In this document: in pieces, positions 1 to 64,000 of the stretch
Numbering within the stretch: position 1 is the stretch's first letter
How the letters are laid out: every line of letters begins with the position of its first letter
DNA from: Neoechinorhynchus agilis
Lineage: Eukaryota > Animalia > Acanthocephala
DNA: 64,000 nucleotides
Direction of reading: 5' to 3'
NCBI GenBank assembly: GCA_051530055.1
Contig: CM121343.1
Location: 1,458,389 to 1,522,388 of the forward strand
Notes under the pieces: model-generated
Seen by the model: only the letters and a program-made list of their open reading frames with translations
The model's database searches: none
What the model was told of the DNA's origin: nothing
Program-made: the position numbers and the translations under genes

Positions 1-2422
1 AACCAAATTTTAGACAAAAAAATTCTTGTTAAAAAGGAAAAAAGGGGTTCCGTATCAATATTATTTTTAATAAGAATACTGCTAAGCTTATTCAGCATAG
101 TAAGATAAAATGATGGTCTGTTTTCTGGGGGCCGGCCTCGTGCGAAAAAGCATATTGAACCCCCTAGAAATATTTTTAACACTTTAGAAATAAAAGGTGG
201 GGAAATTGATAACCTTTTGGCTCTTTTGATAAAAATATCTGTTTTTGTCAGAAGACTTTTAAAGGAAGAGTTTATAAAAATTCTGTGATTTTTACAGGGG
301 AAATCAACACCTAAAATATTGGAATGCGATCTAAAATTGATATTAGGGAAATTGAAATTAGAAGATAATTCATTAATTAGAAGCTTCCTCGAAGCCAAAG
401 TTTTAGTCAGTGGAATAAAGAAAGTTTTGTTATTGTTTGTAACTAAATTGGCTTTCCTAAGTTCCGACGACAAAGATTGCATAAAATTGGCTATATTATT
501 CGTAGAATATATCATCCGCATAAACTAAAGGAAATATGGAAGATGATTTCTTTAAATTTTTGAAAATATATATAAGGGCAATTAAAAATAAGGTGGGCGA
601 GAGTGGAGATCCTTGAGGAACACCATATCTAGAGAAAAATTTAGTGTGAGAAGGGTCCACCTCATAGTAAAAGGACTTGGATTCCATAAGATAGTTGGTT
701 TTGTAGATAAGATTAAGAGGAACTTTAAGATTAACTAAAGCCTCATAAAGAAAGCCACGATCCAAGGCATCAAAAGCCTTATTAATATCCAGCTGAATGA
801 GAAGTTTTTGTACATTAATAGCTTCATTCATAGAATTAAGAGAGGATAAAAGCGATGTGACACCTTTACCTCTAATGAAGCCATGGAAAAAGTCGGGGAT
901 TAGCTTTCTACATACTAAAAAGTCATACAGTTTCCCGTTCACCGCTCTTTCTAAGCAAGAGACGATTGGGTTCTGTATGGAAATTACTCTGATGTGGGAT
1001 GCGTTAAATATACGTCCTTTCGTTTTGGGAATAAAAATTTTCTTAACAATATTTATGTTAAGTAGATCATTAAAATCAATTTTCGATAAACGAAATCTAC
1101 TAAAAAAAGATAGATTTTGCCTTATCAGAAATAGAACTAAAAATTATGGGTGAAGTGCCATTTATATTATACGCTTTAGAGGGGTTAGATTTACAGGCCT
1201 CCAGAAAAACTTCAACTTCAAAATTCCACGAAAAGGACTTTTTATTAAAGATGGGAAGTGGAGGAGAAGAACATGCACTAAAAGTATGTGCCATCAAAAT
1301 AGACTCAATTACTGCAGGATAAGATATAGACCCTATCCAGTTAGATGCTTTTGCCTTCCAACAGACCGGTCTTCTTTTCAAAATACAGGACCAAAAGTCC
1401 TTACCAAAGGACTTAAGAGAGATCAGCTTCTTTTTGTCCAACGAAACTTGATGATAAAACTTAGCTGTGTAAAATTTTTTCATAAATAAGTTTTTAAGGG
1501 GAGCGTTACCATACAAGTCAGCTATAACAGCATTTTTATAAAATATGTTGGCTTCATGACAAACAGGAGGTCGCTTGATCACAGACTTAGTAATTAAATT
1601 TTTATGTACAGAGAATAAAATGGCATTGTTAAAGTCAGATAAGGAGGATGAAGTGGAAGAGTTCATAAAAGAAAGGAGATCATTATTAAATTTTGAAAAG
1701 CTTTTAGGATTAAAAACGAAAGTGTCCTTAAGAGCGATGCCATTAGATTTAAAAAGGATAAGGTCATGTCCTAACAATCTCTGTGACTGAAGTTGGGAAG
1801 CAGGATAAAATAAAATAGGAATTGACTTTTTAATAATTGCACCATCCAAGAAGGTATGTCTATTAGATTTAACATTATGAAAAGAAGGAAATTTGGGGAG
1901 CAAAAAATTGTGAAACTTAAAAAAGGGCCTAAAAGCATTTAAAAAATTACTATTGAAGTCGCCTACGATAAAGTCAGGATTCCAGTAACGGAGGATATGC
2001 AAAAAAGATTTAGTAAATATACCCACGTGTCTGGGTTGAATATACAAGTTGCAAAGGATAAGAGTAGGAGAGAAAAGGGATGAGGTTCCATATAAGGGAT
2101 TATTAAAAGAAATAATTTGCATTGCAAAAGAAATATTTTTAGTTTGAAATAAAATTTTAGAAGAGTGAGATTTAAGAATAAATGTTTGAAGTCCTCCAGA
2201 AAATCCAATGTGCTGATTGGTTGATGTGGAGCAAGGGAGAAGAACATGAGAATCATAATTATCGAAGAGAAGCATTTTAGAAAAGCCGGTTTCTTGAAAA
2301 CACAGCATGTTAACATAGTTATCAACTACACAAGGAGTAAGAAAATTAGGAAGACTAGAAGCCCTAGAGGCATTATATGTGATGAAAGAGAAAGGACATT
2401 CCTTATAATTGGAACAAGTCAT
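1..2422 (-). pseudogene. LINE ORF2 (APE endonuclease + reverse transcriptase), frameshifted
   Basis: ORFs 1100..2422 (APE) and 496..942 (RT core) lie in different frames; there is a further shift right after YADD. Confidence 0.85.
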
Positions 2423-3717
2423 TAAATGATTTTAGGACGTTTGGAATCTATAGATTCCAAGTTACGCAAAGATGGGGAAATATCTCTTTTATAATTTTCA
2501 CAATCGATCCAGTTATTAAAGTTAAATAATCTAGAAAAATTGTCGGAGGTAGAGTCTGGTGTAGAAATATTTTCCAGTTTGTGAAGGATCAAAGTAAGGA
2601 TGTACTTAAGTAATGAAATTTCTTTATCGGGATAAAGTTGAGAAGTATTAATGGAAGATTTTAAACTATCAAGAAAGGATTTTTCCGGAGGTTTGGGGGG
2701 AAGTTTAGGCTTGTGACCATCAGGGGAAGGTTGAGTCTTCGACTCCTTAGAGGAAAAACCGTCCGAAGAGAAAGGATTATGTTGTGGATAGAATTCTCTA
2801 TAACTAGAATTATGGAATACTCGCTGCTTCGATGGTATGGAATCGTCAAAATATTTTTGCGCGAATTTGCAAGAACGTGCAAAGGCCGGATGATTCTTGC
2901 CACAGTTTGCACAGGTAGCAGCATCAGAATTGGAGCAAGATGATTTGTGATGAGGACCTGCACAAAAGATGCATCTGGAGGGGAAGACACAGTCAGATTC
3001 GTGGTGCCCCCATCTCGAACACCTCTGACATATCGTCAAATTATAATCATAGATAGAGTCCCTGTATCGGTCAAAAGTGACCCAGTATGAGGAAAAATCC
3101 CTGCCGGAGTTAGCTAGACTCTCGGCGACATTGATAGTAGCTGAACATAGGATGGCGTAGGCTGAACTAGCGTTGGGTCTAAACAAATATTTGACCAGTT
3201 TTATACCTAACTCATTCTCAATTTTGCGAAAATCAGTAGTATCCAAGTCTTGAGGAGGATTCCTCATTAGAAAGGTGACTCTACGAGATAGGTCAACAGA
3301 TTGGATGCTTAACTCCCCTAGCATCTTAGAAAAGAGGTCTTTACCGGCCGCATCGAAAAAAATAAAAAGGATGTGGAATTTGGTCACAGAGAACCTCTTT
3401 ATCAAAAAATTCATATGTTTCTCACGACCATTCGGCAGTAAATACTTCTCGAAGAAATAACGCGAGAAATAGGAGGGGGAGTTAGTGCCCATGGCTTCTT
3501 TGGGAATTTTGATAACGAAATCCTCTTTCCTAACAGGACGCTTAAACCTTGATGCGTCGATAGAATGTTCCATCTGATCCCCTATGGAAACTTGTGCACA
3601 ATCATTCAAAACTTCACAATCACTCGGGGGGAGGGGGATAGTAGGAACAAACCTTAATCTAGACATGTCGGAAATAGGGTTTACCTGATTGCTGATATTC
3701 GAAGCGCAATTTTGCAT
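2422..3717 (-). CDS. LINE ORF1 gag-like nucleic-acid-binding protein (subfamily E)
   Basis: Open frame (the track starts it at 3777; MQNC at 3717 is the likelier start) with CQRCSRWGHHESDC, CIFCAGPHHKSSC and CANCGKNHPAFARSC. Its stop overlaps the ORF2 ATG (TAATG). Confidence 0.8.
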   Translation of the reverse strand: MQNCASNISNQVNPISDMSRLRFVPTIPLPPSDCEVLNDCAQVSIGDQMEHSIDASRFKRPVRKEDFVIKIPKEAMGTNSPSYFSRYFFEKYLLPNGREKHMNFLIKRFSVTKFHILFIFFDAAGKDLFSKMLGELSIQSVDLSRRVTFLMRNPPQDLDTTDFRKIENELGIKLVKYLFRPNASSAYAILCSATINVAESLANSGRDFSSYWVTFDRYRDSIYDYNLTICQRCSRWGHHESDCVFPSRCIFCAGPHHKSSCSNSDAATCANCGKNHPAFARSCKFAQKYFDDSIPSKQRVFHNSSYREFYPQHNPFSSDGFSSKESKTQPSPDGHKPKLPPKPPEKSFLDSLKSSINTSQLYPDKEISLLKYILTLILHKLENISTPDSTSDNFSRLFNFNNWIDCENYKRDISPSLRNLESIDSKRPKII

Positions 3718-4644
3718 CACGAAACAGCGCTTTTGTACGTTGTTCTTACTTGCCAAAAAGTGAAAATTCAACGCCACGTGAAAGCACCATTGGAAAAGTT
3801 TAAATTACCTTCCGGCAGATTCGATCAAATACACGTTGACCTGGTAGGACCTCTTCCACCTTCTCAGAGATTTACCCACTTGTTGACAATAGTTGATCGA
3901 TTTACCCGCTGGACAGAGGCCGTTCCACTCAACCAGACAGATTCACTTTCATGCGCCCGTGCCTTAATCAGCAACTGGATCCCCCGTTTTGGGATCCCGA
4001 GTGATATGACCTCCGATCGAGGATCTCAATTCACTTCGCGAATATGGGCCGATATGTCGTAATTATTCGACACAAAGCTGCACCACACTGCAGCTTATCA
4101 TCCACATTCAGACAGTATCGTCGAGAGGATGCATCGGCACTTGAAGGCATCCCTGAAAGCCCGTTGCAAAAGTCCGAACTGGGTGGACGAACTCCCATGG
4201 GTGATGTTGGGTTTTAGGACCTGCCAGAGTCGATCTGGGAACATCTTCTGCGGAACAAGTTTATGGCAGTCCACTAAAAGTGCCGGGCGATTTTGTGTGC
4301 CATACGAGGGAAACAAGCAATCTGAAGAAACACCTTGAAGAACTTCGCGAAAGGATTCGTTCCCTAGTATGAGTGCCCACTTCCAGACACCGAACCGTAC
4401 CAGTTCATGTACCGAAAGTACTGGCAGACGCACAGTATGTATTCGTAAGACGGGAACAACCTGGAGGTCCACTCCTGCCACCGTACAAAGGACCATATAA
4501 AGTAATCGATACGGGCGATAAAAAAATTTAAGATTGATTACGGTGGTCGCTCAGAAACAATCTCAATCGACCGACTCAAACCGGCACACGTAGACTTATC
4601 CTCCACCTTCAATTAGCGATATTCACTCAGAAATAGATTTATAT

Positions 4645-4682
4645 TGAAAATTTTCGGCCTTTTCGTTGACCTTCTTCAGTCA
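4645..4682 (-). ncRNA. Inverted copy of the minimal hammerhead ribozyme
   Basis: Reverse-strand TGA-CTGAAGA-A-GGTC-aacgaaaa-GGCC-GAAAATTTTCA; the stem II change keeps pairing as G-U. Confidence 0.65.
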
Positions 4683-5276
4683 GATCTACAATTTAAAAGA
4701 AACATTATCAATTAGTTTATCCGGTGGGACTCGTAGATTGAGTTTATAGTCAGCTTTGTTGCCAACAAAAGTACCTGTTTGCTGGATCATGATGGCTTCC
4801 ATAGTCACTCTCAATGGAACTCTAAAATAGAAAGCCTGATAAAACGAATTGATGGGGAGAAAGTGTTCACTACGTATAGTAGGAAGGGCAGGACTCTCCA
4901 AGGAATACTCCGACCGAAGAATGAAGATCTTCCAGCTGGATGTGTCTATAAGATCTCATGCTCGAATTGCAGTCTGTCATATGTGGGACAAACGAACAAT
5001 CTAAAAAGAAGGATTGCTGAACACAGAAGATCAGCTATCAAAAAGTCTGATGTGAGCTCGGCAATAGTGCCCCACATCAATGACAATGAGCATGAGATCA
5101 ATTTTGACGGCGTCGAAGTTCTTGCGAAGAGTGACGTAAGAAGCGACAGAGTGACTATGGAAGCTATCATGATCCAGCAAACAGGTACTTCTGTTGGCAA
5201 CAAAGCTGACTATAAACTCAATTTACGAGTCCCACCGGATAAACTAATTGATAATGTTCCTTTTAAATTGTAGATC

Positions 5277-5314
5277 TGACTGAAGAAGGCCAGCGAAAAG
5301 GCCGAAAATTTTCA
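5277..5314 (+). ncRNA. Minimal type I hammerhead ribozyme (Penelope pLTR)
   Basis: TGA-CTGAAGA-A-GGCC-agcgaaaa-GGCC-GAAA-ATT-T-TCA: stem I TGA/TCA, stem II GGCC/GGCC, palindromic AATT stem III of the dimer type. Confidence 0.7.
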
Positions 5315-5545
5315 ATATAAATCTATTTCTGAGTGAATATCGCTAATTGAAATTGAAACAATAATGATTAATTTCTTTACAATTATCCTCCACAATCGAA
5401 ATCGATCAACCGCGCAAACGCGGACGACCACGGAAACATCCCTGACATACCATCCGGGGGAGCTGTGTGGCGGCAACGACTACACATTCTGATGACATCA
5501 GAGGTCTGTCAGGTGCGTGTGTATGTATATAACCAGAGGTGTGGA

Positions 5546-6910
5546 CTGAGAGAAAACAAATTGCGACTCTACAGCCTGCCCAAAATATAAAAAGAACGAT
5601 GTCCCTGAGACCCATCGTATCATTTAATGGCAGTTTCAATTACGATTTGGAAAAGTTACAAGTAAATTTTTTGACAGAAACAACATCACAAGTAATTACC
5701 AATGTAAAGAATTCGACTGAATTCGTCGAGAAACTGAGGGAGATTAACATCTCAGAGAAATGCAAAATCTTTACAATTGATATCAAAAATGTTACCATTC
5801 ACGGTCTAATCAGCATCGTTTTAGAACTTAATTGATATAGCATCCATCTATACCAACGTCCGAGTGGAGGATGCCATAAATGCGGCGATCTCATACCTCC
5901 CTCCCGTTCTTCAAGGAATTGATGCTAGTAAACATTTAGAGTTTGTTGGAGTTAGCCTGCGGGGCAAGTTTCAAGTTCAATGGAAGGTATTATGTGCAAA
6001 AAAGGGGGGCTCACCCAGTGCTTGCCAATCCAATGTATTCTAACGCAAAAACAAATTCACAATGAATAGGTCCGATGAGGGTGGGCGGATGCACCTCATT
6101 AAGTAGAGGGATGAGCTAATGGAGTTGATGCGGATTTCGTGACCTGTTTGTGCCGTTCCATCTCACATTTTTGATTTCGCAGTTGAAGCCGTAAAACGGC
6201 GATCTAAGTCGTGTATTTCAAATTAAATTAAAATTGAGACATGCACCTGGAAAATCAAGCAGCGATTCACGCTGTCTAGCATAATGATAATAAAAAACCG
6301 AACACGAATGACTGCATCGGTTTACAGAAAACCAACTCAAACAAGCAATTATATATTTTGGAACAGCGCCCATAACAATAGCATAAAAATGGGTATATTC
6401 AAAGGTTTTTGCATCGTGCCTACAACCTCTGCAATTAGCAGTAGTGTCTCATCGACGAAATCCAACAGTTGCAATGAATTTTCAGCAATGCAGCGCCCTA
6501 GCAAGGGGACCAAGCGAAAAAAGTAATTCAAATGAAACCACCGTGGAGCCGGACATAGGCCTCCACAAACCAACTGCTGGCGAAACAAAATTCCTAGCAT
6601 ATTTAAGAGCAGCGGTCTACCGATTCTATGCCAATAAGGAACCTTCCTTCCCGGAAATACCAGTTGGTAGAAAAGAGGAATGTTGTCTACAAGGTTTCTT
6701 GTAGTCAATGCAGGTCGAAATCCGAAGACGAGATTGGCCGAACTTAAACGATCCAAGATGCAGAGGGTGGTAACGTCGAAGCGAACTACGTCTTCGTGGC
6801 TAACAAAATCTAGCAATACAATCAATCATGAGGGCAACTGAGAGCAGAATAACCATTTAACCACTTGTATTTTAGAACTGATGATGAATCCGACGAGGTT
6901 CGAAACTTCT
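5546..6910 (+). mobile_element. Degenerate Penelope-like element (second family)
   Basis: LRPIVSFNGSFNYDL, KIFTIDIKN and SVYRKPTQTSNYIFWNSAH..KMGIFKG are Penelope RT/thumb motifs; there are many stops and frameshifts. Confidence 0.75.
6874..6910 (+). ncRNA. Hammerhead-like motif, probably decayed
   Basis: AGAA-CTGATGA-T-GAATC-cgacga-GGTTC-GAAA-CTT-C-T; the core and 5-bp stem II are intact and stem III is one change from the ACGT palindrome. Confidence 0.45.
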
Positions 6911-7149
6911 TTAGAAAAAATTTATCGGGTGAAAACCTAAAGGAAACAAATAATATTTTTTTCTAAAATTACACAATTGGAGGGTTATGAAAACTAGGAA
7001 TGCAACCTGAAAATGTGGTAGTATAAAATAACAAGTCGAAATCGATTATTTGGCGATGTGAGTCAGATGATTTTGCGTTTCAAGTTTTACGTTACTTCTT
7101 TTTTCCGCTGCGAATTTCACTTACCGCACAGAAAATTTAATTCTCTTGA

Positions 7150-7577
7150 AGTCTTTATAAAGAATTAAAAACAAATGTGAAAATTGCGAAGTCGCATCCG
7201 GGAAACTCCGTCTTAACCGGTCATCACTTTTACAAATTTACATTCTCATCTGAAGAAGCTGAAATGCTCGATTGTTCTTAAAGCCACGCAGAGAAAGAGC
7301 AAACCAACAGCGTTTTTCAGAATCACGAAGCATTGGGCGCAGTCGACACCGAGAGAAAAATAAACGTGTATAAACGAAAGAAATTCGATAAAAATCAGAA
7401 TGCCGGTCCTGTTACGTCGATATTTTAAACTTTTGATTTCTCGCTTGTAATTCCTTTACCTGCGATTTGGAAAGCGAAATGTATCTTTCTTATAGAAAAG
7501 GAAGATGTTTCATAGTCTAAGGGAAATTTCCGTAAATGTGGAATGTAATTAAAAATTTGATCAAAAATTCAATGTCC
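7150..7577 (+). repeat. Dispersed ~400-bp repeat, copy 1
   Basis: Direct near-identical match to 41875-42285 (e.g. gtgtataaacgaaagaaattcgataaaaatcagaatgccggtc...gatcaaaaattcaatg). Confidence 0.85.
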
Positions 7578-7634
7578 TTTTTTTTAAATTCAATCGATTT
7601 ATTCTATTTTTTGGTGAATTATTTCGTTTTTCAT

Positions 7635-7850
7635 TCTTGTAAACATCCCGACTTCGCCAGAATACTGACAGCGTTCCCTCGCTGTATCGCCATTGCGATT
7701 CGTTGAGCGAGAAAATTTCTCGAGTGCGGTTCCCCCGTCATCCTTTTCGTCCTTCGTCCCAAATCGTCGAGGAGAGTGAGCGCTGATGGTCCCAAGGCTC
7801 CATACATTTCCACGGCAAAAGAAACGAAATGGTTTCATTTTGAGTGCCTT
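7635..7850 (-). mobile_element. CRE-like (RT-RLE) retrotransposon 3' fragment
   Basis: HFVSFAVEMYGALGPSALTLL..FLAQRIAMAIQRGNAVSI, homologous to the end of ORF 34101..36278. Confidence 0.8.
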
Positions 7851-9235
7851 TTTAAATATATCCTTAAACGCACTCAAATATTTATTGAGTTTAAAATGGT
7901 TGTTGTAATTTTTCAGTTCAACGTGATGACCAATGGAGAGATTTGGTTACTCACACCTCAAATATCCATGACTTATTTTATGTTCTAGAATACACAACCA
8001 TTTTAATTTTTATCAGTTGGGTCAAAAGGTTTTCGCGATCAAGGGCTGCGGTGGGGACAGCACATAGCCGCTCATAAAACTTCAATTATTCAATCGATGG
8101 TCCCAATTTTTGTATGAAGCGCGATACGACCATTTTAGTTCTTATGATTTGGGGTGTCTCCGCTTAACTGATGCATCTCGAAATTTTGGCTATGGAACCT
8201 GAAGTTCATAAAGGACGTACCTGAGAACTATAAGGTAGCTGCGGTGGTAGATGATGATGTTGCGATGATGAGAGCATCGATTTCGAGTCTCTAATCATGA
8301 AGCCAAGAAATCATTGTCCAGAAAAAAGAAGCTTGTGAAATCTGAAGAATCATTGCAAAGTGAAAAAATCTGCAAAACCTCTGAAAAGACGGAGGAATCG
8401 CCTAAACAAATTGATTGCGATTTGTCATTTTACTGCAGGGGATTACGCATTGGACTTTATAAGGATTGCGGGATATGGAATTTAGACTGGATTCGTCGAA
8501 TGTTCCGACAATTCATGTCAAAAGAAATTACAGCACAAGACCTTTAAGCATTACAAATCAAATAACTATTAAAAACGATGATAAATAACGTAGAGAACAA
8601 TAAATATTAATACTTAATTTAACTTGTGAACGCAAAATTTACAAATGCCGTTCAAAGATCTATGGATTCAAAATAATAAGTTATTCAATCGAATGGTGCA
8701 AGTTTTGTAAGTTAAAACAGGAAATTGTATCGAAGTAAAGATTTTTGTGTTTGGAATGTTAAAGAATCATAATTAAAATCAATAAAAATGTAGATGATTC
8801 TGTTCAAGCAGGTTCCTAACTTTAAATGCAATAAATGATACACTATTTATATCTTTTCACTGTCCTTCGTTTGAACGTCGAACATCGAATGTATTTCTAG
8901 TTTTAACGACAGGATGCATCATCACTTAAACCTTTTTTAATCCGTCAAGTACATTTCTAATAACTATTCGAAAATGCATCCAATCACCGTCGGACACATT
9001 TTAGCAATTTAAGAAAGCCGGAATTAAAAGTTTATTTTTTTTGAAGGACGAGTGTATTTGCTGGGCTGCATTATTTCTGCGCTTATAGTATCCTAATAAA
9101 AAGAGATAAGTGGAATAAGATAAGACGGCAGCATTGATTAGCGTTGCTCAGCTACTCAAATGTTCGGAAATTCCCTCTTTAGAATAAATACATAATTTAT
9201 TATTGTTCACAATCAATCCTCTGTTTCAAAAGCCT

Positions 9236-9427
9236 TTAACTCGCAGGAGCGCTCTTGCATAAATATTGGCGTGCATATGAAGAGATAATTGAAAATACCA
9301 AAAGGATGGTCATTATAACAGGCATAATAATTATAATCCTCAAGCAATCATCATAAAATTTTTTGGAATTTTTGCAGTTTGACTCATCGTTTTCTTCAGC
9401 TACATCCAATGTTGTATTGTTGGACAT
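9236..9427 (-). CDS. Putative small single-pass membrane protein (paralog a)
   Basis: One strong hydrophobic stretch (CLRIIIIMPVIMTILLVFSIISSY); the flanks are homologous to those of 10494..10700. No recognised family. Confidence 0.35.
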   Translation of the reverse strand: MSNNTTLDVAEENDESNCKNSKKFYDDCLRIIIIMPVIMTILLVFSIISSYARQYLCKSAPAS

Positions 9428-10493
9428 TTTACTTTTGCGTCTTCGATACTTAACACAGAGCTTTTTAATTCGTCTCTTAGCAACGAGGATTTAATTGACG
9501 AATTTGAAAGTTGGCAATGCCATTCAAAGTTCCATGGAACCAAAATAATAAGTTATTCAATCGAATAGCGCAAGTTTTGTAAGCTAAAACAGGAAATTTT
9601 ATCGAAGTAAAGATAAATGCGATTTTTATGTTTGGAGTGTTAAAGAATCATAATTAAAATCAATAAAAATGTAGATGATTCTTTTCAATTAGGTTTCAAG
9701 TTATAAATATAATAAATGGTAAACTGCGTTGAACTTTTCATAATCCTTAGGTTGAACGTCGAACTTCGAATGTATTTCTAGTTTTAAAGGCAGAATGCTT
9801 CACCGCTTAAACGTTTTTTGAAAATCCGTCAAGTACATTTATAACGACTATTCGAAAATGCATCCAATCACCGTCGGACGCAATGTTATTTATAAAAGAT
9901 AAGCGTGCTTTCTTATTTGAAATTATTTCTATTATACTCGAGTATTTTAATCAGAGATAAGCAGAAAATTTATCGAATTTTGTGTTCGATGCTTTGAATT
10001 AAAATCGTGTGCATTCTAGAAAACCTGTGAATTTTTAATTAACAAATTTTTCGTTTATTTATAGTTAAGCACGAAAGTGAGTTTGTGAAAAAGGTATTGA
10101 ACTCGATCTCTCACTTGGGACAAATATGTCATTTTAAACAACTGAGTGTAAAATATTAATATATTTAAAAGAATATTCCATCTCCGAGTAAAAACAAGCG
10201 ATAAAAACATATAAACAAAATATTTGTTATGTAAGCTTATTATGGAGGGGAATTTTCCGAGTAAATGACCGAAGTAAATCTTAAGATAAGCCGACAGCAT
10301 TGATTAGCGTTTGAATATTTATTACTTGATTGCATAACAGTTTAGAGGCGAAATAATTTCAGTATAATTGTGAAAGCTAGAATAAAATTCTGATTCATGC
10401 CGTTCGATTATTCATATAAAGTGAATTCACGTAAAAACCGTTTTTTTACTTTAACAAAAAGCTCAGCAATTCATTTATTCGGAAATGCCCTTT

Positions 10494-10700
10494 TCAGAAC
10501 AATCCATAATCTATTGTCGTTTCAGTCAAATCCTCTGTTTTAAAAGGCTTGAACTCATTGGATAGCTTTTTGTTATATTTTAGTCCATATATAATTATGA
10601 GTGAGAAATACGTGACGAAGAAGAGTACAATAACAATAATCGATATTACGGTGAATTTTGTAACTGCGGACATTTTCATTTTGCCTCCTCGATACCTCAA
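10494..10700 (-). CDS. Putative small single-pass membrane protein (paralog b)
   Basis: TM segment FTVISIIVIVLFFVTYFSLIIIYGL followed by a basic stop-transfer stretch and the tail EFKPFKTEDL..DYGLF. Confidence 0.4.
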   Translation of the reverse strand: MRYRGGKMKMSAVTKFTVISIIVIVLFFVTYFSLIIIYGLKYNKKLSNEFKPFKTEDLTETTIDYGLF

Positions 10701-11056
10701 AGAAAACTTTAATGTCGTCTCTTAGCAACGAATATTTAATTGACGAATTTAAATGTTGGCATCTTTCAGTTGAACAAACATTCAAATGCTTAAAGCGTCA
10801 CAACAAAAAGCATTCAGCATTATTGTCGATCGATGTTGTTGTATAATAAATGAAGGAATTAGATCATTGACTTGATAGCAATCAGATTCTGTACTGAGAT
10901 TGAAATTGCCTTCCGATATCGGTTCACTGATTATTTCCGACGAGACTTAAGTGAACATAAAAGTTTTCAACGCTAATCGTACCAGTAAATAAAAACATGG
11001 AAGTGAAAAATTCATAAAAATTATACCATGGAATTGATGTGGTGGTAAATAAAATC

Positions 11057-11827
11057 ATGCTGAAGGTCTTAAACCTACTAACTTTAATAACGAGGATATT
11101 TCTTGAAGCGGAAGGTATTAAATTATTTGAGGAGCTCCTTAGTAGCAAAAATATTAAATATAAGAATATATCGTGTAAAGTGAGACAACTTTAGTGTTAA
11201 ACCCTCCTCCTAACATGTCAAAAGAAGAGTTAGGTTTATTTCAGAATACTTTTGGTCTAGTTCCAATTAAACATTTGAAGAAGAGCCCATCTACGGAGCC
11301 GTATGCTTTGCTTGTGTCGGTTAGGCTGGATGAGGTGGACAAAGCTCGGGGAACTTATTTTGGATTTCTAGCATACTGGATCAAATTTGTTTCTCGTCGA
11401 TCAGAATCGATACATGATTACGTGTTAACTCAGTGCGCTAATTGCTGCAATTGGGGTCACAATAGTTTTCAATGCTCTAACCAGGTTAAGTGTATGATGA
11501 GATGTGGTGGCCCGCATAATAAAATTAATTGTAGTAATTCTTGCACGATTACGTGTGCAAATTGTTCAGATGGGTATGAAGCATATAAATCCGGCAGCGG
11601 TGAATTATTGGAAGTTGGCGAAGCCGGATAATTCTTTGAATGGCAATGCCTAGTTTAATAAGAGGGCGGAAAATGTTTACTGGACTGTTCAGAAGAAAAA
11701 TATAGCCTAGAGAGAGGGTAAGTTTAAAGAGGAGTTTAGATGTGCTTAAGGAGAGAGTAGACAGTTTGAATAAGAACATTGAGGAGAAGCAAAAAATGAT
11801 TCATGATTTATTAATATTATTGTGGCG
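11057..11827 (+). mobile_element. LINE ORF1 fragment, subfamily F (duplicate of 22295-23065)
   Basis: CANCCNWGHNSFQC, CMMRCGGPHNKINC, CANC knuckles. Confidence 0.8.
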
Positions 11828-11914
11828 CCCGATGAGTGGACTAAGATTAACATAGCTAAACGGATTTTTTTATGTAAGAAGAAAAGATGGGCCATCAAGT
11901 CAGCTACCGATGTC
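11828..11914 (+). mobile_element. 87-bp isolated fragment of compact-LINE RT
   Basis: Translates PDEWTKINIAKRIFLCKKKRWAIKSATDV, homologous to PEEWSEINISKRIFL in ORF 26210..27130. Confidence 0.75.
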
Positions 11915-12120
11915 GTAACGTTAACAGTCACACAATTTGTCAAACGCGCACGTAGAACCCAGCGTTAAACTAACGCTGACGTAAGCAATCAATTATCACA
12001 CTAATCGTGGAGTTTGAGAGTATTAAACATCTCATTGAATTTGATATTGATAATTGGTTTGTCGTGTTTAATGATTAATGCTCGAAAGAACCCATTAGTA
12101 AAAAGATGAGCATGGGGGAT
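11915..12120 (-). mobile_element. Penelope 3' end (GIY-YIG C-terminus + 3' UTR); longer copy at 23066-23357
   Basis: RALIIKHDKPIINIK resembles the C-terminal GIY-YIG helix; the longer copy continues into a hammerhead-like motif. Confidence 0.6.
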
Positions 12121-12548
12121 ATGGTCCTGTCGTGTGGTCCTTTTAGAAATGTGGGCAGGTATAAAAAAGGTCGGTATAGAAGTCGATTTCAGAGGAAATG
12201 GCAAGAAGGGAAGTGGTTCCTGCTGCAAACGTGATACCGTTCCGATCATTTGTCGAAGATGAACATTGGAAAGATTATATATAGCAGCATATGATAGTGA
12301 GTAGAATCACCGATGCGGATCAGAAAAAGGCCTTGGTTCAACGACTTTTCGTCAATTGACGAAGATTCTGATCCGAGATAAGTTGCAGTTGGTGAGTTAT
12401 GAGGAAATTTGCAACACGCTCTTAAGTCTGCTGGAAATGTTCGAGCACGAGGTGACGGCTCGATATAAGTTCGGTCAAGTTTTGATAAAGGCAGAACAAA
12501 CTTATTCTGAATGGTTTTCTAAAGTAAAGGGAGCTGCAGAAGGCTGCA
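12121..12548 (+). mobile_element. Gypsy (Mag-like) gag N-terminal fragment; duplicate at ~23358-23785
   Basis: EHWKDYI..ITDADQKKAL..SYEEICNTL..VTARYKF..TYSEWFSKVKGAAEGC, a typical gag N-domain pattern. Confidence 0.65.
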
Positions 12549-12870
12549 ATGGATATGGTAACAAAAACATGAAGGCAGTTACTTATACGACGAAACAAAA
12601 AACTCTCAGTGCCCTCATAGGTTCTGCAAGAGGTGACTCACCGCATGGTGTTGTCTACGATATACCTTTTGGGGATTGTAGTAGGTCCTATATTGGACAA
12701 ACTAACAATCTTCCACGCAGAATCTATGAGCATAAATATGCACTGAAGCGATGTGATGGAAATTCAGCGATTGTCAATCACGTCAATACGACAGGACATT
12801 CCATCAATTTTGATGATGTCAAAATCTTAATGCGTAGTGACGATCGATATTCGCGTGTTATTGTTGAATC
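12549..12870 (+). mobile_element. Penelope GIY-YIG fragment; duplicate at ~23786-24133
   Basis: GVVYDIPFGDCSRSYIGQTNNLPRRIYEH..SAIVNH..VIVES. Confidence 0.85.
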
Positions 12871-12890
12871 TGTTGACAGTCATCAACATC

Positions 12891-13979
12891 ATGCGAAGTT
12901 TTTGTTCTGACGGAAAAAGCGTATTTAGTAGTGAACACCCTTCGAAACCTCCTGATCCTTCTGATAATCATGGAGGCTTTGTTCTGGAGAAGCGAGAGCA
13001 GCTACTCTCTAATCTCGAGCTACAACAATCACAAGTCCTGGGAAACAACTTCCAGTCGACATCATCAAAACAAATTCCAATATCAAATTACTTGTCTTCA
13101 CCGACAAAAAGATGGTCATACATAGCTATCTTCAAATCAAAACCAACCCTTCCCAAACAAATCATGTACGATCAAATAGTAAGCCCTTGGACTCGTTCTT
13201 TTAAAAACGATGGCATTAAAAGAATCGATCACTTAACATATTTCGCCGGCACGCTTAGAATTTATATGGTGTCACATACTTGGTTGGAAAAATTGGTCAA
13301 CTTCTCTATTTCTAATCTTCCCAAGGAAGTGTATGATGTTTCATATAGCTCTCAAAAAGTACAATTTCCTGTGAAAGGAATTGATCCTTCAATCACTAAT
13401 GAAGAGCGGGAAGATTTCGAGCAATCGTTCAATTGCAAGATCAAGTTTTTTTTTAATTCAAGGAGGACAGGTCAACCCATCTCGATTGCCATGGTGGAGG
13501 GACAAAGACAAGTTCGCGACGACTTATGCACACAACAATTTTGCTCGTTCAATTGCTTTGAAATTAACTTTGCGATGAAGTCGAACCATGAACAGGATGA
13601 CTTCATATTCCCACAATGCACCATCTGCCAGCAATGGGGCCACTGATGCCAAAATTGCCCCAATCCATCCTTAAAAAAATGTTGCCACTGCGCAGATGCC
13701 TCCCATGGTTCGGATCAGTGTATTAAGTCAAAAAAGTAGTGTGTGAATTGTCATGGACAACATTCGTCCTTCTATAAAGGCTGTCCTGAGTTCAAGAAAT
13801 ATTGGGCTTGGGCTAAAAAGTCTCTCAATGCCGGTGGAGACAACAGGAGCAAATTCAGGAATCCAACCGAGCAGTCAGCAGCGAAGCTCAACTCAGCGCT
13901 TCAAGCAGCCTCCTATCGTCAATTTGACAACTCTACTTCGGAACATTCCGTCAATGAGCCGTCAGCTCAAGTTGTGACC
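12891..13979 (+). mobile_element. LINE ORF1, subfamily D (3'-truncated)
   Basis: Starts CATC-ATG MRSF..KPPDPSD; knuckles CTICQQWGH(*)CQNC, CCHCADASHGSDQC, CVNCHGQHSSFYKGC. Confidence 0.8.
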
Positions 13980-16193
13980 AATCGCACAACATACGCTTCG
14001 TAAACGATTTCGTAAAAGGAAAAATGGTAGATCATGATTATAAGACTAGAAGTATACTGAAAAAGCAGTTGAACACACTGGGGATCGTGGAGGCGGAGGA
14101 AGCTCAGGAAGAGATGCGAGACTTGAGAGTAGTTAATTGGTCTAGCAGAACACTCACAAAACATGAAATCAGCGTTTTAGCAATGGGGCCTGATTTCATT
14201 CCCACACCGAAGATTTCGGACATTGAGGTGAGATGTGATGTGGAAGCGATGTTAAAAACAGCCCCTGGGGAAAGTTTCAACGATATAATTCTGTACGAAA
14301 AAGTGGCGAGACAACAGATAAGACGACTAGTCCCGAACATGGATAAAAACGAGCTGATGGCCATGAAATCGCTACAAAAGGACGACAGTATTCGGATATG
14401 CCGAGTTGACAAAGGAAAGGCATTCGTAATATTGAACAAGGAAAATTACTCAGAATCTGGAAGGAAATTGCTCAATGATGGAAAGTTTGTGAAATTAATC
14501 AAGGATCCAACAGTGGCACGTGAACGTGCATTCAATCGGCATCTTATGGACTTACAGAAGTCAGGAAAAATATCACAAGAATGATACAATAACACACGAT
14601 CAACGAATGCATCCGCAGAATTCTTATACATGCTCCCGAAACTCCATAAACCGAAACTGAATGTAAGACCTGTGATAGCCTCTTATAATTCCTTTAGCCA
14701 TAGATTGGCAAAGGTGATTAAACAATTACTCAGACAATATATCGAGAAGAGCAATTCAGAAGTGAAGGATGGACCTGCGTTTGCAAAATTGGTAAGAAAG
14801 ATGGATCCTAGAAACAGGTGGTTTATGGCAGTGGACATTAAGTCTCTATTTACAAATATACCACTTAAAGAAGCAACAAAATCAGCAGCAACCCTACCAC
14901 AAGTAAAATGCGAGTCACCTTCCCTAAGCGTGGAGGAATGGATAAAGCTGATTGATTGGTGTACCACGAGAACATCTTTCAGTTTCGAGGATCTAATTAT
15001 TGATCAGATCGATGGTGTAGCGATGGGATCTCCGTTAGGACCAATACTGACTCACATATTTCTAACAGAATACGAAAAGACGGTTCGAAGAATCATTCCT
15101 GAGATATTGGTATGGTACCGGTATGTGGACGACGCCTTCCTCGTTTTAAAGGAGAATCCCGAAACTATTGATGTGCAGAAAAAACTAAATAGCATTCATC
15201 TGTCGATCCAGTGGACTACAACATTTCAAAGTCCAACAGGTGAATTGTCTTTTTTGGACGTAATAATGAAACGCAACGGGAACGAAATAGATACCAGAGT
15301 CTTTAAAAAACCAGGAATACCATGGGGCTTATCAGATTGAAAGAGTCATGGGGCGACACGATATAAAGTCGCAGCGGCGAAGACTCTTTTCAATAGAGCA
15401 CGAGAGATATGCAGCAATAGCAGAAATCTATCGGCAGCCATGATTGAGATAGAGGGTATGCTCCAAAAACGTCACTTTCCGAGATGGACGATCAAAAGAG
15501 CTAAATTTTGTAGAATGAAGGAAGGATATGCCACATCGGACAAAATGGTGATAAAATGCCTGAAGAACACGTATGTGGGTGAAAAGGCACTCAATCAGAT
15601 ATCGCACACTTTGTGGAAAGTGAAAGAACCGAAGATGATACCATATTTTCCATCCGCCCCGAAATTGAGTGGCCTGTTCAAAAAGAAACCGAAGACACCA
15701 ACACCTTGTGTCGTATATACTATACCTTGCATAAATTGCCCGAAGAGGTATGTCGGACAAACGAAGCAAGGGTTGAATAAGAGAGTTAACCAGCACAAGT
15801 ATAGTGTGAGGGGAGGCGACACTTCTTCGGCGATTTTTAATCATGTGTTGGAGGACGGCCATATAATTGATTTCGATGGAGCAAGCATATTGGAAAGAGA
15901 AAATAACCTAACAAAAAGATTAATTAAAGAGGCGATATATATTGAGACGGTAAGCACATTCCAGGGCAATAAGAGTAATTGGTCATTGATATTGCCCACC
16001 GATAGTTTACAGTTAAGACGAGCTCAGGGGGAATTGCACGCACTCCCACGGGCAGTGACGCTCCCTAGTTAATACGACGAATAAAAATTACACACAAAAA
16101 ACTACATTCTTATGAGGGGACTGAGGTCTCGAAATATTAATGGAATAAATGTTAATTTTTCTCGGAGCGATAAAGAGTCACCCAAAAAAGAAG
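13979..16193 (+). mobile_element. Penelope-like element family P-A, copy 1 (RT + GIY-YIG + pLTR)
   Basis: LPKLHK..RPVIA, DIKSLFTNIP, GVAMGSPLGP, WYRYVDD, FLDV and VVYTIPCINCPKRYVGQT; two premature stops (14582, 15338). Confidence 0.92.
16105..16142 (+). ncRNA. Minimal hammerhead ribozyme of P-A pLTR (core G5 mutated)
   Basis: CATT-CTTATGA-G-GGGAC-tgag-GTCTC-GAAA-TAT-T-AATG: perfect 4-bp stem I, 5-bp stem II, palindromic ATAT stem III; CTTATGA replaces CTGATGA. Confidence 0.6.
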
Positions 16194-16279
16194 CTAATTT
16201 TAATAGAAATCAGAAATCAATGAATATTCCAATTTCCTTTGACATCTCAAAAGCTTTTGATAACATTAATATTAATTTT
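16194..16279 (+). mobile_element. 86-bp isolated fragment of compact-LINE RT
   Basis: NFNRNQKSMNIPISFDISKAFDNININF vs NFGQNRRAMNILISFDISKAFDNINIDF in subfamily A. Confidence 0.8.
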
Positions 16280-17708
16280 CACGGCAAAAGAAACGAAATG
16301 GTTTCATTTTGAGTGCCTTTTTAAATATATCCTTAAACGCACTCAAATATTTATTGAGTTTAAAATGGTTGTTGTAATTTTTCAGTTCAACGTGATGACC
16401 AATGGAGAGATTTGGTTACTCACACCTCAAATATCCATGACTTATTTTATGTTTTAGAATACGCAACCATTTTAATTTTTATCAGTTGGGTCAAAAGGTT
16501 TTCGCAATCAAGGGCTGCGGTGGGGACAGCACATAGCCGCTCATAAAACTTCAATTATTCAATCGATGGTCCCAATTTTTGTATGAAGCGCGATACGACC
16601 ATTTTAGTTCTTATGATTTGGGGTGTCTCCGCTTAACTGATGCATCTCGAAATTTTGGCTATGGAACCTGAAGTTCATAAAGGACGTACCTGAGAACTAT
16701 AAGGTAGCTGCGGTGGTAGATGATGATGTTGCGATGATGAGAGCATCGATTTCGAGTCTCTAATCATGAAGCCAAGAAATCATTGTCCAGAAAAAAGAAG
16801 CTTGTGAAATCTGAAGAATCATTGCAAAGTGAAAAAATCTGCAAAACCTCTGAAAAGACGGAGGAATCGCCTAAACAAATTGATTGCGATTTGTCATTTT
16901 ACTGCAGGGGATTACGCATTGGACTTTATAAGGATTGCGGGATATGGAATTTAGACTGGATTCGTCGAATGTTCCGACAATTCATGTCAAAAGAAATTAC
17001 AGCACAAGACCTTTAAGCATTACAAATCAAATAACTATTAAAACGATGATAAATAACGTAGAGAACAATAAATATTAATATTTAATTTAACTTGTGAACG
17101 CAAAATTTACAAATGCCGTTCAAAGATCTATGGATTCAAAATAATAAGTTATTCAACCGAATGGTGCAAGTTTTGTAAGTTAAAACAAGAAATTGTATCG
17201 AAGTAAAGATTTTTGTGTTTGGAATGTTAAAGAATCATAATTAAAATCAATAAAAATGTAGATGATTCTGTTCAAGCAGGTTCCTAACTTTAAATGCAAT
17301 AAATGATACACTATTTATATCTTTGCACTGTCCTTCGTTTGAACGTCGAACATCGAATGTGTTTCCAGTTTTAAGGACAGGGTGCATCACCGCTTAAACC
17401 TCTTTTTTAATCCGTCAAGTACGTTTCTTATAACTATTCGAAAATGCATCCAATCACCGTCGGACACATTGTAGCAATTTAAGAAAGCCGGAATTAAAAG
17501 TTTATTTTTTTTTGAAGGACGAGTGTATTTGCTAGGCTGCATTATTTCTGCGGTTAAATTGTATCCTAATAAAAAGAGATAAGTGGAATAAGGTAAGACG
17601 GCAGCATTTATTAGCGTTTCTCAGCTACTCAAATGTTCGGAAATTCCCTCTTTAGAATAAATACATAATTTATTATTGTTCATAATCAATCCTCTGTTTC
17701 AAAAGCCT

Positions 17709-17996
17709 TTAACTCGCAGGAGCGCTCTTGCATAAATATTGGCGTGCATATGAAGAGATAATTGAAAATACCAAAAGGATGGTCATTATAACAGGCATAA
17801 TAATTATAATCCTCAAGCAATCATCATAAAATTTTTTGGAATTTTTGCAGTTTGACTCATCGTTTCCTTCAGCTACATCCAATGTTGTATTGTTGGACAT
17901 TTTACTTTTGCGTCTTCGATACTTAACACAGAGCTTTTTAATTCGTCTCTTAGCAACGAGGATTTCATTGACGATTTTGAAAGTTGGCAATGCCAT
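17709..17996 (-). CDS. Duplicate of small membrane protein a (N-terminally longer open frame)
   Basis: Copy of 9236..9523; a TAA in copy 1 is GAA here. Confidence 0.35.
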   Translation of the reverse strand: MALPTFKIVNEILVAKRRIKKLCVKYRRRKSKMSNNTTLDVAEGNDESNCKNSKKFYDDCLRIIIIMPVIMTILLVFSIISSYARQYLCKSAPAS

Positions 17997-18966
17997 TCAA
18001 AGTTCCATGGAATCAAAATAATAAGTTATTCAATCGAATAGCGCAAGTTTTGTAAGCTAAAACAGGAAATTTTATCGAAGTAAAGATAAATGCGATTTTT
18101 ATGTTTGGAGTGTTAAAGAATCATAATTAAAATCAATAAAAATGTAGATGATTCTTTTCAATTAGGTTTCAAGTTATAAATACAATAAATGGTAAACTGC
18201 GTTGAACTTTTCATAATCCTTAGGTTGAACGTCGAACTTCGAATGTATTTCTAGTTTTAAAGGCAGAATGCTTCACCGCTTAAACGTTTTTTGAAAATCC
18301 GTCAAGTACAATTATAACGACTATTCGAAAATGCATCCAATCACCGTCGGACGCAATGTTATTTATAAAAGACAAGCGTGCTTTCTTATTTGAAATTAAT
18401 TCTATGATACTCGAGTATTTTAATCAGAGATAAGCAGAAAATTTATCGAATTTTGTGTTCGATGCTTTTAATTCAAATCGTGTGCATTCTAAAAAACCTG
18501 TTAATTTTTAATTAACAAATTTTTCGTTTATTTATAGTTAAGAACGAAAGTGAGTTTGTCAAAAAGGTATTGAACTCGATCTCTCACTTGGGACAAATAT
18601 GTCATTTTAAACAACTAAGTGTAAAATATTAATATATTTAAAAGAATATTCCATTTCCGAGTAAAAACAAGCGATAAAAACATATAAACAAAATATTTGT
18701 TATGTAAGCTTATTATGGAGGGGAATTTTCCGAGTAAATGACCGAAGTAAATCTTAAGATAAGCCGACAGCATTGATTAGCGTTTGAATATTTATTACTT
18801 GATTGCATAAGAGTTTAGAGGCGAAATAATTTCAGTATAATTGTGAAAGCTAGAATAAAATTCTGATTCATGCCGTTCGATTATTCATATAAAGTGAATT
18901 CACGTCAAAACCGTTTTTTTAGTTTAACCAAAAGCTCAGCAATTCATTTATTCGGAAATGCCCTTT

Positions 18967-19173
18967 TCAGAACAATCCATAATCTATTGTCGTTTCAGTC
19001 AAATCCTCTGTTTTAAAAGGCTTGAACTCATTGGATAGCTTTTTGTTATATTTTAGTCCATATATAATTATGAGTGAGAAATACGTGACGAAGAAGAGTA
19101 CAATAACAATAATCGATATTACGGTGAATTTTGTAACTGCGGACATTTTCATTTTGCCTCGTCGAAACCTCAA
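18967..19173 (-). CDS. Duplicate of small membrane protein b
   Basis: Near-identical to 10494..10700. Confidence 0.4.
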   Translation of the reverse strand: MRFRRGKMKMSAVTKFTVISIIVIVLFFVTYFSLIIIYGLKYNKKLSNEFKPFKTEDLTETTIDYGLF

Positions 19174-19829
19174 AGAAAACTTTAATGTCGTCTCTTAGCA
19201 ACGAATATTTAATTGACGAATTTAAATGTTGGCATCTTTCAGTTGAACAAACATTCAAATGCTTAAAGCGTCACAACAAAAAAGCATTCAGCATTATTGT
19301 CGATCGATGTTGTTGTATAATAAATGAAGGAATTAGATCATTGACTTGATAGCAATCAGATTCTGTACTGAGATTGAAATTGCCTTCCGATATCGGTTCA
19401 CTGATTATTTCCGACGAGACTTAAGTGAACATAAAAGTTTTCAACGCTAATCGTACCAGTAAATAAAAACATGGAAGTGAAAAATTCATAAAAATTATGC
19501 CATGGAATTGATGTGGTGGTAAATAAAATCACAAAAATGTTCCCATTTTCCCTTTCAATTGTACGCTTTCAGTATTTCGATGCTGCATTGTTTCTAAAAT
19601 ATTTCCTTGGTATTAAAGAAAGTAAATAATTAAGCACCCTGTTTAATTTTCGTCAAGTATGAATTTAAAAAATTTTAAGGAATCAATTTTTAATTAATGC
19701 ACTATCATACCAGTCAATAATCAAAAACGTATCTTCTTTTATGACGATCTGTGATAAAAGTGACACCGTCAGTCTTAGCCGTTCAGTTTTTATAGTAAAA
19801 ATATAAGGATTAAATAAATCAATGTGCGT

Positions 19830-20400
19830 TATGTTCCCTTTTGCTAATCCAAACTAACACTTCAGCGTTTGAGGATGAGTTCGAACTGTATAGCGTACCC
19901 ATCTTACTCACAGAAAGTTATCGACGAAGCGACCACGAGAGCAACCCTTCTATTACAAAAAGGGCCCATCCGATAAACCTCAGCCTGGGTCAACACTGTT
20001 TCCAAAAACAACTAATTAACATGTACAAACCAAATGAAATGACAAAAGGGATCGAATCGAGATGCTACTACACGACAAAAGCGTTTAAACCCTGCTTTAT
20101 AAGGGAAAGGAGAACGACCATCGAAACCCTCAATGCGGTTTACCGCTTCAACTGCCCAATGGATGCCTATAACAAATCTTACGTCGGCCACACTACTTGC
20201 AGGTTAGAGGAACGAATTAAACAGCACAGATAAAAGACAAGTGTAATATATAAGTGCACTTCAACGGAACATGAAGGCAAGACAATGAGAGAGGTAATAA
20301 TCATAAAAACATATTTTCGAAGCAAGCGCTTTAGTACCCATTTTGACTCTAAAGGTTCGAATTTTTGGACTAGTTTGTGTATAGTCCAGACCAACTTTTT
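19830..20400 (+). mobile_element. Penelope GIY-YIG fragment (further family)
   Basis: AVYRFNCP..SYVGHTTCRLEERIKQH. Confidence 0.7.
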
Positions 20401-21949
20401 TAAATTTAAATTTTATTTCCAGTTTAATTAAAAGAAACAAACACAATGTAATGTTTACATTCTTGTGCAATTTTGGTTTATAGAACCTAAGAATTGTTTA
20501 AATCCTAGCTTGTCAACGTATTTTTAGTATTCGGTTAAAACATAAAGTTAAACCCCCCAACCGATCTCTAAATTCGGTTTCAATAAATAGGCTATAAATG
20601 AATTTCAATTATGTTTTATTTATAATTAATTACATCCATTTTACTGATTTTAAAGAATTCGGAATAGAAATTTGTCTCAGTTTCTCCATAGAAATTGTTA
20701 AATCCAACGTGTGCTTTAATTTTAGCTTAATGTAGTGATTTATTGTAATAAAAATGGATGCATCGATTAAGTTTGCAATGCTTAGATCTCAATTTTCATG
20801 CATACGAATTAATAAAAGTCCAAATAATAATTCTAAATAAGATCTAAGCGAATTCGTCTTTTGTTGTAAGCTACAGGTAGATACATTCTCTCTTTCATCA
20901 ATATGCGTCCCTTACAGTGACGCCAAAGCTTTACGGGCCGTTATTCTATGAGTATCTTTTTCAAGAACGCAAGTTCAATTAACAAAAAAGTTTATAAACA
21001 TTCACACCACCACACTCGGTAACTCAGCTGCCGTTCTGGTGTAATGGTCGAAAGGACGGATTGCAGTTTCCCCTTTAACAACGATTGTCCGGCTCTAGGA
21101 TTTTGGGCCCAATATTAACAATTGCGTACACTTCGACGTGCCGTGAGTACCTTCCGCCTGAAAACTATAACCAAGTAAAGCTAAACAGGATTTTATGTAA
21201 TGCACAAATATATCTATAAATTTAAAGAAGTCTTAATTTAGAAGTCGATTTAAATTCCTCTAAAATTTAAAATGTTGATTGAACTCAATTTATCTTAAAT
21301 ATACGTTCTCTAACAAAAGATAGCTCAGTTGGCAGACCGGAATATTGTATATGTCGTTTGTTCAAATCCGGAGCGATTTTGACAATCCATTCTATAGCAG
21401 ATTATTGAGTTCTTACCATGGATTAGAAGCTTAAAAATGTTCATATTTTTGCAATTGCAGACTGGCATTCCATTTTTTGTCTCGGCTGTCTGGTGTAGAA
21501 ACGGCATTTAATAATATGCTCTAACCGTCGATATTATGACAAATAGAGAAAGACATGTAATTCACACTATCATCGCTATCAGGCTTATGTGGAATCGAAT
21601 GAATACTTTTAACTCCTGAACTTAATCCGTCGATTTACTTCTGCATCTTTACCAAATTTTATTAGAATTAATGCTCATAGATCTGTAAAAAATAATAATT
21701 TTAACTAAAATTTCGTTATTCCGAATCATAAAAAATGAGCTACATTATTTAGCCACCAACAAAACATTTATGTTGGCGATCACCGTGATGTTTATGCGTT
21801 TTTCCTCAACGAATCACCATTATTTAATTTTTAATATTGTCTGGGTTGTTAAACCTAACATAAAGCAAGGCGAAACTGTTAATCAGTTGCAAAAAATTGT
21901 GTTCCGCGAACTCATAGTAATAATCAGGTTCCTGTTGACCTTGGTCCTC

Positions 21950-23065
21950 TGGATGACCGCGAGGGGGAAAGATGGATGTAGATTATGATCAATTTAAGGT
22001 CAGTGAAGAAATTTCCGTTATTGAGACGAATAGTAAGAAGGATGTTGTGGTGGTTTTACGCAATGAGTTTTCTGCTCCCCGCCCTTTTCATGAGGTTGTG
22101 GAAGGTAATATTGATGTTTTGTTAAGAGGTGGTCTTTGAAAGTAATTTATATGCGGCCCCCTCACCGTGGTGAATTACTAGATGCAGCGTTTAGACGTGT
22201 ATTTCGTTTTCCTAGAAGGAGAGATGATTATGTTTTAAAGATTGGTAGAGAAGATTTGGGTGAATTGTCAATACATGATTTGACTAATTTTATTATGCTG
22301 AAGGTCTTAAACCTACTAACTTTAATAACGAGGATATTTCTTGAAGCGGAAGGTATTAAATTATTTGAGGAGCTCCTTAGTTGCAAAAATATTAAATATA
22401 AGAATATATCGTGTAAAGTGAGACAACTTTAGTGTTAAACCCTCCTCCTAACATGTCAAAAGAAGAGTTAGGTTTATTTCAGAATACTTTTGGTCTAGTT
22501 CCAATTAAACATTTGAAGAAGAGCCCATCTACGGAGCCGTATGCTTTGCTTGTGTCGGTTAGGCTGGATGAGGTGGACAAAGCTCGGGGAACTTATTTTG
22601 GATTTCTAGCATACTGGATCAAATTTGTTTCTCGTCGATCAGAATCGATACATGATTACGTGTTAACTCAGTGCGCTAATTGCTGCAATTGGGGTCACAA
22701 TAGTTTTCAATGCTCTAACCAGGTTAAGTGTATGATGAGATGTGGTGGCCCGCATAATAAAATTAATTGTAGTAATTCTTGCACGATTACGTGTGCAAAT
22801 TGTTCAGATGGGTATGAAGCATATAAATCCGGCAGCGGTGAATTATTGGAAGTTGGCGAAGCCGGATAATTCTTTGAATGGCAATGCCTAGTTTAATAAG
22901 AGGGCGGAAAATGTTTACTGGACTGTTCAGAAGAAAAATATAGCCTAGAGAGAGGGTAAGTTTAAAGAGGAGTTTAGATGTGCTTAAGGAGAGAGTAGAC
23001 AGTTTGAATAAGAACATTGAGGAGAAGCAAAAAATGATTCATGATTTATTAATATTATTGTGGCG
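21950..23065 (+). mobile_element. LINE ORF1, subfamily F (longer copy, decayed)
   Basis: ORFs 22136..22432 and 22432..22869 with zinc knuckles; the 5' boundary is approximate. Confidence 0.7.
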
Positions 23066-23111
23066 ATTAAGAACGTGAAAAATACATTTTTATAATTGCT
23101 AGAGTTGCCCA

Positions 23112-23156
23112 ATTGCCGGCGTTTCGGAAATTTATTCTTTCCATCTTCAGGGTAAC
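23112..23156 (-). ncRNA. Hammerhead-like motif in a Penelope 3' UTR
   Basis: GTTACC-CTGAAGA-T-GGAAA-gaataaa-TTTCC-GAAA-CGC-C-GGCAAT; perfect 5-bp stem II, 5 of 6 stem I pairs, U16.1 appears mutated to C. Confidence 0.5.
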
Positions 23157-24145
23157 GTTAACAGTCACACAATTTGTCAAACGCGCACGTAGAACCCAGC
23201 GTTAAACTAACGCTGACGTAAGCAATCAATTATCACACTAATCGTGGAGTTTGAGAGTATTAAACATCTCATTGAATTTGATATTGATAATTGGTTTGTC
23301 GTGTTTAATGATTAATGCTCGAAAGAACCCATTAGTAAAAAGATGAGCATGGGGGATATGGTCCTGTCGTGTGGTCCTTTTAGAAATGTGGGCAGGTATA
23401 AAAAAGGTCGGTATAGAAGTCGATTTCAGAGGAAATGGCAAGAAGGGAAGTGGTTCCTGCTGCAAACGTGATACCGTTCCGATCATTTGTCGAAGATGAA
23501 CATTGGAAAGATTATATATAGCAGCATATGATAGTGAGTAGAATCACCGATGCGGATCAGAAAAAGGCCTTGGTTCAACGACTTTTCGTCAACTGACGAA
23601 GATTCTGATCCGAGATAAGTTGCAGTTGGTGAGTTATGAGGAAATTTGCAACACGCTCTTAAGTCTGCTGGAAATGTTCGAGCACGAGGTGACGGCTCGA
23701 TATAAGTTCGGTCAAGTTTTGATGAAGGCAGAACAAACTTATTCTGAATGGTTTGCTAAAGTAAAGGGAGCTGCAGAAGGCTGCAATGGATATGGTAACA
23801 AAAACATGAAGGCAGTTACTTATACGACGAAACAAAAAACTCTCAGTGCCCTCATAGGTTCTGCAAGAGGTGACTCACCGCATGGTGTTGTCTACGATAT
23901 ACCTTTTGGGGATTGTAGTAGGTCCTATATTGGACAAACTAACAATCTTCCACGCAGAATCTATGAGCATAAATATGCACTGAAGCGATGTGATGGAAAT
24001 TCAGCGATTGTCAATCACGTCAATACGACAGGACATTCCATCAATTTTGATGATGTCAAAATCTTAATGCGTAGTGACGATCGATATTCGCGTGTTATTG
24101 TTGAATCGATACACATTCACGATCGCGACATCAGCATGCGGCCGC

Positions 24146-24156
24146 ATCATGGATAA
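24146..24156 (+). repeat. ATCATGGATAA junction motif 1 (putative TSD)
   Basis: Exact 11-mer immediately before LINE A. Confidence 0.85.
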
Positions 24157-27100
24157 CACCCAAAAATGTTTTCGCAACCTGTTGTTGCGGCGGAGGGTGG
24201 CAAACGGCCACCCAATACTCTGAAAATACCTATATCGTCTTCAACAAGAGAGCTATTGCTCTCTAAACCAAACAACCCAAGCAGCTCTCACGAGGAACTC
24301 ATCTTCCTGGAGGCACCATTGAAGAAATCCAATGTTATTACTCTAAAAGCTAATCCCACTCTATCACGTGAAGAACTATTCAAACGCTTCCTTTCCCCTT
24401 GGCTTAAAACGCTGAACGACGACATCATAAGAATCAACTCTACTACATACTTCGCAGGTCAATTAAAAATATACTTCAATGGTAATCTTCATCTAAGCAA
24501 CTTTCACAAGTTCATCGAAACGAATTGTGACACGTCCGGAGTTCAAATTATAAACACAAGCTACAATTCAACCTTTCTCATGAATGGATTGTCTCCTGAA
24601 ATTGACACTGCAGATAAAAAAATCGTTCGAGAACAAGTTTGGATGCGAGATACTATTCTTCCTCAAATCGGCTCGTACAGCCAAGTTTATTCCCAAGGCG
24701 GTAGTAAAGGCTCCGGCCGACCGAAGGGACGCACTGATAAAGGAGAGATGTTGCTTCCAGGGGATGGAAGTTGATTTTTCAATGAATGATATTTCAAGAT
24801 TAGGCGACTTTACGTTTCCACGGTGCAGCATTTGCCAATCCTGGGGACATTGGTCCCAAAGATGCCTCACTAAAAAGTCCGTTTGCGCGTTTTGTGCGCG
24901 GAACCACCATTCGTCAACTTGCCCGAAGGACTTAAAATGTTGCGCTAACTGTAAAAAGGAAGGACATTGTGCTTTCTCGAAATCATGTCCAATTTTCAAA
25001 CAATATCTCAATTGGGCTCAAAGGACATACACAAATAACAGTGCTAAATCAGTACGTCCGGCTCCAAGTAAGATAGCAGTCCATGAATCTGCTCCCCCAC
25101 CGCCGAACAAATGACCCTCTGAGCGAACGTCCCCGGACCAAGTTTCTATCGACGAAAAACTTCGTCACTTTTCGGATAATATCATGCAGATGGTAGATCT
25201 CCGAATAAATATGGCTATACAAGGAATCGAGAAAAGATTGGCCTCTCATCTGGATGCCCTAATGGCTACTATAAAATCACGTTTGGACAACCTGTTTCCT
25301 CACGGATCTATAGACAGCCCGATTTCTTGCAAACGTGTTCGTAAAGTGTCTCCTGTCAATCCGAACCTATCCAACTCAGATGTTGAGATGCACGAGAACG
25401 AACTCTTCGTTCGGGATATTATCCAAGAACAATCTCAGGTTTGTGAAACGGGAGTTCACAAACTTATTCAAGAATGCTCAGTACGGAGTTAAGGATCGTG
25501 CAGTGGAACTCTGGCGGACGGGTTAGTATCCATAGACGGCTCTCAGAGGCCTGGCGGTGCAGCATCATCTTTATTCAGGAGTCCAAGTCTGTCTATAATG
25601 TTCACGACCTACCTCAAGGTCTAAGCTCACTGACCGAACAATTTGTCTTATTCTGTACCCCTCCTCATTCGCCCAATTCCCAAGTTCTACTATCTTTTTT
25701 CCTGCCTTCTCTCGGTCCCACACAGATCACATCGTTTTCCTCCGATGATCTGTCTTATTCAATTTTTTCATTTTGTATTAAAGGCTCTAAACTTCTATTA
25801 GCTAACATCTATGTCCGGCCCCATAAGATACATCTCCCTCGCAATAAGTCCATTTTGAAGAACATCTTAGGGTCAGGTATTGACTTTTGTTTTGCCGACT
25901 TTAATGATCCTTCGCAGAAATGGATCAATTCTATTATTCGTTCTGGAGAATCCCACAACCTCATTACGCCCGATTATCCTACTTTTACTGACGGATCTTC
26001 ATCCTCGTACCTGGATCTGTGTATATACCGAAAAAGTGGCTTCTACAAACCTATTTTAATTTCTCAATCCTCTCTATTCCAAGTCGCTGGACACGACGTT
26101 TTAACTTGGGAGCTCGACAAGAACGTTCTGTTATCGTCTCTTTAATGCTGCTACCCGCTTTTATCTCTCTGGGTCAAAATCCTCCGAGCTTAAAGATATT
26201 AACAATTTTTTGGCTGACACTAGTAACAATTTCCTTACCACAGTTAGGAGATCAGTAGGAGTACCTCGGAAATCCAACCTATTATCCCTTTATGGTAGGG
26301 AACTCTTTAAAGCTAAGGCAGCGGGCGACACTAGATCCTGTAAGTTTTGGTCATCTCTTTACTGGCCGTGCAAGGTCAGATTCCAGATCGCCCAAGATCG
26401 CAAAATGATCAGCAAGTATCTACCCCATTCATCGGAATGGTGGAGAGTTGTAAACCGGAAACGCTCCTTCCCCTGGAAAAGGGCAGCTGCAGCCTGGATT
26501 AGATCTTCAGGCTTTGATACAGTCATCAGGGCGCTTTGTTCCGAACACTCGAATGAGGCCAGTCCGATCCCCATAGCCACCAACTTCATACTTCCCAAAC
26601 CACGGAGAATTGATCTCACCAAAAAGGATTTTTTACAGTGGTGGACCTCTAAGAACCTCACCTCATGCAACGGCTCTTCAGCCTGTTTTAAAGCAACCAA
26701 CGTTTTGAGCAGGGATAACATAGCATCCTTTGCCAGTGTCATGCTACTAGCCTCTCCTGAAGAATGGTCAGAAATTAATATTTCAAAAAGGATTTTCCTA
26801 CGCAAGGGTAAGGTTCGATCAATATCTTCTTCGGGAAATGTGAGACCAATCTCTATCCAAAACTCTTTGGTTTCCATCTATGAGAGAGTCTTAGCAAAGC
26901 GGATTGTCGAGTTCTCCTGTGAGCATGATCTCATCGATAGACGATGCCATGGTTTCGTTCCCGGCAGATCAGTTCATTCCGCTATGAACGAAATTATACG
27001 TAATTTTGGACAGAACCGTCGTGCCATGAATATCTTGATTTCGTTTGATATCAGCAAGGCATTTGACAATATTAATATCGATTTTATCTTAAATATCTTA

Positions 27101-27915
27101 CGCTTTTTAACTTTCCTTTCAATTTCATAGCTAGGGTTCACAATACCCTGAAGTCCAAACGGTTTTTCTTCTCGGATGATCCCGCTCGCTTGGTTTACTA
27201 TCAGGTTAAAGGAGTTCCCCAAGGCTCTCCTTTATCACCGATTCTTTTCTGTTTGGCCTCCCAATATATTGTTCAAAACTGTAAAATCTGTCGTTCAATC
27301 ACCATGTACGCGGACGACCTCACCGTGGTTATAAAAGAGAGCAACTATGTACAAGCTCAAAAGAAGCTTGCAGCAGTTCTCAATTTCCTAAAAGAAAAAC
27401 TTCCACACATGGGGCTTGCACTAAATAATAATAATAAGACCAAGTTTCTAATAAAATCAAAATCCGTCGTTGGTAAGCGACACATTAGAGACTTTGTCAA
27501 GAGGTTTTTCGCCCTTGATTTTTTCCCGGTTTTTCATAGACTCAACATTCTGGGCTTTACCCTCAGTAGTAATCTGTCATTCTCGGCTGACCTGAATAAG
27601 ATGAAACGACTCTTCAAATGTGCTAATGCCAAAGCAAAGCGTGCTGCCCGACTAGGCCTCAATCTTAAGTCTAGCAAATCTATATGGAACGCGTGGGCCA
27701 TATCTGGTCTAGTCTTCTATTCTAGAGGACGACCGCCCGAACAACGCCAGAGCTTCCGATGCACCTTCCTGAGACTCTGCTCCACTCTCCCTTTCGCATG
27801 GGCAAACACCGTCGACTGGACCGCCAAAGTGGATAAATGGACAGCCATCGGCAATGATTGAAACGTTTGATTGACTCAGTCTTTCTCACATGGTCCTTTG
27901 CGAATAAATTTTTTT
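24157..27915 (+). mobile_element. Compact LINE subfamily A, near full length
   Basis: ORF1 pieces 24166-25492 with three knuckles; ORF2 pieces 25474-27861 (QWNSGG, IQES, ADFN, GHD, FDISKAFD, GVPQGSPLSP, YADD, FYSRGRPP); ends AATAAA-T7; flanked by ATCATGGATAA. Confidence 0.93.
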
Positions 27916-27926
27916 ATCATGGATAA
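27916..27926 (+). repeat. ATCATGGATAA junction motif 2 (putative TSD)
   Basis: Exact 11-mer between the LINE A tail and LINE B; its ATG opens B ORF1 in frame. Confidence 0.85.
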
Positions 27927-30900
27927 CAAGTTGTCGTGGATGGACATGTGCAGTTTTCAATGCCAAGAATATTGCACTGCTCATCTCAATGTCACTCAGA
28001 AACCTCCCGACCCTCCTGATGATTGTGAGGGTTTTAAGGATAGCGGCATAAGGCCGCCCAATACATTAAAGATACCTATCTCTTCGGATAGACTAAAGGA
28101 ACTTAGACTTCATCAATCAAAAGTCAGCTCGACCAAACATAAGTATTTGAAACTTCCTACAAAAAAATGGCCCTTCGCCATCACTATTATTTCAAACCCG
28201 ATTTTGCCCAGAGAATCCCTTTATAAGGATTATCTCGGACCTTGGCTTAAAACCTTCAACGACGATGTCCAACGATGACTTTACCTTTCCCAGATGTGCT
28301 GGATGTCAGGAATGGGGACACTGGGTACAACAATGCCCTTCCAAGAAGATCGTCTGCGCTTTTTGCGCTGAATCTCACCATAGTAATGCTTGCCCCAGAA
28401 AGTTAAAGAAATGTGCGAACTGTGACAATTTGGGTCACTGTGCCTTCGCGAAGTCATGTTTAGCGTTCAAAGAATACGCTAATTGGGCCCTGAATCCAAT
28501 GTCGCTAGCGCAGATCAGCAATGGTGTTAGGCCTGTCAGGAATTTCACTTCCAGCGAAAACACACAACGATGGCATTCAACTTCTATCCTTCCTCCTTCG
28601 ACAAACCACTCAAACAAGTTAATTGATAATAGCCTTTCATCAAATAACATCTCCTCTTCGAATCTCGACCGTGTCTTAAACGACTTCTCGGCAAATATTA
28701 TGAAGATGGTAGACCTCAGAATTACGACGGCTATCAACAATCTGGAAAAACGGTTCAACTATCTTACAGAGCTTTAATCGGCTAAATTATGCATCGGTCG
28801 AAGGTAAATCTTCAGTAGCCAAAAGACCTCTTAATCAATCGTTGGAATGCGTCGATGTGGAAGGAAATATCGATACGAACGTTGACGAACTCTTTGTGAA
28901 ACAAATAATTGACGAGCAAAGAGTAGTATGCGACGAGGGTATCTCTGATTTAATCAAGAGACGAAGAGCAATATTATGACAGAAGTAAGGTTGGTACAGT
29001 GGAACGCAGGTGGTCGAGCCAGTTTGCCTATTATAGCATCCACAGCCCATAATGCCGAAATAATTTTCATTCAAGAAGCCAAGTGCGTATATCGCTTGGC
29101 AGATCTGCCCGACTCTATAGCGAATCTCAGCTCTAATTCCTTAATCTTCATTACTCTTCCATTTAAGCCCAACTCCCAGGGCATATTATCTATTTCTAGA
29201 GCGAGTCTCATTCCATCGCTTATCTGTAACTTTGTCAGTTTGGATTTATCTTATGCCCTTTTTTCTGTAATCCCCGATTGTAAAAAAGTTTCGGTGGCGA
29301 ATGTTTACTTTCGACCGAATAAAATTCATCATAGAGCTATCAAAGACATACTTAAAAGTCTATTGCTCTCGGGGGTCGATCTCCTTTTCGGCGATTTTAA
29401 TGACCCATCCGGTAAGTGGATTCGAGCGATCGTTCGTATCACTGACCATCATGAAGTTATTTGCCCTCATCTCCCAACTTTCATACCAGAGGTTGCTCGT
29501 TCTTAGACATATGCATAGCAAAGAAAGGCTTGCATTTGAGGCCAATAGTGTCCTCACAAACTGCAGTTTTTAATAGCTGTGGGCATGACGCGATCCTATG
29601 GAACCTCTCTAATAACTCCCTATTGAATAGGAAATTCAAACTGGCTTCACATAATATCCACTTTTTTAATTTGGCTGCTAGGATATCCCTCAATACTAGT
29701 CAATCATCTTCTCTTTACGAAATAATGTCCTTGCCGAAGCAAGTGACTCATTTCTGACAGTAGTGTCTAAGCGCAATTTCGCGTCTACTAAGCCCCGGCT
29801 TCTGAATTTATATGGGAAACAATTGTTTTTAGCTCGTTCGGATGGTAATCAGGTGGCAGCTAAGTTTTGGTCTTCCCTTTATTGGCCATGTCGGTCTAGA
29901 TATCAAATGTCGTGTGATATAAGAGCGATCGAGTCTTTAGTTCCCTACTCCTCTCAATGGTGGCGAATAGCATCCAAAAAAGTTTTGTCTCCTGGAAGAG
30001 GGCGGCGGACGCCTGGATTAGGGAGGCTGGGATTCCCCGTGTGGTGGCCGATCTGTGCACAGAACATTCAGCTGGTTGCTCTAACATCCCAGTCCATCTC
30101 GAGTTTTTGCCCATCAAACGCCATAGACAGGATCTTTCTGCTAATGACATAATTAAGGTTTAGCGGCCAAAAAATCTATCCTCCTCAAATAGTAAATCCG
30201 ATTCCTTTAAGACCACAAATGTTCTATCTGAGGAGAATGTTGACCATATAGCAAGGGCCTTGGTACGAGCTCCGCCACAAGAGTGGGGTTCGATTAATCT
30301 GGCAAAACGCATATTTCTAGTGAAAGACAAACGTCGAAAAATATCATCAGTCAACGATGTTCGGCCTATCTCCATACAAAACTCCTTAGTCTCGATTTAC
30401 GAGAGAGCTCTTGCCCGATACATTTTGGAGTTTGCGGTGGAGCACAATTGAGTTGACCCACGTTGCCACGGGTTTCTATCAGGGAAATCGGTGCACTCAG
30501 CAATTAGGGAGATCGCCAATCATTTGTACAATAATCAAAACTCAACGAACTTATTGATTTCGTTTGATATATCCCGGGCATTTGACAACATCAATATATA
30601 CTTTATCATTAATATTCTTAAATTCTTTGATTTTCCGTACAATATCATCGCTCGGGTCTCTAATACATTAAGGTCTAAATCCTTTTTCTTCCAAGACGAT
30701 CCCGTTAATAGCACATATTATCAGACCAAAGGAGTTCCTCAGGGTTCTCCGCTGTCCCCTATACTCTTCTGCCTCGCCACCCAGTTTATCATACAGAACT
30801 GCAGGGTCTGCAAAGCCATCTCCATCTACGCAGACGATATGACTGCGGCCATTAAGGAGGTCAATTATCTGCGAGCTAAAAAACAGCTTCTCGCTCTCTT

Positions 30901-31447
30901 AACTTTTCTTGAAAACACACTACCTATGATGGGTCTGCAGCCGAACCCCAAGAAAACCCAGTTTATTATTAAATCCAAGTCACGAACGGGCAAAATAAAG
31001 CTTTTGGAGGCATTCAACAATTTTTTTGGTACCAATATTAACAGAACCTCCTCTAAGCTGACCATTTTGGGTTATTCATTTACGGCTAATTTCTCCCCCT
31101 TTCATGACTTAGCCAAACTTAAAAAATTATTAAAACTTGCGAACATAAAGGCACGAAGACCTCAACGGCTAGGCCATCCTTTGAAGTGTATTCGTTCAGT
31201 TTGGAACGCATGGGCTATTTCGGGCCTTGTTTTTTACTCCCGCGGCCGACCACCTGACCAACGTATGGTATTCCGCAATACCTTCCTTAAAGCTCTCCAA
31301 CATCTTCAATACCCTTTTGCGCATACTACAGATTGGTCCGACAAAACGTACCGATGGATCGACTTAAAAATGTCCTGAATCGCTATCCTCACTGTCCGAT
31401 CCAAAATTTGTAAATACATTGCGATTCCTAACGAATAAATCCTTGTT
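27927..31447 (+). mobile_element. Compact LINE subfamily B, near full length, with a ~360-bp deletion in ORF1
   Basis: MDNK..KPPDPPDD ORF1 with knuckles; ORF2 28976-31378 with the same motifs; ends AATAAATCCTTGTT; flanked by ATCATGGATAA. Confidence 0.93.
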
Positions 31448-31458
31448 ATCATGGATAA
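31448..31458 (+). repeat. ATCATGGATAA junction motif 3 (putative TSD)
   Basis: Exact 11-mer after the LINE B tail; reads S-W-I-K in the LINE C ORF2 frame. Confidence 0.85.
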
Positions 31459-31855
31459 AGACCTCGGGGATCATGGCTGTGGTGAAAACACTCTGGAAAG
31501 GCCACTCCAATGGTTGTTCAGTGAGCTCCCAGCCAGTCTTCTTACCTCTTAAACCAAGAAGGTTTGATCTCCAAGTGTCCGACATTGTTCAATGGTGGAG
31601 GTCGAGGGATAAGACCCCTGACAATGGCTCATCGATCTGCCTGAAAGCCACTAATGTTGAAAATAAAGTTAATATTGGCAGAATTGCTCAAGCCATGATC
31701 TATGCCTCCGCCGAGGAATGGGCGCACATAAACCTCTCGAAAAGAATTTTCCTGATTAAAACGAAGGGTAAAAAAGTTACGGGTGGAGACGTTCGACCGA
31801 TTTCTATACAAAACTCATTGGTATCTATTTACGAAAGGGCACTGGCTAAATCTCT
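31448..31855 (+). mobile_element. Compact LINE subfamily C, internal ORF2 fragment (host of A and B; left stub ~24135-24156)
   Basis: SWIKTSG..EEWAHINLSKRIFL..DVRPISIQNSLVSIYERALAK. Confidence 0.85.
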
Positions 31856-34014
31856 TACAATTTGCGCCACTTTATCGTACAGAATTATATCGTTGAAACT
31901 TTCCCCAGGGACTGTTTTTAACATCGCTTCCACATCACATCTCACCTCAATGTCCGAAATCTTCAGTGTGGGAATGAAATCGGGCCCCATTGCTAAAACG
32001 CTGATTTCATGTTTTGTGAGTGTTCTGCTAGACCAATTAACTACTCCCAAGTCTCGCATCTCTTCCTGAGCTTCCTCCGCCTCCACGATTCCCAGTGTGT
32101 TCAACTGCTTTTTCACTATACTTCTAGTCTTATAATCATGATCTACCATTTTTCCTTTCACGAAATCGTTTACGAAGCATATGTCCTGCGATTCCATGAT
32201 CGAGACCAGACTTTCCCACCTTGTCCTGATTTCGGCCTTCAATTTCCCTATCCGAAATCTCGCGTTTCTAATCGCAAATTTCATGATGGACTTTTCAAGA
32301 TTGAATAGATGTTTTAAGCCAGTTAGTCCTATTATCCCTGTTTTAATTCTTGCGCACACAGGTACGGCTTCTTGTTTCGGCACTCGCTCATAAAATGAAT
32401 GGACATCTCTGCATTAAATGCTCTTTTTTCGTAGTCCAATAATCGATAGATATCTTTACGGCAGTTGTCACCATACTGCTTGCTAATTTCGTTGAGAATA
32501 ACTTTCGGTGCGAATTTAACTTCTTTTTGGGTGACTCTTTATCGCTCCGAGAAAAATTAACATTTATTCCATTAATACTTCGAGACAATAGTGAACAAGG
32601 AAGATTACTCAATCTGGAAGGAAATTGCTCAATGATGGAAAGTTTGTGAAATTAAATAAGGCTCCAACAGTGGCACGTGAACGTGCATTCAATCGACATC
32701 TTATGGACTTACAGAAGTCAGGAAAAATATCACAAGAATGGTACAATAACACACCCGAAACTCCATAAACCGAAACTGAATGTAAGACCTGTGATAGCCT
32801 CTTATAATTCCTTTAGCCATAGATTGGCAAAGGTGATTAAACAATTACTCAGACAATATATCGAGAAGAGCGATTCAGAAGCGAAGGATGGACCTGCGTT
32901 TGCAAAATTAGTAAGAAAGATGGATCCCAGAAACAGGTGGTTTATGACAGTGGACATTAAGTCTCTATTTACAAATATACCACTTAAAGAAGCAACAAAA
33001 TCAGCAGCAACCCTACCACAAGTAAAATGCGAGTCACCTTCCCTAAGCGTGGAGGAATGGATAAAGCTGATTGATTGGTGTACCACGAGAACATCTTTCA
33101 GTTTCGAGGATCTAATTATTGATCAGATCGATGGTGTAGCGATGGGATCTCCGTTAGGACCAATACTGACTCACATATTTCTAACAGAATACGAAAAGAC
33201 GGTTCGAAGAATCATTCCTGAGATATTGGTATGGTACCGGTATGTGGACGACGCCTTCCTCGTTTTAACTGAGAATCCCGAAACTATTGATGTGCCGAAA
33301 AAACTAAATAGCATTCATCTGTCGATCCAGTGGACTACAACATTTCAAAGTCCAACAGGTGAATTGTCTTTTTTGGACGTAATAATGAAACGCAACGGGA
33401 ACGAAATAGATACCAGAGTCTTTAAAAAACCAGGAATACCATGGGGCTTATCAGATTGAAAGAGTCATGGGGCGACACGATATAAAGTCGCAGCGGCGAA
33501 GACTCTTTTCAATAGAGCACGAGAGATATGCAGCAATAGCAGAAATCTATCGGCAGCCATGATTGAGATAGAGGGTATGCTCCAAAAACGTCACTTTCCG
33601 AGATGGACGATCAAAAGAGCTAAATTTTGTAGAATGAAGGAAGGATATGCCACATCGGACAAAATGGTGATAAAATGCCTGAAGAACACGTATGTGGGTG
33701 AAAAGGCACTCAATCAGATATCGCACACTTTGTGGAAAGTGAAAGAACCGAAGATGATACCATATTTTCCATCCGCCCCGAAATTGAGTGGCCTGTTCAA
33801 AAAGAAACCGAAGACACCAACACCTTGTGTCGTATATACTATACCTTGCATAAATTGCCCGAAGAGGTATGTCGGACAAACGAAGCAAGGGTTGAATAAG
33901 AGAGTTAACCAGCACAAGTATAGTGTGAGGGGAGGCGACACTTCTTCGGCGATTTTTAATCATGTGTTGGAGGACGGCCATATAATTGATTTCGATGGAG
34001 CAAGCATATTGGAA
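31856..34014 (+). mobile_element. Penelope P-A copy 2 with inverted 5' segment
   Basis: 31856-32585 is the element 5' part on the minus strand (ORF 31829..32383 matches 14024..); 32590-34014 matches 14437-15894 on the plus strand. Confidence 0.9.
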
Positions 34015-36405
34015 ACCGGTCGAAGCACCCATGTAGTAGCGGAAGCTTTGAAATTCCATCTCCTCCCATTCAGGACAGGACGCCCACTCAAATTTCAGAG
34101 ATGAAAAAGGCCATCTCAACTTTTGCAAATGGTTCGGGTCACGGGCTTGACGGACTAAGGCCTCAGCACTTAAAGGACATGATGTCCTTTTCAACTGGTG
34201 AAGCAGCTCTCTCTCTAGAAAGTGCGCTTTCTCGAATAGTCGACCGCCTGACTGGAGAGGACCTGAACCCCGTTGCAAAAGACCTATTTTTCGGAGCATC
34301 ATTATGTGCTCTCACAAAAAAAGAAGGTGGGATTCGTCCCATCGCCGTATCTTCGACGATACGCCGACTTGCAGGAAAAATTCTCTGCAAACGTATTACA
34401 GAGAAAACCGGGCAGCAACTTCGTCCAGTCCAACTGGGCTGCTGCACATCCTGCGGGGCGGAAGCTATCGTCCACTCGCTCCGAAACTTTGCTACGAGTA
34501 GCTCAGCGCCGTGCGTGATTCTTAAGTGCGATTTTCGGAACGCCTTTAACTCTCTTAATAGAGAAAGCATGTTCCGCGCAATTAAGGAACACGCACCAGA
34601 AGCCTTCCAGTATTTTCTCAATGCCTACGGGACGGCGATTCCTTTGCTTTTCGAAGACCACCTCATTTGGTCCGAAAGAGGAGTGCAGCAAGGAGATCCC
34701 CTCGGTCCAATCGGATTCTCCCTAACAGTAAACCCAATAGCGCATTCTCTCCATTCCAGCTTCAACGCTTGGTACTTGGATGACGCTACGCTCGGAGGTG
34801 ATCCCTCCGTTGTACTGCGCGATTTGGAGACGCTGATTAGGGAGACCTCGAAGATGGGCATTGAGCTTAATGCTGGAAAATGTGAGCTCCTTGTACTGAA
34901 TATTGGAGACGCCGCTAAAGTCAAAGAACTAATGGCTGGGTTCGAGGCCGTAGCTCCAGGTCTGAAACTCGTGACTCGGGAACAACTCAGCCTCTTGGGC
35001 AGTTGTGTCTTCGATTCAAATGTGGAAGATGAGATCGGCCATATCATACCGAAACTTTCGTTGCTGTGCGATAGGATGTGCGCTCTCTCGGCTCATGAAG
35101 CCTTGTTTCTCATAAAGAACGCGCTCTTCATCCCCAAATTATTGTACAAGGTTCGCACAGCAACATTTTTCAAACACAAAGAAGGATTGGCAAAGCTGGA
35201 CAATAAAGTGAGGGCTTGCCTCGAGCGTATTTTAAATGTCCAGCTCTCAGATGAGGCGTGGCGACAAGCTTCTTTGCCTGTGTCATCTGGGGGATTGGGA
35301 ATTCGGGCACTAGTCGACCTTGCTTTGCCGGCCTTTCTTGGATCGTTTGAGGGGAGCCTACCAGTCTCGAAGAACATTTTGAAAGAAAAGTTTTGTCTTG
35401 ACCGGGATTTCGTGGTGGCGGTTGAGGAATGGTGCCAGCAGACAGGCGCTAACCAAGTTCCCGTGAATGGCCTCAGACAGTCGATCTGGGACGGACCTCT
35501 TGTCGCGAGAGCTCACAGCTCTCTTCTTTCAGGTTCTCGCGATGGGGTCGTCCGAGCTAGACTGTTGGCAGTTTCAACACGAGAATCTGGGGCGTGGTTG
35601 GAGGCTGTTCCTCTGGCATCTGTGGGAACTCTTCTTACTGACGAGGTGACGAGGATCGCAGTATCCTTAAGACTCGGTCTCCCGATATGCACGCCCCATC
35701 GCTGTCGATGTGGGTCTTTGGTTGATGCTTTCGGGCGACACGGTCTCGTCTGCAGAAGGTCAGCAGGAAGGTTTTCACGCCATTCTGAAATCAATAACGT
35801 AATTTCTCGGGCGTTGAGAACGGCGAACTTCCCGAACATCCTGGAAGCCGCCCACCTCTGCAGACTAGACGGCCGTAGGCCCGATGGAATTTCGGTCTTC
35901 CCGTGGCGGGAGGGCAAATGCCTTCTCTGGGACGCCACGTGTGTGGACACCCTCGCAGCCAGCAACATCCCCTACTCCCTCGAAATCGCCGGTGGTGCCG
36001 CCAGTGCAGCGGAAGGGAGGAAGGTACGAAAATATATGCAGCTATCGAGGGCTCACTATTTTGTCCCCTTTGGGGTAGAGACGTATGGAGCGCTCGGCAG
36101 CTCGGCACTCTCTCTGCTCAAGGATCTCTCGAAGAAATTGAGAGAGGCAACCGGAGACTCAAGAGCAGGCTTATTTCTTCGACAAAATATCTCGCTGGCA
36201 GTACAACGGGGCAATGCTGCCAGCGTGATGGCGACAGTCGAGGAAGGACAAAAGCTGGAATTTGGTGGGAGGTGGTGAATGTAAAGAAAAGTAACCAAAT
36301 AGAATTTTCGAAACAAAGTAACTTTTTTACCATTGACAATTTAATTTAATTTTTATAAATTCACCAATCTTTAAATTATCTTATGTACAATATCTTTATA
36401 TAAAA
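34015..36405 (+). mobile_element. CRE-like non-LTR retrotransposon (RT + CCHC + restriction-like endonuclease), 5'-truncated
   Basis: Single open frame from the junction to 36278; AT-rich 3' UTR ending near TATATAAAAAA (~36406). Confidence 0.88.
34101..36278 (+). CDS. RT-RLE polyprotein (C-terminal 725 aa, uninterrupted)
   Basis: GLDGLRPQHLKD, GGIRPIAV, DFRNAFNS, GVQQGDPLGP, YLDD, CRC..H..VC..RH zinc motif, RPDG..WDAT nuclease motif, QRGNA. Confidence 0.9.
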   Translation: MKKAISTFANGSGHGLDGLRPQHLKDMMSFSTGEAALSLESALSRIVDRLTGEDLNPVAKDLFFGASLCALTKKEGGIRPIAVSSTIRRLAGKILCKRITEKTGQQLRPVQLGCCTSCGAEAIVHSLRNFATSSSAPCVILKCDFRNAFNSLNRESMFRAIKEHAPEAFQYFLNAYGTAIPLLFEDHLIWSERGVQQGDPLGPIGFSLTVNPIAHSLHSSFNAWYLDDATLGGDPSVVLRDLETLIRETSKMGIELNAGKCELLVLNIGDAAKVKELMAGFEAVAPGLKLVTREQLSLLGSCVFDSNVEDEIGHIIPKLSLLCDRMCALSAHEALFLIKNALFIPKLLYKVRTATFFKHKEGLAKLDNKVRACLERILNVQLSDEAWRQASLPVSSGGLGIRALVDLALPAFLGSFEGSLPVSKNILKEKFCLDRDFVVAVEEWCQQTGANQVPVNGLRQSIWDGPLVARAHSSLLSGSRDGVVRARLLAVSTRESGAWLEAVPLASVGTLLTDEVTRIAVSLRLGLPICTPHRCRCGSLVDAFGRHGLVCRRSAGRFSRHSEINNVISRALRTANFPNILEAAHLCRLDGRRPDGISVFPWREGKCLLWDATCVDTLAASNIPYSLEIAGGAASAAEGRKVRKYMQLSRAHYFVPFGVETYGALGSSALSLLKDLSKKLREATGDSRAGLFLRQNISLAVQRGNAASVMATVEEGQKLEFGGRW

Positions 36406-36409
36406 AAGA

Positions 36410-39400
36410 GACAGAAACGGAAGAGCAGACTTTGTCAGAAAGGCTGAGGGATAATTTGGTACTCCATACACCGCATGAAGCAGCCAGAATAGCTGCCCTA
36501 CAGATGGAGAATCTTAGTTTTGAAATGCTTCAGGAAATAGCTCTTAAATTCGAAGCAACGACAAGAGCGATGGAGTTGATCCCGAAACCTGCAGCTGAGA
36601 TCGAAGAGCACGTGTAGCCGATAAAAAGAAATTCAAGAGACCTCAACAATCGGAGAAACGAATGCTCTAAATGTGGACTAGGCCATGAGCAAAATCACCA
36701 ATGTAAGGCACGGATGATCAGGTGTTTCAAGTGTGGAAGATATGGCCATGTCGCTAGAAAGTGACGGAGTCAAAATGTGAGCATGCTGCTGCGAATCATC
36801 CCCGATCCGAGCGAGAACGAATTTCAGGTTACAAAAATTGAGAAAATACCGATCCAAAAGCAAGTATGGGTGGAAGTCAGGATAAATGGTTCTAAAGTTT
36901 CGATGCAATTTGACACAGGTGCCGATGCCAGTATAATAAGTAAAGTCGTTTGGAATCGCATAGGGAAACCAGCTCATTATTGACCGGTTTCAGTGGATCG
37001 AGGATACCGAATTTGGGACAATGCAAGGTATGGGTGGAAGTTGAAAATCAAAGGAATAAGGTCCCGGTGACTGTGATAGATAGGGCACCTCGATGTTTGT
37101 TCAGACTGGTATGGTGCAGGGAATTCGAGATGAAGCTGCCTTATCAGGTTTTCGTAAATACCGTTAACGAAGGATCAAGGGACGTACGTTTACAAAAGCT
37201 TGTTGGTGATTATGCGAATGTATTTCGAAAAACCCAAGACACGATCAAGAATTATAAAGTTAAATTATCATTGAAAAAGAATGCCGAACCCATTTTTCTG
37301 CCAGCTCGTTGGATACCGTTCGCATTGATTAAACCGTTCAAAGAAGAATTACAGCGACTGGAAGGTAAAGGAATTCTCAAGCCAGTGCAGAGCGCCCAAC
37401 AGTCAATCGAATGGGCGACACCGATTATGCCCATAAAAATACCCGATGGAAGGATTCGGAGTTGCGGGGACTTTAAGGTGCCTAGTATGGAGGTACTAGC
37501 GGGTAAATTGTTCAATGGTTAGAAGCATTCTGTCTTAGACCTGGCTGATGCATATTTACAATTGGAAGTTGACGAGGACATTAAGGGACTATTGACGATT
37601 GCAACTCCCTGGGGGTTGTTCAGCTATCAAAGACTCAAATTCGGAATTTCTGCAGCTCCGAAGATGTTTCAGCTGTTCATGGATGAGCTGCTTGAGGGCA
37701 TACCGATGACACAAGCATATATTGATGATATTATTGTCTCGGGGACGAATGATGAGGACCATTTGCGGAACTTGAAGACTGTCCTTTCAAGGCTGGAATC
37801 GGCGGGAGTGCGAGTAAAGAAGGACAAATGTCAATTTCTAAAAGAACATGTTAGTTATATGGGGCACTCTCTGGTGAAGGGGAATGACAAGCAAGTGCAG
37901 AACGAGTGGATGCTTTGAAACTGGCGGCAGATCCTGTTTGTAAGAAAGAGCTGCGGTCCTTTTTAGGTGCGGTTAACTTCTTAGACAAATTCATACCACA
38001 TTTGCAAACAATTTGTACACCGTTGCACGATTTGCTTAGAGTGAATGCCAAATGGAAATGAAAAATGCGTTTATTGATGTCAAGGAGGCCGTATCGAATC
38101 ATATCAGCTTGATCCTATTCGATGAAATGAAACCAGTGACCTTAGCTTGTGATGCTAGCGAGAAAGGAGTTGGAGCTGCTATTTTCCAAGTTGACGAGCG
38201 AAACCAGAAATATATGCCTATCATGTTTGCTTCCAAGAAACTCAGCCCAGCAGAGCTAAAATATTCAACGTTGGATAAGGAAGCGCTGGCTATCGTATGT
38301 GGGGTCAAGAGATTTCATAAATTTCTTTTTGGCCGACACTTCACGATCGAAACGGATCATCAACCGTTAAGGCATATATTTGGAGAAAACAGAACATAAA
38401 GCAAGATGACCAATGGACGGATAGTACGTTGGGCAAGTACGATTACGTTGTGAGATATGTGAAGGGCAAAACGAATTTGTATGCCGATTGTCTATCTCGC
38501 TTACACAACCCACTAAGTCTAGAAGCAAAGGAGAGCACAGTCGACGCCAGGACGTTGTTCACGATTCAGAACGAAGGTGCCAAACACTGTCAGCTATCAA
38601 GAAGGACGATTATTGAGGCTACGAAATACGATTATGAGACTCAACGAATAGTCAGGTTTTTGAAATACGGTTGGGAGCCTAAGATGGATGGAGATAAAAA
38701 GAAATACTGGGACCGAAGAAGCGAATTGTAAGAGGAAAACGGCATGCTCATGATACACCAACTAATTGTCATTAGTAAGCAATTGCGCCCAGCGGTGTTG
38801 AGTGTGCTCCACGACGGTCATCCGGGCATCGATGCCATGAGGAACCTATCAAGACATTATGTTTGGTAGCCGAAAATTGGAGCAGACGTGGAAATCTTCG
38901 TCAATCAATGCAAAACTGCCAGGGGCGAAGAATTCTGAAGAAAAGACAACCGATGTATCCATGGGATACTCCAGCAACACCATGGACAAGACTTCACATC
39001 GATTTGACAGGGTCCGTCTATGGTAAGATGTTTTTGTTGTTAATGGATGCCACGAGTAAGTGGCCGGAGATTTGGAACTTGGGAAGTAGGGCAACGACTG
39101 GTAGTGTGATAGCCAAACTCAAAGATTGCTTTGCCAGATTCGGAATTCCAAAACAGATTGTCTCCGAAAATGGTCCCCAATTCACTTCAGAACAGTTTGA
39201 AGTATTTTGTAAAGGACAGGGAATTCAACACATCAAATCGAGTCCATATAACCCTCAGACCAATGGGTTGGTAGAACTAATGGTTGGTACTTTCAAACGA
39301 AGAACGATGGACAAAATCGGGGATATTAATCAAGAGGAATTATGGGCGTTTCTTTTTAATTATAGAAATTCCAAGAACAATGTCACCAAAATAACACCAG

Positions 39401-40087
39401 TGGAAAAATTAATAGGTAGACGTTTGCCCATATTTTCGACAATATGCATACATCAATTGATGAAAAAGACGCCTCAGAAAATTCGAAAGTGAAGTTCGAT
39501 CTGAAGAAAGAGCACCAATTTCAAGACAAGGACTTGATTTGGTATAAGCGACCTATAGATGACACATGGAAAGGAAAGATAGAGCGCAGGACAGGGCCGG
39601 TATCTTATCGTGTTGTTGATGAAAACGGTAAAGAGCAGAGGATTCATGTGGACTATTTACGATGCAGATGGGAAAAGAGACTAGCAATGCAGAGTTGGAT
39701 GAAACAAAGTTCGCTATGATAGAACCACAGAGAATAGGATGGATGGATCGAGGTCCACAGAGACAGATGAGGAAGAGAAGTCGTCATCAAAGAACGAAGG
39801 GGATTCGGCGAATGAGAAGCCAGCGTCTGAAAAAGAAGCAAGTGAGGCCGTCGACGATCGGGCGAAGCAGGGGAAGCTAGCTAAAAAAAGGAACCAGAGA
39901 AGCTACTGCGGAGAAGCACAATAATAAGACGACCCCCACAACTTATCAAATTTGATTGGGAGAAGAGATGTGGTGATCGATAATACGGTGACGAGTGACG
40001 TATGTAGAGTCTGTCGTTGATTATTATGGTAGCAGTGTGGCAGCACGTTTGTGTGAGTGTTGTTGTTAATAAAGTAATATGATAGCA
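36410..40087 (+). mobile_element. Gypsy (Mag-like) LTR retrotransposon, decayed, lacking 5' LTR and gag N-terminus
   Basis: gag with two CCHC knuckles, protease FDTGA, RT YIDD, RNase H CDAS..KEALAI..TDH, integrase HDGH..RLHID..SENGPQF..GLVE; multiple stops and frameshifts. Confidence 0.92.
39969..40087 (+). repeat. Short 3' LTR (~119 bp)
   Basis: The purine tract GGGAGAAGAGA (39958-39968) is followed directly by TG...; it contains AATAAA and ends CA at 40087. No second LTR is present to confirm the end. Confidence 0.6.
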
Positions 40088-40440
40088 GACTGGATTGGCT
40101 CAGCCTCGTATTGCCGGCGTCAACGGGGAGCGTCGACGGATTTTCTGGTGTTGCCGGCTGAAGCGATCGCGGGATTTGACCAGATCCCCCACGACGTGAT
40201 TTGATGGGCCCATGAATGCACAAAACTCCGAATTTCGTGATTGAAAAAGAGTCTAAACAAACGGAGCATATACCTTTGGAGAGGCCCAGTGTCCCGGTAG
40301 CGTTGGGCGTTTCCTCGGTATTTGATTGGTCCGAATACGTAGTTTGGCTGTCGTTGCTGGTTGCGCCAAATTGTATCATTGCAGCGTCAACGGGTCGTGA
40401 TATCAGATAAGGATCGTGTGTGCAAATGAAATTGCTTGTC
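40088..40440 (-). mobile_element. CRE-like element 5' fragment (N-terminal zinc finger)
   Basis: CSVCLDSFSITKFGVLCIHGP..GSG, similar to CSVCGKSYKLTNLG at 54.4 kb. Confidence 0.55.
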
Positions 40441-40639
40441 ACAAAGTAGTGATTTGATGAACATAATTTAGTTTTGCTTGTAAGTTTGTTATGATCTTTT
40501 TGAGTTTTATCCTGTTTGTTTTTCTGATTGTTGAAGTGTTTTTTTTCAATGTCCGTAGCCGAAGAATTTATCGTAAAAATATTTTGTAAACCACTCCTTA
40601 AAGATCAAAGGTTATTTTGTAATCATAAATTATAAAGAA

Positions 40640-41060
40640 TTTCCATTTTTCAATTGAATCGTTGACTAGAGATTTGCGCCTTGCTATTTCTCGAACAAAC
40701 GAAGCAGTAAAGCAGCTACATTCTATGAGTTTTGCTCGATCTGAGCAATTCCTTCTGATGCGAAAGGTTTCGTTACTCTCCTCTGAAAATAGCACTTATT
40801 ATGAGCTCATTTTGAAATCGCTACAAGTGGATGTTCATAAAACGCTGGAATATTTGCGAAGATTTAGTACAGTAGATCAGAGAGTACAAGAGATTAAGTT
40901 GCAGGGATTTCTAGTCAATGTGAAAGTAACATATTGGTTGAGGGAACATATCTTTTGGGACTAAACCTCTTTTTTCCATATTATCGGAATCCAAACGAAT
41001 TCAAGAAGAGCGAATATGCAACAACTAATAGACATTATCGATAGGAAACGAACTTTGGTC
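40640..41060 (+). other. Unknown repeated ORF, copy 1 (short deletion near 40962)
   Basis: High similarity to 57943..58359 on the opposite strand; no recognised domain. Confidence 0.6.
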
Positions 41061-41421
41061 ACTTGTACTCGACTTTGTGAGAGGGGAAATCAAGAATATG
41101 TAATATTTGTAAAATATATGGTTAATGATAGTGTTTGTAGTGGTTATGAGTTCATTGCCTCCATATTGGATGTTAAGGCTTACAATTATGTTGTAGCATT
41201 TCTATATCTATCCAGAAATAGCTCCTATCGGCCCGCCGGAGGTATGCGCCCAAAGGTTAGGTAGTGCGAAACTGTCCTATTAGTTTGATTATTTCCATTA
41301 CCCTTTCGTAATAGCTTTAAATCGCCAATGAAGAAACAATGGTACAGGAGTTCAAGCGGACAGAGTCCACGAAAACGAGCTTGGCACACCCATTACCCGA
41401 GCGCGTTAAAAAGTTCAGCCT

Positions 41422-41694
41422 TTGAAATTAGTTTTGGCCGTAAACAATGTCCAAAATAAAGTCGGATATACGCTCAGGAACAGAAAAAAGAAAACATGTT
41501 CAACATTTAGGGAAGAGTGGCTTTCAAAATTTCGAGAAATAGAAACGACATCATCATCGACCAAGAAGACGGTGAAACGTGGAGATATTTCTATCCACAA
41601 AGACAATGATGTTTGCACTCTTTGTACCAGCGCGAAAGCAACCTGGAAGTCTGGGAGTGGAAAAGGTGGGATGAATGGAAATTTGATTATTTAA
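41422..41694 (+). pseudogene. Possible hAT-type transposase N-terminal zinc-finger fragment
   Basis: TFREEWLSKF...VCTLC...W.SG resembles the TTF/BED-type finger; weak. Confidence 0.3.
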
Positions 41695-41874
41695 AGAGAA
41701 ATATTGGTAAAAAATTCATATTGATTCAGTTATAAAGTTGCTCAACAAGGATAGGGATGAAAGTTTACGGGTCAGGCACCGCGTAGGAAACTGAAGAATA
41801 CTCACGAAAGTTTTAATCATTCAGGGTATGAAACAAACCGGCTTGCTAGTAAAAAACCTTAAAATAGAATACTG

Positions 41875-42285
41875 AATAAAAACAAAAGTGAAAATTGTTA
41901 TAAGTTTTGACCGGTAAACGACGTGTAAAGTTCATCACTTACAAATTTACTTACACTCTCCACTGAAGAAGCCGAAATGCTCGATCTTTTTGATGCCACG
42001 CAGAAAAAGAGCAAACTGACAGCGTTTTTCAGAATTACGAAGCATCGGGCGCAGTCGACGCTGAGAGTAGAAAACGTGTATAAACGAAAGAAATTCGATA
42101 AAAATCAGAATGCCGGTCGTGTTACGTCGATATTTTAAACTTTTGATTTCTCGCTTGTAATTCCTTTACCTGCGATGTGGAAAGCGAAATGTATCTTTCT
42201 TATAGAAAAGGAAGATGTTTCATAGTCTAAGGGAAATTTCCGTAAATGTGGAATGTAATTAAAAATTTGATCAAAAATTCAATGC
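41875..42285 (+). repeat. Dispersed ~400-bp repeat, copy 2
   Basis: Matches 7150-7577. Confidence 0.85.
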
Positions 42286-42289
42286 CGTT

Positions 42290-45200
42290 CTTGATTTGCA
42301 ATGTCCTTTTCTCGGTCACGATTTCTATATCGGTCTCTGACACAATTTATTTTTAACAACCCTTTTTAAATATCTCTGCAAACGCATTCAAATCTACAAT
42401 CACCGAGTCCTTCCACATTAAACACGATTTCCCTCCGAAAACAAGTAAAAAATTATCACTCAACCTCTACTCAAGGAAACCATAAATCCGCCTGTCCAAC
42501 CGTAGCTGATCTACAGTCTCAACTAAAAACTCGTTCCTATCATTGCCAATCACTCATCCCAACACAAATTTTCGATTCGCTACCGGACTTCTCAGTTTAG
42601 GATAATCAATGGTTCTAGATCGGCAACTTGTAACGATTCCTCCTTTAACACACCACCCACAACGAACAATGCAATCCCAATCTCCCTCACCTTCGCCCCC
42701 GATTTCCCGAAATCCAAAATTACCTTCCCCGCCGTTTTCTACTCCAATACTCGTATCCGCCTTCCTAAACTAGATGAAATTTCACTCATTTCATCTACCT
42801 CAAAAGCCGACGTAGTCATCTTAACAGAAACGTGGCTTACCCCCTTCAACAGCGATTCATTCATCCTTCCCGGGTACTCTTCCTTCCATACATGCAGCGA
42901 TGACCGTCCAGAAGGGAGGTCTCAATTTACGTATGGCAATCGCTACCTTACTCTTTATCTCTCACAGACTCTCTCCAAAACATCGATTTAGAATTCATCG
43001 CAGTCCATTTCATAGCTCCTCTGAGAAACACCCTTAGAGAATTCACCATTGCTGGCGTCTATCGCCCTCCCGCCTCCCTACCTGAGTCCTCCATGCTCCA
43101 AATTGACTCTATGATGGAGCTTATAAACTCCACAAATTCGCACCATTTCTTAATTGCAGGGGACTCCAATAATCTATTTCCTCTTCTAAACTCGTCTTAA
43201 CGCTCACCTCGACAAAGTGTTCGCAAATATCGACGCCTACTCATTCGCCTCTAAACTCAATCCCCCCCGCGAACTCTGACCATTCCTCTGCCCTTATCAC
43301 ACCCTTCACCCCACCTCAGCGTTTAAAATCTTCTCGTTTACCCGTCTGGGATAAACGTGATCGTCACATCCACAATTTTATAAAATTATTCAACTCTAAC
43401 ATCCGCACATCCCACTCTGACAACACAAATGACCCTTCCTTGGCCATTTCCTCCCTAACCTCAATCATAGAAAATTCCCTAGCTTCGGCAATTCCCAAGA
43501 AATTCATTAGGATCCCCAACCACGACCCCCTGGACAAACTTCTTCAAAAGCAATCTTCTAAGGCCCACCGCAATAACCACCCAGACTTTCCACGTTCACA
43601 AATAGCTCTAACAAAATGCTTATCGTCCGCAAAATCTTTCGTTCCTCTAAAATTCGTTCGGGTAGCAATTCACATGGTGGCTGGCCGTCACGGACTCTCT
43701 TGGTCTACGCCACCCGGATCCCTTCCCTAATTTGTTCTCGACTGAATTAAAACAGGTTCTAGATTCCATTAATCGGGGCCTCTGCCCTGACTCAATTTAC
43801 AATCACCGCTCAACATCAGTTTCCACACAATCTTTCACGCCCACACCTAAAACTTTTGTCAACCTGCCGATACTCCCCTCAGTTTCGTCATACGAAGTTC
43901 TCATGAAATTACCTAAAAATTCGTTCTCTCAATCCGAAATCCCGAACTGGGCTCCTCGCTGCATCATCCCCAAACTTCTCAGCCCCCTTACCCACATTAT
44001 AAACTTCACCTTTTTATATGACATCTACCCCTGTTGCCTGAAAACTGCCAAAGTTATACTCGTTCCAAAAAGGGCATCCTATTTCGGCCGAATCATTCCG
44101 TCCAATTTCGATTCTACCCGCTCTTTCAAAAATCATCGAAAAATGTTTAAATCTCGCCTTCTTTCACTTCACGAAAGGTTGTCGCTCCTACAATTTGGCT
44201 TCCGACCCGGATTTTCTGCAACCGACGCCCTACTTTGCATTTGTGACACGCTTCTACATAATCTCGGCAATAACCCCTCCCATGTCACTCGTCTCATTCA
44301 ACTTGATTTATCTAAAGCTTTCGACTCAGTGGACCATTCACTCCTTCTCCGGGCCTGCTTCGATTTTGGTCTGAACTTGTGGCAGATCCGCTGGCTCGAA
44401 TCTTATCTTCACAATCGCAAACAATACATTCACTGCCGTTCCACCTCTTCTATCAGCCTATCCCTCTCCAAAGGCGTACCTCAAGGTGCTGTGCTGTCAT
44501 AACTTCACTTTAATATATTTCTAAACAACCTCAAACTTCTCTCCTCTCACTCTAAACTCTTCTTATACGCCGACGATATCACACTCATCACCCATTCACC
44601 ACCCCACCTTTCCCTTTCTTTAACCTCTAAAGAAATCACACACATAAAAGATTTCTGCACCAATCACAAACTCCATCTCAATTTCTCTAAATGCTTCGAA
44701 ATTATCCCCTCGCCCGCAACCCCACAATATCCCCTGAGCTTATAAACGACATCCAACGAGTAACCTCCGTGAGAATTCTGGTTATCCAATTTCAATCAAA
44801 TTTAAAATGGGACTCGCACATCACTCTGTCCCTCAAGCACAACAATTTTAAAATTTCTCTACTCAAGCGCCTCGGACATTTAGGAATCCCTTCACCCGAC
44901 CTCTACCAATTTTACTTCTGCCTTATTTTACCCTCCCTTACCTACGGTTATCCCGTCTTCTACAACTTTTCCAAATCTCAAATCCGTCGTCTTGAAATTC
45001 TTCATAAAATAGCATCTAAAATTTGCACAACTTACTTTCCCCCTCTCACCGAATGCCTTGATGCTATTTTCATTAAACAATCAAAACGCCTTTCAACCCT
45101 ACCACCACCATTTCTTCCACATACCGCTCCCTTTTCACACGAGCACAACACTCGTAATCCTAATTCATTTTACCCTCCTATACCTCGCACCTGACTATAT

Positions 45201-45540
45201 CTACGCTCCCTTTTCCATGCTGCCCAATCTTCTCGGATATCATAACCCGAATTGATTCTAAGGAAAGACCAAACTTACAAGCGCTCTTGCAAACAATATC
45301 CGCCAATTCCCACCAGAACGAACCTTCCAAACCGGCCGGATATTCTCAATCGAACGGATACATCCTCACCCGAACGAACCGTCCCCGACTGGAGAGTTCC
45401 TACCCGAATAGACATCCCTCCGATCACATATGACCTCCGGAACGGACACCCCTCGACTGCATATTCCCATATTAACGTATGAGGACCCAAAGTTACATTG
45501 GTCGTCCTAAAATTTTTTTTGTGTTTTCAATAAACGTGTT
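42290..45540 (+). mobile_element. CR1/L2-group LINE, decayed
   Basis: C-rich plus strand; ADVVILTETWL (APE), LDLSKAFDSVDH, GVPQGAVL, YADD, ILPSLTYG..LEILHKIA, HNTRN; AATAAA at 45529. Confidence 0.8.
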
Positions 45541-46326
45541 ATCATCATTCCTTGATAAATAATCCAAATTGTCCGTTAAATATCAACGAAGGGAGACAAC
45601 TATTTCCCCTGCTAACTTTGAGCGAAAACTCGAAGATCAAAAACGCAAAATTTGCCATCGATTTCCTTACAAATTATAAGTGCATATAAATCAGTTTCTC
45701 TCGAGTACTTAATTTTTTAAGCTGACCTCCAAAAAAACTTTTAAGAAGAACAAAAAAATTTCGATTCAATTTTTTAGGTGATTAAAGTACTTCAAAAAAT
45801 AGAACATGCTGATGTTTTATCGCACAAGAATACATTTCTTGTAACATTTAAGTAAGTGATCGATTATAAATAAGACAACACATTGAAGTAGTATTTCACT
45901 AGGTCTACATCGTCTTTAAAAAGTTAAAATCATTCTCGCATCTAAAATTTTCTCCCTAATCTCGAGCGAAGTTCAGCAAGGCGATTTATTCTCACGCCCA
46001 TCGTGCTCGATCCAAAAGTAATGCAACGGAACGAAACTAATTTCCGTAATGTACGATAATCAAATCGATATTGTTGTGGATTTCTGGAATCGGGCAGGAG
46101 TTCGAAATTAATAATTACCCGACTTAGCCAGCTCAATTTTTTTATTTATTCTGAGCTTATTTACAACGCATTTCGAGAGCATCTTTGCAGGTGAGTACAT
46201 TTATCGTCATTTTAACGAGCAAGTAAACCCGCTTCTTTTGGAAAAGTAACAAGCTTTAAAGAATTGTTGCGTTCTAAATCGACACTGTTCACAGCGAAGT
46301 TTCTGTAGCGCTTGAAATCGGATAAA

Positions 46327-47162
46327 ATGTTCAGGGAAAAGATTTGCTTAAACCTCGAATGGAATTTATTACAAACGCTATATGATTCAATGATTCCGAC
46401 AGTTTTGTACACGATGCTTTACTTTCTCATACCGGTGCCCATGAACATAAAGCAATGCGGTCGACAATTCGATTTTAGAAGTCGCATTCCATCGACAATC
46501 AATGCTATAATTTGTTCCTACTGTGCTATATTCTTATTTCTTTCCTCGGGTATAGAATACAGATTACTGCGAATTAGATCTTATACTGAACCGGTATATG
46601 AACACAAACTCGTGAAATGGGTTTTAGCACAGTTTAACGGATTTTTAATAAAGCAGAGATCACCTACAAGCTACTTTTGACTTCGGGTATCCCTGTAATA
46701 ATGGATCTCGTCGCTATTTGTCTCCATGGACGATGGTCGCATCTCAACTATGTCGCTCATCATTTATTTGTGTTAGCTTTGAACGTAATTGTACATAGTA
46801 GCAACTTTGTTCCGCAATTGGCTCATATAAAATTTCTTATGGAGGTAAGTACCCCCTTTGTCAATCTAAGATGGTACCTGAGAACCCATCGAACACTAAA
46901 AGGTGAAGTAAAAACAAAAACAGAGTTGGAAAGAATAGTTGAAATCATCATTTTCATACTATTCTTCGCTTTCAGGATATGTCCTATTCCTATTTTCTGG
47001 ATAATGAGATTTCAAATACAACGTCCTTTGGATCTTCTCTTTTATAGCAACCTTGACTTATTTATGACGACAATGGTGATTTGCCTTGATGTACTGAACG
47101 CTTACTGGTTTGTGAAAATAGCTGTACTTGCAAAGACAGTCTTCAAACATAAGGAACACTGA
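46327..47162 (+). CDS. TLC-domain membrane protein (TMEM56/TLCD4-like); proposed exons 46327-46651 and 46702-47162, 261 aa
   Basis: FRSRIPSTINA, GFLIMDL (after removing 50 nt), AHH, MEVSTPFVNLRW, FFAFRI, LNAYWFVKI. Confidence 0.85.
46652..46701 (+). other. 50-nt hairpin insertion / candidate non-canonical intron
   Basis: TAATAA direct repeats (46646-46651, 46696-46701) and inverted arms CAGAGATCACC / GGGTATCCCTG; removal restores the frame. Confidence 0.6.
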
Positions 47163-48169
47163 ACTTGGCAATAAACAATGCTCAAGGTATTAAATCTTTA
47201 CAAGGATGCGCACAGTAATCCTCATTGTAGGAACTGCTCTTTTACAGAATAAACAGCAACCTTCCGAACTATGAAAGCTTTTAGGTTGAAAGATCTAATT
47301 AAATTAATATTTTATGAACCTAGCAATCGCCCTATGGACCTGCTTCCGTTTTAATCCTTCAGATGTTACCCGATTAATTGGCACAACCTTAATCCTTGCC
47401 ATTAATTGTGAACGGATCACATTTCCTTGGCACTTTACTCAATGTCATGCGACTTTGTCTTGGTTGTATTGACAATCAATTTATCCCCAGTACTTAAATT
47501 AATTTTCTCAGCACTCAACATGTTATTATTTATTTCAAAATTAAATTTTGTGGCTGATTTCGATCGGTATAACATTCGCCTAATCGTAATGAGGGAAGAA
47601 GAGCAAATAACAAAATCGTAGCCTAGTACTTTTTCAGTTTGAATTTCGGCAACCGGTTTTATTGCAAAATTTAGATCTTTTCAAACCATCGATCAATTCC
47701 GAAACGAGGGTCCTTTACTAAAAATGTAATAAAATTCCTTATGATGGTTACAAAACTGGCTAGGCACTGCGGGTTCCACTCTCCTAAAATAATATCTGGT
47801 TCTCAATTTAAGAAATGAGTAATGTTGTTTCTAATAAAACGTGAAACCTTCCTTGTTGCAATATAAATATTTATCAGTGTAAGCGACTGCTTACCTTTCA
47901 AATCTTGGTTACTGCGTAAAATATACTAAATCTTAAGGTTTATATGGAAAAATCATGTCTTTATTTCAAACAGTAGTTTATAAAGAAGACTAATTTATTA
48001 GAGTTTGTAAACCTTCAAGAAATTGAGACTATTATTAAATTTATGTTTCTGTAAAGCACTTAATACGAGGTCGACAAATATTTTCAGTAAGTTTACCTAA
48101 CTTTTCCAGCTTAACCACACTTTTGTGATTCCATTTGGAAGTGAGCATCGCCAAATTATCAGATTGTTT

Positions 48170-48480
48170 AGCCAGCACCACCGACGACACCGATTCCGTC
48201 CCCTCGCTTCGTTTAGAACCTAGATGCTAGGCCACAATATGAAGACGGAAACTTGCCCGCCCAAAACGAGCAAAGTGAATATAACAACATCAATGTGACA
48301 ATTTCAATTTCGCCAGTCATGGATCAAACACGAACGAGCTTCTCAGCAGAATTCTGTGAGGTTCTGATGAAAACAGGAGTTCTAAGGGTTCATGGCCCCG
48401 TGATTCACGTTGCGGCGGTTCCGGTTCATCCCCAAAGTCCATTGATAGTTGGCCTAAAAATCCTATCACCAGTACAAAAT
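48170..48480 (+). mobile_element. CRE-like element 5' fragment
   Basis: caccaccgacgacacc...atatgaagacggaaacttgcccgcccaaaacgagc matches the reverse complement of ~54600-54690; KTGVLRVHGP finger remnant. Confidence 0.65.
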
Positions 48481-48801
48481 TAAATTCCATTTGAAGGGAA
48501 TATTGTACGAGTTTTGCCTAGTGACGTTCTTAAAATAATCCCAAGGGGCGCGTGATATCAGGCCGCAAAGAGATTCACCTCTCTATTGACAGACTGCATT
48601 GAAACTAACTCAGAGTTTTCGTGGATGCGTCTCTTTGTGTTCCCTACATTAGTGTTTTCCGCCATTGATATTACTAGCAGTCTGACCACGAAGCTCAATA
48701 GTTAGCCGCAAAGCTTGCAATCCATCCCTATTTTTCCAAAAGCATTGTACTCATTCAAAAAGCTTATTTTTGGTCAGTAAATAATTTTAGCTCTGTCGCC
48801 C

Positions 48802-49143
48802 TCAGTGATAACAAACGTTGGCATCCTTACAAACGAGACACTCAGTGCACTTTGGATCGTGTCTTGTGCAGGTGGTGCCGGCAAGAGTTAAACGAACTCC
48901 ATTCACGGCGCCAAAGTCCAAGAGCCGTGCGTTAGGCCATCGATGGAGGTACTGTCCTTCAAAGTAAATTCGCTGCATGCACAGAGGAATGCATGAAACC
49001 TTCGCGATTTTCTCTTGGAGATCCGATACTCTGATAGGCCTATCTCATTGCAAGTACAACGGCAACATCGTTGAACCGTGCTGAACTTCCAAATTGACGA
49101 CGTACATGCCTTTGAGAGGGTAGTCGTGGCACGGTGTTTCCAT
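48802..49143 (-). pseudogene. Ubiquitin-like (BAG1-type UBL) domain ORF with Cys-rich tail and one in-frame TGA
   Basis: MYVVNLEVQHGSTMLPLYLQ*DRPIRVSDLQEKIAKVSCIPLCMQRIYFEGQYL..LLDFGAVNGVRLTLAG-TTCTRHDPKCTECLVCKDANVCYH*; TGA at 49047-49045. It is missed by the ORF track. Confidence 0.65.
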
Positions 49144-49669
49144 TCTGAAGACGAAGTTGATGAACGTCGCATTACTAAATTTTGAACATAATAGATATTT
49201 AGTTGCCATGGTGATCAATCCGTAGAGCTAACGTATTTAAGCTTAATTAGTTCTGTTTTTTTGTAATTAAATCCAATTCAAGTTTACTTATAAGCAATTG
49301 CTCTCTTTAGCGCTGGAAATAAAAGCAGCTTTGCTTAATGACTGCAGCAACGGTACAAACAATCAATAAATAAGATCGTTTAAATCTAGCCTTGTACGAT
49401 TAAACGTCGTAAATGATATCCTTTTTTTCAGGGTCAAAGGGGTTCAAAATCATTTATCGCCGATGCTTTCATCGTCTCGTCTAATTGTGAATGTCTTCTA
49501 ATGGTGGTCTCTATCGCATTCGGAATGGGCATGGTTTCTGAATACAAAACGTGGTTATTGAACATCAGATCATACTGATCATAAGATCATTTTCCATTGG
49601 CATTCACCCGAATTTCCTCATTTCTCTCCACAAAACGTGGTTGTTGAACAACAAGGAGGTCAGAAATAG

Positions 49670-50150
49670 AAGTTCAACAAGGGGATCCTTTGGGCCCAAT
49701 AGTCTTCTCACTCGCATTCAATCCCGTCGCGCATTCTCTCCAGTCAAACTTTAACGGCTGATACCTTTATGGTGCCACGCTCGGAGGTACCTCCTCTGTA
49801 GTACTGCGCGATTTGGAGACACTCGTGAAGGAGACGGCGAAAATTGGCATTGAATGCTGCCAAGTGCGAGATTTTTAGTGATGAACGTGGAAGATGAAGC
49901 GAACAGGCAAAATATCGTGAAAGATTATCAGAACCTGGCCCCCTGGATAGAATTGATCACCCTAGGCCGGTTGAGCCTTCTAGGAAGATGCATTTTTTGT
50001 TCTAATGTAGAGCTGTTCGGCACTTGCCGCTGTTCAGAGTTGATCGTCCAAAGAAGGTTGTGCCGGCACGATAAAGTTTCGAAGTGCGGAGCATATCACA
50101 TACTGCGCAGCACGGAGAGACTGGAAATCGCTGACGAGGAAGGACGAGGA
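49670..50150 (+). mobile_element. Decayed CRE-like RT fragment
   Basis: VQQGDPLGPIVFSL..PVAHSL..ATLGG, collinear with 34680-35150. Confidence 0.7.
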
Positions 50151-50341
50151 AACGATGGGTGGATTGCATTAAACAGGATAAATTGCTTGTCGATGGAACC
50201 ACAACTTCTCGAGAGAGAGAAAAAATGCGTGAGTGAAAAAGAGAAGAACGTGATCAATTTTGATAACACGGCGTTAGCAGTTCGAAATGCACCGATGGAA
50301 GGTGTACACAATCGTAGGAACCAGCAGGCTTCATTGCCAAT

Positions 50342-52323
50342 CTATTGCGTACGATTATTTTGATTTCTGCTTTTAATTATTCCATCCAGGAGTCTCAGGA
50401 TATCCGTATTCTTTACAAATATACTCGGATTTTCATGCTGCTGGTCAATAAATGAAGAATTTTCGCTCTGCTGTGTCAACCAGTCGTTATTTAAGGAATC
50501 CCGGAATCCATCACGATTATCGGCCTCAAACGAATTCCCTTCTTGTGCTTCTGCAGCACTATCGCCCTCTGAAATCGCATTCAACTGAATTTGTCGGATA
50601 TACTCGTCATATTCGGTCGGCTCATTCCACCACTCATAAATCTCAGCTTGAGCGTTGACGAACGTAACTCCACCTTCCATAGGGTTACTTTTTATTGTCC
50701 TGGAACTTTGCTTTGCTGGGGGCGGCAACAAATCGTCTTGAATTCCAGCATCTAACGCCCTTTTATGCGAATGCGAGACTTCCTCCTTCAAAGCTGGTTC
50801 ATTCGAATTTCTATTACGCAATTGTGCGCTAGCAGCAGTTTGGTCGTAGAAACTAATTGAGCCCTGTTCGTTAATATTTTCGAGCATTTGCCCAGCGTGA
50901 ACAATTCGCGAGTCGTTTTTTTTGTCACATGATTTTCTCTCGAACTCCTTGGCAGAATACTCCGCTCCTGGTTCTTTTAGTTCGCTAATGGCGCCCCCGG
51001 ATGGTTCCATTTTCTGTTTCTTCGCCTCGGCAATTATTTGATCAATGAAAGCTCCAACTTCATCTGGGTTAGAACTAGTGTTTGGCGCTGTATTCATCTT
51101 CCGAATAGTGCATTGGTTTCTAGAAAATGGATTCGCACGGACTGTCCCAGAGACCTGATGTCCCGTTGGAACACTTTCTCCGAGTGTCATTTGATTTGAG
51201 TTTGTTTGTCCAATTGTTTCGTTATTAATATTTACAAATCCTTCTTGGTTCGAACTGTTAACATGACCTTGAAAAGTATTTCCAACTGGATTCATTAACG
51301 TAGCCGTGGATTGGTTTGCAGAATTTGGATCCGCCGGCATAGTCATAGGACCTTGCAATCCCATTGGACCACTTGCTCCGATACCCATTTGTGGTAGGCC
51401 GAAATTTGTAATATAATTTCCATGGTATGTGTGTACCGTTGGAGTATTCAGATTTGCTGGAGGAAGGTAAGTATTATTTATTTTAATTCCATTATTCATT
51501 TGTTGATTTGTGCCATCATAGCCCCATTGTGTGTTCATGGCATTTTGAGTTATAATATTGTTTTGGTGCTGGAATTCAAATTGTTGTCCAAGAGCATTTG
51601 GTTGAAAATTTCCGTTGTATATTTGTGCTGGCTGATACCACGGATTATAGTTCATGGCAAATGTATTAGGTGGGATATTATTATAAGTTTGAGATCCGAA
51701 TTGTGGCAGCTGATTGTTTCCATTGGGTTGATACAAATTTGGAGCTAATTGCTCCTGGGTACCATGGATTTCGGTCGTAAACGGGTTGGGAAAGTCTCCG
51801 GTTCTTGTCCGTGTAGGTCCCCGTCCTCTTCCCGGTCTACGTCCGTCACGCGCTGCATTCATATTTTCCTGTGTAACCCGAGGTCGCTTTGCTGGACGTT
51901 CCTTTATATTGTTTGGATCGTACGTCCAATAGGATGCTCTGCAACCTGTGGCGCTAACCACCCTTACAAATTGATCATGGTGTGATAAATTGTGTCTTAT
52001 CGAGTTCTATAATTGAGATATTATTGAAGTTTTAAAAAATGAATCATGGCGATGCTCACCTTCATTTGATCGATATCTCTTTTGACGGTCATTGATGCGA
52101 AATATTCAACATTACTAATCATCCAATTGTAGATTTCTTGTAGTGTTAGTCGCTGCTCTGCTGAGGTTGTAATCGCCAGCTGAATAAGTTCAGCATAAGT
52201 GGCGAATCCCCAAGGATTTTGTCGTCTCCCAGGTATCCTTACAATCTCAGTGGCCGCCTGTTCATGTGGATTTATTGTCGCTGAGGCATTCTCGTAATTG
52301 TTTAATCGATTTAGATTGTTCAT
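50342..52323 (-). CDS. FOXO: Forkhead box O transcription factor; exons 52323-52060 and 52006-50342 (642 aa if this ATG is the start)
   Basis: RRQNPWG..YAELIQLAI..EQRLTLQEIYNWM..YF..MK|NSIRHNLS..FVRV..SYW. A canonical 53-nt GTGAGC..TATAG intron (52059-52007) sits at the conserved K|NSIRH position. The true 5' end is uncertain. Confidence 0.88.
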
Positions 52324-53589
52324 TGAAGTTGTTTGATCCTTGAAATTTGACGTTGTTACAAAGTTTAAGAATCAACGTGAATAGACGATCTTCAAGTGTT
52401 AAGCGCAGCTTATATACTCCTGGATGTTTCTTGAAAACATTGACACCTAATCCAAGTGAAAAATATTGTATTTTTGAGTTCAAGTACACTTATAATTCGT
52501 AGTTAGAATTTTGAAACAGTTCGCCTCAGAATATGCAGATACATTTAAAATTACCAGACATTGATTTCTAGTACTCACCAAAGATCGACGTTTTTTAGCA
52601 ATTAATAAATACACACGTTGATCCTCATCGGATTTAAACACTCTTACACGTCTGAATGTTCTGAAGGACGGGTTGGTCCTCATCGTTTGTGAGTTTATTT
52701 GGTATAAAATTCAATAAATGAGCTGTTCGAAAGTTAAAAAGCTGTTTACTTTAAAAATGTGTCCTTTTTCAATCACAGATCAAAACATTTTTGTCTCTGT
52801 TAAATTGATGATCTCGTCAATAAACACTTTGCCTTGAAAGTTGCGACGAAATCAGAAGGAAACTATAATGCTACTTTATATGGGTTTTGGCTACAATCAG
52901 TAGTCTTCAAGAAAACCAAACAATCTGCTAATCATTTTTTTTTAATTTTTGTTGGCGACCAGCTTAACCGCTTTAAATCAAAAATTAAGCAATTTGAAAA
53001 TCACCAACATGGAACACGGTTTGTTGCTGGAATTTCACTTGAATTAACATAATTAAATTGCACTGTCATGAAATACTTAGAAACGCCTCTGGTTTGAACG
53101 AAGCTTTTAAACACCCAGGAATGTATAAAACTATATTTCAATTCCACATATTTCACTTTATTAATTTATAAAGTTTACTTCCAGGTAGACATTTAAAAAA
53201 TAAAGTATTATCGCACTATATTTTCCATCCTCATGATCGATCAGGTTTCTTATTGGCACTTGGACGCGCAGTTGTAGATATGAAGAAAAATCAATATTTT
53301 TGAGCAGTCGACGTCTTACGGCTTCTTCAGAAATTTACAAAGGCAAGTGGAGTTGTGAAGTGTGTTGAAGTAGAGACATCGAACGGAAAGTTCGTCCCGC
53401 CTGTTGAGCAGTACTGTGGCTTTGCCTAGCTGATGTCCAGAACTCGCCCGCGCATTGTCCGCGAAAACGCTCGTTGCGCGGACAATCGGGACATCATTTC
53501 TCGGTCGTCGTAGCATTTTCCGAACGTGGCTAGTGAATTTTCACTCAGTGAAAATTGCGTTCACTAGCTCTATCGCCAATCGTTTCTCC

Positions 53590-54720
53590 GTTAATGACGA
53601 TGAGGAAACCAGCGCTGTCTTTATCAGGCGGTCGACTTCCCGAGAAAGCGCACTTCCTAGAAAGAGAGCTGCTTCACCAGTTGAAAAGGACATCATGTCC
53701 TTTAGGTGCTGAGGCCTTAGCCCATCAAGCCCATGACCCGAACCATTTGCAGAAGATGAGATGGCATTTTTTAACTTTGAAATTTGAGTGGGTGTCCTGT
53801 CTTGTATGGGAGGTGGTGGAATTTCAAAACTGCCACTACTGCATGGATGTTATGACCGGAGTATTTGTAGTGTCGCGTTGTCTCCTCGTGCAAAACTGTC
53901 GGAGGATGACAATAACCGAACAGCCCTCCGAACATCTCCGTCCGCAAGCTTCGAAGAGACACATTCAGTCAGTGATCGCTTTGAAAAACGGCAACGAAAC
54001 CCTTCCTTCGTGCGTCCTTTACGAACCTCGCGAAATTTCATTTCGAAATTGTTAAATATCTGTTCGAAAGAGGCCACCCTTTCCCTGATTGTTGATGTCA
54101 TCACTGGTGCAAAGAATTAAGCGCGGGAATGCGAAGAGCCGTGTCCATGATGGCGCACAGTTCCCTTGGAGGCGATCGTTTGAGTGCGCCCTTTGGGATC
54201 CGTTTCAGGACGTTCCTGGGAGAAAGCGCACGATATCAGGTATCGAAATATAGTCAGTTGTGATCTTAGAGGTCCGAGGTATAAACAGCTCGGTCGATTG
54301 TGGTGCAGAATCAGACTCTCTTCAGCGGAGATCCCGGGGACCGTGGGCAAACGAAACCCCAAATTGGTTAATTTATAAGACTTACCGCAAACCGAGCACA
54401 CACCAGTAGAGACGTGGGGGAGTCCGGCAGCGTTGATCTTCTCAGGTTAGCGTGATCGATAAGCGGCGCATTCAAGGTGTCTGCGCCAGTAGCGTCGATT
54501 GTAGGCGATATGAACGCAGTTCGCTGCTTATTTTCAGTCGAGATTTTCTTTGAGAACTGAGCCTTCGAATTATCAGAATTTTCTGGCGGTTGCATTGATG
54601 GCTCGTTTTGGGCGGGCAAGTTTCCGTCCTCATATTGTGGTCTAACATGCAGGTTACGAGCGAAGCGAGGACGGTGTCGTCGGTGGTGGAGGCCGCAAAT
54701 CATTTGCAACTATACAGCAG
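53590..54720 (-). mobile_element. CRE-like element 5' half (zinc finger to RT start), decayed
   Basis: CSVCGKSY finger, ECVSSKLADGDVRRAVRLLSS, GSGHGLDGLRPQHLKDMMSFSTGEAALSLESALSR (the same peptide as at 34.1-34.25 kb). Confidence 0.85.
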
Positions 54721-55559
54721 ATCTTTCAATTTGTAAAGCGTTGGATATTTTCACCAGCAATATTGTAATATTTCCAATCTTTTATACTAAAAACTCCGTG
54801 AACACACTATTTACTTTTTGTAGGAAAATCTTTTCATATCAATAATTTTTTAAAGACGACCGGATCCTTTTGTGATCCTCGATCTTTAATTCACTTTGCG
54901 GATTGCTAATAAATAAGGATGCAACGATGGTTGAAACCTAATTTTATAGCGGCAGGGGCATCGAATGCGAATTATAATGTGAATGAGATTATTTGTCAAA
55001 CGAAGTTAAAAAAAGTGGTTTTGTATTGCTCATAATTGATTGTTTTTCAAAGATGTCCCTGTTTATTTTTGTAAAATACTGTAATACGCAATTCAAAAAA
55101 AGCAGATTTTTCTAGCACTTGTGTATGTAAATGAAATATTCTTATGTTTCTGCATAAGCGATCTTGTTGTTTTATTAGAAATACTATAAAACCAAAATGA
55201 TCGGCAGAAAATGATTAACCCTTTTTATTGTCTCAAAACCGCGTACACGTTGTAAACTAAGTAGAGCTGTCGTTGGAAATTTTTGACTTAATCTCAATTA
55301 AGTTAATCTTTGACAGAACGATTTAATTTAACGCTTTTTAAGTTTCACTCGCTTTGCTTTATAGTGAAAATTCAAAAGGACTTGTATTGGGTCGTAAAAG
55401 GTAAGTCTAATAAGCTTTGTTGGATTCGTCGCAACTTTCAAAGAAAGGTTTTTATTGATGAGATCATCGATATCGAAGGGCACAGGAGGTTTTCCTTTGT
55501 GGTTAAGGTAGGATTCACTTTTCAAAAAACATCAAAAGAGCACCAATTTACGCTAACGA

Positions 55560-57240
55560 TCTTCGCGTGGGGCCGGTTTAGAACGATCACCACTTTGGAT
55601 TTTTTCGACTTCATAAAAAGCTCTCAAAAACGTGCCTAAAAGTGCATCACACAGGATGCCCGTAACTCTTTTCCAGTTATTCCACCAACATTGAGCCCTC
55701 TGCCCAATTTCAGGTGCAAGTTCACAGGAAATGTTTAACAGGCTGCCCAGATATTTGAAGTTATTCCTCTTTTCGACATTTTCACCTGGTCCCATATCGT
55801 TTTGCTCCTGCTAATTTTCAGGCCGTTGCTTTCTAAGCACTGTCGCCAATTCTCCAACATTTTCTCGAGTGTCACCGAGTCCCTCGCCGTGAGCAGCAGA
55901 TCATCTGCTAATAATGTCGTCCAGGGCGCGTTCATCTCTGCATTTCCTAGGACATCGATGACTGTCGCGAACAAGAATGGGCTAAGCACTGAACCTTGAT
56001 GTAGACCAATGGACACCTGAAAATAATCTGTCCTTCCTATTTGACATTCCACGCTGGTGAAACACTTTTCATACATCGTTTTGATCGTGGTCACAAAATG
56101 CTCTGGACAGTTTCTCTTCCTCAAACTGGCCCAAATCAGGTCTCGGGGCACGGTGTCATATGCTTTCTCCAGGTCGATGAACACACTGTGCAACGAACGA
56201 TGTTTCTCATTAAATTTTTCATAGCACGAAGATCGCGTCGACTGTGCTTCTACCTGGCACAAAGCCGCGCTGGGCTTCGCTGATTTGGATCTCCTCCCCA
56301 ATCCGATTGTCAGCCATTCGCTCCCACAATTTCATTGTGTGGGACATCAGCTTGATGCCACGGCAATTGTTGCACTGCAAAATGTTGCCTTTACCCTTAA
56401 AAATCGGCACAAGTATGCTTCTTTGCCATGCTGACAGAATGTTTTGCTCTGCATCTATCTTTCGAAAGAGTCTAGCAAGCAGTTTGACTAAGAAGGCGTC
56501 CAAACATTTCCATAACTCAATCGGGATGTTATCTGGACCGGCACTCTTACCAATCTCCATCATTCTGATCTGCGATCCGACCTCATCGTATGAATACGGT
56601 CTAGTCATATTGATATTCGGCTGTACTTGTTCAATAGGCAATCTTTTATTCTCTATGTTCAGGAGGGATCCGAAGTACCGTACGATGTCCCTTGACCTTT
56701 TTTCCCGGATTTTGGCCAACTTGAAGATAATATCCCTCCCGTTATCTCTCCTCCAGCTGCGGATTCCCTCTTTGCCTTGGCGCATTCTCGGGCAGCCTTC
56801 CTTTTTGCGTCTTTGTATGCGTCTTTGTTATGGGTTGAAGAATCGAAATCTAATATTTTCCTTGCTGCTCTTTTTGATTGATGGCGTCCTTGACCGTTTG
56901 ATTCCACCATCATGCCTCTTTGTTCGGAGGTGGAGGTTTCCCCGACGTCATTCCCAAGATGATTTTGGCTTCTCGGATGATAACTTCGACCGTCCCATCT
57001 CACCAGGTTTCTACTTCGACCACGTTCTTGCTTAGTTTCTGGGTGAGCACAATCCTCATCTTTTCTTTGAGGATAGGATCTTTTAGCTTCCACTACTTGA
57101 TTTTTCGTGAGATGCTCGGTGTCTGCCGCTTGCCTTTTACCCTAATCCTGAGGTCGGCCACTAGTACTCTATGTTGCATCGCACCCTCTTCGCCTAATAT
57201 GGTCTTGGCATTTCAGACTTCGCGAGTATGTGTGTAGGTG
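55560..57240 (-). mobile_element. RTE-clade LINE fragment
   Basis: QHRVLVADL, KSAGPDNIP, CRGIKLMSHTMKLWER, FIDLEKAYDTVPR, GLHQGSVLSPFLF, LADDLLL, FKYLGS. Confidence 0.88.
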
Positions 57241-57942
57241 TCTTGTCTTCGCTGCTTAAATTTATAGGGGATGATCCTAAGAAAATTAATAACTTTGGAT
57301 ATATCCGCTTAAATAATCTTCCTTAAATCAAGTGACTTGGCAAGGAAGTTCTTCGCTTGTGCTCCAAAAAATAAATCAAGAAGTAGAATTTGCAGTTAAA
57401 ACAATTTCTAATAAGAAAATCTTCTGAGTTTTGCCTAACTGAAATAGCGTCGGGGATGACAGATATTGTCTTCAACGATTCAATATCACACAAGATACGA
57501 ACCTGCTCGTCCTCTACTCCCAAATATTTATCTGGAGGTTCTGAGGGCCGCGGTCCTCCACTGTTTGTGTATATTATTAGGGAGCTTGTAGGTACGTGAT
57601 TAGTAGATGCTTGAAAGCATTAACTGATTATGATCTTCCTGTGTTTCAAATATCTATTCTATTGTTGGAGTGCGTTTAGGACATAAGAAAAAACGCTACA
57701 TTTTATCCACCTTTTGCATCACCCTTTTCTATTTACTCAACGTACGAATTTTACATTCTTTAAAGCAATGCAGACTATTGAATACTAAACAACTTTGTTC
57801 CTATTTTTTGAATATTTTGTATTAGATAAAAAATATCGATAAACACTATTATTGACCATTTATTTTACAAATATTACATATTCTTGAATCCCCTCGCACA
57901 ATCGAGTACAATTGACTCAACTGGTTTTCTTATTAAGAATGT

Positions 57943-58359
57943 CTATTGGTTGTTGCATATTCGCTCTGCTTGAATTCGTTTGGATTCCACCAAAATCGAA
58001 AAAAGAGGTTTGAATTCGTTCAATACCCCATCTTTATGATAGTCCCACAAAACACGTTCCCACGACAAAGATGCTACTTTCACATTGCCGAGGAATCTCT
58101 GAAGCTGTATGTCTTGTACTCTCACATCAACTTTGCTAAATCTTCGCAAATATTCCAGCGTTTTATGAACATCCACTTGTAGCGATTTCAAAATGAGCTC
58201 ATAATAAATGCTATTTGCAGAGTAGAGTAGCGAAACCTTTCGCACCAGAAGGCAATGCTCAGATCGAGCAAAACTCATAGAATGTAGCTGCTTTACTGCT
58301 TCGTTTGTTCGAGAAATAGCAACACGCAAATCTCTAGTCAACGATTCAATTTGAAACAT
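57943..58359 (-). CDS. Unknown repeated ORF, copy 2 (138 aa, open)
   Basis: Paralog of 40662..40964. Confidence 0.45.
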   Translation of the reverse strand: MFQIESLTRDLRVAISRTNEAVKQLHSMSFARSEHCLLVRKVSLLYSANSIYYELILKSLQVDVHKTLEYLRRFSKVDVRVQDIQLQRFLGNVKVASLSWERVLWDYHKDGVLNEFKPLFSILVESKRIQAERICNNQ

Positions 58360-60009
58360 CGTATCCCCAATTTCGATTTTTTTTTATGAATTTGCAGTGC
58401 TACTAATTTTTACTTACCGTCCAAGATAACGTTTGTCGCAAATCCGATTCCTTCTAATCTGTTAAATCAATGATAACCGAAGAAATCAGTCGTATTCTTG
58501 AATTATAATTGATTCGTTCAAATCCTTTTGTGAGGATTTGTAAGTAATGCAACTACTTAAAGGGCCCTACCTAGGACTTCATTTAACAACCTGAAAAGAT
58601 AAAGAAGTCAGTTTTTTAAAAGCCTTATCGATGAATTTGGGGAAAAAGCAAACACTCATATCCGCGCATCTCATTTCAATGATCCCTCGTTCATAGTATT
58701 TTCTATAGCTATTAAAAAATTAAAAGCGCTATCTATGTTCATTTCGCAAACAGTAAAACATTGATTAGATGGTTAATATTTGATGGTATATTTCAAATTT
58801 TGTATTAAGCTAAAAGATCCGATAAGGCTAATAATTCTACGTAGTTTGAAGGTTCTCAGAAATAAAGTTATTGTCCAGTAAAGAGTTGGCAATATTACGA
58901 ATTTGACGTTAAAAGGTTAAATAAGAATGCATTTGGTATTGAAAATAATGTTGCATATTCATGTTTGGATCCCGATGAGGTCTACGTTCAATTTCTCTTT
59001 TCTTATTGCCTGTGTTGAAAAATTCACAAGCTTATACTTTACTCTATTAAATATCTCTACTGTAGTGAGTTTTATACCTTACGTTTTGAATGAAGCGGAA
59101 GTTGGTTGAACTATATCGGCATAACTTTGAGCTTGTAAGATTTACATCTAGCGAAGACATCATCGGAATTGAAAGTGTTTGAAATCCCAAACGACGACCA
59201 TCTTTTAAAATCGTAGAATAATTTAATCACGAATGCATCAAAATTCCTTTATGTTCCGCCCCAAGAGCTCGACTGGCGAGTGTTGCCGAATTGCGTGCAA
59301 AAGACATATCTGATTTCTAATCCGAGGGTTGATCAGATTATCGCGATAAGAATTAATTCTAATTTTTGAGTTGCTAACTTTGTTTTGCTTTTTCGCGATC
59401 TTATGCTAGTTGTTTAAGTGGAAAGATTACAAATTTGAAGAGAATGTGAAAAGGAAGGATAAATAGCAAAATGGCATTTTTGACTTTGATCGAGCTCCTA
59501 AAATTATTGATCGTGATTCAAGCAAACAAATTTCTCAAAAATAAACTCTTATAATTACTTGAGTCATGGGTTTTGAGGGGATTTTGGGATGTCGTCAAGT
59601 ATCAACCTCGGTCAAGAATTTCCTAGACAATAATTCCGATAACTTCAACAATGTTCATGAAAAACAATGCAAATATTTATGGAAGACCGCCTCCGCTTGT
59701 TCGAACACTTGGCTAACCTCGCAGGCGGTGTCCACACACGACAAAGTTGGTCATTTTCGCATAAATTGAATACAAGGGAGGCTGTTTTTTTAGGGACAAG
59801 CGATTGATTTACGTTTCTCTCTTACGGTCAATCGTCAAAAAACTATTTTCCGGCACACAAAACTTCAAGTGGTAAAGCGTATATTTATGTATATAGTTTA
59901 CATGAAATGATGACAAGCATGCCGTTAGTATCCCTTTATGAGAACAACTTTCTCGACAAGACACGGTTGACTAAAGCAATCATGGTCTAGAGTTTGTGCA
60001 TTGCCGATT

Positions 60010-62058
60010 TCAAGAAGGTCCGTAACCCGTCCTTGCATTTATATTGCGATCTAACTGTCTTTTATTGGAATTCGATGTATTCCTCACATTTAGTTGATCT
60101 TCTGTTCCATAAGTGATTGCGTATAGACACTTGGTCAAGGGAACACATAGCTCATTGTTGCAGGCAGCCAGGCGTGCGATTTCGGTTCTTTGATTTGATT
60201 TGAAGTAGTCGTTGGCAAAAGGACAAGTTGCAATGTTCCTGAGAATTAGGGCAGCGGATAATCGGAATGACCTGCTCATGTGATCCACCTCGAAGATGGG
60301 TGTTTCTCCCAATGCTTGGATGTCCAATGGAATGCGTCTATCTTCTGTAAGAGAATCGGATATGTCTCGAGCGGTTTTTCCGAGATTACTAGTGATTCCG
60401 ATCGGATTTCTCAGTAAATGGTCTTTTATATGAACTGCAAATGACCATACAGGTCTTGGGTATGGAGAAGGACATCCACGCCACTTGCACTTGATTGCTT
60501 TTAGTGGCCTTATATCGAAATGAGTTTCGAGGAAGTGTCGGTGCAAGTGTTTGAGTGAGGCACAACGACACGTACAATAGTCCCAACTACATTCGTAGAG
60601 GTGCACCGGTCTTGGATTTAGGATGAAATCATAAGTTTTCAAGACATTTTCCGATATCACACATTGAGAGCTCATTCGATTGACCAAAAGAAGTTGTGAG
60701 CAAATCGCACGAGTTTCAAGATCGTTTTCAGAATAAAATTCGATGGTGGATACCAACACTTTGCACACGTCTTCACAGGTTCGAAAATCTTCATTTGTAG
60801 GGCAACTAAGTTTCGCACGTTTAGCGTCTATATAATCCTCGGAGTCATCATCCAGTGTTCTCCGTCTAGCTGTTTGATTCGTCCCTCCGATAGAATTTGA
60901 AGAAACTCCTGAGCCACAAACATTGCCGACTGTTTCGCGGTCGCTAAGAGTGCCGCCATTAAAGGTTGCATTTTCTTTGACATTTAATCCAAAAATGAGA
61001 TCATCCTTATAGAAAGCAGAAGGAAACACATTGAACAGAGTCCGATAGATATAATTTTTGCCAATATAATGAAACTTGGGTAGAAACGGAGCTGAAGCAA
61101 CCATTGCGATTATGTCGCGCGAATGGAGACAAACCGAAGGTGAAGCTTCAAATAAGGACTTCATCCAGTCTCGTATTTGAAGGTCGAGCCGATTTGAATT
61201 CTCAATGGTTAGTTGTTTAAAATTGCCTTCAAAAGATGGGTAATATCGGGAAATCGCGTTTACACGGAGCATCGATACGAGCGAGGAAATGAGATCCGCA
61301 ACATATGGCTTGTCAGCTAATGACAGGCTGCCATTCAGTTCAAGTGTTATTCCATATAGGCACTCGAGTGTCGAGGTGGTTACACCTGCGTCTTTTAGCT
61401 TAGTTAACTGTGTTACTCGTTCAAGTAAACTAAATTCGCTACCACGACTCCGAGTAAGGCCAAGAGCCAATTTCCTGCTTCTGTCATTTCTGCAGAGTCC
61501 GGCAATCATATCAAGACCGGTAATTACGTCCAAGCGATCTTGCGAACAGCACGTAAGGTACCGAATGGTCCATAAGACAAATTCGGATTTTTTAGTTTCA
61601 AGGTCGCTGAAACAAAGACTACTACACATCTCTACGAGGCAATCGCACGCGTCACGTTTCGCTCCGGCTACAAAAGGACTGGAACGGCTGGCAGCCATAG
61701 CAGCGATGATATAAAGCGCGTATGGATGCTCGATTATAATATCGGCATTCGCAGGATTTCGTCGGAGATTGCGGATAATGCAAATTACTTGCTCAACTAC
61801 CATTTGTTCATTGATCAACAGGACGTCTTGATATACCATTTGCTCAACGGTACGATCTTGACTATCCGTTCTTTTAGACGTTTGATCGTCTTTTGCTTCA
61901 TTCAGTAACGAAACCAGTGTTGGTGGCATAGAACAAGTCGCGTCACTTATCAGTTTACTAACCATAGTCACGGTCAAATGTCTTCTCCAATACAAATCCA
62001 TTCTTAATTGGTTTAAAGTTTTCCACCATTTTCTCGAAAGATCGCGTACGGAAGGCTT
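60010..62058 (-). CDS. ARID2: ARID2/BAF200, downstream exon
   Basis: RKWWK..MDLYW, VICIIRNL, two C2H2 fingers (CSWDYC..HLHRH; CKWRGC..HIKDH) and the terminal RLSAALILRNIA. Confidence 0.88.
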   Translation of the reverse strand, partial: KPSVRDLSRKWWKTLNQLRMDLYWRRHLTVTMVSKLISDATCSMPPTLVSLLNEAKDDQTSKRTDSQDRTVEQMVYQDVLLINEQMVVEQVICIIRNLRRNPANADIIIEHPYALYIIAAMAASRSSPFVAGAKRDACDCLVEMCSSLCFSDLETKKSEFVLWTIRYLTCCSQDRLDVITGLDMIAGLCRNDRSRKLALGLTRSRGSEFSLLERVTQLTKLKDAGVTTSTLECLYGITLELNGSLSLADKPYVADLISSLVSMLRVNAISRYYPSFEGNFKQLTIENSNRLDLQIRDWMKSLFEASPSVCLHSRDIIAMVASAPFLPKFHYIGKNYIYRTLFNVFPSAFYKDDLIFGLNVKENATFNGGTLSDRETVGNVCGSGVSSNSIGGTNQTARRRTLDDDSEDYIDAKRAKLSCPTNEDFRTCEDVCKVLVSTIEFYSENDLETRAICSQLLLVNRMSSQCVISENVLKTYDFILNPRPVHLYECSWDYCTCRCASLKHLHRHFLETHFDIRPLKAIKCKWRGCPSPYPRPVWSFAVHIKDHLLRNPIGITSNLGKTARDISDSLTEDRRIPLDIQALGETPIFEVDHMSRSFRLSAALILRNIATCPFANDYFKSNQRTEIARLAACNNELCVPLTKCLYAITYGTEDQLNVRNTSNSNKRQLDRNINARTGYGPS

Positions 62059-63243
62059 ATCTCATAATGCTAAAAGGAAATGAAAGATGTTTTACCCGAT
62101 AATGCTCAAATTCGATGAAAAACATGAAAAGTCAATATCCACTCAGTGATTGAAGAAAACACCGAAGACTCGAGGCATTTCCAAGCGACTATAGTTCATG
62201 TTCCACCGACCACGATTTTGGAATGAACGTAGGTGTAAAAACACAAAACGTAGCCACAATCGCCGATCAAAGCGATTTCAAGTAAGATCCAGCAATCACA
62301 TTGGTGTGGCGAGTTTTGGCAAGCTTGTACCAGTCGACTGGATGAAAAATTCCCGTCGCCGAGAATCCGAAAGCTTTCCGCAACCCCTGCATTTGGATAA
62401 GAGATTTAGAATGAAATGATCTTCACATTGCTCATCAAATCAGATTGACACAAGGTAGGAAGAGTTAGTATTCTCCACAATTCTAACATCACCTATCGCC
62501 TTCTGACGACTTGTCTCTTGTCTTCACCCACTTCTAAGGTGACGTTATAAATCAATGTCTACGAGGAAATACTCGACTGCCACACGAATACGTGCCAAGC
62601 TCAACTGCATCACAATCAGCCGAAAAAAAGTTGGTCGTGTTTCTTTGACTACCAAACACTTCGTGTTTATATTCATTACGCAAAGATGCCGATATTCAGT
62701 CGATACCAATCAATTAGAAGCTCAAATTTACAGCCAATTTAGAAACTATAGTGTGAATAGTTGTTCTAGACGACAAAAACAACAACCGAAGTACAATCGT
62801 AAATTTCACCAGGCAGTATTCACTGGATAATTTACAATAACAACATTTTAATGCTCCCTTTTTTATTAAGCTGCTTAGCCTCTGCAGTGGAAATATAGCG
62901 TCGCGAATGAAAACAAATAATTATTATTTTTGCGTAGTAGCACCTAGACAAAAGGGATAAGATAATCGGCTAAAACTCGCGAAAGATCCGGGCGATTCAA
63001 TTTTTATTATTAGCATTGATATGCACCCTAGGCAGCCAAATAAATCATGCATCTAAGTCGAAACATTGCTGAAGTATTGGATAGTTAGCATGGTCGACGA
63101 ATAAATGTTACGCAAATATTTGTTTAAACTTAAATGATCGTCCCTTGGTTGAGGCAAGCGATCCCATTTCTCTCTTCTACGCAAAATGATTTCAAAAACC
63201 TTCCAGATTATGAAGCGGAAATCAAATTATGAGATAAAGCTCT
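62059..63243 (-). other. ~1.19-kb intron bounded by terminal inverted repeats (MITE-like); ends AG..AT, AG..AG or GC..AG
   Basis: GCTTTATCTCATAAT (63240-63226) and ATTATGAGATAAGC (62068-62055) on the minus strand; in-frame join HLKE|KPSVRDL. Confidence 0.7.
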
Positions 63244-64000
63244 TTCCTTTAAATGAGCAGGAGGGAATCCAATGTGTGCAAGCATTAAATCAATTAAAGT
63301 CATGCACCTTGGAATAACTGGTGGAGTGAACGACACTTCACAGGCGATCCTAATAAGTTCATTGAGACAATGAACAAGTTCGTTGGGATATCCGCTCTGA
63401 AGAGCCAGTATTGAACTACTGATAATTTTGTCAATACCATTATCACTCGTTGCTTCGCTTACCGCCACTGCTGCCGCTGCGGATTTGTACGATGATGGTG
63501 GAACATGCATTAAACTACTTTGATTGGACTGACATGGACTAGAGGCAGAAATCATTTTGCTGGCTAAATGCATTTGTTGCTGCTTCCTGATAAACATTGC
63601 CGGTGACTGAACGTCCAAAAGTACCCGTGAATTCCTAGATCCTCCATTGAACCCACCGGTGAACATGTTACCTTCCTGCAATTTCGAGGCGTCATTGCTC
63701 TTTTCCGGCAGAAGTTCAAACGGCTTAGAAACATAGACAGGGCTGTTCATCTTATCAAACGAATAAAGGTACGAATAGTAAACACTTTTTATGGCTTCTG
63801 ATCCATTTACCAAATCGGAATTTAGACCGTATTGATCAGCCATGCCAGCCCAAAGGTTCCGGTCACTTACTCGCTCTGGTCCGCCACATGCCTTCACAGC
63901 GCGTGATAGTTCATAGAGGTCTATACGTTTGTTCGATATATGAGGAGTCGGTAATTGATCAAGCCGATGGAAAGAAGCCAATCGATTGAAGAAATCCTGA
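63244..64000 (-). CDS. ARID2: ARID2/BAF200, upstream exon (ARID domain; start lies beyond the window)
   Basis: PHISNKRIDLYELSRAVKACGGPERVS..W..YYSYLYSF (ARID); SILALQSGYPNE and LIDLMLAHIG match the ARID2 armadillo-like region. Confidence 0.88.

What the first reader, a model, noticed from the sequence alone, without database searches (positions are those of the whole stretch)
24135..31470. Site-specific head-to-tail LINE array built inside a related LINE, with the target supplying an ORF1 start codon
Seen: the exact 11-mer ATCATGGATAA occurs at 24146, 27916 and 31448, precisely before A, between A and B, and after B. Deleting A and B re-joins GCG GCC GCA TCA TGG ATA AAG ACC TCG GGG = AAASWIKTSG, matching AAAAWIRSSG (A) and AADAWIREAG (B), so the site lies within ORF2 of relative C. 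A and B are strongly diverged, end AATAAA + 7-9 nt with no poly(A), and B ORF1 (MDNK..) begins at the ATG inside the 11-mer; in A that ATG is one base out of frame. Known: sequence-specific APE LINEs (R1, SART/TRAS, Tx1) and self-nesting elements (Zepp) exist. Inference: two sequential insertions at the same nick with identical TSDs, by a clade that targets relatives or a conserved multicopy sequence this site mimics, and that may take its initiator codon from the target.
Basis: partly seen in the sequence, partly recalled or inferred. Interest (0 to 1): 0.85.

Follow-up and report, generated by a model that had tools for sequence, protein, structure and literature searches.

The report
Two LINEs stacked at one site
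Two different dead copies of a rare, acanthocephalan-type LINE retrotransposon sit head to tail at exactly the same 11-base spot inside a fragment of a third relative, which points to a strong insertion-site preference but not to the proposed borrowing of a start codon from the target.

Summary
ATCATGGATAA occurs exactly three times (24146, 27916, 31448; 0.1 expected). It brackets two full-length but frameshifted LINEs, A (3.77 kb) and B (3.53 kb). These share only about 50-57% protein identity. Removing A, B and two repeat copies restores an in-register ORF2 fragment of a third relative, C (AAASWIKTSG). The simplest reading is two separate target-primed insertions at one nick, each with an 11-bp target-site duplication and no poly(A).

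The lineage has ORF1 with three Cys/His knuckles, a very divergent APE-like nuclease, an RT and an ORF2 of about 820 aa. It is rare in public data, and its named relatives are acanthocephalans (Pomphorhynchus laevis, Neoechinorhynchus agilis). An intact P. laevis copy has a 12-bp duplication of unrelated sequence. Its sister copy has yet another flank, and other copies in the window (D, E) lack the 11-mer. So the clade is not uniformly site-specific, and "targets relatives" is not supported.

All members with a visible 5' end have their own ATG 17-36 nt inside the element, so the target-supplied start codon is probably incidental. In a genome this LINE-dense, a chance double hit remains a live rival. 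This is a new member of a known kind, of moderate interest.

The parts
24146..24156 (+). First copy of the 11-bp target-site duplication ATCATGGATAA (5' of A)
   Evidence: Exact match. Preceded by GCGGCCGC, which continues C's reading frame.
24157..27915 (+). LINE A, full length but dead. ORF1 starts at ATG 24166 and has three Cys/His knuckles at about 24800-24990. ORF2 has an APE-like part (25474-26142) and an RT plus C-terminal domain running to the stop at 27861. The 3' UTR is 54 nt and ends GAATAAATTTTTTT.
   Evidence: ORFs and frameshifts. RVT_1 E = 1.9e-12 and 5.5e-14. Exo_endo_phos_2 E = 0.11. At least 3 frameshifts or stops.
27916..27926 (+). Second copy of the 11-bp duplication, between A and B. 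Its ATG (27919) is in frame with B's ORF1.
27927..31447 (+). LINE B, a different family of the same lineage, full length but dead. A conserved-context ATG is at 27946. ORF1 knuckles are at about 28290-28480. ORF2 runs from 28976 (APE-like) to the stop at 31378. The 3' UTR is 69 nt and ends GAATAAATCCTTGTT.
   Evidence: Exo_endo_phos E = 0.0055. Several frameshifts and two in-frame stops.
31448..31458 (+). Third copy of the 11-bp duplication (3' of B). It is read as the codons S-W-I-K of C.
24137..24145 (+). Left stub of C (GCGGCCGCA = Ala-Ala-Ala in C's frame). C's 5' truncation point is about here.
   Evidence: Aligns with GCAGCTGCA in A and GCGGCGGAC in B. The clade's conserved Trp three to four codons upstream is absent.
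31459..31864 (+). Right part of C: an ORF2 fragment from the linker to the start of the RT (...RPISIQNSLVSIYERALAK). It is cut at 31865 by an inverted Penelope-like segment.
   Evidence: tblastx to A (56-83% identity) and B (43-95%). tblastn with P. laevis ORF2 residues 357-490. Repeat block from 31865.
23818..24120 (+). Upstream host of C: the GIY-YIG part of a Penelope-like element fragment (PLE1), read through ...VESIHI.
   Evidence: GIY-YIG E = 0.00099, below the Pfam cut-off. Aligns with other PLE copies in the window. A 96.5% identical copy is at 11054-12870.
12871..13979 (+). LINE D, ORF1 part only (ATG 12891). It is joined to the sister copy of PLE1 at 12870 without the 11-mer.
1..3714 (-). 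LINE E, a more intact and more distant member. ORF1 ends at 2422 and ORF2 starts at 2422 (TAATG overlap). The 3' end runs off the window. The 5' end abuts an integrase-like ORF on the + strand.

Best explanation
Shown:
- A 5'-truncated LINE (C) lies in a Penelope-like element fragment.
- Two full-length LINEs of two other families of the same lineage (A and B) sit inside it at one and the same position.
- Each is bounded by the same 11 bp.
- Neither has a poly(A) tail.
- All three are now dead.

Inferred mechanism:
- There were two separate target-primed reverse transcription events.
- In each, the element's APE-like nuclease nicked the bottom strand immediately left of ATCATGGATAA and the top strand 11 bp to the right.
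- cDNA synthesis started at the defined 3' end (...GAATAAAT plus a 6-7 nt T-rich tail), as in 'stringent' LINEs without poly(A).
- Filling in the stagger gave the 11-bp duplication.
- The first insertion left two copies of the site, and the second used one of them.

Hitting the same nucleotide twice implies that the nuclease or RNP of this A/B sub-lineage strongly prefers this sequence. The site in C is most likely a chance match to that preferred sequence, not a designed target.

The ATG inside the duplication is probably not the working initiator. The elements carry their own ATG 17-36 nt further in.
For: Three exact 11-mers at the three junctions, 0.1 expected. A and B are diverged families. 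The empty-site join restores C's frame in register, including the clade-conserved Trp-Ile encoded by the 11-mer itself and Ala-Ala-Ala just upstream. Both elements have complete 5' ends starting CA... directly after the repeat, and both end GAATAAAT+6-7 nt.

An intact relative in P. laevis is flanked by a 12-bp direct repeat, i.e. the same stagger length. That repeat is target DNA, because a 63%-identical sister element shares the 3' UTR up to ...TTTATTTATT and then diverges.

The element type is a LINE. RVT_1 is detected, with nearest solved relatives L1 ORF2p and R2. The nuclease gives weak APE hits with motifs aligned. ORF1 has three Cys/His knuckles.

Precedent: in target-specific LINEs the bottom-strand cut is strictly fixed (PMC5035012). 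R1Bm, which like A and B lacks poly(A) (own knowledge), needs the downstream target sequence for accurate initiation (PMC7265360, PMC6007223).
Against: Only one site is available. No other copy of family A or B could be found in the window or in any accessible collection.

Other members of the lineage sit at unrelated sequences, so site preference is not a clade property.

The window holds about 6 insertions of this lineage in 64 kb. At that density a genome-wide scan could meet an exact double hit by chance, especially with a mildly biased nuclease (my estimate, not a tool result).

C's 5' end lies only about 9 nt from the site, which is unexplained.
Confidence: 0.6

Rival explanations
1. Chance double hit. 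The lineage has no real sequence specificity, only the mild bias typical of APE nucleases and a fixed 11-12 bp stagger. In a genome packed with its copies, two insertions happened to use the same nick.
For: D, E, L005 and L012 all have different flanks. Acanthocephalan genomes are about two-thirds repeats, dominated by LINEs (PMC7943196). There are about 6 lineage insertions per 64 kb here. Scaled to a few hundred Mb, that predicts on the order of one exact same-site, same-strand pair per genome even under uniform targeting (my estimate).
Against: For one given window the prior is about 1e-4 to 1e-2. Both events also gave exactly 11 bp. The two elements are the only copies of their families in the window, and both are at this site.
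Confidence: 0.2
2. The 11-mer belongs to the Penelope-like element, not to C. It would be the last codons plus the TAA stop of the PLE1 ORF (...MRPHHG*). C, B and A all then homed to it in turn, with C's truncated 5' end joined through TGGATAA microhomology. D in the sister PLE1 copy would be a fourth hit with a small target deletion.
For: The PLE1 reading frame runs open to the TAA inside the 11-mer. C's apparent 5' end is only 9 nt from the site. D joins the sister PLE1 copy 38 bp upstream in the same orientation.
Against: The 9 nt before the 11-mer read Ala-Ala-Ala in C's frame, matching AAAA in A, AAD in B and AAA in L007. This is about 2e-4 by chance. After ESIHI the PLE1 reading lacks the GN(K) motif present in the two other PLE copies.
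Confidence: 0.07
3. One integration event. The reverse transcriptase copied B RNA, jumped to the 3' end of an A RNA and copied that too, so the array was made in a single step.
For: End-to-end template jumping is known for LINE reverse transcriptases (own knowledge). A and B are directly abutted.
Against: A jump would join B's 5' end directly to A's 3' end. The middle 11-mer then has to be part of B's RNA and identical to the target, which again requires a site-specific donor.
Confidence: 0.05
4. The 11-mer is the elements' own conserved 5' terminus, carrying a Kozak-optimal start codon. Integration is guided by annealing of the cDNA end to a matching target.
For: A and B share 13 nt (ATCATGGATAACA) at the 5' end, although the following sequence cannot be aligned. 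ATCATGG is a strong initiation context (own knowledge). The P. laevis duplication also holds an in-frame ATG.
Against: The P. laevis repeat is target-derived. D has no such terminus. In A the ATG is out of frame and would create an upstream ORF overlapping the real start. A downstream ATG, with context shared between A/L005 and between B/E, is present in A, B, D, E and L005.
Confidence: 0.05

Closest known systems
R1-clade sequence-specific LINEs (R1Bm in 28S rDNA; SART1/TRAS1 in telomeric repeats)
   Same: Two ORFs, with three Cys/His knuckles in ORF1. APE-type nuclease N-terminal to the RT. A fixed-length target-site duplication, with different lineages sharing one site. No poly(A) in R1Bm (own knowledge). 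One member here (E) has the UAAUG stop-start overlap described for SART1 (own knowledge).
   Different: No multicopy target was identified. Other members insert at unrelated sites. ORF2 is short (about 820 aa) and has no C-terminal Cys-His motif. The nuclease is too divergent to match the R1Bm or TRAS1 nuclease structures by sequence. The 5' UTR is only 9-24 nt. RT phylogeny was not done.
Tx1L and other L1-clade target-specific LINEs that insert into another transposon or repeat
   Same: A LINE sitting at one defined sequence inside another mobile element.
   Different: Here there is only one instance. The host is a dead fragment of a relative. There is no evidence that the host family is the regular target.
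Zepp (Chlorella) self-nesting LINE clusters
   Same: LINE copies piled into relatives.
   Different: Zepp nests in the tails of earlier copies (own knowledge). Here the site is inside ORF2 coding sequence, and the homologous codons of the other relatives are intact and lack the 11-mer.
'Stringent' LINEs with short or microsatellite-like 3' tails (I factor, CR1/L2, RTE)
   Same: No poly(A), and a defined 3' end. The P. laevis-type members end in (TTTA)n. A and B end in a conserved GAATAAAT plus a short T-rich tail.
   Different: Those clades are mostly not site-specific, and exact double insertions with identical duplications are not a described feature of them.

Membership tests
Non-LTR retrotransposon (LINE), APE type | Reverse transcriptase of the LINE type | tested here: met
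   RVT_1 in A at E = 1.9e-12 and 5.5e-14. A profile of the lineage hits human L1 ORF2p at 1e-15 and Bombyx R2 at 5e-10.
Non-LTR retrotransposon (LINE), APE type | Apurinic/apyrimidinic-like endonuclease N-terminal to the RT | tested here: inconclusive
   Only sub-threshold Pfam hits: Exo_endo_phos 0.0055 (B) and 0.0078 (L001); Exo_endo_phos_2 0.001 (L001) and 0.11 (A). hhalign against a recognised LINE APE domain gave E = 7e-4 and probability 26%, with the Y-P, GDFN, LDL and HD motifs aligned. There was no PDB match by sequence. The AlphaFold model was too poor to use (pLDDT 37).
Non-LTR retrotransposon (LINE), APE type | Target-site duplication and a 3' end defined by reverse-transcription priming | tested here: met
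   11-bp duplication around A and B. 12-bp duplication around the intact P. laevis copy.
Sequence-specific LINE (R1-like behaviour) | Most or all copies lie in the same target sequence | tested here: inconclusive
   A and B share one site. D, E, L005 and L012, which belong to other families of the lineage, have unrelated flanks. No further A or B copies were obtainable.
Sequence-specific LINE (R1-like behaviour) | The target is a conserved multicopy sequence (rDNA, snRNA, spliced leader, telomere or microsatellite) | tested here: not met
   No Rfam family is found anywhere in the window. The site is inside a LINE ORF2 fragment.
R1 clade (phylogenetic) | RT groups with R1/SART/TRAS in a LINE phylogeny | not tested
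   No reference LINE sequences were available in the tools. The next-best database hits drop from 461 to 117 bits and are unnamed.
Zepp-like self-nesting | Insertion into the same place in relatives | tested here: not met
   The homologous codons in A, B, E, L001 and L005 are uninterrupted and do not carry the 11-mer.
Penelope-like element (the host of C) | RT followed by a C-terminal GIY-YIG nuclease | tested here: inconclusive
   GIY-YIG hits at 0.00099 and 0.00016, just below the Pfam cut-off. GIY...YIG...R...H...E motifs are shared among four copies. No hammerhead ribozyme was found by Rfam.

The most novel reading that the evidence does not exclude
Families A and B are true homing LINEs whose recognition site is ATCATGGATAA, either in C-family ORF2 or in a still unseen multicopy target. 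They have almost no 5' UTR. They would then depend on the duplicated target, a Kozak-optimal AUCAUGG, for translation start or co-transcription: a LINE that takes its initiator codon from its landing site. The P. laevis copy, whose 12-bp duplication also holds an in-frame ATG, would be a second case.
Probability: 0.12. Interest if true: 0.7.

Novelty: new member of a known kind. Interest (0 to 1): 0.4.

Why it matters
If the site preference holds genome-wide, this would add a previously undescribed, very divergent LINE lineage to the short list of APE LINEs with sequence-specific integration. The lineage is so far seen mainly in acanthocephalans. It would also offer a new nuclease specificity to study. 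If the preference does not hold, the locus is a reminder that exact double insertions turn up in LINE-saturated genomes. Either way, the lineage is worth cataloguing for annotation of syndermatan genomes. Its features are a short ORF2, an APE domain below Pfam thresholds, no poly(A) and 9-24 nt leaders.

Tried and rejected
1. Recent tandem duplication of one element. Rejected: A and B are only about 69% identical in their best 336 bp.

2. The P. laevis 12-mer as a conserved element terminus. I first read it that way because it contains AATAAA and ATGCAA, the latter also seen at the starts of E and L001. Rejected: the sister element L012 shares the 3' UTR and diverges exactly where the 12-mer starts.

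3. Homology between D's 20-nt leader and B's leader, and between the 38 nt after the PLE1 break in the two duplicated units. Neither is better than shuffles.

4. Finding more copies. Protein-pattern scans of metagenome, prokaryote-genome and viral collections found nothing relevant. A DNA-pattern scan for the 3' junction gave 116 chance hits, none encoding the LINE.

5. Structure prediction of the nuclease. pLDDT was 37, so no fold search was run.

6. rDNA or snRNA target. There are no Rfam hits in the window. From memory, the 11-mer resembles a conserved 18S stretch (..CATGGATAAC..). This could not be tested and is only a lead.

7. Literature. I found no description of this lineage or of LINE site specificity in acanthocephalans.


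Full report
**Observation.** ATCATGGATAA occurs exactly three times in the 64-kb window, at 24146, 27916 and 31448, all on the + strand. Chance would give 0.10 matches, and none of 100 shuffles gave three. The copies lie immediately before element A, between A and B, and after B.

**A and B.**
- A is 24157-27915 and B is 27927-31447. Each carries an ORF1 with three Cys/His knuckles, then an ORF2 with an N-terminal nuclease-like part and a reverse transcriptase.
- Both are dead. Each has at least three frameshifts or in-frame stops.
- They are not duplicates of each other. blastn aligns only 336 bp at 68.8% and 69 bp at 76.8%. Protein identity is 48% in the nuclease part and 53-57% in the RT and C-terminal part.
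- Both begin CA... directly after the repeat. Both end in a conserved GAATAAAT plus 6-7 T-rich bases, followed directly by the repeat, with no poly(A).

**The interrupted sequence (C).**
- Joining the left flank with one 11-mer to the right flank gives one open frame: ...HQHAAASWIKTSGIMAVVKTLWKGHS...RPISIQNSLVSIYERALAK.
- This frame is colinear without gaps with A (..KRAAAAWIRSSGFDTVIRALCSEHS..) and B (..KRAADAWIREAGIPRVVADLCTEHS..). It is also colinear with residues 357-490 of an intact relative's ORF2.
- The 11-mer itself encodes the Trp-Ile that is conserved in every member examined. The 9 nt before the first copy encode Ala-Ala-Ala, as in A and in L007.
- So the site lies in a fragment (C) of a third family.
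- C's homology does not extend further left, because the conserved Trp three to four codons upstream is missing. C is therefore 5'-truncated at about 24137.
- On the right, C is cut at 31865 by an inverted Penelope-like segment.

**An alternative for the target.** The 11-mer could instead be the end of the Penelope-like ORF (...MRPHHG*, with TAA inside the 11-mer), with C joined by microhomology. I considered this because C's 5' end is so close to the site and because D joins the sister PLE copy 38 bp upstream. Three Ala codons in register are about 2e-4 by chance. The PLE reading after ESIHI also lacks the GN(K) motif of the other copies. I give this alternative about 7%.

**Surroundings.**
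- The window is a dense nest of retroelements.
- The flank 22292-24107 is a 96.5% copy of 11054-12870. Three further blocks (7806-11057/16275-19531; 13980-14308/inverted 31865-32193; 14428-15896/32587-34015) show that the region is a large, rearranged tandem duplication.
- The flank ends in a GIY-YIG domain of a Penelope-like element.
- In the sister unit the same PLE fragment is followed at 12871 by another member of the LINE lineage, D. D has only its ORF1 part, with ATG at 12891, and no 11-mer.
- A more intact, more distant member, E, lies on the minus strand at 1-3714. Its ORF1 and ORF2 overlap as TAATG, and its 5' end abuts an integrase-like gene.
- A further ORF1 fragment lies at 22115-22866 and 11185-11586.
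- That makes about six insertions of the lineage in 64 kb.

**What kind of element.**
- The RT is LINE-type. Its nearest solved relatives are human L1 ORF2p (1e-15) and R2 (5e-10).
- The nuclease is very divergent. Pfam gives only sub-threshold Exo_endo_phos and Exo_endo_phos_2 hits in three members, and there is no PDB match by sequence.
- An hhalign comparison with a recognised LINE APE domain gave E = 7e-4, with the Y-P, GDFN, LDL and HD motifs aligned. The AlphaFold model was unusable. I read the nuclease as APE-like, not proven.
- ORF2 is short (823-828 aa in intact relatives) and ends in a lineage-specific WAISGLVF.SRGRPPEQR motif without a Cys-His motif.

**Relatives elsewhere.**
- The lineage is rare in public protein data. 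Word-indexed searches found only a handful of members. A full HMMER scan of 1.84 billion representatives gave 8 hits at E <= 1e-30.
- The named hits are acanthocephalans: Pomphorhynchus laevis GJ496_002456 and Neoechinorhynchus agilis KAL7678098.1. The rest are unnamed assemblies and metagenomes.
- The source genome itself is not in the index. An acanthocephalan or other syndermatan origin is likely but not shown. P. laevis is reported as about 66% repeats, mostly LINEs and PLEs (PMC7943196, PMC8557442), which fits this window.

**The intact P. laevis copy.**
- L005 has ORF1 8673-9965 and ORF2 9983-12454. It is flanked by a 12-bp direct repeat AAATAAATGCAA, seen in 3% of shuffles anywhere in the two flanks.
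- A 63%-identical sister element, L012, shares the 3' UTR up to ...CTTTATTTATTTATT and then continues AATTTGTCACC.
- So the 12-mer is target DNA, the stagger is 11-12 bp in this lineage, and insertion sites differ between copies.
- The 3' motif GAATAAAT of A and B recurs in L008, whose contig ends there, and in L010.

**Mechanism.** The anatomy fits two ordinary target-primed insertions. The bottom-strand nick falls left of the 11-mer and the top-strand nick 11 bp to the right. Priming is at a defined 3' end without poly(A), as in stringent LINEs. In R1Bm, a downstream target sequence is needed for accurate initiation (PMC7265360, PMC6007223). The bottom-strand cut of target-specific LINEs is strictly fixed (PMC5035012). 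After the first insertion the site exists twice, and the second element used one copy. The steps are inferred; only the product is seen.

**Site specificity.**
- Two hits at one nucleotide by two families argue for a strong preference.
- It is a single locus, however, and every other member whose flanks can be read lies somewhere else.
- At about one lineage insertion per 10 kb, a genome of a few hundred Mb would hold tens of thousands of copies. That predicts on the order of one exact same-site, same-strand pair even under uniform targeting, and more with a mildly biased nuclease. This is my estimate.
- If this window was picked out of a whole-genome scan, chance is therefore a serious rival (about 20%).
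- 'Targets relatives' is not supported. The homologous codons in A, B, E, L001 and L005 lack the 11-mer and are intact.

**Start codon.**
- B's longest ORF1 does begin at the ATG in the 11-mer. The P. laevis duplication also contains an in-frame ATG.
- Against this, A, B, D, E and L005 each have an ATG of their own 17-36 nt further in. Its context is shared between A and L005 (CAAAAATGT) and between B and E (GACATGT); D reads ATCATGC. It is followed by similar residues (M-C/R/F-S).
- In A the 11-mer's ATG is out of frame. If transcribed, it would form an upstream ORF over the real start.
- L012's flank has no ATG.
- Two of three independent flanks containing an ATG is not beyond chance (about 6%).
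- I therefore regard the target-supplied initiator as unproven and probably incidental. The very short leaders (9-24 nt after the duplication) remain an unusual feature.

**Verdict.** This is a new member of a known kind: an APE-type, poly(A)-less LINE lineage, possibly with sequence-specific integration in one sub-lineage. Interest is moderate. The decisive test is a flank census of families A, B, C and PLE1 in the source genome.

Noticed in passing
window 7806-34015: There is a large, rearranged tandem segmental duplication. 7806-11057 matches 16275-19531 (98.3%). 11054-12870 matches 22292-24107 (96.5%). 13980-14308 matches 31865-32193 inverted (96.7%). 14428-15896 matches 32587-34015 (96.3%). 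The second unit carries extra insertions (19532-22291, and A+B).
   Followed up: partly
window 34101-36278 (+): An intact 725-aa ORF. Its RT is closest to R2 proteins among solved structures (4e-6). By eye, its C-terminus has a Cys-His motif plus a restriction-like nuclease pattern. It starts 86 bp after a Penelope-like GIY-YIG domain is cut off at 34015. The 236 bp from 34016 recur inverted at 53859-53624 (88%). This is possibly an active restriction-like-endonuclease LINE.
   Followed up: partly
window 2418-2424 (-): In LINE E, the ORF1 stop and the ORF2 start overlap as TAATG. From memory, this is the UAAUG coupling arrangement described for SART1.
   Followed up: no
window 4779-5273, 14630-16000, 32677-34015, 19841-20233: Several Penelope-like element copies with C-terminal GIY-YIG domains. 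One has an inverted 5' part next to the forward copy (31865-32193 versus 32587-34015), as described for PLEs. Rfam finds no hammerhead ribozyme anywhere in the window.
   Followed up: partly
window 3712-4062 (+): An integrase-like ORF (..HVDLVGPLPPS..TIVDRFTRW..SDRGSQFTS..) from an LTR-type element. LINE E interrupts it or abuts its N-terminal side.
   Followed up: no
window 42001-46000: Strongly negative GC skew (-0.38 to -0.41) over 4 kb, unlike the rest of the window. Not examined.
   Followed up: no
L005 8667-8678 and 12594-12605; L012 2700-2765: P. laevis-type members of the lineage end in a (TTTA)n microsatellite-like tail, whereas the window's A and B end in GAATAAAT plus a T-rich tail. 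So there are two tail types within one lineage.
   Followed up: partly
window 24137-24144: A NotI site (GCGGCCGC) lies directly before the first 11-mer in otherwise 40% GC DNA. It is explained here as three Ala codons of C.
   Followed up: yes
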